A DNA stretch of 64,000 nucleotides from a virus: the IMG/VR virus record IMGVR_UViG_3300049043_000070, positions 96,001 to 160,000 of that record. The stretch is one strand, 5' to 3'. Shown one piece after another: positions 1-64,000 of this stretch. The notes under the pieces are model-generated. The model did no database searches. It had not been told where the DNA came from and saw nothing but the letters and a program-made list of their open reading frames with translations. Every line of letters begins with the position of its first letter. Positions within the stretch are counted from its first letter, which is position 1. A program made the translations under genes and the position numbers.

Positions 1-114
1 ATCACTCATATGTTGAGATTAAATGTAGTCTCAGAAAAGCAGAAGTTTTAAGAAAAAAATTTTTACGTGATTATGAAAATTGTGATGACGAATTAGCAAA
101 AGAACTCATCGAAA

Positions 115-549
115 TTGATATTGATAAAAACGATTATGATATTACTATTTGGAAAAGAAAGTATAATCAAGGCTCAGAAGGAAATGGATACCTTCCTAAA
201 CTTAATTAAGGAGCATGTATCTACGGAAGAAGATATTAAATTCTTTACGGAGGTGAACGAAAGTGAAGAAAGAAAATATTGGATTGCTCGTATGGGAAAG
301 CAAGCTGCTATGGATATTGTCTCTTACGGAAGAATTGGATCTGGAAATATGGATTTAATTGCTATGATGGATGAACAAGATCAGGTAGCATCATTAGAAA
401 TTGCTATCAAATATTCGGGAATGATTGGCGGAGGTATTGATAAAATTAATAAAGCATTACAACCAGAGTTTCAAAATTACTTACAAGAGAAAGGAATTAA
501 TGCTCCTCAATTATTACCACATGATTTTATAGGACAAAAGCAACTATGA
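115..549 (+). CDS. hypothetical phage protein
   Basis: Intact 144-aa ORF overlapping the next ORF; no recognisable motif. Confidence 0.7.
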   Translation: MILIKTIMILLFGKESIIKAQKEMDTFLNLIKEHVSTEEDIKFFTEVNESEERKYWIARMGKQAAMDIVSYGRIGSGNMDLIAMMDEQDQVASLEIAIKYSGMIGGGIDKINKALQPEFQNYLQEKGINAPQLLPHDFIGQKQL

Positions 550-761
550 GACACTTGCAATTAGCACCAGTTATTCACGTAGAAATTTACAAAACATATA
601 ACATAGATCCATCTTCAAAACAAGTGAATCAAGATGTTGTTTTAGACTTATGTAATCACCACCAAAGTAAAGTTACTGCTGAGGGTGATTACGCTTTTAT
701 TAATGCGGTGGTATCTTCTTATGGCGATTTTCTCTCTTCCAATCAATCCGAAGCTAAATGA
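546..761 (+). CDS. small hypothetical protein
   Basis: 71-aa ORF with ATGA overlap to the upstream gene; overlaps the start of the next gene. Confidence 0.35.
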   Translation: MRHLQLAPVIHVEIYKTYNIDPSSKQVNQDVVLDLCNHHQSKVTAEGDYAFINAVVSSYGDFLSSNQSEAK

Positions 762-2418
762 GGAGTTTGTAGAGGGAACTTTTATACCCTTTCTCAAATC
801 ACACAAACATTTAATTTTTGATTTGTATTTTACTTGCCGTATGCCTCCTTTTTCGCAGGATGCTATGGGTGATGTTTTTGTTTCTGAAAAAGAGACAACA
901 TATAATGCTGTTTATATTTCAAATCAAACAGAAATACCACTGTCAGCAACTTTCAATAACATATACGTTGTACCAAACCAACAAAATTTAAATTTGTTCA
1001 TAGAAAATTTTAAACCATTATATGATGTTGGTATAAGGACTGCTACTATACCACATACTTCTTGGATACTAACTGGTCAAATTCAAAAAGAGTTTCCAGA
1101 TCTTTATATAAAGAATACAATTCTCAGAGAAGTAGCAAAAGCCAATGATATTGTATCTCTTGCTAAGGCTGGATTTCATTACATCAATCTAGATAGAGAT
1201 TTAATGAGAGACAAAGATCAATTGCTTCGTCTAAAAGAAACAAAAGAATTTTGTATTGTAAATGGAATGCCAGTAAAGTTCTCTATGTTATCTAATGAGG
1301 GATGTTGGGGTGGTTGTCCAATAATGCCAGAGCATTACCATTATAACAGCACCAGAGAAAAAGATAATCCCCAATATTTTAATGATAGTATTAGTAGAAT
1401 TTCCTGCTCTAGTTGGGATGAAAAAGATCCAGCATCATCTCTAAAAGCAGCAAATCTTCCTCCATGGAAAAAAGACTGGGAAGAAATGTTTGATTTGGGG
1501 ATTGACATTTTCAAAATGCATGGTAGAGAATCTGGTATGCGTCTCAAAGAATCTATGGACATCATAGAAAGATGGAATTTGGATGAGGAATTATTATTTC
1601 CCCAATTTAATGATTACATGACTGATATGGAAATGGGAACCAGACCTATTGATATATGGAGAGATAAAATTAAGAGTTGTAAGTTTGATTGCTGGAATTG
1701 TAACTATTGCGATTCCGTTGTTAAATCAACCATGAAGAAGCAAAATCTCAAAGTAGATGAATATACGATACGGGTTTTAGATTTTATCGATAATGCTTCC
1801 TTACACACGACATCATTCGTAGAAAGTGGTTATGATGTTGAGGGTCTAAGTTCTAATAAAATTAGACATCTATTAAACAACTTGTGTTCTTACGAAGACG
1901 TAAAGTACCTAGAGATTGGAGTTTATAACGGTAGTACTTTTTGTGCCGCTATTCAAAATAATGATCTAATCGCATATGCTTGTGATACATGGGAAGATAA
2001 AAATATAAAACCATTTAGAGATGAAATTGAATGGAATAATGTTGAGGGTTCTTTGGAGACATTTATTTCTAATGTTGAAAAATATGGAACTGATGGTTCA
2101 GAAATCAATATTTTACAAGGTGATTGTAGAAGTATTCAACAAAAAAATGTACACCACAAAATCAATCTGATTTTTTATGATGGTAACCACGATTATGATG
2201 TTCAAAAAGAATCTCTAACAAATCTATTAAATTATGTTGACAATAAATTTATATTAGTTATTGATGATTGTAATTTTGATGGAGTTGTTGATTCGGTAGA
2301 TCAATTCATAAATACAAATAAATTAACCACCATTTTCAAGAGATTAATTTTAACCACTGAGTTAGAAGATGAACAATCATGGTGGAATGGTATTTACTTG
2401 CTCGTCTTAGAAAAATAA
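721..2418 (+). CDS. U32 peptidase-like (Fe-S) domain fused to class I SAM-dependent methyltransferase (Methyltransf_24-like)
   Basis: N-half NEGCWGGCP, ISCSSW, KMHGRE, CKFDCWNCNYC; C-half YLEIGVYNGST (motif I), IFYDGNH, VIDD; likely start ATG 721. Confidence 0.7.
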   Translation: MAIFSLPINPKLNEEFVEGTFIPFLKSHKHLIFDLYFTCRMPPFSQDAMGDVFVSEKETTYNAVYISNQTEIPLSATFNNIYVVPNQQNLNLFIENFKPLYDVGIRTATIPHTSWILTGQIQKEFPDLYIKNTILREVAKANDIVSLAKAGFHYINLDRDLMRDKDQLLRLKETKEFCIVNGMPVKFSMLSNEGCWGGCPIMPEHYHYNSTREKDNPQYFNDSISRISCSSWDEKDPASSLKAANLPPWKKDWEEMFDLGIDIFKMHGRESGMRLKESMDIIERWNLDEELLFPQFNDYMTDMEMGTRPIDIWRDKIKSCKFDCWNCNYCDSVVKSTMKKQNLKVDEYTIRVLDFIDNASLHTTSFVESGYDVEGLSSNKIRHLLNNLCSYEDVKYLEIGVYNGSTFCAAIQNNDLIAYACDTWEDKNIKPFRDEIEWNNVEGSLETFISNVEKYGTDGSEINILQGDCRSIQQKNVHHKINLIFYDGNHDYDVQKESLTNLLNYVDNKFILVIDDCNFDGVVDSVDQFINTNKLTTIFKRLILTTELEDEQSWWNGIYLLVLEK

Positions 2419-2419
2419 A

Positions 2420-3344
2420 ATGTCTCAACTAAATGTAGGTAAAGTTACTGCTTCTACTTCTAGTCAATTTACCAGCATTTACGCTACTGCTAATTTACCA
2501 TCAAATCAAAGTGAAGGTGCTGTAGTGTATGATAGTGATGTTAAATCTTAAAGTACTGGTCTGGTACATCTTGGTTAAAAGTTGGTGCAAACAAATAGTG
2601 ATGGATCTTCTGAAGTTGGGCAACTTCATCATCAGCAGCTATCTTGACAGTAAACGTGCAGCGCCAAATGGATTGTATTGGATTACAACTCCTACAGTAG
2701 GAGCAAGACAGATATATTGTGATATGACAGGTGGTGGATGGATGCTTCTGATGAGATGGAGCTGGTGAATGATGGTTTAGCATATAATGATGCCAGATGG
2801 ACTGATGCTAGCGAAAGTGGTAGAACTAATTTACATTCAAATTCATATGGTTCTTACGCTAAAGACGCAGCATTTTATTATTATGCTACCGCAGTCAAAG
2901 ATAAGAATTGATGCTGGTGGTTATCAGAGTCGAGAGCAGATGGTCAGTATAGAACATTTACTTTTGATTTTACTGGAACAAATACACCTGCTTCTTTAAC
3001 GTTTACTACTCGAAATAGAATGAGTTGGGGAACTGGGTATCTAATAGTAGATCGGTATGGGTTTACATGTTGGACAGGACAGAGATGGAACACCAGTATT
3101 TGAAAGATTTGGCATACGACCGACAAATCATTCAATTGGAAATGAAGGGAGGGGTAGACGAGGTTGTGGAGCAACCTATGATGTTTGGATATCAAGCAAG
3201 CTGATACTGAGAGTGCTTCAACTAATGATGTTAATAGTGGATTAGGGACACACCCCAGTTATTGTGGTGGAAGTCCTGGTCAATTTGCTGGAGGGTATGT
3301 TGGATGGGTCAACTGGCGGTTTTGTCAAAATTTGGGCAAGATAA
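2420..3344 (+). CDS. fibrinogen-C-like domain virion/fibre protein (frameshifted in read)
   Basis: Starts MSQLNVGKVT; GLYWITTP...RQIYCDMTGGGW is the fibrinogen-like signature; several indels. Confidence 0.6.
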
Positions 3345-3576
3345 ATGAAAGAATTTGTAGATGAATTTTGATATATGAACTAAAAAGTTACAGATGAGCA
3401 AAGATTACAACGATGGAATATTTGTTCTGTTTGTAGTTGTTTGGTTGGAGAATATATTGGTGCTTTAGGAATACAAGAACCAGATGATAAAAGGAAAAAT
3501 TGTAGTGAAGAAATGACAACTGCTTTTTGGTATACACAATTTGAACGAGCAAAATGCCCAAAATAATAAATGGTGA
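3345..3576 (+). CDS. small Cys-rich protein, first of tandem pair (frameshifted)
   Basis: RWNICSVC...AKCP(K/N)KW when frames are joined. Confidence 0.4.
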
Positions 3577-3827
3577 TGAAGAAATTATTACGGATGCTAC
3601 AGAATTAATTAAAAGCGGTTTGATTGATATTGAAACCAGAAACAAAAGAATTGGTATATGTGAAAGTTGCGATGATTATTTGCCAATTTGGATTGGTGGA
3701 GAATATAACCAAGAACACAAAATCTTATGGTATTTGGACCCCAAAAGTGACTTGTAAACATTGTGGTTGTAATATGCCGTGGAAAACAAAATTCAATGGT
3801 GCTTCCTGTCCAATTGGAAAGTGGTAA
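3576..3827 (+). CDS. small Cys-rich protein, second of tandem pair (frameshifted)
   Basis: RIGICESC...CKHCGCNMPWKTKFNGASCPIGKW; start approximate. Confidence 0.55.
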
Positions 3828-3863
3828 TATAAATAACTCAACACACCATTCAACGTGATAACT

Positions 3864-4061
3864 ATGGATACCGCACAACTCAAAAAGAACTTTGAAGAGC
3901 AACTTGCTACTACTGATAAGCAAATTGCTGAACTTGAAGAAAATATCACTAAGGCAAAAGAATACAGATTGAAGCTTCAAGGTGGTCTAGAAACTCTAGG
4001 TCTTTTAGAAGAACCAGAAGCAGAGGCAGAAGCAGCACCAACGGAAGTGGTTGCTGAATGA
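3864..4061 (+). CDS. coiled-coil hypothetical protein
   Basis: MDTAQLKKNFEEQL...LQGGLETLGLL. Confidence 0.7.
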   Translation: MDTAQLKKNFEEQLATTDKQIAELEENITKAKEYRLKLQGGLETLGLLEEPEAEAEAAPTEVVAE

Positions 4062-4068
4062 TCCCAAG

Positions 4069-4102
4069 TCCCTTCTTACTAAATAGGTAAGAAGGGATTT
4101 TT
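4069..4102 (+). terminator. intrinsic terminator with late-promoter core CTAAATA at the loop
   Basis: TCCCTTCTTAC-TAAATAG-GTAAGAAGGGA then T-run. Confidence 0.75.
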
Positions 4103-4110
4103 CGTGTCTA

Positions 4111-4911
4111 ATGGCATCTCCAAATAGTAGATCCACTCTCATCACATATTGTAAAAGGCAGCTTGGTGAACCTGTCTTACAAATCAATATTGATGACGAG
4201 CAGGTAAATAACGTTATTGACGATACCATACAGTTCTTCCAAGAGAACTGCTATAACGGCATGGAGCGTTGCTATTTAAGACACGAAATAACTGCTGCTG
4301 ATAAGTCAAGATTTGAAAGCGAAGTTACAACAACAAATGGAACCACAAATTGGGAAGAGGCAGCAAATTATATTCCAATTCCAGATCATATTGTAGGTGT
4401 TAGTAAAGTATTTGGAATAGTAGGAAATTCTATTCGTAGTAATCTATTTGGTATTGAATATCAAATTTTCCTCAATGATCTCTATGCTTTTGGATCTCTT
4501 GATATTCTAAACTATTTCATGACAAAGCAATATCTAGAAACTCTAGATATGATCATAAACAATGGATCATTCCAGCAGTTTAGATACACGATGCGTCGTG
4601 ATAGATTATATCTTGATGTTGACAAAGACTTCTTACAAGAAGGTCAGTGGCTATTGATTGAGGCGCATAGACTTCTCAATCCACTAGAAGCAACTGAAAT
4701 GTATAATGATATATTTGTGAAGCGTTATGCCACTGCTCAGATGAAGAGGCAGTGGGGACAAAATCTAATCAAATATAACAATGTCCAACTGCCAGGTGGT
4801 TTAACACTAAATGGCAGACAAATTTATGAAGATGCTATCGCTGAGATTGACAGAATTGAAAGCGAAGTATTGAGTAAGTATGCTATCCCACCACTAGACA
4901 TGATCGGATAA
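4111..4911 (+). CDS. gp13: neck protein gp13
   Basis: YCKRQLGEPVLQINIDDEQ, KRQWGQNLIKY, LPGGLTLNG; T4-like synteny. Confidence 0.93.
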   Translation: MASPNSRSTLITYCKRQLGEPVLQINIDDEQVNNVIDDTIQFFQENCYNGMERCYLRHEITAADKSRFESEVTTTNGTTNWEEAANYIPIPDHIVGVSKVFGIVGNSIRSNLFGIEYQIFLNDLYAFGSLDILNYFMTKQYLETLDMIINNGSFQQFRYTMRRDRLYLDVDKDFLQEGQWLLIEAHRLLNPLEATEMYNDIFVKRYATAQMKRQWGQNLIKYNNVQLPGGLTLNGRQIYEDAIAEIDRIESEVLSKYAIPPLDMIG

Positions 4912-4912
4912 A

Positions 4913-5800
4913 ATGCCTACAAGTCCTTATTTTCCTACCTACTACCAAGGTCATCCCGGCGAACAAAATCTCGCACAGGATCTTGCTGACGAACAGATCA
5001 AACTGTTTGGAACAGATATCTATTATCTGCCAAGAACTATTCTGAAAGATAACACACTTGATGATGTTATCTATTCCAAATATCTAGATGAATTTCAAGT
5101 AGAAATGCTACTTCAGAATGTAGAAGGTTTTGGTACAGCACCTTCTGAATTTATCAGTAAGTTTGGTATTCGCATTACTGATGAAGTAACGTTTATTGTT
5201 TCAAGTAGAAGATGGGATCAAGCAGAAGCACAATATGCTCCAACACTTACTGTTCCAGGAAGACCAAATGAGGGTGATTTATTATATTTTCCACTGACAA
5301 AAGATTTGTATGAAATCAAATTTGTAGAAAGAGAAACTCCATTCTATCAGTTTGGTAAAATTCAATTCCTTTTCATAACTGCTGAAATCTATGAAGTTGG
5401 TAATGATCTTATTGATACTGGTGTCGCTGATATTGATGATATTGAAACCCTATTCAGTTCTGCGATATCATTAGTTATGAATACTGGTGGATCTGGAGCA
5501 TTCACTGTTGATGAATTGGTTACGGGAGCAACTAGCAATACTGAGGTTACAGTAAAGTCTTGGAATTCAACATCCAGAATTCTACAAGTTATCAACAGAA
5601 CAGGAACTTTTGTTACCGGAGAAACAATTACTGGCGATGATAGTAATGCTGTGTGGGTTCTTGGGTCCTTTGATACTCTAAATAATACCAACAGCGAATA
5701 TGATCAAAATAGAGAATTTGAAGATGAAGCTGATAATATTATAGATTGGAGTGAAAGAAATCCATTCGGTGAATATGGAAATTATACAGGTAGCATCTGA
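4913..5800 (+). CDS. gp14: neck protein gp14
   Basis: EQIKLFGTDIYYLPR, PNEGDLLYFP, NPFGE. Confidence 0.92.
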   Translation: MPTSPYFPTYYQGHPGEQNLAQDLADEQIKLFGTDIYYLPRTILKDNTLDDVIYSKYLDEFQVEMLLQNVEGFGTAPSEFISKFGIRITDEVTFIVSSRRWDQAEAQYAPTLTVPGRPNEGDLLYFPLTKDLYEIKFVERETPFYQFGKIQFLFITAEIYEVGNDLIDTGVADIDDIETLFSSAISLVMNTGGSGAFTVDELVTGATSNTEVTVKSWNSTSRILQVINRTGTFVTGETITGDDSNAVWVLGSFDTLNNTNSEYDQNREFEDEADNIIDWSERNPFGEYGNYTGSI

Positions 5801-6603
5801 TGTTAGGATCACACTTTTATAACGAAATCACACGCAAGAATATCATTGCGTTTGGAACTCTCTTTAACAATATCACACTGAGAAAGAAAAATCCAGCAAA
5901 TGCTGATGTGTTAGAAGAAGAAAAAGTTCCTTTGGCTTATGGTCCAAAGCAAAAATTTCTTGCTCGCTTAGAACAAAATCCAGAAGTTGGTAGAAAGGTA
6001 GCAATTACTTTGCCACGTTTGTATTTTGAACTGACTGGCATTGACTATGATGCTTCGCGCAAAACGTCTCCAATTCAAAAATATAAAACAGTCATCAATA
6101 ATGATGGCGATGAAGTTAGAGTTCAGTATGTTCCCGTTCCTTATAACATGAACTTTGATCTGGGCATCATCGCAAAGTCTCAGGACGATGCTCTACAAAT
6201 TGTTGAACAGATCATTCCATATTTTCAACCATCATTTTCTGTGACATTGAATATGATCCCAGACATGGATGAGAAGAAAGATATTCCAATTGTATTGAAT
6301 GATATTTCATATGAGGATGAGTGGGAAGATGACTACATGCAGCGTAGGTTCATTGTTTATACTTTAAGATTTACTGCTAAGACATACTACTACGGTCCAT
6401 ACAGCACGTCAGATATTATTAAGAGGGCAATTATTCACGAGACACTTGGCGATGCTGCTGTCAATAGAAGAACTATTACCAGAACATATACTCCGGTTGC
6501 GACATCAGATCTTGATGGTGATAATGATATAGACAATGCTGATACAGCAATCATAACTGCCGACGATGACTTTGGATTTAATGAAGGTATTACGATCTAT
6601 TAA
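5800..6603 (+). CDS. gp15: tail sheath stabiliser/completion protein gp15
   Basis: MLGSHFYNEITRK, VPLAYGPKQKFL, PVPYNMNF. Confidence 0.93.
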   Translation: MLGSHFYNEITRKNIIAFGTLFNNITLRKKNPANADVLEEEKVPLAYGPKQKFLARLEQNPEVGRKVAITLPRLYFELTGIDYDASRKTSPIQKYKTVINNDGDEVRVQYVPVPYNMNFDLGIIAKSQDDALQIVEQIIPYFQPSFSVTLNMIPDMDEKKDIPIVLNDISYEDEWEDDYMQRRFIVYTLRFTAKTYYYGPYSTSDIIKRAIIHETLGDAAVNRRTITRTYTPVATSDLDGDNDIDNADTAIITADDDFGFNEGITIY

Positions 6604-6605
6604 TC

Positions 6606-7015
6606 ATGGAAGATTTAGAAAAAAACATGGAAAATATCTTAAACATAGAAGTTCAAAGATGTTGAGTGCTTGCCGAAGAAAGCAACAGTTGAAAGTGCCG
6701 ATCCTCTTCAAGATAGATTAAAAGATTATGAATACACAAGAGCAGAGTCTCTATACCCTCATCAGCAAGGGTCAGGAGGCGGTACAAGGCGCGTTGGAGG
6801 TCGCACAGGAGAGTGGACACCCCAGAGCGTATGAAGTCGCTGTGAACGCCATGAAGCAGGTAGCAGAGATGACCGACAGGCTTGTGGATCTTCAGAAGAA
6901 GATGAAGGATCTTGATACTGAGAATAAGAAGGTGACCAACGTTACAAATAATGCCATGTTTGTTGGCAGCACAACTGAACTACAAAAGATGCTAAAGCCA
7001 GATGGGCGGCGGTAA
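6606..7015 (+). CDS. gp16: terminase small subunit gp16 (frameshifted)
   Basis: HPRAYEVA, NNAMFVGSTTELQKML; position after gp15. Confidence 0.85.
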
Positions 7016-7046
7016 AAGATAAATATTCAATAAATGGTGCCGTAAA

Positions 7047-7318
7047 ATGAGAGAGTAAGACTTCTTGGATCAGCAGTAACATTATCTGCGACAGCAAATG
7101 TGATTGGTAATGCTGTAGAGGTATTGATTGTTCATGATGCTGGTGGTAATACTGGTAGAACTGTATACTCTTACAGAAAACGATGGAACAACTGGTCGCG
7201 GCAACCTTACTTGTCAATCCAGGATTTCAACTAAGTTGTCCGTAAAGGAGCAACACAAAAACTCAAAGTTGATGCTGGAAGTGATGTAAAAGTAACACCA
7301 GTTTCGTACATCTCATGA
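7047..7318 (+). CDS. hypothetical protein (frameshifted)
   Basis: MRVRLLGSAVTLS... joined across indels. Confidence 0.45.
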
Positions 7319-7911
7319 AAAACTTTAAAGAAATCAGACAACTTGCTGAAGAAAAGCGTGGTCTTTACGCGAACATTCATGCTAAACCGTAAAAGAGGTG
7401 AAGAGACCAAGCAAGACCTGGGGTAAAAAGAAGATTACTCAGCAAAAGATGCTTTCAAAAAAGCAGCAAGAACTGCTAAAAAAGAAGAAATAGTTTATGA
7501 AGAGAAGAAAGATAAAGAAGAACAGAAATTTTGTAGGTCTGTCAGAAACCAGAGACTAGAAAAAGAATGTTCCTATGGTGAGAAAGCATGGATCGTTTCG
7601 CTGTTCCCATCAAATCTGTAAAGAAAGAAGAGGCAGACCTTTCTGATCACTTTGAGTTAGAGGAAGGTGCTGCTTGGACCCGTAAGGCAGGACAGAACAA
7701 GAATGGTGGTCTCAACGAAAAAGGTAGAAAATCTTACGAGAAAGCAAATCCTGGAAGCGACCTCAAAGCACCTTCGAAGAAGGTTGGAAATCCCCGCAGG
7801 GCGTCATTTTGTGCCAGAATGAAAGGCATGAAATCAAAGGTCACCAGTAAGAAAACTGCGAGAGATCCAGACAGCAGGATCAATAAATCTCTTCGTGCGT
7901 GGAATTGCTGA
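7315..7911 (+). CDS. basic head-associated hypothetical protein (frameshifted)
   Basis: MKNFKEIRQLAEE N-terminus; AAWTRKAGQNKNGGLNEKGRKSY...SFCARM...LRAWNC. Confidence 0.65.
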
Positions 7912-8117
7912 CAAAAAACTGCCAAAAAATTTACTATCATTATAATTAGTTTTGAGGTTTCTATTATGGATATGAGACTTGAAAGAAGACGACATTACAA
8001 AACTCATTCTTGCTTGCGAACTTTACAAGAACTCAACTGGATCAGAATATATCTGGGATCAGTATAATGAACTTGTAGGAAAACTCAAAACATATTTGGA
8101 ACAATATTCCACAAACG

Positions 8118-8309
8118 ATGAACAACACACTTTTTAATGCTATAGTGATTTTTTCCACTATAGCATTTTTTATTTACTGGGGATTGAATAATGCTTACCC
8201 TGGTTGTACATTTAGCACAAAGTCAGATCTGGTTAGGACTATGTGGATTTGGTGTGATTGTCCTGCCGATCATGGGCATTCAGTACATTCACAACAAACA
8301 CAAAAATGA
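8118..8309 (+). CDS. small membrane protein(s); probably two ORFs merged by an indel
   Basis: Hydrophobic N-terminus ending WGLNNAYP; a second frame encodes QIWLGLCGFGVIVLPIMG. Confidence 0.35.
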   Translation: MNNTLFNAIVIFSTIAFFIYWGLNNAYPGCTFSTKSDLVRTMWIWCDCPADHGHSVHSQQTQK

Positions 8310-8417
8310 TACATGACCTTTCCTGGGAAATTGTAAAGTTATTCTTAGTAAATCTTAACATATTGTAACGTTATTTTTTGCTACATAGCTCATAATATTT
8401 GTAGCAGAGAGTTACAT

Positions 8418-8648
8418 ATGTACGGGACTTATTTTGTTGTTGTGTTTTTTGCGATCCTGGTGGCATATGCTGGGGTTGAGGAAACTATGAAACTCTTCGC
8501 TTACGCTGATCTTCAATTGCGTTACGCATTTGTCAGAGTTCAGATGAAGTGGATGGGTTGGAAACTCAAGAGGCAACTAGTGAGAGACACAACCGATTTC
8601 AAAAAGTTCCTCGCAAATTACGAAAATGAACACGAAGACCTGCCCTAA
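8418..8648 (+). CDS. hypothetical membrane-anchored protein
   Basis: 76-aa ORF with N-terminal hydrophobic segment. Confidence 0.65.
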   Translation: MYGTYFVVVFFAILVAYAGVEETMKLFAYADLQLRYAFVRVQMKWMGWKLKRQLVRDTTDFKKFLANYENEHEDLP

Positions 8649-8838
8649 GTGTGGTGCTACTTGGATTGATGGTCAGCACTACTGGACGGGAACAAACAAA
8701 CCAGGAAACGAACTTGACCTAGCTGGTTTAGTATGTAACAAACTTGGAGACGATACTTGTATTAATCCTTGTCGTGGCAAAGAAGGTGGTGTCACCTGGG
8801 AAAAGAGATTGAAAGAATTGGAGGAAGACCATCCCTAA
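8626..8838 (+). CDS. Cys-rich hypothetical protein
   Basis: CPKCGATWIDGQHYW...VCN...CINP. Confidence 0.7.
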   Translation: MNTKTCPKCGATWIDGQHYWTGTNKPGNELDLAGLVCNKLGDDTCINPCRGKEGGVTWEKRLKELEEDHP

Positions 8839-8864
8839 ATATCAAATAGTGAGCAGGTTTTGAT

Positions 8865-10516
8865 GTGGCGGCCGGTAATGATGTCTATTTGGGCAATCCT
8901 AATTTAAAAAAGCAGGAACCCAAATTTCTTTTCACAAAAAAGCAAATCAACGAATGGATCATGTGTAAAAATGATCCGGTCTATTTTGCTAAGAATTATA
9001 TGAAGATTATTTCTCTTGATGAGGGATTGGTGCCGTTTGAGATGTATGATTTTCAAGAAAAGATTTTACAGGACTTTCATGAAAACAGATTTAACATCGC
9101 AAAACTTCCGAGACAAACTGGAAAATCCACTACGGTTGTTGCTTATTTGCTTTATTACGCAATATTCTTTGATAGCGTTAATATTGGCATTCTGGCTAAC
9201 AAGGCTTCCACATCACGGGAACTCTTAGGCAGACTTCAACTTGCCTATGAAAACCTGCCAAAGTGGATGCAGCATGGGGTTGTTGTTTGGAATAAAGGTA
9301 ATGTTGAACTTGAAAACGGATCAAAGATTTTGGCATCTTCTACATCTGCGTCTGCTGTCCGAGGCATGTCGTTCAATATCTTGTTCCTCGACGAATTCGC
9401 TTTCGTTCCAAACCATGTTGCGGAGCAATTCTTTGCCTCTGTTTATCCTACTATTACTTCTGGTAAGAGCACGAAAGTCATAATCATCTCAACGCCTAAC
9501 GGCATGAACCACTTTTATAAGATGTGGGTTGATGCTAAGAATGGTAAGAATGGTTATGTAATGAATGAAGTTCATTGGTCTCAGGTTCCTGGCAGAGATG
9601 CGAAGTGGAAGGAAGAGACACTTAAGAATACTTCTGCCAGACAGTTCGCACAAGAATTTGAATGTGACTTCCTTGGTTCTGCTGATACTTTAATTAGTCC
9701 AGCAAAACTTCAAAATATACCATTCACTGATCCAATTACATCCAATGCAGGACTTGATATTCACGAAAGAGTACAAAAAGATCACGAATACATTATTACT
9801 GTTGATGTTGCCAGAGGAATTGGTGGCGACTACAGTGCTTTTGTCGTGTTTGATATCACCACACTGCCGTATAAGATCGTGGCAAAGTACAGAAATAATG
9901 AGATTAAACCTGTACTGTTTCCCTCGGTAATTTTACAGGTAGCAAAGGAATATAATTTACCATATATCTTAGTAGAAGTCAATGATATAGGTGATAGTAT
10001 TGCTGCTACACTAAACTATGATTTAGAATATCCAAACGTTCTGATGTGTGCCATGCGTGGTAGAGCAGGTCAAATTGTTGGAACTGGTTTCTCTGGAACT
10101 AAAACTCAACTTGGTGTGAAGATGAGTGTGACAGTTAAGAAATTGGGTTGCGCTAATCTCAAAGCAATTATTGAGGAAGATAAATTGATGTTTGGTGATT
10201 TTAAATTTTACAGGAACTTACCACTTTCATTCAGAAAAAAATGGCATGGGAAGTCGATGAAGGATATCATGATGATCTTGTGATGTGTCTTGTTCTTTTT
10301 GCGTGGTTAGTCATGCAGGAATACTTTAAGGAGATGACAGATCAAGATGTTCGCCGTCGTATTTACGAAGAACAACGAAATCAGATTGAGCAAGATATGG
10401 CACCTTTCGGATTTATTGATGATGGGTTGGGAGATAATACATTCATTGATGCCGATGGAACTTTATGGGAGTATGGAAATACTCAAGAAGAAGTATCATA
10501 CATGTGGAACTACTAA
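8865..10516 (+). CDS. gp17: terminase large subunit gp17 (frameshift near 10200)
   Basis: PRQTGKST Walker A, LFLDEFAF Walker B, TVDVARG, HDDLVM nuclease motifs. Confidence 0.96.
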
Positions 10517-10748
10517 TGAACTTAGATGAACAATTTTCATTAGAACATTTATTATTTGTAGAAAGAATTTGTCGGATTTGCGGACAGACAAAAGATCTTA
10601 TAGATGGATATTATCTCATCAGAAAAAACAAGAAAATGTTTCCATCAGCATATTCATATGAATGTAAAGAATGTACTAAAAAACGAGTGTTGTCTTCTAA
10701 AAATTCTAAAAAGTAGAGAAAACTTTATGGGTATATCCTGACTGGTAG
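10516..10748 (+). CDS. CxxC zinc-binding hypothetical protein
   Basis: ICRICG...YECKEC; end inferred at WVYPDW-stop across an indel. Confidence 0.6.
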
Positions 10749-10827
10749 TTCATGTACGGTTTCCCCATTTGAAGTAATCAAATTTCTAAATACTTTTAGA
10801 TAAATTTGATATCTAAGAGGTAAAAAA

Positions 10828-13012
10828 ATGGCAAGTCAAGTCTCGCCTGGTGTTGTTATTAAAGAGCGTGATTTATCCAATGCTGTTGTCACAGGAGCAC
10901 TCGCAATTCGTGCTGCTTTTGCTTCAACATTCCGCACTGGACCAGTAGGCAAAATTATTAACGTAAATTCAGAAAGAGAATTAATTGATACTTTCGGAAC
11001 ACGAGCTGAGGCAAATGCTTCTGATTGGTTGGTCGCAGCAGAGTTTCTACGTTATGGTGGACAGTTAGCTGTTCTTCGCGCAGAAACCACTGTAAAGAAC
11101 GCAACCAAGAGTGGCACTGGTGTTCTTGTTTCTGACAAGGACGCATTTGATGCTGGTGTTACAACAGAAAAATTCCTTGCTCGCTATGCGGGAACTGAAG
11201 GGAACTATTACCGTGTAGTTATTGTTGATCGTGGTGCTGATTACAAAGTAGCAAAAGTAGGTCACGGTCTTTCTGTTGGTGGTACTTTTACAGACAACTC
11301 TGGCGTTACTCACGAAGTTTATGACGTTGTTGATAACGACAACTTCACTGTTGTAAAAGGAAGCGCAGTACCAACATCAATTCCAACAGGAAAAATTCTA
11401 ACAACCAATTCAGTTAATGGAACTGCTGCTACTGGTTCTGCTTCATACACTAACGTTACTTATACAACTAATAGTTCTGCTGGAACTGGAGCAACCTTTA
11501 ACGTTTCTCGTTCTGCTGGGGCATATACAGTTACAATTTCTGGCGGTGGATCAGGATATATTGCTGGAAATACCTTTACAATTCTTGGAACTGCTTTGGG
11601 TGGAACTTCTCCAACAAACGACTTAACATTCAATGCTGCTACTGTTGTCACGGTAGCATCAACAGTTTCAGCATACACCAATTCTGATTGGAACGCAGAA
11701 CTAATTGGATCAACTGGTTTATCATTCAAGGCAATCAGGTCCTCGCCCTGGTACTTCACCATGGGCATCTGAGCGTTATCTTTCATATGACGAAGTTCAT
11801 GTTGCTGTAATTGATGAGAGAGATAATTCAGTTGTTGAGCGTTTCACATATCTTTCAAAGATCTCTGATGCTAAGTCACCAGAAGGAAATTCAACATACT
11901 GGAAGTCAGCAATCAATGAATTTTCAAATTACATCTATGCTGGCCAAGAATTGACTTCTTCTGAGATCACAACTGCTGGTGAAAATCCAGGTGGAACTGC
12001 TGCTTCATATGCCGCAACTTCTGGTGCTCCAAAAGAACTATCAAGAATTCTTCAGTCTGCTGGCGGAACTTTATCTGGTGGTCTTGATGATTTCGCATAT
12101 TCTTCTGGAGAAATTCAAGCAGCATATGACGAGTTCTTGGATACTGAAGCAACAAGCATTGATTTCATTCTCATGGGCGGATCTATGAGTAATGAAACAG
12201 ATACAATCGCTAAAGCACAGGCAGTTGCTTCTATCGCAAATAGTAGAAAAGATTGTGTTGCCTTCATCTCACCATATGTCGGTAATCAGGTAGCTACCTC
12301 TGGTGGTGCTGCGATTACTCCAGCAACTCAGTTAGCAAATACCATCGCATTCTTTGACAACATTGCTTCAAGCTCGTATGTCGTTCTAGATAGTGGTATC
12401 AAGTATACATACGATCGTTTCAACGATAAGTACCGTTATATCGGATGTAATGGTGATACCGCTGGTGTTTGTGTTTCAACTTCAGCAATTTTAGATGACT
12501 GGTATTCACCTGCTGGTCTAAATCGTGGTGGAATTCAGAATGTTGTAAAACTTGCTTTCAACCCCAACAAGGCACAGAGAGATGATCTTTACAGCAACAG
12601 AATTAATCCGGTAGTTTCTCTTCCTGGTTCTGGTCCTGTTCTCTTTGGTGATAAGACTGCTCTCGCTTCTCCTTCAGCATTTGACAGAATTAACGTTCGT
12701 CGTCTATTCCTGAATGTTGAGAAGAGAGTTAAGGGACTTGCCGAAGGAGTACTCTTTGAGCAAAACGATAGCACAACCCGTAGTAACTTTACTGCTTCAA
12801 TTTCTTCTTACTTGTCAGAAATTCAAGCACGTAGAGGTGTAACTGACTTCCTCGTTGTTTGCGACGAAACAAACAATACTCCAGAAGTCATTGATAGAAA
12901 TGAGTTTGTTGCTGAACTCTACCTCAGGCCAACCCGCTCAATCAATTATGTTACCGTGACAGTAACTGCTACCAGAACGGGCGTTTCCTTCTCGGAAGTA
13001 ATTGGTAGATAA
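10828..13012 (+). CDS. gp18: tail sheath protein gp18 (frameshift near 11740)
   Basis: SPGVVIKERDL, WYSPAGLNRG, FDRINVRRLF, PTRSINYV. Confidence 0.96.
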
Positions 13013-13050
13013 TTAGTAATAGAAAATAAACATCACAGAGGTAACCACTA

Positions 13051-13638
13051 ATGGCATTATCAAACGTAAGTCAGTTTCTACAAACTATCGGTCAGGGCGT
13101 AAAGCCCAATATGTTCCTGATCGACGTTCAGTTCCCTGCTACACTTTCAAAGCAAACCGAAGATCAAAATCTTACAAATCTACTTTGTAAGTCAGCAGCA
13201 CTTCCAGGTTCAAACTTGGGTGTTATTGAAGTTCCTTTCCGTGGAAGAACAGTTAAGATCGCAGGTGATCGCACCTTTGATACTTGGACTACTACATTCT
13301 TCAACGATAAGGATTTCAAACTACGCGCATTCTTTGAGCAGTGGGCAAACAGCATCAATACACACGAAGCAAATACAGCACCACTTTTTGTTCCTAACAA
13401 TTCTACTGGTTATATGGCAGATCTTTCTGTCCAGCAATTGGAGAAAGATGCTAGTGAGGAAGGAGCTATTCTTAGATCATATACTCTGAAGTATTGCTTC
13501 CCAACCAACGTTTCTCAAATTGACATTGCTTATGATAGCAATGATCAGATTGAAGAGTTCACCGTTGAATGGCAGTATTCATACTTTACTGCTCAGGCAG
13601 GAACCAGACAAGGAGTTTCTTCAATTCCAATCGTCTGA
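13051..13638 (+). CDS. gp19: tail tube protein gp19
   Basis: LPGSNLGVIEVPFRGR, DRTFDTW, IEEFTVEWQY. Confidence 0.96.
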   Translation: MALSNVSQFLQTIGQGVKPNMFLIDVQFPATLSKQTEDQNLTNLLCKSAALPGSNLGVIEVPFRGRTVKIAGDRTFDTWTTTFFNDKDFKLRAFFEQWANSINTHEANTAPLFVPNNSTGYMADLSVQQLEKDASEEGAILRSYTLKYCFPTNVSQIDIAYDSNDQIEEFTVEWQYSYFTAQAGTRQGVSSIPIV

Positions 13639-13681
13639 TAAACAGATAAATAGTTTGACTAACAGAGTTGAATAAGTAATT

Positions 13682-15385
13682 ATGAGTCAACTATTTTGGC
13701 TTCCAAATCAATAGAAAGGAGGGACAGAAGGGTCAATCCCCTGTCCCTCCTTCTGCTGATGAACCAATCGCCGTTGCTGCTGGTGGTTATTTCGGAACAT
13801 ATGTAGATACGGATCATGCTGCTCGCAATGAGTATGAACTAATTCGTAGGTATCGTGATATGGCACTTCATCCTGAAGTTGATAGTGCCGTTGATGAAGT
13901 TGTCAATGAATTTGTAGTCAGTGATGCTCACGATAGTCCAGTTGAAATCAATTTAGATAATTTAGATATTGGTGCTGGTGTAAAAAATAAGATTAGAAAT
14001 GAATTTGATCATGTCAAAAAACTTTTAAATTTTGATAACAGAGCACATGAAATTGTGCGTAATTGGTACATTGATGGTCGTTTATTTTATCATAAAGTTA
14101 TAGATTTAGACAATCCAAGAAAAGGAATTTTAGAACTTCGTTATATTGATCCATTAAAGATCAAAAAAGTTCGCCAAAAATTAGATAACAAAGCAAAGGA
14201 TAGTCTCACTCGTGCTGCTATAAAAGGAACAGCATTAGAGTATGAATACGGAACATTTGTTGATTACTTCCTGTTTAATCCTAAGGGGTTTTATCAAGGT
14301 GGTACTCTTGGTCCAGTTGGAGATATGTCATTATCTCAAGGAGTTAAGATCACAACAGATGCTATCACTTTTGTTCCTTCAGGATTACAGGATCTCAACA
14401 AAAGAATGGTGTTGAGCTTCCTTCACAAAGCAATCAAGTCACTCAATCAACTCCGCATGATTGAAGACAGTCTTGTTATCTACAGATTATCTCGTGCTCC
14501 AGAACGTAGAATTTTTTACATTGATGTGGGCAATCTACCAAAGGTAAAGGCAGAGCAATATCTTCGTGATGTAATGTCTCGTTACAGAAACAAGCTTGTC
14601 TATGATGCTAACACTGGAGAGATGCGTGATGATAAAAAGCATATGTCAATGCTTGAAGACTTCTGGCTTCCTCGTCGTGAAGGTGGTAGAGGAACTGAAA
14701 TCACTACACTCCCAGGCGGTCAAAACCTTGGTGAACTCAAGGACGTTGAGTATTTCAAAAAGAAACTTTACAACTCACTCAACCTACCACCTTCCCGTCT
14801 TACTGATGACAACAAAGGGTTTAATCTTGGTAAGACCACAGAGGTTCTCAGGGATGAACTCAAGTTTGCTAAGTTCATCGGTCGTCTCCGCAAGCGTTTC
14901 AGCGAACTATTCCAAGATATTCTCAAGACCCAACTAATTCTTAAAGGTGTTATTTCACCCGGAGATTGGGATGATATGAAGGAGCATATTCAGTATGACT
15001 TCTTATTTGATAATCATTTCAACGAACTGAAAGAAATTGAAATGATGACCCAGAGAATGAATGCTGTCACTCAAATGGATCCGTTTGTGGGTAAGTACTA
15101 TTCAATTGAATTTATCAGAAGAAATATTTTACAACAAACAGAAAAAGACTATAAGGAGATTGACAAGCAAATTAAATCAGAAATTAATTCTGGTTTGGTC
15201 ATGGATCCAAAAGATACAAATATGTTTGACACAATGGATCGTCAGAACACATCTTTACAACCAGAGTTACAAAACATTCAAGCGGATGATAGTGCAGAAG
15301 AGAACAAGCATCTGCTGATGCCAATATGGAAAGAGAGATTGAAAAGATGAAGATGCAACCAAAAACATCTGAAAATAATAAATAA
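13682..15385 (+). CDS. gp20: portal protein gp20 (indels near both ends)
   Basis: HPEVDSAVDE, RAPERRIFYIDVGNLP, EDFWLPRREGGRGTEI. Confidence 0.96.
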
Positions 15386-15404
15386 AGTATATTGTCTTAA
15401 TATT

Positions 15405-15626
15405 ATGTCTGAAAACAATCAAGAGACTGGTGTGGTTGATATTGTAAATAAAATCAGCGACAACGATAGAGCATCAGCAATTGATGCTATTCACGATTTG
15501 CTTTTTTCCAGAGCATCTAATGCTATGGCGCAATATAAGCAAATTGTAGCAGATACATTTTTTGATGAACCTACCGAAGAACCTACCGAAGAAACTACAG
15601 ATGAAACTGATAACGGAACAGATTGA
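15405..15626 (+). CDS. small acidic prohead core protein (gp67/68 position)
   Basis: Acidic 73 aa between gp20 and gp21. Confidence 0.65.
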   Translation: MSENNQETGVVDIVNKISDNDRASAIDAIHDLLFSRASNAMAQYKQIVADTFFDEPTEEPTEETTDETDNGTD

Positions 15627-16245
15627 GGACGTACAAGTTCTTACAGAAGAAAAAGATGGAAAAAAACTCCTATACATTGAGGGTGTTTTTCTTCAGTCTG
15701 AACTAAAGAACCGTAATGGTCGTATGTATCCGTTTGACATTCTTAACAGAGAAGTTAGCAGATATACTGAAGAATATGTAAAGACGAAAGAGACTCTTGG
15801 AGAACTTGGACATCCAGACGGACCGACTGTAAATTTGGATAGAGTATCTCACAGAATTACAGAACTACGCACAGAAGGGCACAACTTCTATGGTAAGGCA
15901 CAAATTCTTGATACTCCAATGGGAAGGATCGCAAAATCACTTTTAGAAGAAGGAGTTCAACTTGGAGTTTCTTCAAGAGGTATGGGAAGTATTGATAAGA
16001 GAGAAGATGTTGCGATTGTCCGCGATGATTTTATGTTAACTACTGCTGCTGATATTGTAGCAGATCCCTCAGCACCTGATGCTTTTGTCAATGGCATCAT
16101 GGAAGGAAAAGAATGGATTTGGGAAAACGGTATTTTAAAGGAAGCAAAACTTGATAAATATCGTAAATATATTGATGAGGCTTCAGACCGCAAATTGGAA
16201 GAGAAGGTCCTCAAAGTATTTGAAGATTTTCTCTCAAATATTTGA
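15601..16245 (+). CDS. gp21: prohead protease gp21
   Basis: MKLITE, NRNGRMY, GELGHP, GVSSRGMGS, DPSAPDA. Confidence 0.95.
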   Translation: MKLITEQIEDVQVLTEEKDGKKLLYIEGVFLQSELKNRNGRMYPFDILNREVSRYTEEYVKTKETLGELGHPDGPTVNLDRVSHRITELRTEGHNFYGKAQILDTPMGRIAKSLLEEGVQLGVSSRGMGSIDKREDVAIVRDDFMLTTAADIVADPSAPDAFVNGIMEGKEWIWENGILKEAKLDKYRKYIDEASDRKLEEKVLKVFEDFLSNI

Positions 16246-16296
16246 ATTCATAAATAATTTTAGATTAATCATAAGGAAATTAAGGGGTAAACTCAA

Positions 16297-17455
16297 ATGT
16301 CAGATATGCTAAACGAAAAGTTTGAGGAGTTTGTTGCTAAGCAAAATATTATTTCGGAAGCTGGCGATCCAATGCCAACAGTTTCCGCATCTGTGATCCC
16401 TGGTGCTGGCAGCGATCCTTCTCAGGTTTCTGACGCGCAGACTGCTAAAGCTGGCGGAAAGGATCCTATGCCAACTGTTCAACCATCAGTAGCTCCTGGT
16501 CAAAAGGCAGCAACTGATCTTGGCGGTTCATCTTCTGGTCCACTTCATAACAACAATGAAGATGGAGAAGAAAATCCTGGAGCAAAAGCAGCAGCAGGAA
16601 TTTCTCAAATTTCTGGTGACCCCCAACTAGCATCTAAGAAAGATGCTGGCGATCAAGGAACCCAACCAAAGGTTGGTGTTGAGGTTGCTTATGGAACCAA
16701 GATGGGCGGAGCAGTTACTTACCCAATCAAACCATCATTTGAAGACCTTGATGTTTCCGATGATATTAACGCCCTCCTTGAGGGAACAGAACTCTCAGAA
16801 GAGTTTGCCGAAAAAGCAAAGACAATCTTTGAAGCTGCTGTAAAGGCAAAAATTTCTGAAGAGTATGACAGACTTGTAGAATACTTTGCCAACGAACTTG
16901 ACAATCAGGTAGAAACTTTTAAAGCAGAACTATCTGAAGAAGTTAATGGCACTGTAATCTACGCCATCGGTCAGTGGATGGAAGAAAACCAAGTTGCCAT
17001 TGACCGTGGTATCAGAAATGAGATTACTGAAGACTTCATCGCAGGTCTTAAGAATCTTTTTGAAGAGCACTATATCTCTATTCCTGATGAAAAAATTGAA
17101 GTAGTAGAAGGTATGGTTGATCAAATTCGTGAGATGGAAGAGCGCCTAGACGAACAGGTTAAGGCGAACGTGAAGTTACAAAATCGCCTAAATGAGGCTG
17201 CCAAAATCAATATTCTGTCCATTGTGTCAGAAGGTCTCGCAGACACTCAGAAGGACAAACTCGCCGCACTTGCTGAGGGCATTGAATTTGTTTCTGAAGA
17301 AGATTTCTCCAAGAAAGTGAAAACTATCAAAGAGTCAGTACTTCAAAGAAACAATCACAATTCCTAGTGATGCTGCTGACGAAACCCCAGTAGAAGGTCA
17401 AGAGGTATCTCCAGTAATGGCAGCATATCTCCAAGCACTTAATCGCTGGTCATAA
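16297..17455 (+). CDS. gp22: prohead core scaffold gp22 (indel near C-terminus)
   Basis: KAKTIFEAAV; acidic coiled coil between gp21 and gp23. Confidence 0.9.
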
Positions 17456-17488
17456 TAATAAATCCAAATTTCTTTCCGGAGCAAACAA

Positions 17489-18945
17489 ATGTTTAACGCA
17501 AAAGCTCTAACAGAAAAGTGGTCACCTGTTCTAGGTCACGAAGGCGCTGGTGCCATCAAAGACAACTATAGAAAGGCTGTTACCGCTGTTCTTTTAGAAA
17601 ACACAGAAAATTCACTACGCGAAGAGCGTGGTATGATGACCGAAACCATCAATAGTGCTGGCGCCATTGGAACCAACGCACTTTCAGGTTCTGGTCTTGA
17701 CACCAAAACTGGTGGTCTAGCAGGTTTCGATCCTGTTATGATCTCCCTAATCCGCAGAGCAATGCCTAACCTCGTTGCTTATGATATCTGCGGTGTTCAA
17801 CCAATGACTGGTCCTACCGGACTAATCTTCGCAATGAAGTCACACTATCAAGCTGAGAATGACGCTAACCTCCGTGCTGGTCGTGAAGCTCTCTACAATG
17901 AGCCAGATAGCAACTTCTCTGCTTCTTCAAAAGGTCAAAGCTGATTACGACAACGATCCACTCGGAACTGATGACGTATATCCTCTTGGCGATGGTGGTA
18001 CTACCGACGCAAACCGAGGTCTTCTAAACGACGCATCTGGTGGTGGTACAACTGCTGCTAACTATGAGCGTGGCACTGCTGCTACGGCTCGTAACGTTGC
18101 CGAAACTCTTGGTTCTGGAAACACTCTCTTCAACGAGATGACTTTCAGCATTGAGAAGACTGCCGTTACTGCTAAGACCAGAGCACTCAAAGCAGAGTAC
18201 ACTCTTGAGCTAGCACAAGACCTCAAGGCAATCCACGGTCTTGACGCTGAGCAAGAGCTTGCCAATCTTCTTTCCAGCGAGATCCTTGCTGAAATCAATC
18301 GTGAGGTTGTACGTACAGTTTATACTGTTGCTAAGCAAGGTGCTCAGAACAACGTTGCTAACGCAGGTGTATTTGACCTTGACGTTGACAGCAATGGTCG
18401 CTGGTCAGTTGAGAAGTTCAAGGGTCTTATGTTCCAGGTTGAGCGCGATGCTAACGCTATTGCTCAGCAAACTCGTAGAGGAAAGGGTAACTTCATCATC
18501 ACTTCTGCTGACGTTGCTTCTGCTCTCGCAATGAGCGGAACTCTTGACTACACCTCTGGTCTAACTGGAGCTGGTGGTCCTTCAATCGGTGAAGTAGATG
18601 ACACTGGTAACCTACTTGTAGGAACCATGAACGGCAGAATTAAGGTCTATGTTGATCCTTATTCGGCAAAACGTTTCCAACACCCACTGACTGATGTTGT
18701 TGGCATACAAGGGTTCTTCGCCATATGACGCAGGACTATTCTACTGCCCATATGTTCCCCTTCAGATGCTCCGCAGCATTGACCCTAACACCTTCCAGCC
18801 AAAGATTGGCTTCAAGACCCGTTATGGTATGGTTGCTAACCCATTTGTCGTTCAGTCAAATGGTACTCCAGATGCTGAGACACTCACACATAACCGTAAC
18901 CAATACTACAGAAGAGTACGTGTTGCTAACCTGAATGTGAGTTAA
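17489..18945 (+). CDS. gp23: major capsid protein gp23 (two frameshifts)
   Basis: GVQPMTGPTGLIFAM, RALKAEYTLELAQDLKAIHGLDAE, FQPKIGFKTRYG. Confidence 0.97.
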
Positions 18946-18960
18946 TTCACACATTAACAC

Positions 18961-18988
18961 AGGGGACCCCGAAGGGGGTCCCTTTTTT
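18961..18988 (+). terminator. intrinsic terminator after gp23
   Basis: GGGGACCCC-GAAG-GGGGTCCC then TTTTTT. Confidence 0.85.
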
Positions 18989-19017
18989 ATTAAATAGTAT
19001 CAGATGTAAATAATCCA

Positions 19018-19187
19018 ATGCCAAGGGGTCGTTTATCTGAAGGTTGATATTCAAAACAAAATTTATAAATTAAAAATGTCTCTGACATAATAATGAAATT
19101 TGCTCCAATTGTTCGGAAGAAAAAAGAGCAGGAGCACAATGGATTTTAAATGAACTCTTAGATTTTATTAACGAATATCACTCCTAA
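19018..19187 (+). CDS. small hypothetical protein (frameshifted)
   Basis: MPRGRLS...LNELLDFINEYHS across indels. Confidence 0.4.
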
Positions 19188-19188
19188 A

Positions 19189-19326
19189 ATGGAATTAGAT
19201 CAATTATACAAACAAATTATAAGAATTAAAAACGATATGCTCATGGAGGAACCTTGCCCATTATACGAACCAGAATGGGAAGATGCCTGTGAGATGCCTT
19301 TGCTTGAACGGATAAATATGGTATAA
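19189..19326 (+). CDS. small hypothetical protein
   Basis: MELDQLYKQIIRIKNDMLMEEPCPLYEPEW. Confidence 0.45.
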   Translation: MELDQLYKQIIRIKNDMLMEEPCPLYEPEWEDACEMPLLERINMV

Positions 19327-19340
19327 CTTGGGAAGTTGAC

Positions 19341-19859
19341 ATGTCTGCTAAATGGTATAAGGAACAACCAAGGAATAGAAATTTTCTAAATCCAATTGGT
19401 TATCTCCTGAAGTTGGAAAAATTTGAAGGAACTGATTTCTTTTGTCAAAGAGCAAATCTTCCTGATATCAATATGCCAACTATTGAATATGCGACAAGAT
19501 TTCGTAATTTACCTATCATCCCTGGAGGTGGTGTCACCTTTGGGGATTTTACAATACAATTTATTGTTGATGAAGATCTGAAAAACTACTATTCAATTCA
19601 TAAGTGGATGCGTCAAAACGGCAGAGCAGACGATGATGCTGACACTCCACCACAAGAAGAATACAGCAATGCTCAACTACACATTGTAACTTCTGCTTAC
19701 AATCCAGCATTTATCGTATCATTTGAAAATATTTTTCCAATTTCATTGTCTAGTCTAGAGTTCAATGCTACAATGACAGATGTGGAATATCTTACAGCTG
19801 AAGTTACATTTAAACATCAGAGATTTTTCATCTTGAACAAAAACATGAAACCCCTATGA
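19341..19859 (+). CDS. gp3: tail completion protein gp3
   Basis: NRNFLNPIGY, FIVDEDLKNY, FPISLSSLEF. Confidence 0.88.
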   Translation: MSAKWYKEQPRNRNFLNPIGYLLKLEKFEGTDFFCQRANLPDINMPTIEYATRFRNLPIIPGGGVTFGDFTIQFIVDEDLKNYYSIHKWMRQNGRADDDADTPPQEEYSNAQLHIVTSAYNPAFIVSFENIFPISLSSLEFNATMTDVEYLTAEVTFKHQRFFILNKNMKPL

Positions 19860-20329
19860 ATTTTGAAAGTCTTCGTAATAAATTTGACAAATTAAGAGAA
19901 GAATGGGCAGAAGATAGCGCAGTAGATTTTCAGTTTAAGAATAAACAGTATACCACAGATCTTGGACAACTTGCGTTGGACATCCCTTTTCAACACAATA
20001 AATACTTAAACCACTACACTGACATCTCTCAGATAAAGACTTCTTTAGAGTTTGAAATCCGAAAATTAGTAAAAGAGAAACGTGAGTATTACTCAGGCGA
20101 AGCAGACGCAAAAACTTACGCCTCTAAACCATTTGGATCCAGCATCAAGACTTCAGAAAAAATGAAAACTTATCTTGAGGCAGACGAAGATATCGTCAAT
20201 CTTGAGGCAAAGATCAAATATCTTGACCAGATGTTGTACTGGTTGGATCAGGTTATGAAGCAAATTTCAAATAGAGGTTTTCAAATCAAGAGTGCCATTG
20301 AGTGGGAAAAATTTATCAATGGACAATAA
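19856..20329 (+). CDS. uvsY: recombination mediator UvsY
   Basis: RGFQIKSAIEWEKF C-terminus; synteny. Confidence 0.88.
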   Translation: MNFESLRNKFDKLREEWAEDSAVDFQFKNKQYTTDLGQLALDIPFQHNKYLNHYTDISQIKTSLEFEIRKLVKEKREYYSGEADAKTYASKPFGSSIKTSEKMKTYLEADEDIVNLEAKIKYLDQMLYWLDQVMKQISNRGFQIKSAIEWEKFINGQ

Positions 20330-21797
20330 TGACCATCCTTTCTGTTAAGAAGAAAAACGAAGTATATGTAACCATTCAATCCGAGGAGCTTCATGTTCAT
20401 ATGGAGACTTCTCGGATTATTTTACATTTGAAGTTCCCGAAGCAAAGTTTTTGAAGAAAAATCCACGTTACAAATACTGGATGGAACTATTCGTCTGTAC
20501 TCTCCTGGTACTGGCGAACTGTATGGTGGTCTAATGAAGCACCTACAAATATGGGCAGAAGAGCGTCAATATACCATACGATATGAAAAGAATGATTGGT
20601 ATGGAGATGTTGAGGAAATTAACGATTTTGTTTCTCTTGCTGGCATTAAAACCTTTATGGATAAAATCACCAGAGAAGGAATTAAACCAAGAGACTATCA
20701 ATATACTGCTGTTTATGAAGCAATAAAAAACAATCGTAAATTACTTCTTTCTCTACGGGTTCTGGAAAATCCTTGATGATCTATTCCCTCGTCAGATACT
20801 ATACTGCTACCAACAAGCAAACGTTGATCATCGTCCCTACTACGTCCCTCGTAGAACAGATGGTCAATGATTTTAAAGATTATGGGTGGAATGCGGATGA
20901 TTACGTTCATAAGATTTACTCTGGTAAAGATAAGAATACTGACAAACCCATTATCATTTCAACTTGGCAATCAATCTATAAGTTTCCCAAAAGATACTTT
21001 GATGATTTTGATTGTGTAATTGGTGATGAAGCTCACTTGTTTAAGTCTAAATCATTAACTGGTATTATGACAAAACTTCATAATGCGAAATATAGATTCG
21101 GTTTTACCGGAACCCTTGATGGCAGTAAAACACATAAATGGGTTTTGGAAGGTTTGTTTGGTGATTGTGAGCGTGTTACGAAGACAGATGATCTTATCCG
21201 TGATGGATATCTATCTAAATTTAGGATTAAAATATTATTATGTAAACACAGTCCGCAATATTTTGAAAACTATCATGATGAAATTGATTATTTGGTATCG
21301 CATAAAGGTAGAAATAATCTAATTAAAAATCTTATAAAAGATATTGAAGGTAATACTCTTGTGCTGTACAACTATATTGAGAAGCATGGTGAACCACTTT
21401 TTGATTTAATAAATAAGACAGTTGATCCGTCACGAAAAATATTTTTTGTCCATGGCGGAACAGATGTAGAGGATAGAGAGCAAGTCAGACAAATTACCGA
21501 GAATGAAAATAACGCTGTAATTATTGCTTCATACGGAACTTCTCTACTGGGATTAACATCAAAAGATTACACAATATTATTTTTGCTTCCCCTAGCAAAT
21601 CAAGAATTAGAAACCTCCAATCAATTGGTAGAGTTTTACGAAAAGGAGAAGGAAAAGATATGGCAACACTCTATGATATTGCTGATGATATTGGTGGTCA
21701 AAATTATACCCTTAAACATCTCAACGAAAGAGTTAATATTTACAATGAAGAAAACTTTAAGTATGAGGTAATCAAAATAAATTTACGCGCAAATTAA
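20329..21797 (+). CDS. uvsW: DNA helicase UvsW (frameshifted)
   Basis: PRDYQ, TGSGKS across indel, IVPTTSLVEQM, GDEAHLFK, GFTGTL. Confidence 0.93.
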
Positions 21798-21799
21798 AT

Positions 21800-22199
21800 A
21801 TGGAAGAAGAATTTTATGCAACCATTAAATTAGTATCTGGTGAGGAAATTATTTCAAAAGTTTGTTATATGCCAGAAGAGGATAAACTCCTATTGGATAA
21901 ACCTCTATTAGTGGAGACAGCAAAACAAAAGAAAGGACAATTAGAAGTTACTGGATTTATTCTTAAAGAATGGGTATCAGCAACTTTTGATCAAATGTTT
22001 GTGGTTCGTAGAGATCATATTTTAACAATGTCTGAAATTGAAGACTTCAATTTTAGACTTCTACGAAAAGAGCCTAAACAGATTTAACACAGGAAAAAGC
22101 TTTGTTGATGGATCTAATAAACTTCCCAGAAGATCCGGATACCTAGGATCAATAAAAGAAATGAAAAAATCTTTAGAAGATATCTATAAAAAAAGTTAA
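21800..22199 (+). CDS. conserved hypothetical protein (frameshifted)
   Basis: FYATIKLVSGEEIISKV; position between uvsW and gp55. Confidence 0.7.
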
Positions 22200-22269
22200 A
22201 AGCCTTAATTCCCTTGAACCCTTAACAGAGTTATTGTACTGAGTTTTTGAGGTTGTGTCAGGCCCCCTT

Positions 22270-22298
22270 TACAATTGACCAACGTAATGCTATACTTG
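22270..22298 (+). promoter_or_regulatory. sigma70-type promoter upstream of gp55
   Basis: TTTACA-N17-TATACT with TG extension. Confidence 0.55.
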
Positions 22299-22320
22299 AT
22301 ACAGATAATGTGAGAAACCC

Positions 22321-22824
22321 GTGATTACAGCAGTAATGACAAAGAAAAAAACAGAGAACTACGTTAATAATAAAGAGTTTCTTGCTGCGATCAGTGAATA
22401 TCGCTTGAAGGTTATTGCTGCGCGAGAAACAGGCAAACCTCGCCCGAGTAACAAACTACTTGGGGGAATGTTTCTTAAAGATTGCTACTCATCTATCTTA
22501 TAAACCAAATTTCGTCAATTACATGTTCCGCGAGGATATGATTTGTGACGGAATTGAAAATTGCTTACAGTATATTGATAACTTTGATCCAGAGAAATCA
22601 ACCAATCCGTTTGCTTATTTCACACAGATTATTTACTACGCATTCCTTCGTCGTATTCAGAAGAGAAGAAACAGCTTGAGATCAAAGGAAAGATCCTTGA
22701 GCGTTCAGGATATGACGAAGTAATGCACACTGACACATTTGATGGTACAATGTCTGGTATGAACGCATCTTACTCAGATATGGGAACGATCAAAGAAAGT
22801 ATTGAAACACGAATGAACCGATGA
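22321..22824 (+). CDS. gp55: late sigma factor gp55 (frameshifted)
   Basis: YVNNKEFL, KIATHLSYKPNF, NPFAYFTQIIYYAFLRRI. Confidence 0.94.
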
Positions 22825-23033
22825 GTGATTATGAATGGATTGACGAATGTTTCCGTGTGGAACAGAAACGCTTTGGAACTTGGTCTAGCTACGATAAAGA
22901 AGGTAAGGGCATCCTCACCACACTTGATAAGGAACACCTTATTGATGCGACCCGTTGGTATTTACGAGCAAAACAAGAAGGGTTCTCTGAACCAACTATT
23001 CAATACGATGGAACTGTTGGAGGAAAGTTATGA
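22821..23033 (+). CDS. conserved hypothetical protein
   Basis: RFGTWSSYDKEGK...YDGTVGGKL. Confidence 0.7.
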   Translation: MSDYEWIDECFRVEQKRFGTWSSYDKEGKGILTTLDKEHLIDATRWYLRAKQEGFSEPTIQYDGTVGGKL

Positions 23034-24074
23034 AGAGTAGCTCTGATTACTGACCAGCACCTTGGATGGGCGCAAAGGATCTCTAGCATTTTGGAATTTC
23101 TTTCAGAGGTTCTATGATGAGGTATTCTTTCCTACCCTAGAGAAAAAAGGTGTTACCCATGTAATTGATCTTGGTGATACCTTTGACAATCGTAAGTCAA
23201 TGGACTTCAACACTTTTTACCGTGTCAAGACAAACTATTTTGATAAACTCCAAGCCTTATAAAGTACATATGCTTTTGGGTAATCATTGTACTTATTATA
23301 AGAATACCAATCGCATCAATTCACCTGAACTCCTACTGGAGCAATATTCAAACATCAGCATTTATGCTTCACCAAAGCATCTTACATTAGGTAGTAAAAA
23401 GTTCCTGATGTTGCCTTGGATAAACACGGAGAACCGTGATGAGGTCTTGAAGCTACTTTTGAAACCTCTGATGCTGATATTTGTTGTGGTCATTTGGAAC
23501 TTGATGGATTTGAAGTTACACCTGGCATGACTATGGATCATGGAATGGATCCTAAGTTATTCCATCGTTTCCATCGTGTATGGTCTGGACATTTCCATCA
23601 CCGTTCACGGAAAGGAAACATTCAGTATCTTGGCAATCCTTATCAAATGTATTGGAATGATTATAAGGACACCCGTGGATTTCATATTTACGATACTCAA
23701 AGTGATAACTGGAGTATATCCATAACCCGTTTGAGATCTTTGAAAAGATCATCTACGACGACAGCAAAGAAGACTACAACAAACATGATGTGTCTAGTTA
23801 TAAAGACAAGTACATCAAGATCGTTGTTGACGAAAAGAAAGACTATCAAATGTTTGAAACGTTGGTTGATCGTCTTTACAACGTAGGTGTCCACGACGTA
23901 AAGATTGTTGAAAATTTGGTTGGTGAAGACAACAAAGAAGACATTGAAATGTCCGCAAAAGATACATTGACACTTCTAAATGAATACATTGATGAAGTAG
24001 AAATGTCCGTCAGCAAGTCAGATCTCAAGAACTTGATGAGGTCTCTATATATTGAGAGTTGTAACGTTGTCTAA
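23030..24074 (+). CDS. gp47: recombination endonuclease subunit gp47 (SbcD-like; frameshifted)
   Basis: ITDQH, DLGDTFD, LGNH, SGHFH, YLGNPY. Confidence 0.92.
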
Positions 24075-24075
24075 T

Positions 24076-24340
24076 ATGTTCATCGTAACTTTGGAAGATC
24101 ACCCTGATGGCGTATACTCTGTCTTTGACGATGCTGAGGACAGAGTTATCCCTATCTTTCAAGAAGAAGATGACGCAGAGCCGTTACTTAATGATGTTAG
24201 AAGAAGACCAAGACTATCCGCCCATGCAGATCGTTGAGGTTGACGACCATGTTATAATAGGAGCATGTCAAGAGCGTGGACATAGGTTTACGATCATTAC
24301 TCCTGATGATTTTTTGATACCACCTGATGATTTAGAATGA
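24076..24340 (+). CDS. acidic hypothetical protein (frameshifted)
   Basis: GVYSVFDD...IITPDDFLIPP. Confidence 0.6.
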
Positions 24341-26069
24341 TTATCTTTCAAAAAGATCCGCTGGCGCAACTTTCTCAGCTACAGGCAACGTCTTTAGTGA
24401 AGTTGATTTGGAAGCGAGCTAAAACCAATTTGATCGTTGGCACCAACGGAGCAGGTAAGAGCACCATTCTGGATGCGCTTACCTTTTCTCTGTTTGGCAA
24501 ACCATTTCGTAAGATCAACAAACCTTTGCTGGTCAACAGCATCAACGAAAAGGATTGCCTGACTGAGATTGAATTCAGTATTGGTCGTAATGAATACAAA
24601 GTTATTCGTGGTATCAAACCTAACAAGTTTGAGATCTATTGTGATGGTCAGATCTGGAACCAGAGAGCACAGTTGTAGATCAGCAAAAGAACTTTGAGCA
24701 GAATGTTCTAAAGTTGAATTACAAATCATTCACTCAGATTGTGGTGCTGGGATCTTCCACGTTTGTTCCTTTCATGCGTCTGCCTCTGGCACAACGTCGT
24801 GAGATTATTGAAGACATTTTGGACATTCAAGTATTCTCTACAATGAATGTATTGCTCAAGGATAAAGTCCGAGAGAATAATGAAGATATCAAGAATTTGG
24901 ACTATCAACTTCATCTTCTGGACGAAAAGATTGAACTTCAAAAGAACTATATGTTTGAATTGGAGAAGAAGACCAAGGAAGAGATCACCCGTAAGGAAAA
25001 TAAGATTGCTGAATTGTTAGAAGATGAAAACACACAGCACCATGAGATAGAGCGTCTGACTTCTGAAGTTGAAAAACATTCTATAGAAATGGAAGCACTA
25101 TCAAATTCTTCATCCAAGTTGAAGAAGATGAACACTTTTCTCTTCAAAATCCAATCAAAACTTTCATCTTGTCAGAAAGAACATTCTTTCTTTACTGATA
25201 ATCATGTCTGTCCTACCTGTACACAAGACCTAAGTGAAGAGTTTAGACAGAGTAAGATTGCTGAAGGTGAAGGCGAATTGAATAATTTACAGACTGGTAT
25301 TCAAGATCTGCTCGATGCTATCTCAAAAGAAGAGAGAACGAGAAAATGAATTCGCAAGACTATCAAAAGTTATACTTGGCTTCAACTCTTCTATTACTCA
25401 AGCGAATTATCAGATTACTTCCTTACAGAAAACAATCGGTGATATAGAAACTGAGATCAAAGAACTGGAAGGAACCAACCCAGACAAGAAAGCAGAGTTC
25501 GTCAAACTTGAAGGACTTGTTACGAATAAAAAAGATTTGAGCAAGACCTTTGCCGAATACGAGAAAGATCGTGATACACTATTAGTTGCCTCTCAACTTC
25601 TCAAAGATAACGGGATCAAAACCAGGATCATCAAGACATACCTGCCTGCGATGAACCAACTGATCAATCAGTATCTACAACGTATGGATTTCTATGTGAA
25701 CTTTACGTTGACAGAGAACTTTGAAGAGACCATCAAATCTAGATATCGGGATGTGTTTTCATATGATAGTTTTAGCGAAGGAGAAGAAACTAGAATTGAT
25801 ATTGCTTTGCTGCTTACTTGGAGAGTATTGCTAAGCTCAAGAATTCTGTGGATACTAACCTCTTGATCCTAGATGAGATCTTTGATAGTTCACTGGATCA
25901 GCAAGGTGGTAGTGATCTGGGTTGGATCCTTCGTAACTTTGACGATAAAACAAATGTTTATGTGATCAGTCACAGAGAACAACTGGATGGGAAGTTTGAT
26001 AGAACACTAACAGCGGTGAAGGAAAAGAACTTCTCCGTGATCCAAGAGACAGTTTCCGAACTGGACTAG
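24337..26069 (+). CDS. gp46: recombination endonuclease subunit gp46 (SbcC-like; frameshifted)
   Basis: GTNGAGKST, CPTC zinc hook, SFSEGE, LILDEIFDSSLD, VISH. Confidence 0.93.
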
Positions 26070-26103
26070 GGGTGCCTCCAAGGGGGTGCCCCTTTGCTAT
26101 GCT
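26048..26103 (+). promoter_or_regulatory. palindromic upstream motif plus -10 hexamer
   Basis: GACAGTT-TCCG-AACTGG; TATGCT at 26098. Confidence 0.45.
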
Positions 26104-26126
26104 TACCACATCAGCAAAAGAGACCG

Positions 26127-28282
26127 ATGACCCGCCAAGAAATCAAGGGCAACCTTGCCCGCCTGCTAGCTACCGAGAACCTCGTTGTAGAGCACCGTAA
26201 TTGCCCTACAGCGTGCTTCAACGTTGAGACCCGTGTGCTTACCCTCCCGAACTGGGATCGTGCTTCTGGCACCGTATACGATATGCTGGTGGGTCATGAG
26301 GTGGGACACGCTCTGTTTACCCCTAACGAAGACTGGACTGCGAAAGTCAGATTGTCCCAAAGACTTCATCAACGTGGTAGAAGATGCCCGTATTGAGAAA
26401 CTGATGAAGCGTAAGTATCCTGGTCTGCGTAAGTCGTTTGCTGGTGGTTATCAAGAACTGAACGCTAAGGATTTCTTTGATATTGCTGGTGACGACCTCT
26501 CTACCTATAGCTTGATTGACCGTATCAACCTTCACTTCAAGGTTGGTGCTAGTGCTTTCATTCCCTTTGCTGATAATGAGCAAGTGTTCGTCACTCGGAC
26601 GGATGAGGCAGAGACCTTTGATGAGGTGCTCCAGATTGCTGTTGATATCTACAACTTCAGCAAGCAAGAGAAAGAGATGGAGCAATTGGATGCTAATGTT
26701 GGACTTGAGCAAACTACTCAAGGTGGGGGTGGTATGACCCAATCTGGGGGTGATAATGAAACTGAAGGTGATGCTGACGAAGACCAACCTTCCAGCAATT
26801 CTGATCAAGAGTGTCAGCAGACTGGTTCTCCTACTCAACCGAAAGGTGAGGATGGTGATAGTGCTGGTGATGAAGGTGATGACGAGAGTTCCCAAACTCA
26901 AGATGCCTTTGATCGTGCTGCTGAACGTCTGACGAATACCTTTGCTGGCAATAACACCATCTATGTTGAGATCCCCGATAACGTAGTCCTAGAGGATTAT
27001 GTTGCTGACTGGACTGAAGTTCATGCTTGGATTGATGAGCAGCGTGAAGCTAATGAACAGATGCTTGCTAACGCTTATCGTGAAGTAGATAATGATTACG
27101 CTTCTTTCCGTAAACAGTCTCAGAAAGAAGTGAACTATCTGGTGAAAGAGTTTGAGTGTCGCAAATCTGCTGATGCTTATGCTCGTGCTGGTCAATCCAA
27201 GACTGGTGTGTTGGATACTTCCAAGCTTCACACTTATCTTTACAACGAAGACATCTTCAAGAAAGTCACAGTCCTTCCTGATGGTAAAAATCATGGTCTT
27301 CTGTTTCTGCTTGATTGGTCTGGCTCTATGCAGCGTGAGATCTTTGCTACTGTCAAACAACTCCTGAACCTTACTGCCTTCTGTAAGAAAGTTCAGATCC
27401 CGTTTGAAGTGTATGCGTTCACGAACGATTACTTCCCTGTTCGTCGTATCAAAGAAGGTAAGTCTCAGTATGTTTCTAACGATGAATACTTTGCTGCCAA
27501 CGGTTGTCATGATGGTAAGATCTACCTTCAGAAAGGTATGTTTCATTTGATGAACTTTATTTCGTCTCGCTCTAACGGTAAAGACTACGAACGTATGTGC
27601 CGTAATCTATATCGTGAGGCATACACTTACACTTACCACACTTACTATGGTGCCACTACTGGTCTGGGTTTGTCTGGCACTCCTTTGAATGAAGGTATCG
27701 TGATGCTCAATTACATCATCCCCCAGTTCAAAAAGAAGAACGATCTTCAGAAAGTGAACGTCTGTATTCTTTCTGACGGCGAAGCTTGCCAAACTGCCTA
27801 TGGTCATAAGATGTATGATGAATACAGGGATCGCAACTATATTCGCCCTCGTCGTTTGGATAGTGGCGCGGTTCTTCGTGACCGTCAGACCTGGCCGTGT
27901 TTACAAATCATTTGAGGGTTGGGATAACAACACCAACACTTTTATTCAACAGGTTCGTGACCGTAACCCTGGCGTGAATGTGCTTGGTTTCCGTATTCTT
28001 TCTGGTTCTCAACTGTCTAACTTTGTCAGTTCCTATGCTGACCTTGCTTATTACGGTGAAGTCCAGAAACAGTGGCGAAAAGACAAGTCCGCTATTCTTC
28101 CTCACCCGAAAGCATTTACTGCTCTGTATGCTATTGCTAACAGCTCTCTTGAAGAGAATGCTACGTTTAGTGTAGAGGATGGTGCTAACAAAGCAGATAT
28201 CACCAAAGCATTCAAAAAGATGCTAAACTCTAAGACCGCCAACAAAAAACTTCTCAATTCTTTCGTGGAGTATGTCGCATGA
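26127..28282 (+). CDS. HExxH peptidase-like plus VWA-domain protein (CobT-like; frameshifted)
   Basis: GHEVGHAL, NVVEDARIE, MIDAS FLLDWSGSM, LSDGE. Confidence 0.8.
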
Positions 28283-28788
28283 ATATCTTTGTCACCTCGC
28301 CATTTCCTGCCGAGAGTGCCATTTGTTTACCTGACAAACATATTGTGAAGATGCCACTTGAGTGCTGCCAGATGTTATCCATCGTGGCATCCAAGTGGTA
28401 TCACAATTATGGACCAATTCATAAAGCAGACGGTGTAGCATACCGCACAGAGAAAGGTGCGTTTCGTAATCACCCATGTACAAAATGGGCAGCAGAAACT
28501 ATAGATAATGCCTACTGGTTGATCAAGTGGGGTATGAACTTGTGTGATGAATACTCTGTTCGTTATGGCAAGTTTCATTTTTGCTATAATACTTTGCTGG
28601 AAGCATATTACCTTTTCCCCAAAGGTAAGATTACAAACGTAACTCCATTTGCTAGAGCTATGCCAGATGAATACAAATATGATACGAGCATCACTACGTT
28701 TGATGCTTACAAAATGTATATCGCTAGTAGACCCTCGGTCTCAAGCAACTACCTCCGTATGCCAGTTCGCAAACCGTCCTGGGTCTGA
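28279..28788 (+). CDS. pyrimidine-dimer glycosylase/endonuclease V-like protein
   Basis: MNIFVT...DKHIVKMPLECCQML, NHPCTKWA, FARAMP. Confidence 0.65.
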   Translation: MNIFVTSPFPAESAICLPDKHIVKMPLECCQMLSIVASKWYHNYGPIHKADGVAYRTEKGAFRNHPCTKWAAETIDNAYWLIKWGMNLCDEYSVRYGKFHFCYNTLLEAYYLFPKGKITNVTPFARAMPDEYKYDTSITTFDAYKMYIASRPSVSSNYLRMPVRKPSWV

Positions 28789-28816
28789 CGCCAAACCGAC
28801 CCGCCTGCCCTATAAT
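28762..28816 (+). promoter_or_regulatory. palindromic upstream motif plus -10 hexamer
   Basis: CCAGTT-CGCA-AACCGTCC; TATAAT at 28811. Confidence 0.45.
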
Positions 28817-28831
28817 AACTACATCAACGAA

Positions 28832-29976
28832 ATGACTTCCATGCCTGCCAAATCCGATGTGACCACCGAGCAGCTGACTTCTTATCTATCCAGCAACTTC
28901 GGCAACGATATCAACGCTGCTCAAGTTCAAGATGCTTGCGGCGTGTTTGGTATCACCTATGCTACTGCTACTAAGCGTCTGCGTGACTTTTATGTGAAGC
29001 GTGGCACTTGGAACCTGACTGTTCAGGAGCGCCTTGAGCAGACCTTCAAGGCACCTGCCGCTGCTCCTGCTGTTGCTGTTACCGCTCGGGAAAATCAGAA
29101 CCTTGTTCCTGACAAAGACCCCCATTATGTCCCGTTCGGGAATTTCTCGGATGTGAAAAAGATTATCCAATCTGGTCTGTTCTATCCTACTTTTATTACT
29201 GGTCTCTCTGGTAACGGTAAGACTTTCTCTGTTGAGCAAGCATGTGCCAAACTAAATAGGAGCTAATCCGTGTGAATATCACGATTGAAACTGACGAGGA
29301 TGATCTTATTGGTGGGTTCCGTCTTGTTGCTGGCGAAACTGTCTGGCATAATGGACCCGTCGTGGAGGCTCTGGAACGTGGACCTATTCTCCTTCTAGAC
29401 GAGGTTGACCTGGCATCTAACAAGATCCTGTGTCTCCAATCTATTCTTGAAGGTAAGGGTATCTTCCTGAAGAAGATTGGTAAGTTTGTTCAACCCGCTG
29501 CTGGTTTCAATATCTTCGCCACTGCCAACACCAAAGGTAAGGGTTCTGAGGATGGGCGTTTCATCGGCACCAATGTGCTGAACGAAGCATTCCTTGAGCG
29601 TTTTGCTCTGACCTTTGAGCAAGACTATCCTACCGTCACGATTGAGACTAACATTCTCAAGAAAGTTTCTGCCTCTCTGGGTATTGATGATGTAGAGTTC
29701 TGCGAGAACCTTGCCAACTGGGCAGACATTATCCGTAAAACTTTCAAGGATGGTGGTATTGATGAGGTGATCAGCACCCGCCGTCTGGTACACATCGTTC
29801 GTGCTTTTGCGATCTGGCAGGATCGTATCAAAGCTATCAAGGTCTGTGTCAATCGTTTTGATGATGAGACCAAGCAATCTTTCATCGAACTGTATGATAA
29901 GATTGATGCTAAGGTTGAAACTAAAAATGAATTAGAAGGAACCATGGAGATTGGTAATGCCAGCGATCCGTTCTGA
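28832..29976 (+). CDS. cobS: CobS-like MoxR-family AAA+ ATPase (frameshifted)
   Basis: GLSGNGKT, LLLDEVD, ATANTKGKGS, LNEAFLERF, STRRLVH. Confidence 0.9.
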
Positions 29977-30133
29977 TGAATTCCACGGTTACGTGGATCG
30001 TCTTGCCGTCCTCAAAGACGGCAGGACCGTTCGTATCCTAGGTGGCGAGGGTATGAAATTATTTGTCAAGGACCTTGACGGGAACCTTGAAGAATGCTAC
30101 CATGATAACATTGAACACATTTGGTCTGAATGA
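29960..30133 (+). CDS. small hypothetical protein
   Basis: MPAIRSDEFHGYVDRLAVL. Confidence 0.55.
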   Translation, partial: PAIRSDEFHGYVDRLAVLKDGRTVRILGGEGMKLFVKDLDGNLEECYHDNIEHIWSE

Positions 30134-30417
30134 ACTACAAGTATAATGAAGACGCAATCCTTGAAGAGTTGCGCCAATACATCACCAATACTTACCAGCA
30201 GCATTATTCTGCTGGCGATGATAAAATCCAAACTCTTGATTTGATTGAAGCGTGTGGTGATGGTGAAGCTTTCTGTCGTAGCAACATCCTGAAGTATGCT
30301 TCTCGCTATGATAGGAAAGGATCTGCTAGAATGGACATCATGAAAGTCCTACACTACGCAGTTCTTCTTCTGAACTTCAACGACAAAAATGCCAAACGTG
30401 AAGATTACAACCGATGA
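30130..30417 (+). CDS. conserved hypothetical protein (DUF3310-like)
   Basis: TYQQHYS, NILKYASRYDRKG, KVLHYA. Confidence 0.75.
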   Translation: MNYKYNEDAILEELRQYITNTYQQHYSAGDDKIQTLDLIEACGDGEAFCRSNILKYASRYDRKGSARMDIMKVLHYAVLLLNFNDKNAKREDYNR

Positions 30418-31079
30418 GTAAAGTAACCCTATCCAAGAAGACCTTTGATGTCCTCAAGAATTTCTCCAGTATCAATTCCTCCATCGTATTCCGCAAAGGA
30501 AGCACGTTACGCACTATTAGCAACGCAGAGAACATTCTCGCAGCGTTCTCTAGCGAAGAAGTATTTCCAATGGACTTCGCAATTTATGATCTCAGCCAGT
30601 TTCTTTCTGGGATCTCTCTGTTTAACAATCCTGAACTGGAGTTCTCATCCAGCGATTTTGTTAGCATCCGTGGCGGTGGTAAGTCTGCTCGCTACTATTT
30701 TTCTGATCCTGAAATCACCCTTAAGTCTGCGCCAGAAAAGAACGTAAAGTTTCCTGGTTCTGATATTCAGTTCAACATTACTGGTGAAGATCTCCTTTCA
30801 CTTCAAAAAGCATCTGCTGTTTATACGCTTCCTGACCTGACTTTCCAGAGCGAAGATAACCAAATCAAACTCATCCTTCGTGACAAAGAGAATGATACCA
30901 GCAATACTTACGAGCAATCCATTTCTGGTGATTGTACTGGCGACTATTCATTGGACGTTAAGATTGACAACATTCGTTTGTTCCCTGGTGACTACGTTGT
31001 TAAAGTATCCAAACATTTGATTTCTGAATGGACAAATCAAAATTTAGACCTTAAATATTACATTGCGTTGGAGCCATGA
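30414..31079 (+). CDS. gp45: sliding clamp gp45
   Basis: LKNFSSINSSI, FAIYDLSQFL, YYIALE. Confidence 0.93.
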   Translation: MSKVTLSKKTFDVLKNFSSINSSIVFRKGSTLRTISNAENILAAFSSEEVFPMDFAIYDLSQFLSGISLFNNPELEFSSSDFVSIRGGGKSARYYFSDPEITLKSAPEKNVKFPGSDIQFNITGEDLLSLQKASAVYTLPDLTFQSEDNQIKLILRDKENDTSNTYEQSISGDCTGDYSLDVKIDNIRLFPGDYVVKVSKHLISEWTNQNLDLKYYIALEP

Positions 31080-31082
31080 CTA

Positions 31083-31418
31083 TTGAAACACATTCTTTTT
31101 ACCCTGAAGGGGTGTGCCGCTGATGATCTAGATGACGAAGGTTTTATCAGAGATGTGCTTTATCAAGCATCTATCAGGTGTAAATCAACGATGCTACATT
31201 TGAAATCGCACAAGTTTGAACCGCAAGGTGTTACAGCTGTTGCTCTGCTTGCTGAAAGTCATATTAGCATTCATACGTGGCCAGAGAATGGTACAGCAGT
31301 TTGTGACATCTTTACTTGTGGAGATCACACAGATCCTGATGCTGGTGTAGAATACATGCGGGCAGAATTGAATGCCACCAATATTGTGTCACAAACTATT
31401 TTGAGAGAGTTGGAATGA
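31083..31418 (+). CDS. speD: S-adenosylmethionine decarboxylase proenzyme (SpeD/SpeH type)
   Basis: FEPQGVT, LAESHISIHTWPE pyruvoyl cleavage motif, DIFTCG; TTG start. Confidence 0.9.
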   Translation: MKHILFTLKGCAADDLDDEGFIRDVLYQASIRCKSTMLHLKSHKFEPQGVTAVALLAESHISIHTWPENGTAVCDIFTCGDHTDPDAGVEYMRAELNATNIVSQTILRELE

Positions 31419-31422
31419 GTAA

Positions 31423-31981
31423 TTAGCGATTTACTAATCTAAAACAATTTGGATAATTTTTACTATCAATTCTATATCTAACCTTTTTTTCACTCCATCC
31501 AAGAATACTCATAGCATCTTTTATACTATCATATTCAATTCCATCTATACTCACTGGGGATGAATTTGATTTTTTGATCGCATCAAAAAATTTTTTTGAT
31601 TGCTGTTTTCCTCTCATTCCGCGAGTGGCATATTCTTTTTTTGGTTTTTTATTATGATACTCTTTCATAGATTTTATAAAATTTGGAGATAATGAAGTAT
31701 TCCCACCTTCACCGCCAGTAGTCATGTTATACTTTGGATTTAGTTTGTTTATCCAAAACATTTCTCTATCATTTAAACTTTCTTCTGGTACTTCTGTTTC
31801 TATTTCTTCTATGATAAAATTTTCGCGTCCATATTTTCTTATTGCTCTATGAAGATATGTTTGTGAATTGTATGTATGTAGATCTATAGAAATGTTCTCT
31901 TAATCTTACTTCTTTTTTCTTGGTGGTCTTTCCGATGTAAAAATCTCCATTTGTTTGATTGATTATTTTGTATATAATCAT
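31423..31981 (-). mobile_element. free-standing GIY-YIG homing endonuclease (one frameshift)
   Basis: Minus strand reads MIIYKIINQTNGDFYIGKT...R..HF...LHRAIRKYG...E...WINKLNPKYNMTTGG. Confidence 0.85.
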
Positions 31982-32005
31982 GGTTGAAAAGTAACGCCCT
32001 AAATT

Positions 32006-32012
32006 TATTTAT
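32006..32012 (-). promoter_or_regulatory. late promoter core for the GIY-YIG gene
   Basis: ATAAATA on minus strand about 25 nt upstream of the start codon. Confidence 0.55.
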
Positions 32013-32976
32013 GAAAATTATGAACTCGTCTGATAAAAAACCATTCCTGTGGGTTGAAAGTTATAGGCCAACTACTGTTGAAGATTGTATCCTACCAGAA
32101 AACATCAAAGAGGTATTCAAAGGATTTGTCGCACAAGAAGAGATCCCTAACCTTCTACTTACTGGCACTGCTGGTGTCGGAAAGACCACGATTGCCAAAG
32201 CGTTATGTAATGAGATCGGGCTTCCTATATCGTCATCAACGGTTCGGACGAGGGGCGGTTCCTTGGACACGGTACGCAATCGGGTCCGTCAGTTCGCCAC
32301 AACGATCTCTCTGACCTCTGGGGCGTCCCACAAGGTCGTCATTATTGATGAGGCAGACAATACCACCAACGACGTTCAACTGTCCCTCAGGACCGCCGTG
32401 GAGGAGTTCCATGGCAACTGCCGCTTCATCTTTACCTGTAACTTCATCAACAAGATTATTGAACCTCTTCATTCTCGCTGTACTGTTGTTGATTTCCGTA
32501 TCAAACCCGACCAGGCAATTCAACTTCAGGGAGAGTTCTTTACTCGTCTGAAAACTATCCTGACCCATGAATGTGTAGAGTATGAAGATAAAGTCATCGC
32601 CAAACTTGTCAAGAGATACTATCCAGACTGGAGACGCCTCATCAACGAATGTCAACGTTATGCTGCGACTGGCTCTATCAGTTCCGCTATTCTTGTTGAT
32701 GTTGCTGATGTCAATTTGGACGCTCTACTCACTTCATTAAAGAAGAAAGAGTTTACAACTGTGAAAAACTGGGTGGTTCAGCATCTTGATAATGACCCTA
32801 GCATGATGATGCGTAAAGTCTATGATAGTTTGTATGATGTTCTCAAACCAGCTTCTATTCCAGAAGCAGTTTTGATCATCGCAAAATATATGCGAGACAT
32901 TACAATTGTGCCAGACCAAGAAGTAAATATGCTAGCATGTCTTACAGAACTGATGATGAGTTGTGAATTCAAATGA
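32011..32976 (+). CDS. gp44: clamp loader large subunit gp44
   Basis: WVESYRP, GTAGVGKTT, IIDEAD, PLHSRC. Confidence 0.94.
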   Translation: MKIMNSSDKKPFLWVESYRPTTVEDCILPENIKEVFKGFVAQEEIPNLLLTGTAGVGKTTIAKALCNEIGLPISSSTVRTRGGSLDTVRNRVRQFATTISLTSGASHKVVIIDEADNTTNDVQLSLRTAVEEFHGNCRFIFTCNFINKIIEPLHSRCTVVDFRIKPDQAIQLQGEFFTRLKTILTHECVEYEDKVIAKLVKRYYPDWRRLINECQRYAATGSISSAILVDVADVNLDALLTSLKKKEFTTVKNWVVQHLDNDPSMMMRKVYDSLYDVLKPASIPEAVLIIAKYMRDITIVPDQEVNMLACLTELMMSCEFK

Positions 32977-33227
32977 ACCCATTTAAAATTAATAAGTGGG
33001 ATTTATATGAGGTTCCAGTGAAGACAAATCCTGATAATGTAAAAGAGGCAAACGAAGGTCTCTTTCGTGCTAAAATGACCTTACCTGCTGCTGCCAAACA
33101 TTGTGGTATGACGCAGAAAGAAATGAAACTTACCTTTAGAGAGTATCTTAAATATCATGCCCCAGACTTTGAAATCACTGAAGACACCTTTAAGATATCC
33201 TGGAGGGAAGAGCAGAGCTCTGCCTAA
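32973..33227 (+). CDS. conserved hypothetical protein
   Basis: AAKHCGMTQKEMKLTFREY; 3' end uncertain. Confidence 0.6.
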   Translation: MNPFKINKWDLYEVPVKTNPDNVKEANEGLFRAKMTLPAAAKHCGMTQKEMKLTFREYLKYHAPDFEITEDTFKISWREEQSSA

Positions 33228-33999
33228 ACTCTTTCAGTTCATGCCTGATCTGAAAGATTATACAGAATATCGTGAACCTTTCCTTGGTGGTGGTTCTGTA
33301 GCACTTGAAGTAACCAAGCGTTATCCTGGCATTCAAGTGTGGGTGAATGATCTTTACGAACCTCTGTATAACTTCTGGTGTATTCTTCGTGATCGCCCAG
33401 AGGATCTTTATGAAACTCTGCGTGACGAAAAGAATTATTGTAATACTCCTGAACTTGCCCATGGTCTTTTCAATCAAATGAAGATTGAATTGAACACGCC
33501 AGAAACTTCAGATCTTTGGAGAGCAGCAGCATTTTATATCATCAATAAGTGTAGCTTCTCTGGTCTGACTGAGAGTTCTTCATTTAGTCCTCAGGCAAGT
33601 GAAAGTAATTTCTCTATGAATGGTATTGAAAAGATCCCTGGGTATGGAGAACTAATCAAGGATTGGAGGATTACTAACTATTCATATGAAAGTCTTTTGA
33701 TGGCGGATGATAAATCTGTATTTGTTTATCTTGATCCTCCTTATGATATTAAGGACAATCTCTATGGGCGTAAGGGATCAATGCACAAAGGATTTGATCA
33801 CGATAAGTTTGCTGCTGATTGCGATAAGTATATTTGTCATCAACTGGTATCTTACAACAACTCTCAGTTAGTCAAGGAGCGGTTCCGGGGGTGGACAGTT
33901 GGAGAATTTGCACATACCTATACCATGCGGTCGGTCGGATCGTATACAATAGATCAAGCAGAACGAAAGGAACTCGTCCTTTACAACTATGAAAATTAA
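33157..33999 (+). CDS. dam: DNA adenine methyltransferase
   Basis: LRYPGGKS, EPFLGGGSV, YLDPPY. Confidence 0.9.
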   Translation: MPQTLKSLKTPLRYPGGKSRALPKLFQFMPDLKDYTEYREPFLGGGSVALEVTKRYPGIQVWVNDLYEPLYNFWCILRDRPEDLYETLRDEKNYCNTPELAHGLFNQMKIELNTPETSDLWRAAAFYIINKCSFSGLTESSSFSPQASESNFSMNGIEKIPGYGELIKDWRITNYSYESLLMADDKSVFVYLDPPYDIKDNLYGRKGSMHKGFDHDKFAADCDKYICHQLVSYNNSQLVKERFRGWTVGEFAHTYTMRSVGSYTIDQAERKELVLYNYEN

Positions 34000-34132
34000 A
34001 GTCCAACTCTACGTTAACGGTCGTGTCTTTGATGAGATCGTTGAAGCAGCCAACTATCAAGATGCTCGTGTTACTGCTCTTGCTCGTAACCCTACCGCTA
34101 AAGTTGTAAATGTAACTGCTGTATTTAAATAA
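33989..34132 (+). CDS. small hypothetical protein
   Basis: MKIKVQLYVNGRVFDEIVEA...ALARNPTAKVV. Confidence 0.6.
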   Translation: MKIKVQLYVNGRVFDEIVEAANYQDARVTALARNPTAKVVNVTAVFK

Positions 34133-34513
34133 TGTACCAACTAAAAGATTATCTATACAGCATCAATCAATCTAAAAAAAGTATTCTTAACGATGACGTT
34201 GATGCTGAAAAAGCATATCCACCATATATTATTAATCGTTGTCTTAGCTCTTTTACTGACACTATATTATTTGCAAATGAGATGAACAAGAATTCTCATT
34301 TGCCAAAGAGACTTCAGTATGATTTCTTACTAAATAGTCTCAAACCTAGAAAGAGATTTTCTCCCTGGGCAAAAAAGATTCGATTGATTATCTTGATGTA
34401 GTCAAAGAGTATTATGGTTATAATGACGATAAATCTCTACAGGCACTTAGGGTTCTCACAAAGGATCAGTTAGATCATATTAAAAAAGTGTTAGATAAAG
34501 GTGGAAAGAATGA
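34132..34513 (+). CDS. gp62: clamp loader small subunit gp62 (frameshifted)
   Basis: YPPYIINRCLS, KPRKRFSPW. Confidence 0.88.
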
Positions 34514-34932
34514 CCGCAGAAACTGAAATCCAGTGGAAACAATCTGATATGGTTGAAGTACTTCTTGGAGAACCTGATGATTTTCTAAAGGTGCGAGAAA
34601 CTTTGACCAGAATTGGTGTAGCTTCTCGTAAAGAAAAGAAAATTTATCAGTCTTGTCATATTCTGCATAAGCAGGGTAAGTATTATATTGTTCATTTCAA
34701 AGAGCTCTTTGCCTTAGATGGAAAGAATACTAATCTATCTTTGAATGATGTGCAAAGACGTAATCGTATTATTCAACTTCTCAGTGATTGGGGATTGATT
34801 ACGATTGTAACACCTGATAAAATTGCTGACCTTGCCCCTCTCAATCAAATCAAGGTTCTTGCTTTTAAAGAAAAAGACGAATGGACTTTAGAAAGCAAAT
34901 ATAATATTGGTAGAAAAAAAACTGTTGAGTAA
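34510..34932 (+). CDS. regA: translational repressor RegA
   Basis: FLKVRETLTRIG, YQSCHILHKQGKYYIVHFKELF. Confidence 0.95.
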   Translation: MTAETEIQWKQSDMVEVLLGEPDDFLKVRETLTRIGVASRKEKKIYQSCHILHKQGKYYIVHFKELFALDGKNTNLSLNDVQRRNRIIQLLSDWGLITIVTPDKIADLAPLNQIKVLAFKEKDEWTLESKYNIGRKKTVE

Positions 34933-34944
34933 ACCGTAGTATTA

Positions 34945-34972
34945 ATGGGGGTTTTTACGACCCCCATTTTTT
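34945..34972 (+). terminator. intrinsic terminator after regA
   Basis: ATGGGGGT-TTTTACG-ACCCCCAT then T-run. Confidence 0.75.
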
Positions 34973-35038
34973 GTCGTTGATGTATAATTAATTGTGTGAT
35001 GCCGAATGGGTCACATGTAAACGTCGCTTTTTAGGACA

Positions 35039-35440
35039 ATGGTAACATTTAATTGGGAAACATATACACCTTACGGAATTGGTTTTGATGAAGCATTCAA
35101 TAGATTGGAAGCTATTGCAGGAGGTGGATCAAGCTACCCTCCTTACAATGTCATTAACGGAGATGATGGCAAGACCATACTTGAAGTCGCTATGGCAGGA
35201 TTTTCAGCTGAAGATATTGAGGTCGAAACTGAACGAAATGTTCTGACAATCAAAGGTAAAAGATCAGACGATAAAGAAGTCAGATATGCCCACAAAGGTA
35301 TCTCTAATAAATCATTCTCAAGGAACTGGCAACTAGCAGATAATGTAGAAGTTGAAGATGTAAAGTATCATAATGGGTTACTGACTGTTACATTGGTCAA
35401 AGAGTTGCCAGAGAAACAGAAGAAAAGAAAATGGTTCTAA
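35039..35440 (+). CDS. hsp20: small heat-shock protein
   Basis: YPPYNV, EVAMAGF, HKGIS, NGLLTV. Confidence 0.93.
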   Translation: MVTFNWETYTPYGIGFDEAFNRLEAIAGGGSSYPPYNVINGDDGKTILEVAMAGFSAEDIEVETERNVLTIKGKRSDDKEVRYAHKGISNKSFSRNWQLADNVEVEDVKYHNGLLTVTLVKELPEKQKKRKWF

Positions 35441-35447
35441 ATATTCG

Positions 35448-35481
35448 GGGCACTTGACGGTGCCCTTTTTGATGCTAAACT
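35448..35481 (+). terminator. terminator with -35 hexamer in the loop and downstream -10
   Basis: GGGCAC-TTGACG-GTGCCC-TTTTT; TGC-TAAACT at 35473-35481. Confidence 0.65.
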
Positions 35482-35503
35482 AATATCAAACATACAATAT
35501 CTT

Positions 35504-35850
35504 ATGGCAGTATCAATCGTTACACTCAAGACGGGTGATCGTGTCATTACAGAACTTAAAGAAGTCTTTGATGGTGAAGACGATAATAAAAAAGGAATTT
35601 GTCTTTTGATGGACGAACCTTATGTTTTAAGTTTGGATGGCACAACCCCCAATATCTGACTGAATCTCATGGAATGGAATATCAGGTTCGCTTTAGTAAA
35701 TGGAATCCATATTCTCCTGATACTATGTTTAAAATTCCATATGATTGTGTCATGACAATTAGTAGTCCAGAACCAGGATTACAAAAAGCTTATGAAAATA
35801 AAATCACCCAAAAGAAGGAACTAGAAAATGACCGAGCAACTGAAGACTAA
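35504..35850 (+). CDS. conserved hypothetical protein (frameshifted)
   Basis: MAVSIVTLKTGDRVITEL...FSKWNPYS. Confidence 0.65.
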
Positions 35851-36211
35851 TCATGGAATTCGTATCGTAACTCTTGCTACGGCAGAAAGAGTTTTGTGTA
35901 TGTTTGGTGAAGTCAAAAATGATGAGGAAAATGTTATCGGATATAGGATGCTGTATCCGTTTGTTCTAAGTCTTGGCACTCCAAACGAAGATGGAACTGT
36001 TCCCATTCAATATGAAAGATGGTGTCCATTTAGTCCAATTGAAGAACATCGCTTGAGCGGAGATCATATTATCAGTGTTGTTTATCCTGATAATAATATT
36101 CTTGATAATTATGTACTCAAATTGAAAGAGTATGGATTTACTGATGAACAACTTTTCTTTGAGGTGAACCAAGATGGAAATAACAGCGAACTTGCTGAAG
36201 TTAGCGAATGA
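35828..36211 (+). CDS. conserved hypothetical protein
   Basis: Similar to upstream ORF (IVTLATAERV, WCPFS). Confidence 0.7.
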   Translation: MTEQLKTNHGIRIVTLATAERVLCMFGEVKNDEENVIGYRMLYPFVLSLGTPNEDGTVPIQYERWCPFSPIEEHRLSGDHIISVVYPDNNILDNYVLKLKEYGFTDEQLFFEVNQDGNNSELAEVSE

Positions 36212-36455
36212 GTGGATTATCGCTCAGGTAGAGGAGGTTGAGGGTGCCACTTCAATAGGTGACCCCGACTGTGTTTTACGAGAACCATATGTGGTAGAAT
36301 GTGATGGTGAGATCTATTCATGGCCTCGTCATTCAAATGATCGTGAGGTGATTGTCAGATCTTCTGATATTACCACACTTGTCAATCCAAGTACCAAGTT
36401 GCTTGCTACTTATCTACTCAAAGTTGATCCTCCAAAACCGCCAAAGTCTGAATGA
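36174..36455 (+). CDS. conserved hypothetical protein
   Basis: 93-aa ORF directly before gp43. Confidence 0.7.
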   Translation: MEITANLLKLANEWIIAQVEEVEGATSIGDPDCVLREPYVVECDGEIYSWPRHSNDREVIVRSSDITTLVNPSTKLLATYLLKVDPPKPPKSE

Positions 36456-38952
36456 AGTTTTATACTAATGTTGAACAAGCTGGCAACCGATTGCTGGTAC
36501 GTGGTTATGAATGTGGTAAAAACACAGAAGCGAGATATAGTGTTAGGGTTCCATTTAATCCTACACTATATCTCCCTTCAAAAAATTATTCTGAGTGGAG
36601 AACCCTTGAAGGAAATTGTGTAGAACCTCATAAGTTTGGATCTATTTCTGAAGCACGAGATTTTGTAAAAAAGTATGATCAAGTAGAAGATTTTCAAATC
36701 TACGGCAATACCAGATTTTTGTATCAATACATTGCTGAAGAACATCCGGAGGATGAGATTAAGTTTGATAGCAGTAAGATCCGTGTCTTCACAATTGATA
36801 TTGAGACCTCAGCAGAAAATGGATTTCCTGATGTAGCATCTGCCGATCAGGAAATTCTTGCGATCTCTATTAAAGATAGCTTTACTGGTCGCATTACTGT
36901 TTGCGGTGCAGACCATTTGATAACAAAGATCCAATGGTTGATTACATGCATTTCCGTCAAGAAGAAAGCATGTTAACCGCTTTTCTGGATTATTGGCAAG
37001 AGAACTATCCAGATGTGATTACTGGATGGAATGTACAGTTGTTTGACATGCCGTACATTCACAATCGGATTGATCGCATTTTGGGTGAAAAATATACAAA
37101 ACTTTTATCACCGTGGAAACTTGTATCTCGCCGTGAGATCTTTATTAAGGGTCGCAAGCAGTTTGCCGTAGATACTCTTGGTATTTCTACTCTTGATTAT
37201 CTTGAATTGTATAAGAAATTTACTTATACCAACCAAGAGAGTTATCGTCTTGATTACATTTGTAATGTAGAATTAGGTGCCAAAAAACTGGATCACAGTG
37301 AGTTTGATACCTTCAAAGAATTCTATGAGAATGACTGGCAGAAGTTTATTGAATATAACATTCATGACGTTCGCCTTGTTGATCAATTGGACGACAAGAT
37401 GAAACTTCTTGATTTGGCATTTACTATGGCATATGACGCTAAAGTAAATTACGAGGATGTGTTCTCCCAGGTTCGTATGTGGGACAATTACATTTTTGTA
37501 GAATTGTTGAAGCGCAAGATTGCCATTCCTCCCAAAAAAGAAGCTGTTAAAGATGCTAAGTATGCCGGAGCATATGTGAAGGAACCTATTCCTGGTTTCT
37601 ATGACTGGGTTGTGTCTTTTGACCTCAATAGTTTGTATCCGCATTTGATCATGCAGTATAACATTTCCCCTGAGACTCTTATTAGACGAAAGACACTCTG
37701 AGGCAAATGTTGATGATCTTCTAAACAAAAAAGTAGAAATCAATGGTGATCATTGTGTTGCTGCTAACGGCGCACAGTATCGTAAAGACATTCATGGTTT
37801 TCTACCTCAGATGATGCAGAAGATGTATGACGGTCGTGTGATCTACAAAAAGAAAATGCTTGCTGCCAAGCAGCAGTATGAGAAAACACCCACAGTGGAA
37901 CTCATGAAGGATATTGCCAGATACAATAATATTCAAATGGCAAAAAAGATTTCTTTGAACTCTGCCTATGGCGCTATTGGTAACGAGCACTTCCGCTATT
38001 ACAAACTGGCAAATGCTGAAGCGATCACTCTATCTGGTCAGCTCTCTATCCGCTGGATTGAGAATAAAATGAACCAGTATCTAAATAAGGTGTTGAAGAC
38101 TGGTGACGTTGATTATGTGATTGCTTCTGATACTGATAGCATCTATCTGTGTCTTGATGCTCTTGTTCAAAATGTCTTTAGTGACACATTACCAGAGAAA
38201 GCAAAGATCGTTTCTTTCTTGGACAAGGCATGTCAAACACAGATTGAACCTTTCATTGAAAAGTCCTATCAAGAACTGGCTGATTATATGAATGCGTATG
38301 ATCAGAAGATGCAAGATGAAGCGGGAGAACATTGCCGACCGTGGCATCTGGACAGCAAAGAAGCGTTATATTTTGAACGTATGGGATAGTGAAGGTGTGC
38401 GATATACTGATCCAAAGATGAAAATCATGGGTCTTGAAACTGCTAGGTCTTCAACTCCAGCATACTTCAGAGACAAATTGTATGAAGCCTTCAAGATTAT
38501 TATCGGCAAAACAAATGATGAACTCATCAATTTCATCAATGATGTCCGTGATGAAACCAGAAAGCGACCCTATTCCGAAGTTGCCTTCCCCAGAGGCGTC
38601 AACAATTTGGCAAAGTATCGCCACCCCACGGAGATTTACAGGAAAGGAACCCCCATTCATGTAAGAGGTGCTCTGCTCTATAACCATTATGTTAAAAAGC
38701 ATAAGATTGAGCATAAGCATCAACTTATTCAAGAGGGTGAAAAGATTAAGTTTATGTATCTTAAAACTCCAAACATAATTCATGAAAACTGTATCGCTTC
38801 TTGGTGAATTGCCACCAGAATTTGGATTGGAAAAGTATGTAGACTACCAGACACAATTTGAAAAATCTTTTCTTGAACCGCTCAAAAATGTGTTAGAATG
38901 TATTGGATGGAAACATGAAAAGGTGATCACGATTGGGAGCTTCTTTGAATGA
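36452..38952 (+). CDS. gp43: family B DNA polymerase gp43 (several frameshifts)
   Basis: IDIE exonuclease, SFDLNSLYP, KISLNSAYG, SDTDS. Confidence 0.96.
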
Positions 38953-39119
38953 ATATCTGGATTGTGTGTTGGACCAATCATGTCGTTGGGCAGATTGGTC
39001 CAAATAACATCAAATGTTTTGAGGAGTATGAAACTGCCAGAGCATTTGCTAAGATGATGAGCAATGATTATTCTTATGTTAATATGTACGAGGATGAGGC
39101 AAAACAATGGGATTTTTAG
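38949..39119 (+). CDS. small hypothetical protein
   Basis: [15 protein letters not shown]... Confidence 0.5.
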
Positions 39120-40120
39120 ATTTAGTTATTAAAGACAGTGGCAATGAATATGCTGCTTTGGTTAGCGATGGTGTTGCCGCTGGCGACATTACTACTTTTG
39201 TTGATACAGGTTCTTTCATTTTTAACGCACTGGTTAGTGGATCTATCTTTGGTGGTATCCCATCTAACAAAGTTACAGCTCTTGCTGGGGAAACAAGTAC
39301 AGGTAAAACATTTTTTGCTTTGTCTCTTGTTCGTAGTTTTCTTAATGCTAACCCTGATGGTGGCGTCATTTATTTTGAAAGTGAGTCTGCTATTTCCCGC
39401 GATATGATTGAAAGTCGTGGAATTGATAGTAAGCGTATGGTAATCTTTCCTGTTGGAACAATTGAAGAGTTTAGAACACAAGCAGTTCGTATTCTTGATA
39501 AGTACCTTAAAGAACCAAAAGATGAACGCCAACCATTAATGTTTGTCTTGGATAGTCTTGGTATGCTTTCTACCAGCAAAGAAATGGAAGACGTTGCTAA
39601 TGACAAACAAGTTCGTGATATGACTAAATCGCAACTGATTAAGGGTGCGTTTCGTGTTCTAACTCTCAAGCTTGGTCAAGCGAACGTGCCTATGATCGTA
39701 ACTAATCATACATATGATGTGATTGGATCGTATGTTCCACAAAAAGAAATGGGCGGTGGTACTGGATTAAAGTACGCAGCATCAACGATTATATACTTGT
39801 CTAAATCAAAAGAGAAGGATGGCACTGAGGTGGTTGGTAATATCATCAAGTGTGAAGCAAAAAAATCACGATTAACCAAGGAGGGTAGTAAAATTGCCAC
39901 AAGACTTTTCTTTGACGAGCGTGGACTGGATCGCTATTACGGATTACTGGAATTGGGTGAGGAGCACGGAGTATTCACTCGTAAAGGAAATCGTATCGTT
40001 GTTGGCGAATCCTCTGTTTATCCTTCTGTTATTCTTGCCGATCCCGAGAAGTATTTCACGGAAGAAATAATGGCTCAACTTGAAGAAGCAGCAAGGAAAG
40101 AATTTGGTTATGGCAACTGA
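39107..40120 (+). CDS. uvsX: RecA-like recombinase UvsX
   Basis: [25 protein letters not shown]. Confidence 0.94.
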
Positions 40121-41496
40121 ACGTATTGAAGAAACTATCTTGCGTAATCTTCTCTTCAATGAGGAGTATTACCGCAAGGTAGTTCCATTTCTAAAAGCAG
40201 ATTATTTCAACGAATATCATGAACGCATCATCTTTGAAGAGATTGCTGACTTTGCCAGTAAGTACGACAAAGTACCTACTCAAGAAGTTCTCTCAATCAA
40301 CCTCCAATCTAGAAACGATCTTACAGAAGACACATTCCAAAGTTCCTTATCTACACTCAAGTCCCTCGGAAACGATTGGATTGACTATGGCTGGTCCTTG
40401 ATGCCACAGAAAAGTGGTGTCAAGACAGAGCAATCTATCTCGCTCTCATGCTATCCATCAAGGTCGCAGATGGAGGTGATAAAAAACTATCAAAAGATGC
40501 GATCCCAGGTATCCTTCAGGAGGCCTGGCAGTATCGTTTGATGAACACATAGGACACGATTATATTGAACAAGCAGAAGAACGATATGATTTTTACCACC
40601 GTGTTGAAGAAAAAATCCCGTTTGATCTTGAAAAGTTTAATTTCATTACCAAAGGTGGTCTCCCCAATAAAACTCTCAATATCGCTCTTGCTGGCACGGG
40701 CGTCGGAAAAAGTCTATTCATGTGTCATATGGCTAGTGCCGCTCTCACACAGGGACGCAACGTACTCTATATTACATGTGAAATGGCAGAGGAGAAAATT
40801 GCTGAGCGAATTGACGCAAACTTATTGAATGTCAATGTCAAAGACATTGCTGAATTGCCTGAAGTTCTCTTTACTTCTAAAGTTCAAGAGATTGCTAGAA
40901 AGACTAGAGGAAAACTTATCATCAAAGAATATCCAACAGCATCAGCACACGTTGGACATTTCAAGGCATTACTCTCAGATCTTTCCTTGAAAAAAAGTTT
41001 TAAACCTGATATAATCTTTATTGATTATTTAAACATCTGTGCTAGTGCGAGGTACAAAGGTGCGATTGTCAATTCTTACACGTATGTCAAAGCGATTGCT
41101 GAAGAGCTGCGTGGTCTTGCTGTGGAGAACAATGTACCAATTGTCTCTGCTACTCAAACTACTCGCAGTGGTTATGGTAATAGTGATCCTGACCTTACCG
41201 ATACTTCTGAGTCTTTTGGTCTTCCTGCCACTGCTGACTTTATGTTTGCCCTTATTTCTACTGAGGAACTTGAACAACAGGGTCGCATCATGGTCAAACA
41301 ACTTAAAAACCGATACAATGACCCAACTGCCTCTAGAAAATTCATGGTGGGAATTGACAGAGCGAAGATGAAGCTGTATGATGTAGCAGATGATGCTTCT
41401 GCTATCAGTATAGATGCTGAAGACCCTGGCGAAGAGTTCGCCCAATTTGCCCAAACACAAAACCGTTTATCTAAATTTGCTGAGTGGAATGTATGA
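40110..41496 (+). CDS. gp41: replicative helicase gp41 (frameshifted)
   Basis: [39 protein letters not shown]. Confidence 0.95.
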
Positions 41497-41899
41497 CTAT
41501 TGATTTTAATCGTTACAAAGAATTTGTTGCTGCCGTCACTTCAGATGCCTCAACAAACTTTGTTGATTTTGCCGATCGTATTGTAGAACTTGATCGGCAA
41601 GGAGACTTAGCATTGAACGACTGCTTACTGCTGGAGTTGGAATTAATGCTGAAGGTGGCGAGTTTCTTGAGATTATTAAGAAGATGATTTTTCAGGGAAA
41701 ACCTTGGAATGAGGATAATAAGGAGCATCTGATTATTGAATTGGGTGATATTATGTGGTATGTCGCTCAAGCAACCCTAGCACTTGGAATTTCATTTGAC
41801 GAAGTGCTTGAGCGAAATGTTAAGAAACTTGAAAAACGGTATCCAGGTGGACAGTTTGACATCTACTACAGTGAGAACAGAGCAGAAGACGACCTCTAA
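41493..41899 (+). CDS. mazG: MazG-family nucleotide pyrophosphohydrolase (frameshifted)
   Basis: IELGDIMWY, NVKKLEKRYPGG. Confidence 0.88.
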
Positions 41900-41903
41900 T
41901 TAC

Positions 41904-41940
41904 AAACCTCCCTCTAAATACTAGCAGGGAGGTTTTTTTC
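41904..41940 (+). terminator. terminator with late-promoter core CTAAATA in the loop
   Basis: AAACCTCCCT-CTAAATACTAGC-AGGGAGGTTT then T-run. Confidence 0.75.
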
Positions 41941-41942
41941 TT

Positions 41943-43442
41943 ATGACTAAACAAATAGATTTATCTGGATTTGGTGCTGAATATAAAAAAGCAATCAATG
42001 ATATTATGGATTCTCTCGGGGATGAAAATTTCTCTTTTTATAATTTTGACGTAACAAAAATTGCTGATCCTACAGGCAGATCAAAAATTTTCTTTGCTCT
42101 TAAAGTAATTGTTCCCAGAGCAAAGAGAACAAAAGCAGCATCCATGATCGCACAAAATGTTGGTAGTAAAGGATATAGTGCGGTTGATACTAAAGGAACT
42201 GGAAATCAATTAGATATTTCTGTTGCTGGTAAAACTTTAAGAATTGATATTAAACCAGAAGGTGGTGGCTCGGGGTGGAGGCGCCGCTGAAACTGCAAGA
42301 AATGAAGCAGCACAGTGTCTTTATGCTGCTCTTGCTTTTAACGTATACAGAAGAGAAATAGATGAAAATCTTCCTGTTTCATTAAGTGATCTTGAAAAAG
42401 CATCAACGACAATTGACGTTGATGTGCCCTTTGAGCAATTGCTTCCAGATGAATTGTCAAGAGAATGGCAGATATCTTCTATCAGGGGAGCAAATAAACT
42501 GTGGCAAACTTTTCATAATTCGGGTAAACATTATATTTTTTGTAGAGGTGGTGGACCAGACGACAAGGAAATTAAAAGAGCATACCAACGAGCTAGAAGA
42601 AGTATGATGAAAGACCCTAATGTTAGGGTAAATTTTTCTTCTGAAGACAAATGGAATCCAGCAGATATCTGGATGGTATCGTCTACATTTAATCCCAGTG
42701 ATTTAGATAAGTATAAAACTGTTGATACAATAAACGAATTTATAAAAGAAAAATACGAAGAGAGAGAACTGATTGGTGTTTCTTTAAAAAAATAAAAGAT
42801 CAAGCAAAGTTAAAAGTTTTGAATTATGATCCAAATGATAAAATGAAAGAACTTGAAGATGTTAAATGGGGACAATATTGGGTAAAATTTAGAGATAATA
42901 AATTACTTGGCGGCGAAGATGCCTTCCCAATGGATGTGTATCTTTATTGGGTAAAAAATGGAAATCAAAGTCAAAGATTTCAATCAAGAAATTTTGGTGG
43001 AGCATCATCTCCATCTTGGCAGATAGAGAAGAAAGGAGCATCTGCAGCACAGGGTCGTTGTGGTGGTGGTAGCATAGTTGAAATTTTAAAATCTTTGGGT
43101 GTTTCTTATAGTGGCATTACAACTGGTTGGAATAATAGAACGTTGTGGCCGACTTGCAAACCAACAAATAAATCCAAGAAAGATCGTATCAATGATCAAT
43201 TAGTTGAATTGCTTGACAAATATTGCGGCACAAATACAGACACTGGATATCCTGGAAAAATACAAGCAAGAGTCGAAGTTGCTAATCAAACTCAATCTTA
43301 CAGATATAGTAAGTTGATGGGTCTTCGTTTGTTGGATTGTATTTTAACTTCTGGAAAAGCAGATGAGATTATGAAAGCATTATATTGTTATGCTGGATCA
43401 CAAACTGATAAATCATCGGTTCATGTAAAATTGATGGATTGA
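41943..43442 (+). CDS. about 490-aa hypothetical protein, possible PD-(D/E)xK nuclease (three fragments)
   Basis: Fragments 41943-42290, 42244-42795, 42819-43442; WNPADIW...IGVSLKK. Confidence 0.55.
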
Positions 43443-43443
43443 T

Positions 43444-43498
43444 GGACAGTTTGAAACTGTCCCATACTTCGCACTCCCCAACCAAAATCGTGTATTAT
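43444..43498 (+). promoter_or_regulatory. perfect palindrome plus -10 hexamer
   Basis: GGACAGTTT-G-AAACTGTCC; TATTAT at 43493. Confidence 0.55.
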
Positions 43499-43504
43499 AG
43501 ATAG

Positions 43505-44709
43505 ATGGCAAACGTAACTCAACTCAAACACTTAGAACACCTTGAAGATGAGATGCTCAACTATGGAGTTGAGGGATGTGAATCTGCTGTATCTTTCTTG
43601 AAAGAATTGAGGAAGATGATGGGTCATCAAGAAAGCACTGGATTTATGCAAACGAAATGGGATGGTGCTCCTTCGGTTGTTTGTGGTGTGGATCCTTTAT
43701 CTGGAGTATTTTTTGTTGGCACGAAGTCTGTGTTTAACAAAACCGAACCTAAATATGTGCTACTGAAAAATCAGTTGATGACTATTACGATGGTGATCTA
43801 GCAGAAAAACTTAAATATTCTCTTCGTTACTTTAGTAAACTTGGTATCAAAGGAGTTATTCAGGGTGATTTATTATTTACTGATTCCACCAGACACATTG
43901 AAACTGTAAATAAAGAACAACTCTACACCTTTAGACCAAACACTATTACTTATGGCATTCCTACTGACCACGATATTGGTAAAGAAGTTGGCAGAGCAAA
44001 AATTGGAGTAGTATTTCATACTCATTATACTGGTGATTGTCTTGCTGAAATGCAAGCACGAGCTGGTGCTCCCATCAATACTTTCAATAAAGTTCCTGAA
44101 GTAGCAGTGATTGCTAATGATACCCCCATGGATCGTGTTGGATTTTCAAGAGCAGAGATGGCACGATTTGATAGGTATATTGCTAAAATCAATAGGATGT
44201 CTCAACTATGTGGAGACTTTCTGGATGATCTTGTCAGTAACTTTGGTACTACTGGTGATGCTAAGTTCCATATCTCTTCTTATCTAAAGCAGTTTTTTAA
44301 TAGTGAGATCAAGAATGCTCGCAGCATTTCTAATATTGATGAGACCATAAACGAACTGGTTAATTTCTATCATGATAAAATGAGTAAAGAACTTGCCAAG
44401 ATAAAGACACCAGCAAATCTTGTGACAAAAAGAAACCTTGTTTATAAAAGTGAGAACTACTTGTTGGATAATGTTTATAAGTTCAAGACCATGATTGCTC
44501 TGTACAAAGAACTACAGGCAGTCAAGCAAATGGTTATAGATAAACTAGACCATCTTGAAGAGTTCAGAACTTTTGTTCAGACCGAGAAAGGATACAAGGT
44601 CACAACTCCTGAAGGTTATGTTCTTCATAAAGACGGTAGCATGATCAAGTTTGTCAATCGTCTGGAGTTTGCTTACAACAACTTCACACTACAAAAGCAA
44701 TGGCGATAG
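43505..44709 (+). CDS. conserved hypothetical protein (frameshifted)
   Basis: HLEHLED, KWDGAP, FVGTKS, PEGYV, KFVNRLEF. Confidence 0.8.
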
Positions 44710-45260
44710 GAAAATGCTGCTACTTTACATTTGGTAGGTTTCAACCACCTACCACTGGACACAAAGAAAACTTTGATGGTGTGAAGCAAGCAGCTGGATC
44801 GCATGATTACAGGATCTATATCTCCCAAACAGTTGATACAAAGGGGAGCAATCCGTTGCCACCAGATGTAAAGCTTAGTTACATGAACAAGATGTTTCCT
44901 GAGCATAACGGTAAAATATATTCTGGTCCTAAACAACCAGTAGAAATTTTACAAGATCTTATGCTAGCGGGTTATGATGAAGTGGTATTTCTTGTGGGGT
45001 CTGATCGGGTCAGTGCCATGCAATTCCTCCATAAATACAACGGAAAAGACTTTTCTTTCAGAAACATTGAGATCAAATCTTCTGGAAGTAGAGATGCTGA
45101 CGGTGATACATTCGCCATCTCAGGAACAAAAATGAGAAGAGCAGCGTTTGCTGGAGATTTCAAGACATTCCGTTCTGGTATTCCTAGAGCTTTGAATGAT
45201 AAAGAATGTATGAACTTGATGAACGAAATACAGAGTAGGTTACCGAAAACATTTAAATGA
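44700..45260 (+). CDS. cytidyltransferase-like (HIGH family) protein
   Basis: FGRFQPPTTGH, VGSDR, ISGTKMR. Confidence 0.88.
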   Translation: MAIGKCCYFTFGRFQPPTTGHKENFDGVKQAAGSHDYRIYISQTVDTKGSNPLPPDVKLSYMNKMFPEHNGKIYSGPKQPVEILQDLMLAGYDEVVFLVGSDRVSAMQFLHKYNGKDFSFRNIEIKSSGSRDADGDTFAISGTKMRRAAFAGDFKTFRSGIPRALNDKECMNLMNEIQSRLPKTFK

Positions 45261-45549
45261 AAGATTTCAAAAAACTACGAGAAGAAGCCTGCGCCAACAG
45301 CAACGACAGCAGGAAGTTTTTAAGGAAGGTGATGTTGTCATGTCTTCCCGTAACGGGGAGAAAGGAATTATTCACAGAGTTGGTGGAAACTATGCGATCA
45401 TCATTACCGAAGATGGTGAGATGTTTAGAGAATGGATCAGAAATGTAAGATCTATAAATAGTCAAAAGAGAACCTTTCACTACAACAATGAAGTATCAGA
45501 AGCCCAGTTAATACAGTTAAAAATAATGATGAGTTTTCTTCCGAATTGA
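45257..45549 (+). CDS. hypothetical protein (frameshifted)
   Basis: MKDFKKLREE...GIIHRVGGNY; 3' end uncertain. Confidence 0.6.
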
Positions 45550-46289
45550 TGGAAGCATTTAGTCGTTGGATGGAGGGAGAAGGTTTCCAAACTCCAAATA
45601 CAATCAGCGAAGCACCATTTGATGGCATGGATCCTCAGTCACATGGCGCAGAAATTGAGCATACTACTACCAAGAAAAAGAGTGCTAAGAAAGAAACTCC
45701 AAAGCAGCAACTAGCAACTAAGGAAGAGTACGAAGTTCTAGAGACTGAGGAGTATGAGATTGATGGTGAAGTCTATGTTCTTGAGAAAGTCAAGATGGAC
45801 GGCAAAGATGACAACGGTTTCAAAACTTGTTGGAAAGGTTACAAAAAGCAAGGCACCAAGGTCAAGGGTGGTAAAGAAGTCAACAACTGCGTGAAAGCTG
45901 GTTACGAAGCAGAAGGCGAGGAAGACCTCCAAGAAAAGGCACCTCCTGGTGAAAAGTATGAGCGTATGGTCAAGCACATCAAGAAAGGTTATTCAAAAGA
46001 TGGTTTGAGTGATAAAGAAAAGTCAATTGCTTATGCTACTGCTTGGAAAGCAAAGAATAAGATGAAGAAAGAAGAGTATGAATGTGAGAGTGGTGAGAAG
46101 GAAGAGAAGATGGGTAAGTCTTCCAAGAAAAAGCATGAGAAGATGGAGATGAAGAAGGAAGGAATGGATCCAGTTGGCAAGGAAGATGGCGATATTGATA
46201 ACGATGGTGATAAGGATAAGTCAGATAAGTATCTTGCTGCTCGTCGCAAGAAGATCGGTAAAATTATGGCAATGAAGAAAAAGTCATGA
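45488..46289 (+). CDS. highly charged head-associated hypothetical protein
   Basis: CWKGYKKQG, YATAWK, DIDNDGDKDKSDKYL; start inferred across an indel. Confidence 0.7.
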
Positions 46290-46684
46290 AATCCTTTAAA
46301 AAATTCTGTGAAGAATGTGGTTGCGAAAAGAAAGAACCAAAAAGTAAAAAGAAAGCATCTGTAGAAGTGATGCCAACAATAAATGATGGGCAGAAGGGTA
46401 TGACTACAAAACCCACCAACGAAGGTTTTGCTGGCAACTATAAAGGACCACTATACGCACCTCATCCTGACATCAAGAAAGAAAATTATGATAAGGGTGA
46501 GTATGATTATGAAGGCGATATGGCAAAGACGCAATTGAAAGGAATTATTCGTAATGCCCAGGAACTACATGATATGTTACAACCTGCTGACAATCTTCCT
46601 GAGTGGGTTCAGTCTAAGATTACAATGGCAGCAGACTATATTCAGACATCTACAGATTACATGATGAGTGTCAGAGGTAGATAA
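46286..46684 (+). CDS. hypothetical protein
   Basis: MKSFKKFCEE; EGDMAKTQL...LPEWVQSKIT. Confidence 0.7.
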   Translation: MKSFKKFCEECGCEKKEPKSKKKASVEVMPTINDGQKGMTTKPTNEGFAGNYKGPLYAPHPDIKKENYDKGEYDYEGDMAKTQLKGIIRNAQELHDMLQPADNLPEWVQSKITMAADYIQTSTDYMMSVRGR

Positions 46685-46719
46685 ATCATAAATAATTTTG
46701 TAGATTTTGGTCTCTAATC

Positions 46720-46935
46720 ATGCTAGGTCAATTTGTAGAACTTGTTAAACCACTTTTATTTGCTGCTCTTTCTTCTTGTCATACAAAAAAACTTGTATGT
46801 GATCTTCTAGATCGTTACGTATCATCAACTGATAATGACGTTGATAACGTAATTGCTGCAACTGTAAGAACAGTTTTCTCAAGAACTGTAAGTAATAGGG
46901 GAGGGGATCTAATCCCCTTTATAAATAAATTTTAG
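46720..46935 (+). CDS. small hypothetical protein
   Basis: VKPLLF...DNDVDN; 3' end uncertain. Confidence 0.55.
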   Translation: MLGQFVELVKPLLFAALSSCHTKKLVCDLLDRYVSSTDNDVDNVIAATVRTVFSRTVSNRGGDLIPFINKF

Positions 46936-46962
46936 AAATCGGTAAATATCTGGAGAGTATCC

Positions 46963-47908
46963 ATGTCGCTGTATAGTCGTGCGGAAACAAACGCACAAAG
47001 TCTAAAAGTCCAAAACACTACTGAAGTTAATTCTGTAGATAAGTATGACTGGGACAACACCCTAATCGTTGATGGTGATAGCACGGTGGCTGGTGCTCAA
47101 GGTTATGCTACTGCTGCCCGCAGAACAATTTTTATTGATGCTGTGGAAGCAACACTTCCAGAAAATGCAGAGCGTGGATTGAATGCTCCTGGTTGGTGGG
47201 AGTATATGACTTATACAGATGCTGCTGGCAATACTCGCCATAAAGTGGATCACTTAGTAGCATTCAAGAGTGCTCCTGCTAATACTGCTGACCTTGATGA
47301 TAACGTTGCTGCTGACGTAGCATCTGCTATCACAATTTCTGGTCAACCATCTAATCAGACAACTAGAACTCCTGCTGGTGCTATCTTAACTGTAACTCAT
47401 GCTGGAATATCAACGGGTAGTGGATCAACAACTGTCAATAGCTCTACTGCTGGTATTGTAGTAACCAACGTTTCTGGTGGTGCTGCTCCTGCTGCTACTG
47501 GTTATGAATTTACAGTTGCTCGTTCTGGTGGAACTTACACCGTTACCGTTGTAACTGGTGGTTCTGGATTTGCTGCTACAGATACAATTACTATTCCTGG
47601 TAGTTCTTTGGGTGGCGCTGATACGACTAATGATCTTGTTATTACAGTTGCTACTGTTGCTACTGCTGCTGCTACATTCTCTGTTACTGCTTCTGCCACA
47701 ACAGGATCTCTTGTTTATCAATGGCAGCGTAGAACCACCAGTACTGCTAAGTGGACAAATGTTTCTGGAGCCTAACAGTTCTTCACTTGCTCTTACCTCA
47801 CTTACAACAGCATCTAATGGATATGAGTATCGTGTCAAACTTACATCATCTGCTGGTGCCGAGGAAGTTATTTCTGCTGCGGCAACTCTAACTGTTACCG
47901 CAGCATGA
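46963..47908 (+). CDS. virion structural protein with C-terminal Ig-like domain (frameshift near 47770)
   Basis: Gly/Thr/Ala-rich; ITISGQPSNQ...LVYQWQR...YEYRVKL. Confidence 0.75.
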
Positions 47909-47913
47909 TCTAA

Positions 47914-48270
47914 ATGAAGATTAGTGAACTGAACCATGAGAATTGGTTATTCTTTGCCATTCAAAACTATAACAACCCGTCGTCAGTAACTTATAGTGAT
48001 TTTGAAGAAGACCTCAAACGCTTCAAATACATCAAAAGATTACTCAAGAGATACGAAACGACGGGTGAATTGAAAACTCATCTCATTCTAAATCATGTGA
48101 TAGTATTGTATAATGTATTTGATGACGCAGCAACACCGCTGTTATTTTACAAAACTGAAGCAACATACTGGTCTCAAATCAAGGCGTTTATGTTGTTTCT
48201 AAATAGATTACCACCTTTATTGAACAAGGATGTTGACCAAGAATGTCTGAAAAGTTTGAACCTAATATGA
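47914..48270 (+). CDS. conserved hypothetical protein
   Basis: FAIQNYNNP, FEEDLKRFKYIKRL, LILNH. Confidence 0.8.
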   Translation: MKISELNHENWLFFAIQNYNNPSSVTYSDFEEDLKRFKYIKRLLKRYETTGELKTHLILNHVIVLYNVFDDAATPLLFYKTEATYWSQIKAFMLFLNRLPPLLNKDVDQECLKSLNLI

Positions 48271-48699
48271 ATGAAATGGTTGCTGGTGATGGTTCTACCC
48301 TCCAGCTTCCTCCAGCATTTGTTCTTGTAAATCCAAGACAACATCGTAGATATAAAAAGAGTAATCAAGATAAAGTAGATGGTCGCAGCAAAGGCGCCCG
48401 TGCCCTTTTCAATCGTATCCAACGCAGAAAAATGAAAGAAGAATTAGAAACACAAATTGATGAGGCGATTGTGTCTGATACCGAAAGGGCACAAAAGCAA
48501 ATCTCACAGCAAAAGAAACTCAATCGTCAGAAAGAGCTTCAAAATAAGCGCAAAGAAGCGAAAGAAGAAGCTGATGAGTAAGACAAAAGAGATGGACACT
48601 CTTATGAAAGTCGTCTTTCCGATTTCAAAAAGAAAGCATCTGAGCAACAGAAAAAAGTTCAGCAACAAAAAAATTCATTTGAACCACAGGGAAATATGA
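48267..48699 (+). CDS. basic coiled-coil hypothetical protein (frameshifted)
   Basis: LPPAFV...DGRSK. Confidence 0.6.
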
Positions 48700-48958
48700 T
48701 GATGGAAAATCAAGATGTTATTCAGGTTGCTTTAGACGTAGCAACATCTGAGTTGAACCCATCCGGTGAAGCTTCTTTTGCTAAAATTAAATTTAGCGAT
48801 GGCAGCACCCAAAACTTAGATAACTTCTCGGCAAAACGTATTGCCGCTTGTTATGCTCAATTAGATGATGAGAAGCAAAACCAGTTCCGTTACCTATTGA
48901 AATAAGGATGCTTCCACATTCCAATCTGCTCTTTGACTTTGCTGTTCGCAACGTTTAA
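48696..48958 (+). CDS. hypothetical protein (frameshifted)
   Basis: IKFSDGSTQNLDNFSAKRI. Confidence 0.6.
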
Positions 48959-48974
48959 GGGGGAGATTACTACA

Positions 48975-49409
48975 ATGCCATTCAATTTAGACAAGCAAAA
49001 AGATCTTGCTGTTCTAGAAGGAAAATTTCAGATCTATGAAGATCTCTCTAAAGAGATGCTTGACAAACTTGAACGAGCAGTAGAAAAAATCAGCGAAGGA
49101 AATCAAAAAGTTGCTCTTATTCTCGCAAAGCACGAGGAAAAAATTGAGCAAGGTATTCGCGCAGACGAACTGATTATTAAAATGGTAGATGAAATGCGCG
49201 AAGCAAATACAAGAGAGCACACTGCTGTCTTAGATAGAATTGAAAAACTTGAAAATAAAGTAAGTGATATTTCTAGATTTAGGTGGGTTGCTGCTGGTGT
49301 GGTAGCTGCTGCCATAATGATAATCGGATCATCAGAATTTTTTGGTAGCATATTGACAATGCCTCAGCGCGATGCTAACATAGAGAGTAGTGTTGACCGT
49401 GCCAAGTGA
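48975..49409 (+). CDS. coiled-coil protein with C-terminal transmembrane segment
   Basis: LAVLE...RWVAAGVVAAAIMII. Confidence 0.7.
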   Translation: MPFNLDKQKDLAVLEGKFQIYEDLSKEMLDKLERAVEKISEGNQKVALILAKHEEKIEQGIRADELIIKMVDEMREANTREHTAVLDRIEKLENKVSDISRFRWVAAGVVAAAIMIIGSSEFFGSILTMPQRDANIESSVDRAK

Positions 49410-50437
49410 GTTCTTTTATTGATGTAAAGTATATTCAACTCGTATCCTCTCGTCTTATTCTGTTTACACGCAAAAAAGCAGACCTGTATAATTTCAGGTG
49501 TCCATACTGTGGAGATAGTCAGAAGCGCAGAAATAAGGCAAGAGGATATTTGTTTAAGATCAAGAATGATTTTGTGTTTAAGTGTCACAATTGTGGAGCA
49601 GGCAGAACCCTCTCCAACTTCCTAAAGGACCAGGACACATTCCTTCATGATCAATACGTGATGGAAAAGTTCAAAGATGGTAAGACTGGCAAAGGAACTA
49701 CAATTCCAAACCCAGTCTTTAATTTTCAGGAACCAAAGTTTTTCACTAAAATTGAAAATTCAGTTGATCTTGAAAAAATTTCAGACCTAAATATTTCTCA
49801 CCCGGCGAGAGAGTATCTTGAAAATAGAGGTATCAAAGATTTAGATTATTTTTATTATTGTCCAAAGTTCAAAGAATGGACAAACAAACAAAAGAAAACT
49901 TTTGATACCTTGCGCCAAGATAGTCCCAGAATTATCATTCCTTTCCGAGACAAAGATGGTAACCTTTTTGGATACCAAGGCAGATCGCTAGCTCCTAAAG
50001 CAAAACTCAGATACATCACGATCATGCTGGATGAAGGACAATCAAAAATTTTCGGACAGGATAGAGTAAATTACGATGAGAGATTATTTGTAACAGAAGG
50101 ACCCTTTGATAGTATGTTCATAAAGAACGCATTAGCAATGGCAGGTTCCGATGTTTCACTGTCTCAATTCTCAAAAGATACTGTATTTGTATTTGATAAT
50201 GAACCACGCAATAAAGAGATTGTAGCAAAATATGAAAAGGTAATCAAAGCAGGATACTCAGTCGTGATTTATCCTAGCGGTATAGTAGAAAAAGATTTGA
50301 ACGATATGTGCTTATCTGGACGTGATGTTCAAAGTATAGTAGAATGTAATATCTACAGCGGATTAGAAGCAACTCTTAAATTAAACAATTGGAAAAGGTA
50401 TGACAAACGGATACAACATTCAAGTTCGCAAGCGTAA
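49406..50437 (+). CDS. gp61: DNA primase gp61
   Basis: RCPYCGDS...CHNC zinc ribbon, YQGR, TEGPFDS, FDNE, KDLND. Confidence 0.94.
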   Translation: MSSFIDVKYIQLVSSRLILFTRKKADLYNFRCPYCGDSQKRRNKARGYLFKIKNDFVFKCHNCGAGRTLSNFLKDQDTFLHDQYVMEKFKDGKTGKGTTIPNPVFNFQEPKFFTKIENSVDLEKISDLNISHPAREYLENRGIKDLDYFYYCPKFKEWTNKQKKTFDTLRQDSPRIIIPFRDKDGNLFGYQGRSLAPKAKLRYITIMLDEGQSKIFGQDRVNYDERLFVTEGPFDSMFIKNALAMAGSDVSLSQFSKDTVFVFDNEPRNKEIVAKYEKVIKAGYSVVIYPSGIVEKDLNDMCLSGRDVQSIVECNIYSGLEATLKLNNWKRYDKRIQHSSSQA

Positions 50438-52724
50438 CGGGTCTGTAGAACCCATCAATCTTGATAAGATCCATAAGATGGTAGAAGAGGCTTGCGATGG
50501 GTTAGGGAGCGGCGTGAGTGCCTCTCAGGTGGAAATGAATTCCGGTCTTCAGTTCTTTGATGGAATTGAAACCAAGAACATTCAGGAAATTCTTGTTCGT
50601 TCTGCTAGCGATTTGATTAGTCTTGATAGTCCAAACTATCAATATGTTGCTGCTAGATTACTTTTGTTTGGACTTCGCAAACAAGTATTTGGTTCTGCCT
50701 GGTTGAATGGTTATCCTCATGTATTAGATCATACCTTTAAATGTGCGACAAAAGGAATTTATGACAAAGAAATTCTTGGTAAATATACCAAAGAAGAATG
50801 GGATAAGATCAACAGTTTTATTGATCATGAGCGAGATTTTCTCTTTACATATGCTGGTCTTCGCCAGGTAGTTGATAAGTATCTTGTTCAAGATCGCAGT
50901 AGTGGAGAAGTCTATGAAACTCCACAATACATGTATATTATGATTGCTGCGACTTTGTTCCAGAACTATCGCAAAGACAGGTTAGAGTATGTCAAAAAAT
51001 ACTACGACGCAATCTCAAAGCACAAAATCAACATCCCTACCCCCATTATGGCGGGCGTTAGGACACCACTCAGACAATTTGCTAGCTGTGTTTCTTGTTG
51101 ATGTTGATGACACCCTCGATAGCATCTTTAGCAGTGACATGGCTGATTGGCTGACTATGTTAGTCAAAGGGCAGGAATTGGCATCAACGCAGGTCGTATC
51201 CGTGGCATCAACAGCAAAATCAGAGGGGAGAAGTTACTCATACAGGTGTTATCCCATTCCTCAAAAAGTTTGAAGCAACTGTTAGATGCTGTACACAAAA
51301 CGGGATTCGCGGTGGAAGTGCTACTGTCCACTTTCCAATCTGGCACAAAGAAATAGAAGATATTATTGTATTAAAAAATAATAAAGGAACCGAAGATAAT
51401 CGTGTTCGTAAGTTAGATTACTCAATTCAAATCAGCAAACTGTTCTATGAGCGTTTCATTCAAGACCAAGAAATCTCACTCTTCTCCCCACATGATGTTC
51501 CTGGTTTGTATGATGCTTTTGGCACTGATAGATTTGACGAGTTATATGTGGGTTATGAACGAGATACATCTATTTCAAGAAAGACTATTGGAGCTCAAGA
51601 ACTCATTTTGGACCTCTGAAAGGAGAGAGCAGAGACCGGTCGTATTTACATCATGAATATTGACCACTGCAACTCTCATTCTTCATTCAAAGATAAGGTC
51701 AACATGTCCAATCTTTGTCAAGAGATTACACTACCAACAGATCCAATCAATCATATTGATGATAAGGAGGGAGAAATTGCTCTCTGTATTTTGTCTGCGA
51801 TTAATGTTGGTAAGTTAAAAACTCTTGATGATCTTGAAGAACTTTGTGATCTTACTGTTCGTGGTCTTGAAGAACTAATTGATTATCAGAAATATCCTGT
51901 TGCAGCTGCCAGAAAATCTACTCTTGCTCGCCGTTCTCTTGGCATTGGTTACATTGGACTAGCACATTATCTGGCAAAAAATGGAGTAAAATATGAAGAT
52001 CCAACAGCATGGCAACTCGTCCATGACCTTACTGAAGCCTTTCCAGTACTATCTCCTCAAATCTTCCAACGCAATTGCCAAGGAGAAAGGAGCATGTGAA
52101 TACTTCCCAAGAACCAAATATGCTGACGGTATCCTGCCAATTGACACTTACAAGCGCGACATTGATGAGTTCTGTGATTCAACATTGAAGTATGATTGGG
52201 AAGTACTACGTGCCGAGATACAAGCATCTGGACTACGACATTCAACATTGTCCGCACAAATGCCATCGGAAAGCAGTTCCGTTGTGTCAAATGCCACAAA
52301 TGGAATTGAACCACCACGAGGATACATGTCCACTAAGAAAAGTAAAAAAGGGCCTCTTAAGCAGATTGTTCCGCAGTATGGGTCTCTTAAAAATAACTAT
52401 ACTCTTCTTTGGGACATGAAAGATAATGATGGTTACATTAAAATTGTTGCCGCCATGCAGAAATTCTTTGACCAAGCAATCTCTGGAAACTGGAGTTATA
52501 ATCCAGAAAATTATGATGACAACGAGGTTCCAGTATCTGTGATGGCAGGCGACCTTCTGAAGACCTACAAATATGGTTGGAAAACTTCATATTATCAAAA
52601 CACATATGACATCAAGAGTGATGAGCTTCTATTAACAGAAGACGAAAAGAAAAACTCAATCAAAGATCTACTAGACGACATTTTCAAAACGGAGGAAGAA
52701 GATTGTGACAGTTGTAAAATTTAG
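50400..52724 (+). CDS. nrdA: class Ia ribonucleotide reductase alpha subunit (frameshifted)
   Basis: ATP cone VRKRNG, PTPIMAG, SNLCQEI, QMPSESSS. Confidence 0.96.
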
Positions 52725-53883
52725 AGTTACAGAACCACAAAACGTAGAAGGTATGACAGTATTCAATACAAATAAAGTTGATACCACAAAACAGAAAATG
52801 TTTTTTGGACCTCCTTTGGGGGTTCAGCGTTATGATAAGTTCAAGTACCCTGTATTTGACAAACTGACACAACAGCAACTTGGATATTTTTGGAGACCTG
52901 AAGAGGTATCCCTTCAGAAAGATCGTGCTGATTATCAAACATTAAACGCAGCACAAAAACATATCTTTACTTCTAATCTCAAGTATCAAATTCTTCTTGA
53001 TAGTGTTCAAGGTCGTGGTCCTGGTATGGCGTTTATGCCATATTGTTCTCTTCCCGAGCTAGAAGGTGCCATGAACATCTGGCAGACCATGGAAATGGTT
53101 CATAGTCGCTCATACACTCACATCATCAAGAATGTGTATGCTGATCCCTCTGAGGTGTTTGATAGAATTCTTGAGGATGACAAGATCCTTCAACGTGCTC
53201 GTTCGGTAACTCGTTCATATGATGAATTCCTCCAAGCAGCAACAGAATGGGGAGCAGGAAACCAGTGGCAGCATCAGTTAGAAGGAACACCCGCAGCAAA
53301 GGACACTTTGTATGATCTCAAAAGAAAATTATATAGAGCAGTTGCGAACGTATATATCCTCGAAGGAATTCGGTTCTACGTATCGTTTGCCTGCTCTTTC
53401 GCTTTTGGTGAACTTAAACTCTTGGAAGGAAGCGCCAAAATCATCGGACTTATCGCAAGAGACGAAAGCCAACACATGACAATCACCCAGAACATTCTAA
53501 ACAAATGGAAGGAAGGTGATGATCCTGAGATGGTTGAGATTGCTAAGGAAGAGAAAGAGAATGTCTATCAGATGTTTAGAGACTGTGTAGAAGAAGAGAG
53601 GCTATGGGCAGAGTATCTGTTCAAGGATGGATCTATCATTGGTCTCAACGACAAACTGTTGGCAAAGTATGTTGAATGGACTGCCAATCGTCGTCTCAAG
53701 TCCATTGGTCTCAAGGCAATCTTTGATACTCCTATCATTAACAATCCTCTTCCTTGGACAGAGCATTGGTTATCTTCTAAGGGCATGCAGGTTGCTCCGC
53801 AAGAGACAGAGGTTGAAAGTTACTTAATCGGGAGCATAAAACAGGATGTTAAGAAAGATACTTTCGCTGGTTTCAAACTTTAA
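52705..53883 (+). CDS. nrdB: class Ia ribonucleotide reductase beta subunit
   Basis: FWRPEEV, EMVHSRSY, LEGIRFY, RDESQH, APQETE. Confidence 0.97.
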   Translation: MTVVKFRVTEPQNVEGMTVFNTNKVDTTKQKMFFGPPLGVQRYDKFKYPVFDKLTQQQLGYFWRPEEVSLQKDRADYQTLNAAQKHIFTSNLKYQILLDSVQGRGPGMAFMPYCSLPELEGAMNIWQTMEMVHSRSYTHIIKNVYADPSEVFDRILEDDKILQRARSVTRSYDEFLQAATEWGAGNQWQHQLEGTPAAKDTLYDLKRKLYRAVANVYILEGIRFYVSFACSFAFGELKLLEGSAKIIGLIARDESQHMTITQNILNKWKEGDDPEMVEIAKEEKENVYQMFRDCVEEERLWAEYLFKDGSIIGLNDKLLAKYVEWTANRRLKSIGLKAIFDTPIINNPLPWTEHWLSSKGMQVAPQETEVESYLIGSIKQDVKKDTFAGFKL

Positions 53884-54029
53884 TGGAAGACTGGAAAGAA
53901 AAAGCACTGAAGTACGAAAAACTATCAGAGCACAACAAACGAATACTCAGGGAGGGACCGGAAAGCTCTATCGGAAGCATGGTTCCTCGGCGCAATGAAA
54001 AACAAATACCAGACCCCTGGTTCAACTGA
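53883..54029 (+). CDS. small hypothetical protein
   Basis: MEDWKEKALK...ILREGP. Confidence 0.45.
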   Translation: MEDWKEKALKYEKLSEHNKRILREGPESSIGSMVPRRNEKQIPDPWFN

Positions 54030-54064
54030 ATAGATAAATACCTCCGTGAAGGAGGTTTTTTATT

Positions 54065-54406
54065 ATGCGTCCACAATCAGCAAAAGCAAAGGGTCGCCGC
54101 CTTCAACAATGGGTGCGAGAAAAATTGATAGAATGTCTTAATATTCATCCAGAAGACATTGAAAGTCGTAGTATGGGTGCGGGAGGTGAGGACTTAATCA
54201 TGGCACGGGATGCCAGGTCAAAGTTCCCTCATAGTATTGAGTGTAAAAATGTGGAAGAAGCTGAATATCTGGGAGGCATACAGACAAGTGTTGCCAACAA
54301 AGGAAATTATGAACCAATTGTGGTTATAAAGAAGAATGGAGAAAGTCCATTAGTTGTAGTTGATGCTGAATATTTTATAAACCTCTATGGAGAAACCAAT
54401 GCCTAA
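54065..54406 (+). CDS. PD-(D/E)xK Holliday-junction resolvase-like nuclease
   Basis: SAKAKGR, GEDL, IECKN. Confidence 0.7.
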   Translation: MRPQSAKAKGRRLQQWVREKLIECLNIHPEDIESRSMGAGGEDLIMARDARSKFPHSIECKNVEEAEYLGGIQTSVANKGNYEPIVVIKKNGESPLVVVDAEYFINLYGETNA

Positions 54407-55108
54407 GATTGATCTTCACAATTTTTTTAAACATTATGATGAAAATAACCCAAAACATGTTGCTGCTGTAGAAGAACTGGAGAAAGACGCTAAGTGGAAA
54501 AGCGCCTGCAATGAATTTAGAAGATACAGCAAACTGGGTGAGAATTTATAGATCAAAACCAGACAAACCAAAATCAAATATTCTTGATGTCCCTTTCTTT
54601 CCTCAGACAGATAATTACAGAGATGCTAATCGCACCTGTAACTCATCTGCCTGTGCTATGGTATTAGAATACTTTAAACCAGGCACACTTAAAGGAACAA
54701 AAGGCGATGATGCTTATGTCCAAAAAGTTTTCTCAATCGGTGACACAACTGATCACGTTGTTCAAACCCGTGCTGTTGGCGTCTTATGGTATTCAGTCAC
54801 ACTTTAGCTACAGGTTATCTTTTGATGACCTTGATCGTGAGCTTGCTGCTGGGAGACCAGTGGTTATTGGTATTCTCCACCGTGGTCCTTTATCTGCTCC
54901 TACTGGTGGGCACATGGTTGTAGTCATCGCCAAGACATCTTCTGGTGATTATGTTGTTAATGATCCTTATGGTGCATTGAACGATGGTTATACTGGTGCC
55001 GTAACAAATGGTAAAGGTGCTGTATATAAACATGGCAGATCTTGCTGCGTAGATGGTGTCCCAATGGTAAGTGATGGATGGGGGAGAATTTTTGACGTAA
55101 AAAAGTGA
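54399..55108 (+). CDS. C39-like cysteine peptidase (frameshifted)
   Basis: FFPQTDN...TCNSSACAM, GHMVV, VNDPYG. Confidence 0.78.
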
Positions 55109-55598
55109 CAAGTTCTACTTCTGAAACAAGTAAATACGCTTTACCAGTAAAAGGAGTAGAACTCATTAAACAATTTGAAGGATGTGAATTATCTGCCTAT
55201 CCAGACCCTCGTACTGGCGGGTCACCTATTACTATAGGATGGGGAAGCACCAGAGATTTTAATGGAAACCCATTTAAACTTGGACAAAAGATTTCTCAAA
55301 AGGTTGCTGATGATCTGCTAATTTCTCAAATTAAAAAAGAATACATTCCTACACTCACAAAAATACCATATTGGGGAGAGATGAATGAAAACCAGCGCGG
55401 AGCATTATTATCTTTTGCTTACAATCTCGGGCTAACTTTTTTAACAGTTCTGGGTTTGACACGATCTCAAGAATACTCAAAGATCACAAGTGGAATGATG
55501 TACCAAAAGTTTTAGAAATGTATCGTAATCCTGGCAGCAAAGTTGAAGCAGGATTACTTAGAAGAAGAAAAGCAGAAGGTAAACTTTGGATTTCTTAG
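55105..55598 (+). CDS. GH24 lysozyme/endolysin (frameshifted)
   Basis: FEGCELSAYPDP...TIGWG, ALLSFAYNLG, GLLRRRKAE. Confidence 0.88.
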
Positions 55599-55834
55599 TC
55601 TTCTACTTTTGTTCTTAGAGCAATTACAGTCGTTAAAATTGCCAATAAAGTTTCATATCCTCTTCTCTCGGATTCTTTACAATCCAAGGGAGGAGGATTT
55701 TTTAATCCACCCAATACATTAGCACTAATGATAGAGCCTGGTATCATAAAGTTACAGGCAATAAAATTCAATCCAACAAAACCAACCGCTGATATACAGA
55801 CAATAAAGATAAGTTTACTTAGATTGAGTTTCAT
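55595..55834 (-). CDS. small two-hydrophobic-segment membrane protein
   Basis: 79 aa with N- and C-terminal hydrophobic stretches. Confidence 0.65.
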   Translation of the reverse strand: MKLNLSKLIFIVCISAVGFVGLNFIACNFMIPGSIISANVLGGLKNPPPLDCKESERRGYETLLAILTTVIALRTKVED

Positions 55835-56022
55835 CTTCCCTCTTGCCTATGTATCCAGGTTTTTAACTCGTGTAGATATTGCCTGAGTTCGTCTGCTTTT
55901 TCTAGATGCCAAATGTCGCCACTCTTGAAATACTCTTGAGTGTGGTTGTCTATTGCTTTTAAAGTATTATGGATGGGAGCATTCCATGGCTCCCTGATTG
56001 GAGTGTTCCACTCTCTTGGCAT
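55831..56022 (-). CDS. small hypothetical protein
   Basis: 63 aa, ATGA-coupled to the downstream gene; ATAAATA upstream on minus strand. Confidence 0.65.
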   Translation of the reverse strand: MPREWNTPIREPWNAPIHNTLKAIDNHTQEYFKSGDIWHLEKADELRQYLHELKTWIHRQEGR

Positions 56023-56048
56023 ACAATATTGCGCCCCGCCACCGTAAG

Positions 56049-56091
56049 TATTTATGAAAATATTGACAAATCCTAAATAATCACTTATAAT
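56049..56091. promoter_or_regulatory. divergent promoter region: minus-strand late core, plus-strand consensus sigma70 promoter with nested late core
   Basis: ATAAATA (minus) 56049-56055; TTGACA 56063-N17-TATAAT 56086; CTAAATA 56073-56079. Confidence 0.75.
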
Positions 56092-56099
56092 GTTTTTAA

Positions 56100-56220
56100 C
56101 CCATGAGATTTCATGGGTTTTCTCATAATGAGAAGGTGAGTGACAATTAGAGCCCAGGAGATTGCCCTCTGAGAAGAGGGAAGTGCGCTTTCTCTATTGG
56201 GATGTAGAGTTCTATTAATT
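56100..56220 (+). ncRNA. candidate structured cis-regulatory 5' leader
   Basis: Hairpins CCCATGA/TCATGGG and TTCTCA/TGAGAA; long stem capped by CCCTCT-GAGA-AGAGGG. Confidence 0.4.
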
Positions 56221-56223
56221 TTA

Positions 56224-56586
56224 ATGCTTTTTAAAACACTTTCAATTCTTGCTTTTGGTCTCGTCGGATTGGCACCCGTAACAGCAAAGGCAGCGAGCGG
56301 ATGTTCCCTCGCATCACATTATGGAGTTGGTGACGGATATCATGGGCAAACAACTGCTAACGGTGAACGATATAACGCATATGGAAAATCTGTGGCGCAC
56401 AGATGGCTTCCATTCGGAACTAGATTACGAGTTACGAATCAACGAACTGGAAAGTCAGTACTTGTGCGTGTAAATGATCGTGGACCCTATGTTGGAGATA
56501 GGGATCTTGACTTGTCTTATGGTGCTTTCTCTTCTATTGCTCACCCAGGGCAAGGTGTAGTAAGTGTTTGCTATAGTAGAATTTGA
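56224..56586 (+). CDS. rlpA: RlpA-like double-psi beta-barrel lytic transglycosylase with signal peptide
   Basis: ASHYG, TANGE, AHRWLPFGT, VRVNDRGPY, DLSYGAF. Confidence 0.88.
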   Translation: MLFKTLSILAFGLVGLAPVTAKAASGCSLASHYGVGDGYHGQTTANGERYNAYGKSVAHRWLPFGTRLRVTNQRTGKSVLVRVNDRGPYVGDRDLDLSYGAFSSIAHPGQGVVSVCYSRI

Positions 56587-56610
56587 TCAATTTTACTTTT
56601 CCTAATAAAT

Positions 56611-56645
56611 AAGGAGGAGTGGTGCTAGCAACTCTTCCTTTTTTT
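56611..56645 (+). terminator. intrinsic terminator-like hairpin
   Basis: AAGGAGGAGT...ACTCTTCCTT then T-run. Confidence 0.55.
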
Positions 56646-57044
56646 ATGTTTAATTTTAATTTTGGCAAAAAGAAAACATCTATAAAAACTATACTAATAC
56701 TTACATTAGTTGTAGCATCACTCTCATCTTGCCTAAGGATAGAGGATAAACATATCTGGGATATTATTTACGAAGCACTAGTAAAGTATCAACCAGATTC
56801 TACTTTAATACCAGAACTACAGAAAGATCCTGGCATCATAGAACGCAAAGTAAAAAGAACTGTTGATAAAGCGATCAGAGATTATGAACGCTTGACAGGT
56901 GACGATGGAACTGTTAAGATACTATCTCCAAGATACTCAGAGAAACCAGTGGACACTTCTGTGTGCTATACTGATGATTGTAAATCACTTGGAGGGGAAA
57001 TCAGGATGTGTGCCCCGTGGATTGACACCTGCCCCAAACAGTGA
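56646..57044 (+). CDS. secreted or membrane-anchored hypothetical protein
   Basis: Hydrophobic N-region; C-terminal CYTDDCKSLGGEIRMCAPW. Confidence 0.65.
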   Translation: MFNFNFGKKKTSIKTILILTLVVASLSSCLRIEDKHIWDIIYEALVKYQPDSTLIPELQKDPGIIERKVKRTVDKAIRDYERLTGDDGTVKILSPRYSEKPVDTSVCYTDDCKSLGGEIRMCAPWIDTCPKQ

Positions 57045-57050
57045 TATACT
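57022..57050 (+). promoter_or_regulatory. sigma70-type promoter for tRNA-Arg
   Basis: TTGACA-N17-TATACT. Confidence 0.7.
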
Positions 57051-57058
57051 TCTTACAT

Positions 57059-57131
57059 GCCTCAGTAACTCAGAGGACAGAGTATCCGCCTTCTAAGCGG
57101 TTAACCGTTGGTTCGAATCCAACCTGAGGCG
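57059..57131 (+). tRNA. trnR: tRNA-Arg(TCT)
   Basis: GCCTCAG/CTGAGGC acceptor, CTTCTAA loop, GTTCGAATC T-loop. Confidence 0.9.
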
Positions 57132-57179
57132 TTGAGTTTTTTAAACTCTTATAAATAAACACATTAAAGGTCGAACATC

Positions 57180-57281
57180 ATGTCTAACTTCAGCAAGCAA
57201 ATTGAGATTTTTATGGAAAGTGATTGCCGTTATTGGCATATTGCTCAGTCCCCCGTGCTTGCTCATAAGTGGAAACGATGA
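57180..57281 (+). CDS. 33-aa peptide with upstream late promoter core
   Basis: ATAAATA at 57151, AAGG, MSNFSKQIEIFMESDCRYWHIAQSPVLAHKWKR. Confidence 0.4.
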   Translation: MSNFSKQIEIFMESDCRYWHIAQSPVLAHKWKR

Positions 57282-57311
57282 CCGACATCTGACACATAAG
57301 CAAGATTTATC

Positions 57312-57351
57312 AGGGGGGCAGTTGACAAAACCGCCCCCCTTATTTTATTGT
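57312..57351 (+). promoter_or_regulatory. GC hairpin enclosing TTGACA; likely terminator/promoter for the tRNA array
   Basis: AGGGGGGC...GCCCCCCT around TTGACA 57322; TATTGT at 57346. Confidence 0.5.
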
Positions 57352-57398
57352 AAATTCATCGGTGGGTGATCCACCAGCACCTTGACAATTTAATCTTT

Positions 57399-57471
57399 GG
57401 GTCTGTAACTCAGTTGGTAGAGTAGCGGGCTTTTAACCTGTAAGTCGTCGGTTCAAGCCCGACCAGACCCA
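57399..57471 (+). tRNA. trnK: tRNA-Lys(TTT)
   Basis: GGGTCTG/CAGACCC, CTTTTAA loop. Confidence 0.92.
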
Positions 57472-57475
57472 TTGT

Positions 57476-57557
57476 GGGAGGATTTCCGAGTGGTTAAAGG
57501 AATCTGACTGTAAATCAGACGGCTCTGCCTTCACAGGTTCAAATCCTGTTCCTCCCA
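57476..57557 (+). tRNA. trnY: tRNA-Tyr(GTA)
   Basis: TCTGA-CTGTAAA-TCAGA, long variable arm. Confidence 0.92.
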
Positions 57558-57561
57558 CCTT

Positions 57562-57633
57562 GGCCCTATAGTGAAGTGGTTATCACGCATCTCTGTCCAA
57601 GATGTATCACGAGTTCAAATCTCGTTAGGGTCG
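57562..57633 (+). tRNA. trnD: tRNA-Asp(GTC)
   Basis: CATCT-CTGTCCA-AGATG. Confidence 0.9.
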
Positions 57634-57636
57634 CCT

Positions 57637-57708
57637 GGTCTCATCGTCTAGTGGTTAGGACAACACTCTTTCACAGTGTAGACACGGGTTCAAGTCCCGT
57701 TGAGACTA
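57637..57708 (+). tRNA. trnE: tRNA-Glu(TTC)
   Basis: ACACT-CTTTCAC-AGTGT. Confidence 0.9.
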
Positions 57709-57710
57709 TT

Positions 57711-57785
57711 GGGAACATAGGCTCCAATTGGTAGAGCACATGGTTGAAGACCTTGGTGTTGTTGGTTCAAATCCAACTGTTCCCG
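57711..57785 (+). tRNA. trnF: tRNA-Phe(GAA)
   Basis: GGGAACA/TGTTCCC, TTGAAGA loop; D-arm irregular, possibly read error. Confidence 0.82.
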
Positions 57786-57788
57786 CCT

Positions 57789-57862
57789 GGAAACATAGCT
57801 TAGTTTGGTAAAGCATTCGACTGATAATCGAAAGACCACTGGTTCGAGTCCAGTTGTTTCCA
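57789..57862 (+). tRNA. trnI: tRNA-Ile(GAT)
   Basis: TTCGA-CTGATAA-TCGAA. Confidence 0.92.
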
Positions 57863-57865
57863 CTT

Positions 57866-57948
57866 GGAAGATTGGCAGAGCGGTTAATGCAGCGGTTTGC
57901 TAAACCGTGAGGGTAACACCTCCGTTGGTTCGAATCCAACATCTTCCG
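57866..57948 (+). tRNA. trnS: tRNA-Ser(GCT)
   Basis: GCGGT-TTGCTAA-ACCGT, long variable arm. Confidence 0.92.
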
Positions 57949-57950
57949 TT

Positions 57951-58022
57951 GGCAGTGTAGTTCAGTGGTAGAACAAGAGATTCATACCCTCTATGTCGGT
58001 AGTTCAATTCTACCCACTGCCT
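57951..58022 (+). tRNA. tRNA with CAT anticodon (elongator Met or Ile2; not initiator)
   Basis: GGCAGTG/CACTGCC, TTCATAC loop; lacks initiator C1:A72 mismatch and GGG/CCC. Confidence 0.8.
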
Positions 58023-58023
58023 T

Positions 58024-58095
58024 GTGTCGTTAGCCTAGTGGTTAAGGCAGTGGTTTGTGGAACCACCCAGATGGGTTCAATTCCCATACGTCACC
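58024..58095 (+). tRNA. trnH: tRNA-His(GTG)
   Basis: GTGGT-TTGTGGA-ACCAC; acceptor has one T:T mismatch. Confidence 0.82.
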
Positions 58096-58096
58096 C

Positions 58097-58167
58097 GTTT
58101 CAGTCGCCAAGTGGTAAGGCGGAAGTCTGCAACTTCCATGCGTTGGTTCGATTCCAACCTGAAACTC
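58097..58167 (+). tRNA. trnC: tRNA-Cys(GCA), anticodon loop apparently short of two A
   Basis: GTCGCCAAGTGGTAAGGC D-arm; GAAGT-CTGCA(AA)-ACTTC; 5' end uncertain. Confidence 0.65.
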
Positions 58168-58170
58168 TAA

Positions 58171-58244
58171 TGAGAAATCGTCTAATGGTAGGACACCTCC
58201 CTTTGAAGGAGTTTATCTAGGTTCGAGTCCTAGTTTCTCAGCCA
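58171..58244 (+). tRNA. trnQ: tRNA-Gln(TTG), CCA encoded
   Basis: TGAGAAA/TTTCTCA, CTTTGAA loop. Confidence 0.9.
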
Positions 58245-58316
58245 GTTGGGTTGGTGTAATTGGTAACATCTTGGTCTCCAAAACCAAAGTTCAGAGTTCA
58301 AGTCTCTGGCCCTTCG
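58245..58316 (+). tRNA. trnW: tRNA-Trp(CCA)
   Basis: TTGGT-CTCCAAA-ACCAA; acceptor has two T:T mismatches. Confidence 0.82.
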
Positions 58317-58319
58317 CCT

Positions 58320-58394
58320 GTCCTCTTCAGCTCAGTGGAATAGAGCAATCGGCTACGAACCGATGTGTCGTAGGTTCAAATCCTACAGAGGACG
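58320..58394 (+). tRNA. trnR: tRNA-Arg(ACG)
   Basis: ATCGG-CTACGAA-CCGAT. Confidence 0.9.
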
Positions 58395-58410
58395 CTTTTC
58401 AAAAAGGAGC

Positions 58411-58439
58411 TTGACAAGACAATCTAAATACCTTAGAAT
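58411..58439 (+). promoter_or_regulatory. sigma70-type promoter with nested late core
   Basis: TTGACA-N17-TAGAAT; CTAAATA in the spacer. Confidence 0.65.
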
Positions 58440-58453
58440 TACTCAGTAATTAT

Positions 58454-58540
58454 GCTCCAGTGGTGGAACGGTAGACACAGCGGACTTAGAATCCGCCGCC
58501 CTGAAAAAGCGTGGAAGTTCAAATCTTCTCTGGAGCACCA
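58454..58540 (+). tRNA. trnL: tRNA-Leu(TAG), CCA encoded
   Basis: GCGGA-CTTAGAA-TCCGC, long variable arm. Confidence 0.92.
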
Positions 58541-58612
58541 GGGCGATTAACTCAGTGGTAGAGTGGCCTCCTTACAAGTGGTAAGTCACTGGTTCGAATC
58601 CAGTATCGCCCA
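58541..58612 (+). tRNA. trnV: tRNA-Val(TAC)
   Basis: GGGCGAT/ATCGCCC, CTTACAA loop. Confidence 0.9.
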
Positions 58613-58628
58613 TTTTTCATCATAAATT

Positions 58629-58790
58629 ATGAAAAAGAAAACTTTTAATAAACTTATCCAGGGACCCTTGCGGTTTCATCATCAAGATATTCACGAAGAA
58701 CTAGAAGACATTAAGGGAATGTTGAAAAATGTTATCAGTCAGATGCAAGAATTGCGGGAAGGAGTTAGAGGCTCACCCAACGAAAACTAG
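58629..58790 (+). CDS. small hypothetical protein
   Basis: MKKKTFNKLIQGPLRFHHQDIHEEL. Confidence 0.5.
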   Translation: MKKKTFNKLIQGPLRFHHQDIHEELEDIKGMLKNVISQMQELREGVRGSPNEN

Positions 58791-58980
58791 ATGTTGTGGA
58801 TGTCCAAACATGACATCTGTTAGAGGAGACCAAATATCCGCAGTTGATCTATCCAAAGTTGTATTAATCAATTCTGAAAAGAATATTAAGAAACAACCAT
58901 TGTTATCAAATGCTGACCTAAAATACCAGGAAGAACGACGCAAACGCAAAGTTCGCAAACTAGACTTTGAGGTACGCTAA
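58729..58980 (+). CDS. zinc-ribbon hypothetical protein
   Basis: RCKNCG...CCGCPN; RRKRKVRKLDFEVR. Confidence 0.75.
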   Translation: MLSVRCKNCGKELEAHPTKTRCCGCPNMTSVRGDQISAVDLSKVVLINSEKNIKKQPLLSNADLKYQEERRKRKVRKLDFEVR

Positions 58981-59158
58981 TGATCAATCTCCATCAACGT
59001 TATAATCATTATCTTCACACCGACAAAAAACATGATCGGGTGAATGAAAATATTATAGGTTATGGGTGGACTGATGATGGTTCAGAATTGACTGGGTATT
59101 ATGTCTTGACAGAACATCACAAGTTGTTCTATAATCTTCAAGAACAATTTCAATATAT
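58980..59158 (+). CDS. small hypothetical protein (open frame runs on into tRNA-Ser)
   Basis: MINLHQRYNHYL...GYGWTDDG; 3' end uncertain. Confidence 0.45.
59106..59135 (+). promoter_or_regulatory. sigma70-type promoter upstream of tRNA-Ser and the iron cassette
   Basis: TTGACA-N18-TATAAT. Confidence 0.65.
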
Positions 59159-59242
59159 GGAAGGGTGGCCGAGTGGTTTAAGGCAACAGTCTTGAAAACT
59201 GTCGTGTGACGAGCACCGTGGGTTCGAATCCCACCCCTTCCG
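59159..59242 (+). tRNA. trnS: tRNA-Ser(TGA)
   Basis: GGAAGGG/CCCTTCC, ACAGT-CTTGAAA-ACTGT. Confidence 0.92.
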
Positions 59243-59286
59243 TTCCCTATTATTAGGGATGACATGTCGTTCAAATAATAAAAACT

Positions 59287-60168
59287 ATGTTAATTCGTTC
59301 ATTTATTGCTGCTGGTGTTGCTGTTGCTTCTATTGCTGCTCCTGCCATGGCACAAGTCACCAGTGTTTCACAACTGAAAGACGTTCAACCTACTGAGTGG
59401 TCTTATCAGGCAATCTCAAATCTGGTTTCACGTTATGGTTGCGTTGCTGGTTATCCTAATGGCACTTTCCAGACCGGTCGCACCGCCACCCGTGCTGAAC
59501 TTGCTGCTCTCACCAATGCTTGCCTTGATAACATCACTACCTTCTACAGTGAAGCAGATGCTCGTCTTGCCTCCGCTCTTCGTGCTGAGTTCTCCCGTGA
59601 GATTGCTGCTACGAACAAGCGTGTGACTGCTCTGGAAGTTGCTGCTGCTCAAAAGGCACAAGGCGTTGGTAACTATGTTGGTGTTGGCGTTCTTCTCAAT
59701 CAGCAAGGCACTGCTGGTAATGGGTTCAGTGCTCAGCGTACCATCTCTGGTGCTACCGTTCAGGCACGTTATGCTGTGAAGAACTTCACCAACCTGAATG
59801 CTGTTTCGGTTCGTCCTTATGCTAGCTTCGTAGGTACTCCTGCTGGTCAACTGGGTTCTGGTGGTGGCGCTCTAGTGTCTTATGATTGGAGCATTTCTCG
59901 TGCCAAGTCTGGTGTGAGCCGTGCTAACGTCTACACTGGCGTTGGTTATCAGATCCCCTTCGTGAACAACACTGCTGCTAACTATCAGTCTGCTGTTGGT
60001 AATCGTGGTCAAGTTGTTCTTGCCATTGGCGTTGAAGGTCGTATCACCAACTCTCTGGTTGGTTTTGCTGATCTGAAGTTCCCTACGACCAATGCCGCTA
60101 ACAGCTACGGTGCTACTAACGGGACTTATTCTCCTGTGTTCACCACTGGACTTGGTTTCAAGTTCTGA
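59287..60168 (+). CDS. SLH-domain outer-membrane beta-barrel protein (cyanobacterial porin-like N-terminus)
   Basis: Signal peptide ending AMA; QVTSVSQLKDVQPTEWSYQAISNLVSRYGCVAGYPNGTF, TRAELAA, LRAEFSRE; amphipathic strands; terminal GLGFKF. Confidence 0.85.
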   Translation: MLIRSFIAAGVAVASIAAPAMAQVTSVSQLKDVQPTEWSYQAISNLVSRYGCVAGYPNGTFQTGRTATRAELAALTNACLDNITTFYSEADARLASALRAEFSREIAATNKRVTALEVAAAQKAQGVGNYVGVGVLLNQQGTAGNGFSAQRTISGATVQARYAVKNFTNLNAVSVRPYASFVGTPAGQLGSGGGALVSYDWSISRAKSGVSRANVYTGVGYQIPFVNNTAANYQSAVGNRGQVVLAIGVEGRITNSLVGFADLKFPTTNAANSYGATNGTYSPVFTTGLGFKF

Positions 60169-60174
60169 TATAAT

Positions 60175-60188
60175 GGGGAGAAATCCCC
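60175..60188 (+). other. GNRA-capped hairpin between porin and permease
   Basis: GGGGA-GAAA-TCCCC with no U-tract. Confidence 0.5.
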
Positions 60189-60195
60189 TAATATT

Positions 60196-61504
60196 ATGAT
60201 CTGGATTGATTCTATTTTTAACACTGGTCTTCTTATTGTGATGACCAGTGTTATTTCTGTTTTTATAGGAACTTTCACTGCTCTGTTTGCATGGAAAAGT
60301 AATCAACGATGGGCATACTTTCTCCCTCTGACGTAACACTTGCAGTTCCTCCTTGGTTGTTTACTTTTTACTTTAGTGAAACTTTTGGTATTGTAGATCC
60401 TTGGATTGGCGCTGCTATTAGCTTGGGAGTTTGTTGTAGTGTATATCCCCATAGTATTATCTCAAGCAGTTTAGCAAACCGAGCATATAAAGATTGGGAA
60501 ATGCTTCAGGTTATCAAAGGAAAGAACCTGAAGAGCTTAGCAATGGCAGTATATCCATCACTCAAAATTAGTTTACTTCCGAGCATCGCTATCGTTGCTG
60601 CTGAATGCATTACTGATTTCGGTGTATCAAACTTCTATGGATTGAATACCGTCACCATGCTCACGTATAATTTGTGGACGAGCACATGGAACTTTGGTTC
60701 TTTGGTGTGGGGTATATTCATTCTGTTGGCGATGGGTATATTGATTAGTCGTTTGGAAACGAATACGATTGTGAGTTTGACAAGTTCAAACACCACACGA
60801 AAATCAAATGTTTATGGTATCATTGCTGTGCTGCCCACATTATCATTGTTATTATTTGGCATGGTAAAATCTATTGAATGGATTGTAATGCAGGGTAGTA
60901 TTGATGTTGGTGATTTACTTTTTGAAGTTGGTAACACAATGCTCTTGGTTGGTATTGTAGTAGCAACTTGTATACTTGTTCTGATTTCTTATCTTGGTGG
61001 ATTTGCTAAATCATTTACAAGGAGATTAGGATTGGCTTCGTATGCCATTCCTGGCACTGTAGTTGGTTCAGCATTTGTCTACCTATTGGGCGGCAAACTA
61101 CCACTGATTATTCTTTTGACTTCAGCAATTACTTTCCGATACTTTGGTTTGATAATTCATTCGGTCTCAGTATCTGAAAAGGAAGTAAGAAATACTTTGA
61201 AGTAATTGATTTTTATACTCGTTCTAGATGGAAACAGTTAAATCAAAAGTTTAAACTGATCCTCTCTAGCATCATGATTGGAATGAGTTTGATTATCTTA
61301 GATGTTTTAAGAGAGCTACCAATCTCAATGGTTCTTCAACCTGTAGAGTTTCAAACTCTCGCTATGAGGATGAGTTATATTGCCAAGACAGAAAATCCCA
61401 CTCTTCTTGGATTTCATAGTATAATACTTTTACTGTTGGGAATATTTTTTAGTTTAGTCGTTGTGTGGATTACCTATGATAAAAGTAAAAAATCTCATCA
61501 TTGA
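60196..61504 (+). CDS. futB: Fe(III) ABC transporter permease (FbpB/FutB-like; two frameshifts)
   Basis: Multi-TM; LAVPPW, AECITDFGV, YAIPGTVVG, FRYFGL, DVLRELP...PVEFQTLA. Confidence 0.82.
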
Positions 61505-62433
61505 GAAACCAGATTTACAAATTAAAGACCTTGAAATAGATGAACACACAGTCATCATCGGACCCAGTGGTGCTGGTAAAACAACGTTCCTTCGTTGTGT
61601 TGCTGGTCTTGAGAACTATACTGGGGAGATTTACATTGATGGTGAACTGAAAACCGAAGTCGGATTAAATCGTGGTGTGAGTATGGCATGGCAGGATGGT
61701 AGGTTGTTGCCAAACTCTTCTGTTCGTGCTAATATTGAGTTGGGTGGCGATCCTGATTTAATTGAACACATGTGCAATCTATTCAAGATCGACCATCTTC
61801 TTGATAAGATGCCTCACGAACTTAGTGGGGGTGAAGCACAACGAATAAATATCATACGAGCAATTTGTTCACCCGCAAAGGTGGTCTTGTTGGATGAACC
61901 GATGCAGGGCATTGACCCTATCATTGTTCGTAAAACATTGAAACAGTTGCTCCATGAGCTGAAAGAAATATGATAAGATAGCATTGTTAGTCACTCATGA
62001 ACTTTATCAAGTTTATGGATTGTTTGATCGTGCTATCGTTATTAAACATGGTGAAACGATTGCACACGACGAACTTCGTTCGTTGTATGACAATCCTTTA
62101 TCACCTTGGATGGCTAACTTCTTTGGTGCATATACTGTATTGAATAAAGAAGACCTTAAAAGTTTTGAACACCATTCTAACGAAGATCCATGTATGATCC
62201 GACCAGAATGGTTTAAAATCAAAATGCCTCCTTTTAAGAAACCTTTGGAGTTCAATGCTACTGTCACTGGCGTACATTGGGATGGTCCCAGTACAAAAGT
62301 TTCCTTAGTGCTTGACGGCACAAACAAACCACTCGCTGTGGAGTTATACGCAGATTACGAAATCAAAAAAGGAGACAGAGTTTATGTCAATTTTAAGAAA
62401 AGCAGTCGCCCTACTTGGGTGCTTAACCGTTAG
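61476..62433 (+). CDS. futC: ABC ATP-binding protein (FbpC/FutC/PotA-like, C-terminal TOBE-like region; one frameshift)
   Basis: GPSGAGKTT, LSGGEAQR, LLDEP, VTHE, NFFG, IRPE. Confidence 0.9.
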
Positions 62434-63431
62434 CATCGGAGCAGTTCTACCTGCTGCCGCTGCCCCTAAGAAAACCGTTACCGTGATTACTGACCGTAGC
62501 GATTTTCACCTAAAGCCTATCTTTGAGGCTTTTGAAGAAGCAACAGGTGTTGATGTTAAAGCAGTATTTGTGGATCAAGGATCTCTTCCTGCTCGTCTAG
62601 CATCTGGAGCAGACAAAGCAGATCTATTCATCACTACAGATCTTCCTACGATTGCTACAGCAAAAGAACAAGGATATACTCAACCAATTCTTTCTGGAAA
62701 AATCAGAACTCTTGATAGAGGATTTGTAGATCCACAAAGTCATTATGCTGCTATCAGTTTCCGTGGCAGAACGATTGTTTATAATCCTAAAAAAGTAGAT
62801 GTAAAAACTTTGAGGGGTTATGATGATCTTGCTGATCCAGAATACAAAGGTCGTGTATGCATTCGTCCTTTCACTCATGTTTACAATGTAACTATGCTGA
62901 GTGAAATGATCGTTGATCGTGGTGAAGCATATGCTCGTAACTGGGTGAATGGTGTGAAGAATAATCTTGCTGTGAAACCATCTGGTAATGATCGCAACCA
63001 AGCAAAACTGAGTTGCAAATGGAATTTGTGATCTTGCTTTGATGAACACTTATTACTATGGTCTACTTCTTTCAAATAAAGCTCAAAGACCTATCGCTAA
63101 TGCTACAGAACTCTTCTTCCCCAATCAGAGTGGGAAGGGAACTTATACGCTTTACAGTGGCGTAGCAATGGCAAAAACTGCCAAACACACCAAAGAAGCA
63201 ATCCAATTGGTCGATTACCTGTTGGGTAATGTCGGACAAAATCATATCGCTCAAACTACATTTGAATATCCTGTAAATCCCAACATTAAACTTTCAGTTA
63301 TTGCTGAAGGTTTTGGTGAGGGTCAACCTGGCATCAAAGATGGCAAAGCAAAATTTGCACGTATGAACCCCGCTAGAGTTGCTAAATATCGTGAGACCGC
63401 TGCTAAGATCTTGGCAGAGGCAAGCAAGTGA
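62384..63431 (+). CDS. futA: periplasmic Fe(III)-binding protein (FbpA/FutA/IdiA family; frameshift near 63020)
   Basis: Signal peptide; KPIFEAFEEATGV, ADLFIT, RGRTIVYN, GYDDLADPEYKGRVCIR, HVYN, GNDRNQ, NTYYYG, FEYPV. Confidence 0.9.
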
Positions 63432-63442
63432 TATAATGATCT

Positions 63443-63476
63443 GGGGGTTGACAAAACCCCCTTTTTAACTTATGAT
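63443..63476 (+). terminator. terminator closing the iron cassette, overlapping a sigma70 promoter for tRNA-Pro
   Basis: GGGGGTT-GACAA-AACCCCC-TTTTT; TTGACA 63448-N17-TATGAT 63471. Confidence 0.75.
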
Positions 63477-63487
63477 GAAACTTATAA

Positions 63488-63559
63488 CGGGGCGTAAGTC
63501 AGCGGTAGACGGCTTGCTTTGGGAGCAAGAAGACACTGGTTCGATCCCAGTCGCCCCGA
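63488..63559 (+). tRNA. trnP: tRNA-Pro(TGG)
   Basis: CGGGGCG/CGCCCCG, CTTGC-TTTGGGA-GCAAG. Confidence 0.9.
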
Positions 63560-63587
63560 TCTTTCCTATATAATTTTTTAGGTGCCG

Positions 63588-63833
63588 ATGTCTTTTACCA
63601 TCTACTCCAAAACAGGTTGTCCTTTCTGTGAGAAATGTATTGCTGTCATGGAACATGAAGGTTTCACACATGTAATTTATCAATTAGATAAAGATTTTAC
63701 CATTGATGAATTCTATGCTGAATTTGGCGAAGGATCCACATTTCCACAAATTACCTTGGATGGCATTCAACTTGGTGGATGTCAAGAAACTGTTAAATAT
63801 TTACAAAAAAACAATGTCTGCTGCAATGTCTGA
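63588..63833 (+). CDS. glutaredoxin
   Basis: YSKTGCPFC, STFPQI, LGGC. Confidence 0.9.
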   Translation: MSFTIYSKTGCPFCEKCIAVMEHEGFTHVIYQLDKDFTIDEFYAEFGEGSTFPQITLDGIQLGGCQETVKYLQKNNVCCNV

Positions 63834-64000
63834 AGAAACTACTGAAATCACTGAACTTGAGCTTGAAAAAAACTTTGATGAAATTATTGAACGTGTAGAA
63901 GCAGGAGAAACATTCATCATTCGTAGAGATGATGGGTCTGCGGTTGCCATGGTTCCGGCATCTTTAGTAGAAGAAGCTGGAGTTGATCTGAAGACACTTT
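63826..64000 (+). CDS. Phd/YefM-like hypothetical protein, truncated by window end
   Basis: ELEKNFDEIIERVEAGETFIIRRDDGSAVAMVP. Confidence 0.5.
   Translation, partial: MSEETTEITELELEKNFDEIIERVEAGETFIIRRDDGSAVAMVPASLVEEAGVDLKTL

Follow-up and report, generated by a model that had tools for sequence, protein, structure and literature searches.

A stretch of 64,000 nucleotides (positions 96,001 to 160,000 of IMG/VR record IMGVR_UViG_3300049043_000070; hereafter the window) from the genome of a T4-like cyanomyovirus, with about 78% nucleotide identity to S-RSM4, probably carries a functional, phage-propagated ABC importer, whose substrate we infer from its sequence to be ferric iron. Three genes encoding a permease, an ATPase and a periplasmic binding protein follow a gene for an SLH outer-membrane protein; all four are co-oriented on the + strand and bracketed by tRNA-Ser(UGA) and tRNA-Pro(UGG). 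The locus comprises the following elements:

59106..59135, + strand: promoter-like site with a perfect sigma-70 consensus (TTGACA-18-TATAAT), preceding tRNA-Ser and the SLH gene; called by consensus matches only (12/12).

59158..59243, + strand: tRNA-Ser(UGA), left boundary of the cassette (ARAGORN).

59287..60168, + strand: SLH outer-membrane protein gene, 293 aa, orthologue of S-PM2p168 (PF00395, 1.3e-9).

60147..60188, + strand: putative intergenic element, read from the sequence; a promoter-like TGGACT-16-TATAAT overlapping the stop of the SLH gene, then a hairpin GGGGA-GAAA-TCCCC right before the permease start.

60196..61504, + strand: FbpB-like fused double-domain permease, 435 codons after indel removal; in three frames as recorded.

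61476..62433, + strand: FbpC-like ABC ATPase with a C-terminal TOBE-like domain, 318 codons after indel removal; in two frames as recorded.

62384..63431, + strand: FbpA-type periplasmic ferric-binding protein with a Sec signal peptide, 348 codons after indel removal; in two frames as recorded.

63443..63476, + strand: terminator-like hairpin GGGGG...CCCCC (the hairpin proper at 63443-63461), then TTTTT; the loop holds TTGACA, with TATGAT 17 nt on.

63488..63559, + strand: tRNA-Pro(UGG), right boundary of the cassette (ARAGORN).

63582-63833: nrdC glutaredoxin gene, after tRNA-Pro.

An earlier note on this DNA, made from its letters alone, had described four co-oriented, packed or overlapping genes between the two tRNAs, and the gene and tRNA calls bear this out. 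The ends of the transporter genes overlap, and those of the intact relatives do so too. The phage-style terminator/promoter placed by that note at the end of the cassette corresponds to the hairpin at 63443-63461 with its embedded promoter-like site TTGACA-17-TATGAT, and the motifs it quoted, namely DVLRELP..PVEFQTLA of the permease, the YN and YY tyrosines of the binding protein and the core motifs of the ATPase, are all present.

A phmmer search of the PDB with the window fragment of the binding protein gave 7li0 as the best match (4e-30), and the remaining matches were all ferric-binding proteins, including FbpA and FutA structures. The profile of the phage binding-protein family matched Bordetella FbpA (1y9u) at 2.9e-102, Mannheimia FbpA (1q35) at 4e-93 and Synechocystis FutA1 at 3e-86, while PotD, a putative 2-aminoethylphosphonate binder and a thiamine binder were matched at about 1e-11 to 1e-12. 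In terms of bit scores, Bordetella FbpA (346) ranked above FutA1 (293), FutA2 (232) and Prochlorococcus FutA (218).

The HVYN and NTYYY tyrosines of the window protein, present across both of its fragments, align with Tyr143, Tyr199 and Tyr200 of Bordetella FbpA and are invariant in 28 relatives. Equally invariant among these relatives are R38, R127 and R129 (P0005 numbering), which align with Arg10, Arg101 and Arg103 of Mannheimia FbpA 1q35, numbered by counting on the alignment. Arg10 and Arg101 of the latter protein reportedly hold the synergistic anion, an observation attributed to Shouldice et al. 2003. The C-domain tyrosines that ligate iron are Tyr143/Tyr199/Tyr200 in Bordetella FbpA and Tyr144/Tyr200/Tyr201 in Tery_3377, and in FutA2 a pair of residues of the N-terminal loop, His13 and Tyr14, closes over the iron (PMC6254336). 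This His-Tyr pair of cyanobacterial FutA is absent from the phage proteins in the alignment, where R-S-D replaces the R-H-Y of FutA1 and the Campylobacter protein. Membership in the cyanobacterial FutA/IdiA class IV (His plus four Tyr) was therefore rejected, the cyanobacterial structures also scoring lower. Judged from its sequence, the window protein belongs to the three-tyrosine plus anion class of FbpA proteins, and its site, in contrast to that of host FutA, resembles the proteobacterial members of this class (PMC6254336).

The transporter could instead carry a non-iron cargo, such as a sugar phosphate, 2-aminoethylphosphonate, thiamine or polyamine, the "ferric" label being an artefact. 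The ATPase sequence is not diagnostic for any substrate class, and the best NCBIfam matches of the binding protein are 2-aminoethylphosphonate models, although at 42-60 bits they stay below their cut-offs, which exceed 300. AfuABC illustrates that an "iron" label on an ABC system can mislead: long annotated as an iron transporter, it moves hexose and heptose phosphates (PMC4546632). However, the match to iron-bound FbpA surpasses those to the PotD, 2-aminoethylphosphonate and thiamine binders by about 90 orders of magnitude, and the tyrosine triad and the anion-anchoring arginines do not vary across the family. Furthermore, the sole strong structural match of the permease is the ferric importer FbpB, and sister phages have neighbouring ferritin and "iron uptake porin" genes. 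We consider a non-iron cargo improbable; this applies to polyamine, thiamine and 2-aminoethylphosphonate, the ligands named by the earlier note as grounds for refutation.

The permease had no matches to the Pfam ABC permease models at E values up to 1, and NCBIfam returned weak NikC and PhnU2 matches only. Positions 16-425 of the permease profile (A2) are collinear with residues 48-489 of Thermus thermophilus FbpB (9j4r_A, 4e-12), and the DVLRELP...PVEFQTLA motif aligns with the Thermus protein. An AF2 model (pLDDT 84, pTM 0.82) matched the same chain in Foldseek with a TM score of 0.82 and an E value of 3.6e-13; the second-best match was a single-domain PotABC chain, 8y5f_C. Since both the profile alignment and the fold match lead to 9j4r_A, we read the failure of the curated permease models as divergence rather than a different fold, and predict that the two transmembrane domains of this FbpB-type permease are joined in one chain. 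The phage permease thus provides a compact, divergent FbpB overlooked by current domain models. The ATPase (PF00005, 2e-24; weak TOBE_2/TOBE_3 matches) contains the Walker A motif GPSGAGKT, the Q-loop, the signature LSGGE, the Walker B motif LLDEP with the catalytic Glu, and the H-loop VTHE. The identification of the cassette as a phage-borne FbpB/FbpC/FbpA-type ferric importer, made in the earlier note, stands as a prediction supported by motifs, profiles, permease fold and recurrence.

Like the bacterial FbpABC/FutABC systems (Bordetella, Mannheimia, Thermus 9j4r, and Synechocystis FutA1/A2-FutB-FutC), the phage set has three components: a binding protein of the periplasm, a permease in which two domains are fused, and an ATPase whose C-terminal domain is regulatory. 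It also shares with them the tyrosine triad and arginines of the metal/anion site and, according to the model, the FbpB permease fold. The differences are that the phage set is borne by lytic-type T4-like phages, its binding proteins form a separate clade with 33-39% identity to the nearest cellular ones found, and its permease is compact (435 aa versus at least 490) and escapes Pfam.

As recorded, all three transporter genes are broken. Comparison with intact relatives revealed four frame-breaking indels, one more than the three counted in the earlier note: +2 near 60331 and -1 near 61180 in the permease gene, +1 near 61961 in the ATPase gene and +1 near 63011 in the binding-protein gene. The cassette could then be a decaying pseudogene in this phage, from which no transporter is made, though relatives are intact; three of the four indels lie outside homopolymers, and JGI contig Ga0496538_0793 repeats all four. 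However, this contig represents the same phage (99.74-99.95% nucleotide identity) and shares the g43 breaks. With private single-base indels in the SLH gene, tRNAs and g41, it is not an independent record and is itself error-ridden. In addition, essential genes of the record are broken at a similar rate, with four frame switches in g43 (DNA polymerase), two in g41 (primase-helicase) and two in nrdA, i.e., about 0.75 per kb compared to 1.2 per kb in the cassette.

Once the four indels are removed, no stop codons remain. The dN/dS values are 0.06-0.10 for the permease, 0.08-0.09 for the ATPase and 0.06-0.12 for the binding protein, so that all three genes fall between 0.06 and 0.12, the window's own branch included. 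Changes on this branch are mostly synonymous (N:S of 15:42, 12:28 and 13:55 in the three genes), as on the branch of an intact relative, L005. Because g43, g41 and nrdA are similarly broken, dN/dS is low and no stop is left, the four indels are best explained as record-wide sequencing or assembly errors, and real decay of the cassette appears quite improbable.

The cassette recurs on other T4-like phage assemblies, the outcome of the viral search that the earlier note had proposed. An intact version (435, 318 and 348 aa) is located on a 187-kb contig together with nrdAB, lysozyme, psbA, nrdC and RNase H genes, and further copies occur on contigs with T4 gp32/gp59 and baseplate genes, with gp13/gp15 and sheath genes, and with gyrase, PIF1 and Tad2 genes. 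On the phylogenetic tree, 25 binding-protein clusters form one monophyletic clade (support 100/99, stem 0.5), and all six members traced to contigs, including two basal ones, reside on phage-like contigs. A misassembly of host or bacterial DNA onto the phage, feared in the earlier note as a chimeric join, might be suggested by cellular-type genes in a plastic region beside tRNA genes. It is contradicted by the many assemblies, made from separate samples, in which phage sequence flanks an intact or nearly identical cassette, by the G+C content of the cassette (39-40%), similar to that of the remainder of the window, by the low identity of the best cellular homologues found and by the 81% nucleotide identity of the SLH gene to S-PM2. 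Judging by these sequence comparisons, this possibility is negligible and effectively refuted already.

A scan of 185,579 species genomes with a peptide pattern that excludes cyanobacterial FutA found the best cellular matches of the binding protein in Pseudomonadota and Myxococcota, at 33-39% identity, and its neighbours in the Atlas, too, are from bacteria other than cyanobacteria. Given the design of the pattern, a non-host origin follows mainly from the ranking of the PDB profile scores. On these grounds we rejected both a host-derived auxiliary metabolic gene, which would be close to the host's own gene, and a captured host fut operon. Because its nearest cellular relatives found are so distant and proteobacterial, the importer appears to be a diverged lineage, seemingly confined to large T4-like phages, and not a recent copy of host futABC. 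No described phage iron importer was found among 50,697 GenBank phage records or in the searchable literature, in agreement with the earlier note, which knew of no described lytic phage with a whole importer of this kind and its own outer-membrane component.

The pstS and phoA genes of cyanomyoviruses are host-type uptake genes that occur sporadically and in plastic genome regions (PMC3037559). Like them, the cassette represents phage-borne components of host-type nutrient uptake, although it concerns iron rather than phosphate and its genes are not close copies of host ones. PstS is a lone binding protein and has to rely on the permease and ATPase of the host, whereas the cassette encodes all three subunits and its importer would be self-sufficient.

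The following mode of action can be proposed. Secreted into the periplasm of the infected cyanobacterium, the FbpA-type protein would capture Fe(III) there, gripping the metal with three tyrosines and a synergistic anion placed on the conserved arginines. The loaded protein would then dock on the compact FbpB-like permease with its two fused transmembrane domains, and import would be powered by two copies of the FbpC-like ATPase. The cassette is probably expressed early, because its genes lie downstream of sigma-70-type promoter-like sites. The likely benefit would be a supply of iron for phage and host iron enzymes, such as class I ribonucleotide reductase and those of photosynthetic electron flow, in the long latent period.

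Related phages add further genes to the importer. A full Som-type porin gene is located directly upstream of the transporter in seven contigs, and a ferritin/Dps gene downstream of it in three. The porin of one such sister phage (L003) matches the NF033921 "iron uptake porin" model over its full length with 294 bits (cut-off 100) and also matches PF04966. A wider reading, to which we give about even weight, is that large T4-like phages keep an ancient lineage of complete Fe(III) ABC importers, and that some freshwater and estuarine cyanophages have it between a Som-type porin gene and a Dps/ferritin gene, together forming a three-tier module for entry, import and storage.

Iron limits cyanobacterial growth in large ocean areas and in many lakes, and phage replication requires iron enzymes, including ribonucleotide reductase, 2OG-Fe(II) oxygenases and the photosynthetic chain. 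To our knowledge, each nutrient gene described from cyanophages supplies one component to the machinery of the host, with pstS as the standard example, and a self-sufficient three-subunit importer would be an intervention of a different scale. If the wider reading is true, the virus would itself directly govern how the cell it infects handles iron. Copies of the importer lineage were located on phage contigs only and are under purifying selection, and sister phages flank the importer with porin and ferritin genes; some phages thus appear to come with an iron supply of their own. It is now possible to test the idea that viruses change how infected cells take up and store iron, and with this the cycling of iron.

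The SLH protein encoded upstream of the importer in the window has a signal peptide, an SLH domain, a coiled coil and the C-terminal end ...GLGFKF. Its amino acid identity is 75% to S-PM2p168 ("putative S-layer protein") and 76% to S-CREM1 gp199 (annotated "iron uptake porin"), orthologues of the same length class. Both of these stand without an ABC importer, while in the window and in L005 the SLH gene is directly upstream of one. The signal peptide, SLH domain and coiled coil are shared with Som/SLH-OprB porins (NF033921; Synechocystis Slr1908 and relatives), and identity to the L003 phage porin is 53% over 100 aa. However, the match to NF033921 (97.8 bits) is below the cut-off of 100 and covers only profile positions 1-107 of 485, and no OprB barrel was detected in Pfam/NCBIfam profile searches. 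The protein was therefore rejected as a full Som/SLH-OprB porin.

In the AF2 model, eight strands are predicted over residues 130-292, a region of about 165 residues compared to about 370 in the porins. Strand pLDDT is mostly 76-93 per 10-residue block, with dips in loops, while the whole model, built on an 11-sequence alignment, reaches only 66. Foldseek matched it to OmpA, OprG, OmpW and Ail at 2e-5 to 1e-3, with no sequence-family match. Small barrels of this kind (OmpA N-domain, OmpW/OprG, OmpX/Ail) are defined by eight antiparallel strands and an aromatic beta-signal at the C-terminus. A cell-wall-tethered, 8-strand OmpA/OmpW-like barrel is thus predicted rather than a porin; such a small modelled barrel would be no evidence for an iron-passing pore, and its link to iron is positional only. 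Regarding the earlier note's claim that the phage has its own outer-membrane barrel component, an SLH protein with a predicted barrel is indeed present, but it is of the already known S-PM2p168 type and not porin-sized. Of the envelope-spanning supply line proposed there, the three-gene importer stands, whereas the outer-membrane step is not supported for this phage and fits the sister phages with Som/OprB porins better.

Alternatively, nutrition may not be the purpose of the SLH protein and the ABC genes: they could remodel the envelope or exclude superinfecting phages, for example by displacing the host Som porins used as phage receptors or by stabilising the outer membrane. S-PM2p168 is reported to be expressed very early and transcribed abundantly, and protection against infection or grazing has been proposed for it (PMC2984593); the short window protein is predicted to be a tether-like barrel, and S-PM2 and S-CREM1 have it without the transporter. 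We regard this explanation as rather unlikely, since it could account for the SLH gene but not for a complete importer with a conserved metal site under purifying selection. It is also disfavoured by the gene order: an SLH outer-membrane gene lies immediately upstream of the transporter in all nine contigs of the window's clade that reach that far. The isolate S-SRM01, like the sister phages, carries a full-length member of the Som/SLH-OprB family.

The window covers positions 96001-160000 of an IMG/VR virus record 186,293 bp in length. Its replication module is about 78% identical at the nucleotide level to that of Synechococcus phage S-RSM4 and other T4-like cyanomyoviruses. Gene and tRNA calls bore out an earlier note in placing four genes of one orientation between tRNA-Ser(UGA) and tRNA-Pro, and this cassette is most likely a working phage-encoded Fe(III) importer.

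Genes of the cassette and flanking tRNAs (window coordinates; the four protein-coding genes are co-oriented)
59158-59243, tRNA-Ser(UGA), last of a 17-tRNA array
59287-60168, SLH-domain protein
60196-61504, permease
61476-62433, ABC ATPase
62384-63431, solute-binding protein
63488-63559, tRNA-Pro, apart from the array

A sigma-70 site with a perfect match to the consensus is located upstream of tRNA-Ser, and the binding-protein gene is followed by a terminator-like hairpin in which a -35/-10 pair is embedded. The G+C content of the cassette region (39-45%) is similar to that of the remainder of the window. The tRNA array (57058-59243) is dense, with its 17 genes often spaced by only 0-3 nt. On the other side, positions 63582-63999 contain an nrdC glutaredoxin gene (PF00462, 7e-11) followed by a small overlapping ORF, mirroring the S-PM2 pair of nrdC and a PhD/YefM-domain gene (p162/p163).

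Comparison with the intact cassettes of two related contigs, L003 (a sister phage) and L005, revealed four frame-breaking indels in the window; the earlier note had recognised indels here, although it counted three.

Frame-breaking indels in the window cassette
~60331, +2, permease
~61180, -1 within an A-run, permease
~61961, +1, ATPase
~63011, +1, binding protein

Upon their removal, the permease, ATPase, and binding-protein genes have exactly 435, 318, and 348 codons, the same lengths as in the relatives. Conserved genes elsewhere in the record are also broken.

Frame switches in conserved genes relative to S-RSM4 proteins (window coordinates)
36452-38949, g43 DNA polymerase, 4 switches
40110-41493, g41, 2 switches
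43505-44706, conserved cyanophage gene, 1 switch
50400-52721, nrdA, 2 switches

Across 13.4 kb of conserved genes there are about 0.75 switches per kb, whereas the cassette has 1.2 per kb. Since a polymerase in five pieces could not support phage replication, the record in all probability carries systematic sequence errors; an ORF-level reading of this genome requires prior indel correction. The alternative that the window copy is a real pseudogene is highly improbable, given that g43, g41, and nrdA of the same record are also frameshifted, that dN/dS is 0.06-0.12 for all three transporter genes in every pairwise comparison, that substitutions unique to the window branch are mainly synonymous, as they are on the branch of the intact L005, and that no stop codons are left in the transporter genes after indel removal. 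This selection pattern points the same way as the interpretation of the indels as sequence errors.

The 184,645-bp contig Ga0496538_0793 (JGI 3300045937) was rejected as independent evidence on the indels, being the same phage (99.74-99.95% identical) with the same cassette indels and g43 breaks. The SLH gene, tRNAs, and g41 of this contig contain private indels of one base each, which shows that the data are error-prone; such indels correspond to window positions 32261, 38041, 40074, 40389, 54482, 55036, 58042-58126, 59823, and 59918, and one joins uvsX to g41. The insertions at 60331, 61961, and 63011 each come after CT(G) and each create CTGA, which could be a context-specific base-calling error. 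A comparison across all frameshift sites gave no single sequence context, as those of g43, g41, and nrdA have no motif in common.

The permease has no Pfam matches at E-values up to 1. A profile built from 35 relatives aligned over positions 16-425 with FbpB of Thermus thermophilus (PDB 9j4r_A, E 4e-12), and the FbpB-type motif noticed earlier lies inside this alignment. The AlphaFold2 model (pLDDT 84, pTM 0.82) matched the cryo-EM chain 9j4r_A with a TM score of 0.82 (E 3.6e-13), single-domain importer subunits being far behind; on the basis of profile and model, the permease is predicted to be a compact FbpB. The ATPase contains every core motif, as had been claimed for it: Walker A, Q-loop, signature, Walker B with the catalytic Glu, and H-loop, together with a TOBE-like tail.

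Among solved structures, the N-terminal fragment of the window binding protein matches solely ferric-binding proteins. A profile built from 28 relatives and matched to the PDB gave E-values of 2.9e-102 for Bordetella FbpA, 4e-93 for Mannheimia FbpA, and 3e-86 for Synechocystis FutA1. Binders of polyamines, 2-aminoethylphosphonate, and thiamine, the substrates that the earlier note had named as potentially fatal to its interpretation, were far weaker (about 1e-11 to 1e-12), and transport of a ligand other than iron is improbable. In the FbpA/FutA class, three C-domain tyrosines ligate iron, and in FutA2 an N-terminal loop contributes His13 and Tyr14 as well (PMC6254336). Counted on alignments, the positions of Bordetella Tyr143, Tyr199, and Tyr200 and of Mannheimia Arg10, Arg101, and Arg103 are invariant across the phage family. 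The window protein carries them as HVYN, NTYYY, and TDRSD, of which the first two, already proposed as Fe(III)-ligating, align with the three Bordetella tyrosines. Because these Tyr and Arg residues are conserved and R-S-D replaces the R-H-Y of FutA1, the metal site is of the three-tyrosine plus anion type, as in Bordetella and Mannheimia, and unlike the host FutA type. The case of AfuABC, for which the 'iron' annotation turned out wrong (PMC4546632), differs in this respect, since the phage binding protein keeps its metal ligands, which answers that caveat.

On a maximum-likelihood tree, 25 clusters of binding proteins group together in a single clade (support 100/99, stem 0.5), with Myxococcota and Betaproteobacteria sequences as its sister. 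All six clade members traced to contigs, two of them basal, reside on phage-like contigs, and the lineage appears to be phage-specific. In 185,579 species genomes, the closest cellular sequences were proteobacterial and only 33-39% identical, in a scan whose pattern would miss cyanobacterial FutA; for this reason, the view that the importer is probably not a host copy leans also on the PDB score ranking. In 50,697 GenBank phage records, no relative of this lineage was found for the binding protein or permease; the sole match, to the binding protein at 28% identity, came from a human-faecal contig that lacks annotation. Scanning IMG/VR with a single protein gave no matches, and an alignment-based scan requiring exact peptide patterns, and so giving no prevalence estimate, found only two more viral contigs; psbA was not found in these two fragments, which is uninformative at 6% and 18% completeness.

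Intact cassettes recur on other assemblies, among them contigs from other samples. One shares its 187-kb contig with nrdAB, psbA, and nrdC as well as lysozyme and RNase H genes, and others are on T4-like contigs of 170-309 kb, beside gp32/gp59 and baseplate genes or gp13/gp15 and sheath genes. Further intact copies accompany gyrase, PIF1, and Tad2 genes, or an HSP70 gene apparently interrupted by a homing endonuclease. A chimeric join with host DNA, raised as a refutation in the earlier note, has a negligible probability in view of this recurrence in other assemblies and several genomic settings.

In 9 of 9 contigs of the window's clade that reach that far, the transporter is immediately preceded by an SLH outer-membrane gene; the window and L005 have a short form, and seven contigs encode a 493-497-aa SLH-OprB porin. 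The 293-aa window protein shares 75% identity with S-PM2p168 and 76% with S-CREM1 gp199, falls slightly under the cut-off of the 'iron uptake porin' model NF033921, and has only the SLH domain and coiled coil in common with true Som porins. Its AlphaFold2 model contains an SLH domain, a single long helix, and eight strands of good confidence, with a whole-model pLDDT of only 66 (11 homologues), and Foldseek matched it to OmpA, OprG/OmpW, and Ail/OmpX barrels. It is predicted to be a wall-tethered small barrel, which retains the outer-membrane component proposed earlier, and its sequence and model give no sign of an iron-passing pore. One could hypothesise, with perhaps a modest chance of being right, that this gene has an envelope or exclusion role, which is compatible with the importer reading.

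The L003 porin scores 294 bits on NF033921, and a preprint links SLH-OprB porins to iron acquisition in Synechocystis (bioRxiv 10.1101/2021.01.14.426630). Just downstream of the porin-importer cassette, three contigs carry a ferritin/Dps gene (PF00210, about 1e-22); such a gene was not found in the window phage's own genome. In S-SRM01, a cultured phage from fresh water, the same porin (72% identical) occurs with the same Dps (76% identical) downstream of it, but there are no ABC genes.

Ferritin/Dps genes (contig coordinates)
L099, 4026-4463
L100, 5251-5688
L101, 4012-4449
S-SRM01 (L103), 6905-7339

In sister phages, the importer would be part of a porin-importer-ferritin module, judging from gene order. 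S-CREM1 gp203, labelled 'iron-binding protein', was rejected as an unrelated DruA-domain protein. It lies between clamp-loader genes (L102, 7829-8887), its sole Pfam match is Druantia DruA (PF14236, 6.7e-12), and its label looks wrong or at least unexplained.

In the proposed mechanism, early, host-type promoters would drive expression, and the binding protein would be exported by the Sec pathway, capture periplasmic Fe(III) with a synergistic anion, and hand it to FbpB, powered by two FbpC subunits, presumably to the benefit of the phage. Gene identities, fold, ligand residues, purifying selection, and residence on phages are direct results of the analysis, from which substrate, timing, and benefit are inferred. 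The transporter type is known, its phage carrier is new, and the permease is compact and divergent. The full-text literature outside subscription journals yielded no account of an FbpABC/FutABC cassette in a phage, and the S-SRM01 and S-CREM1 genome papers do not discuss porin, Dps, or iron.

Further genes were noted on three cassette-bearing contigs. On L105 (1117-4093), a SegE-type GIY-YIG homing endonuclease gene apparently divides the HSP70/DnaK-like gene. On L104 (11839-15826), the neighbourhood of the transporter includes a Tad2-like gene (anti-Thoeris family), next to which are genes with EAL and HDOD domains (cyclic-di-GMP signalling). The 272-kb T4-like contig L007 has iron-dependent enzyme genes clustered next to the importer, where a run of five genes for 2OG-Fe(II) oxygenases and one for a tryptophan halogenase is found directly upstream of the cassette (1-5736).
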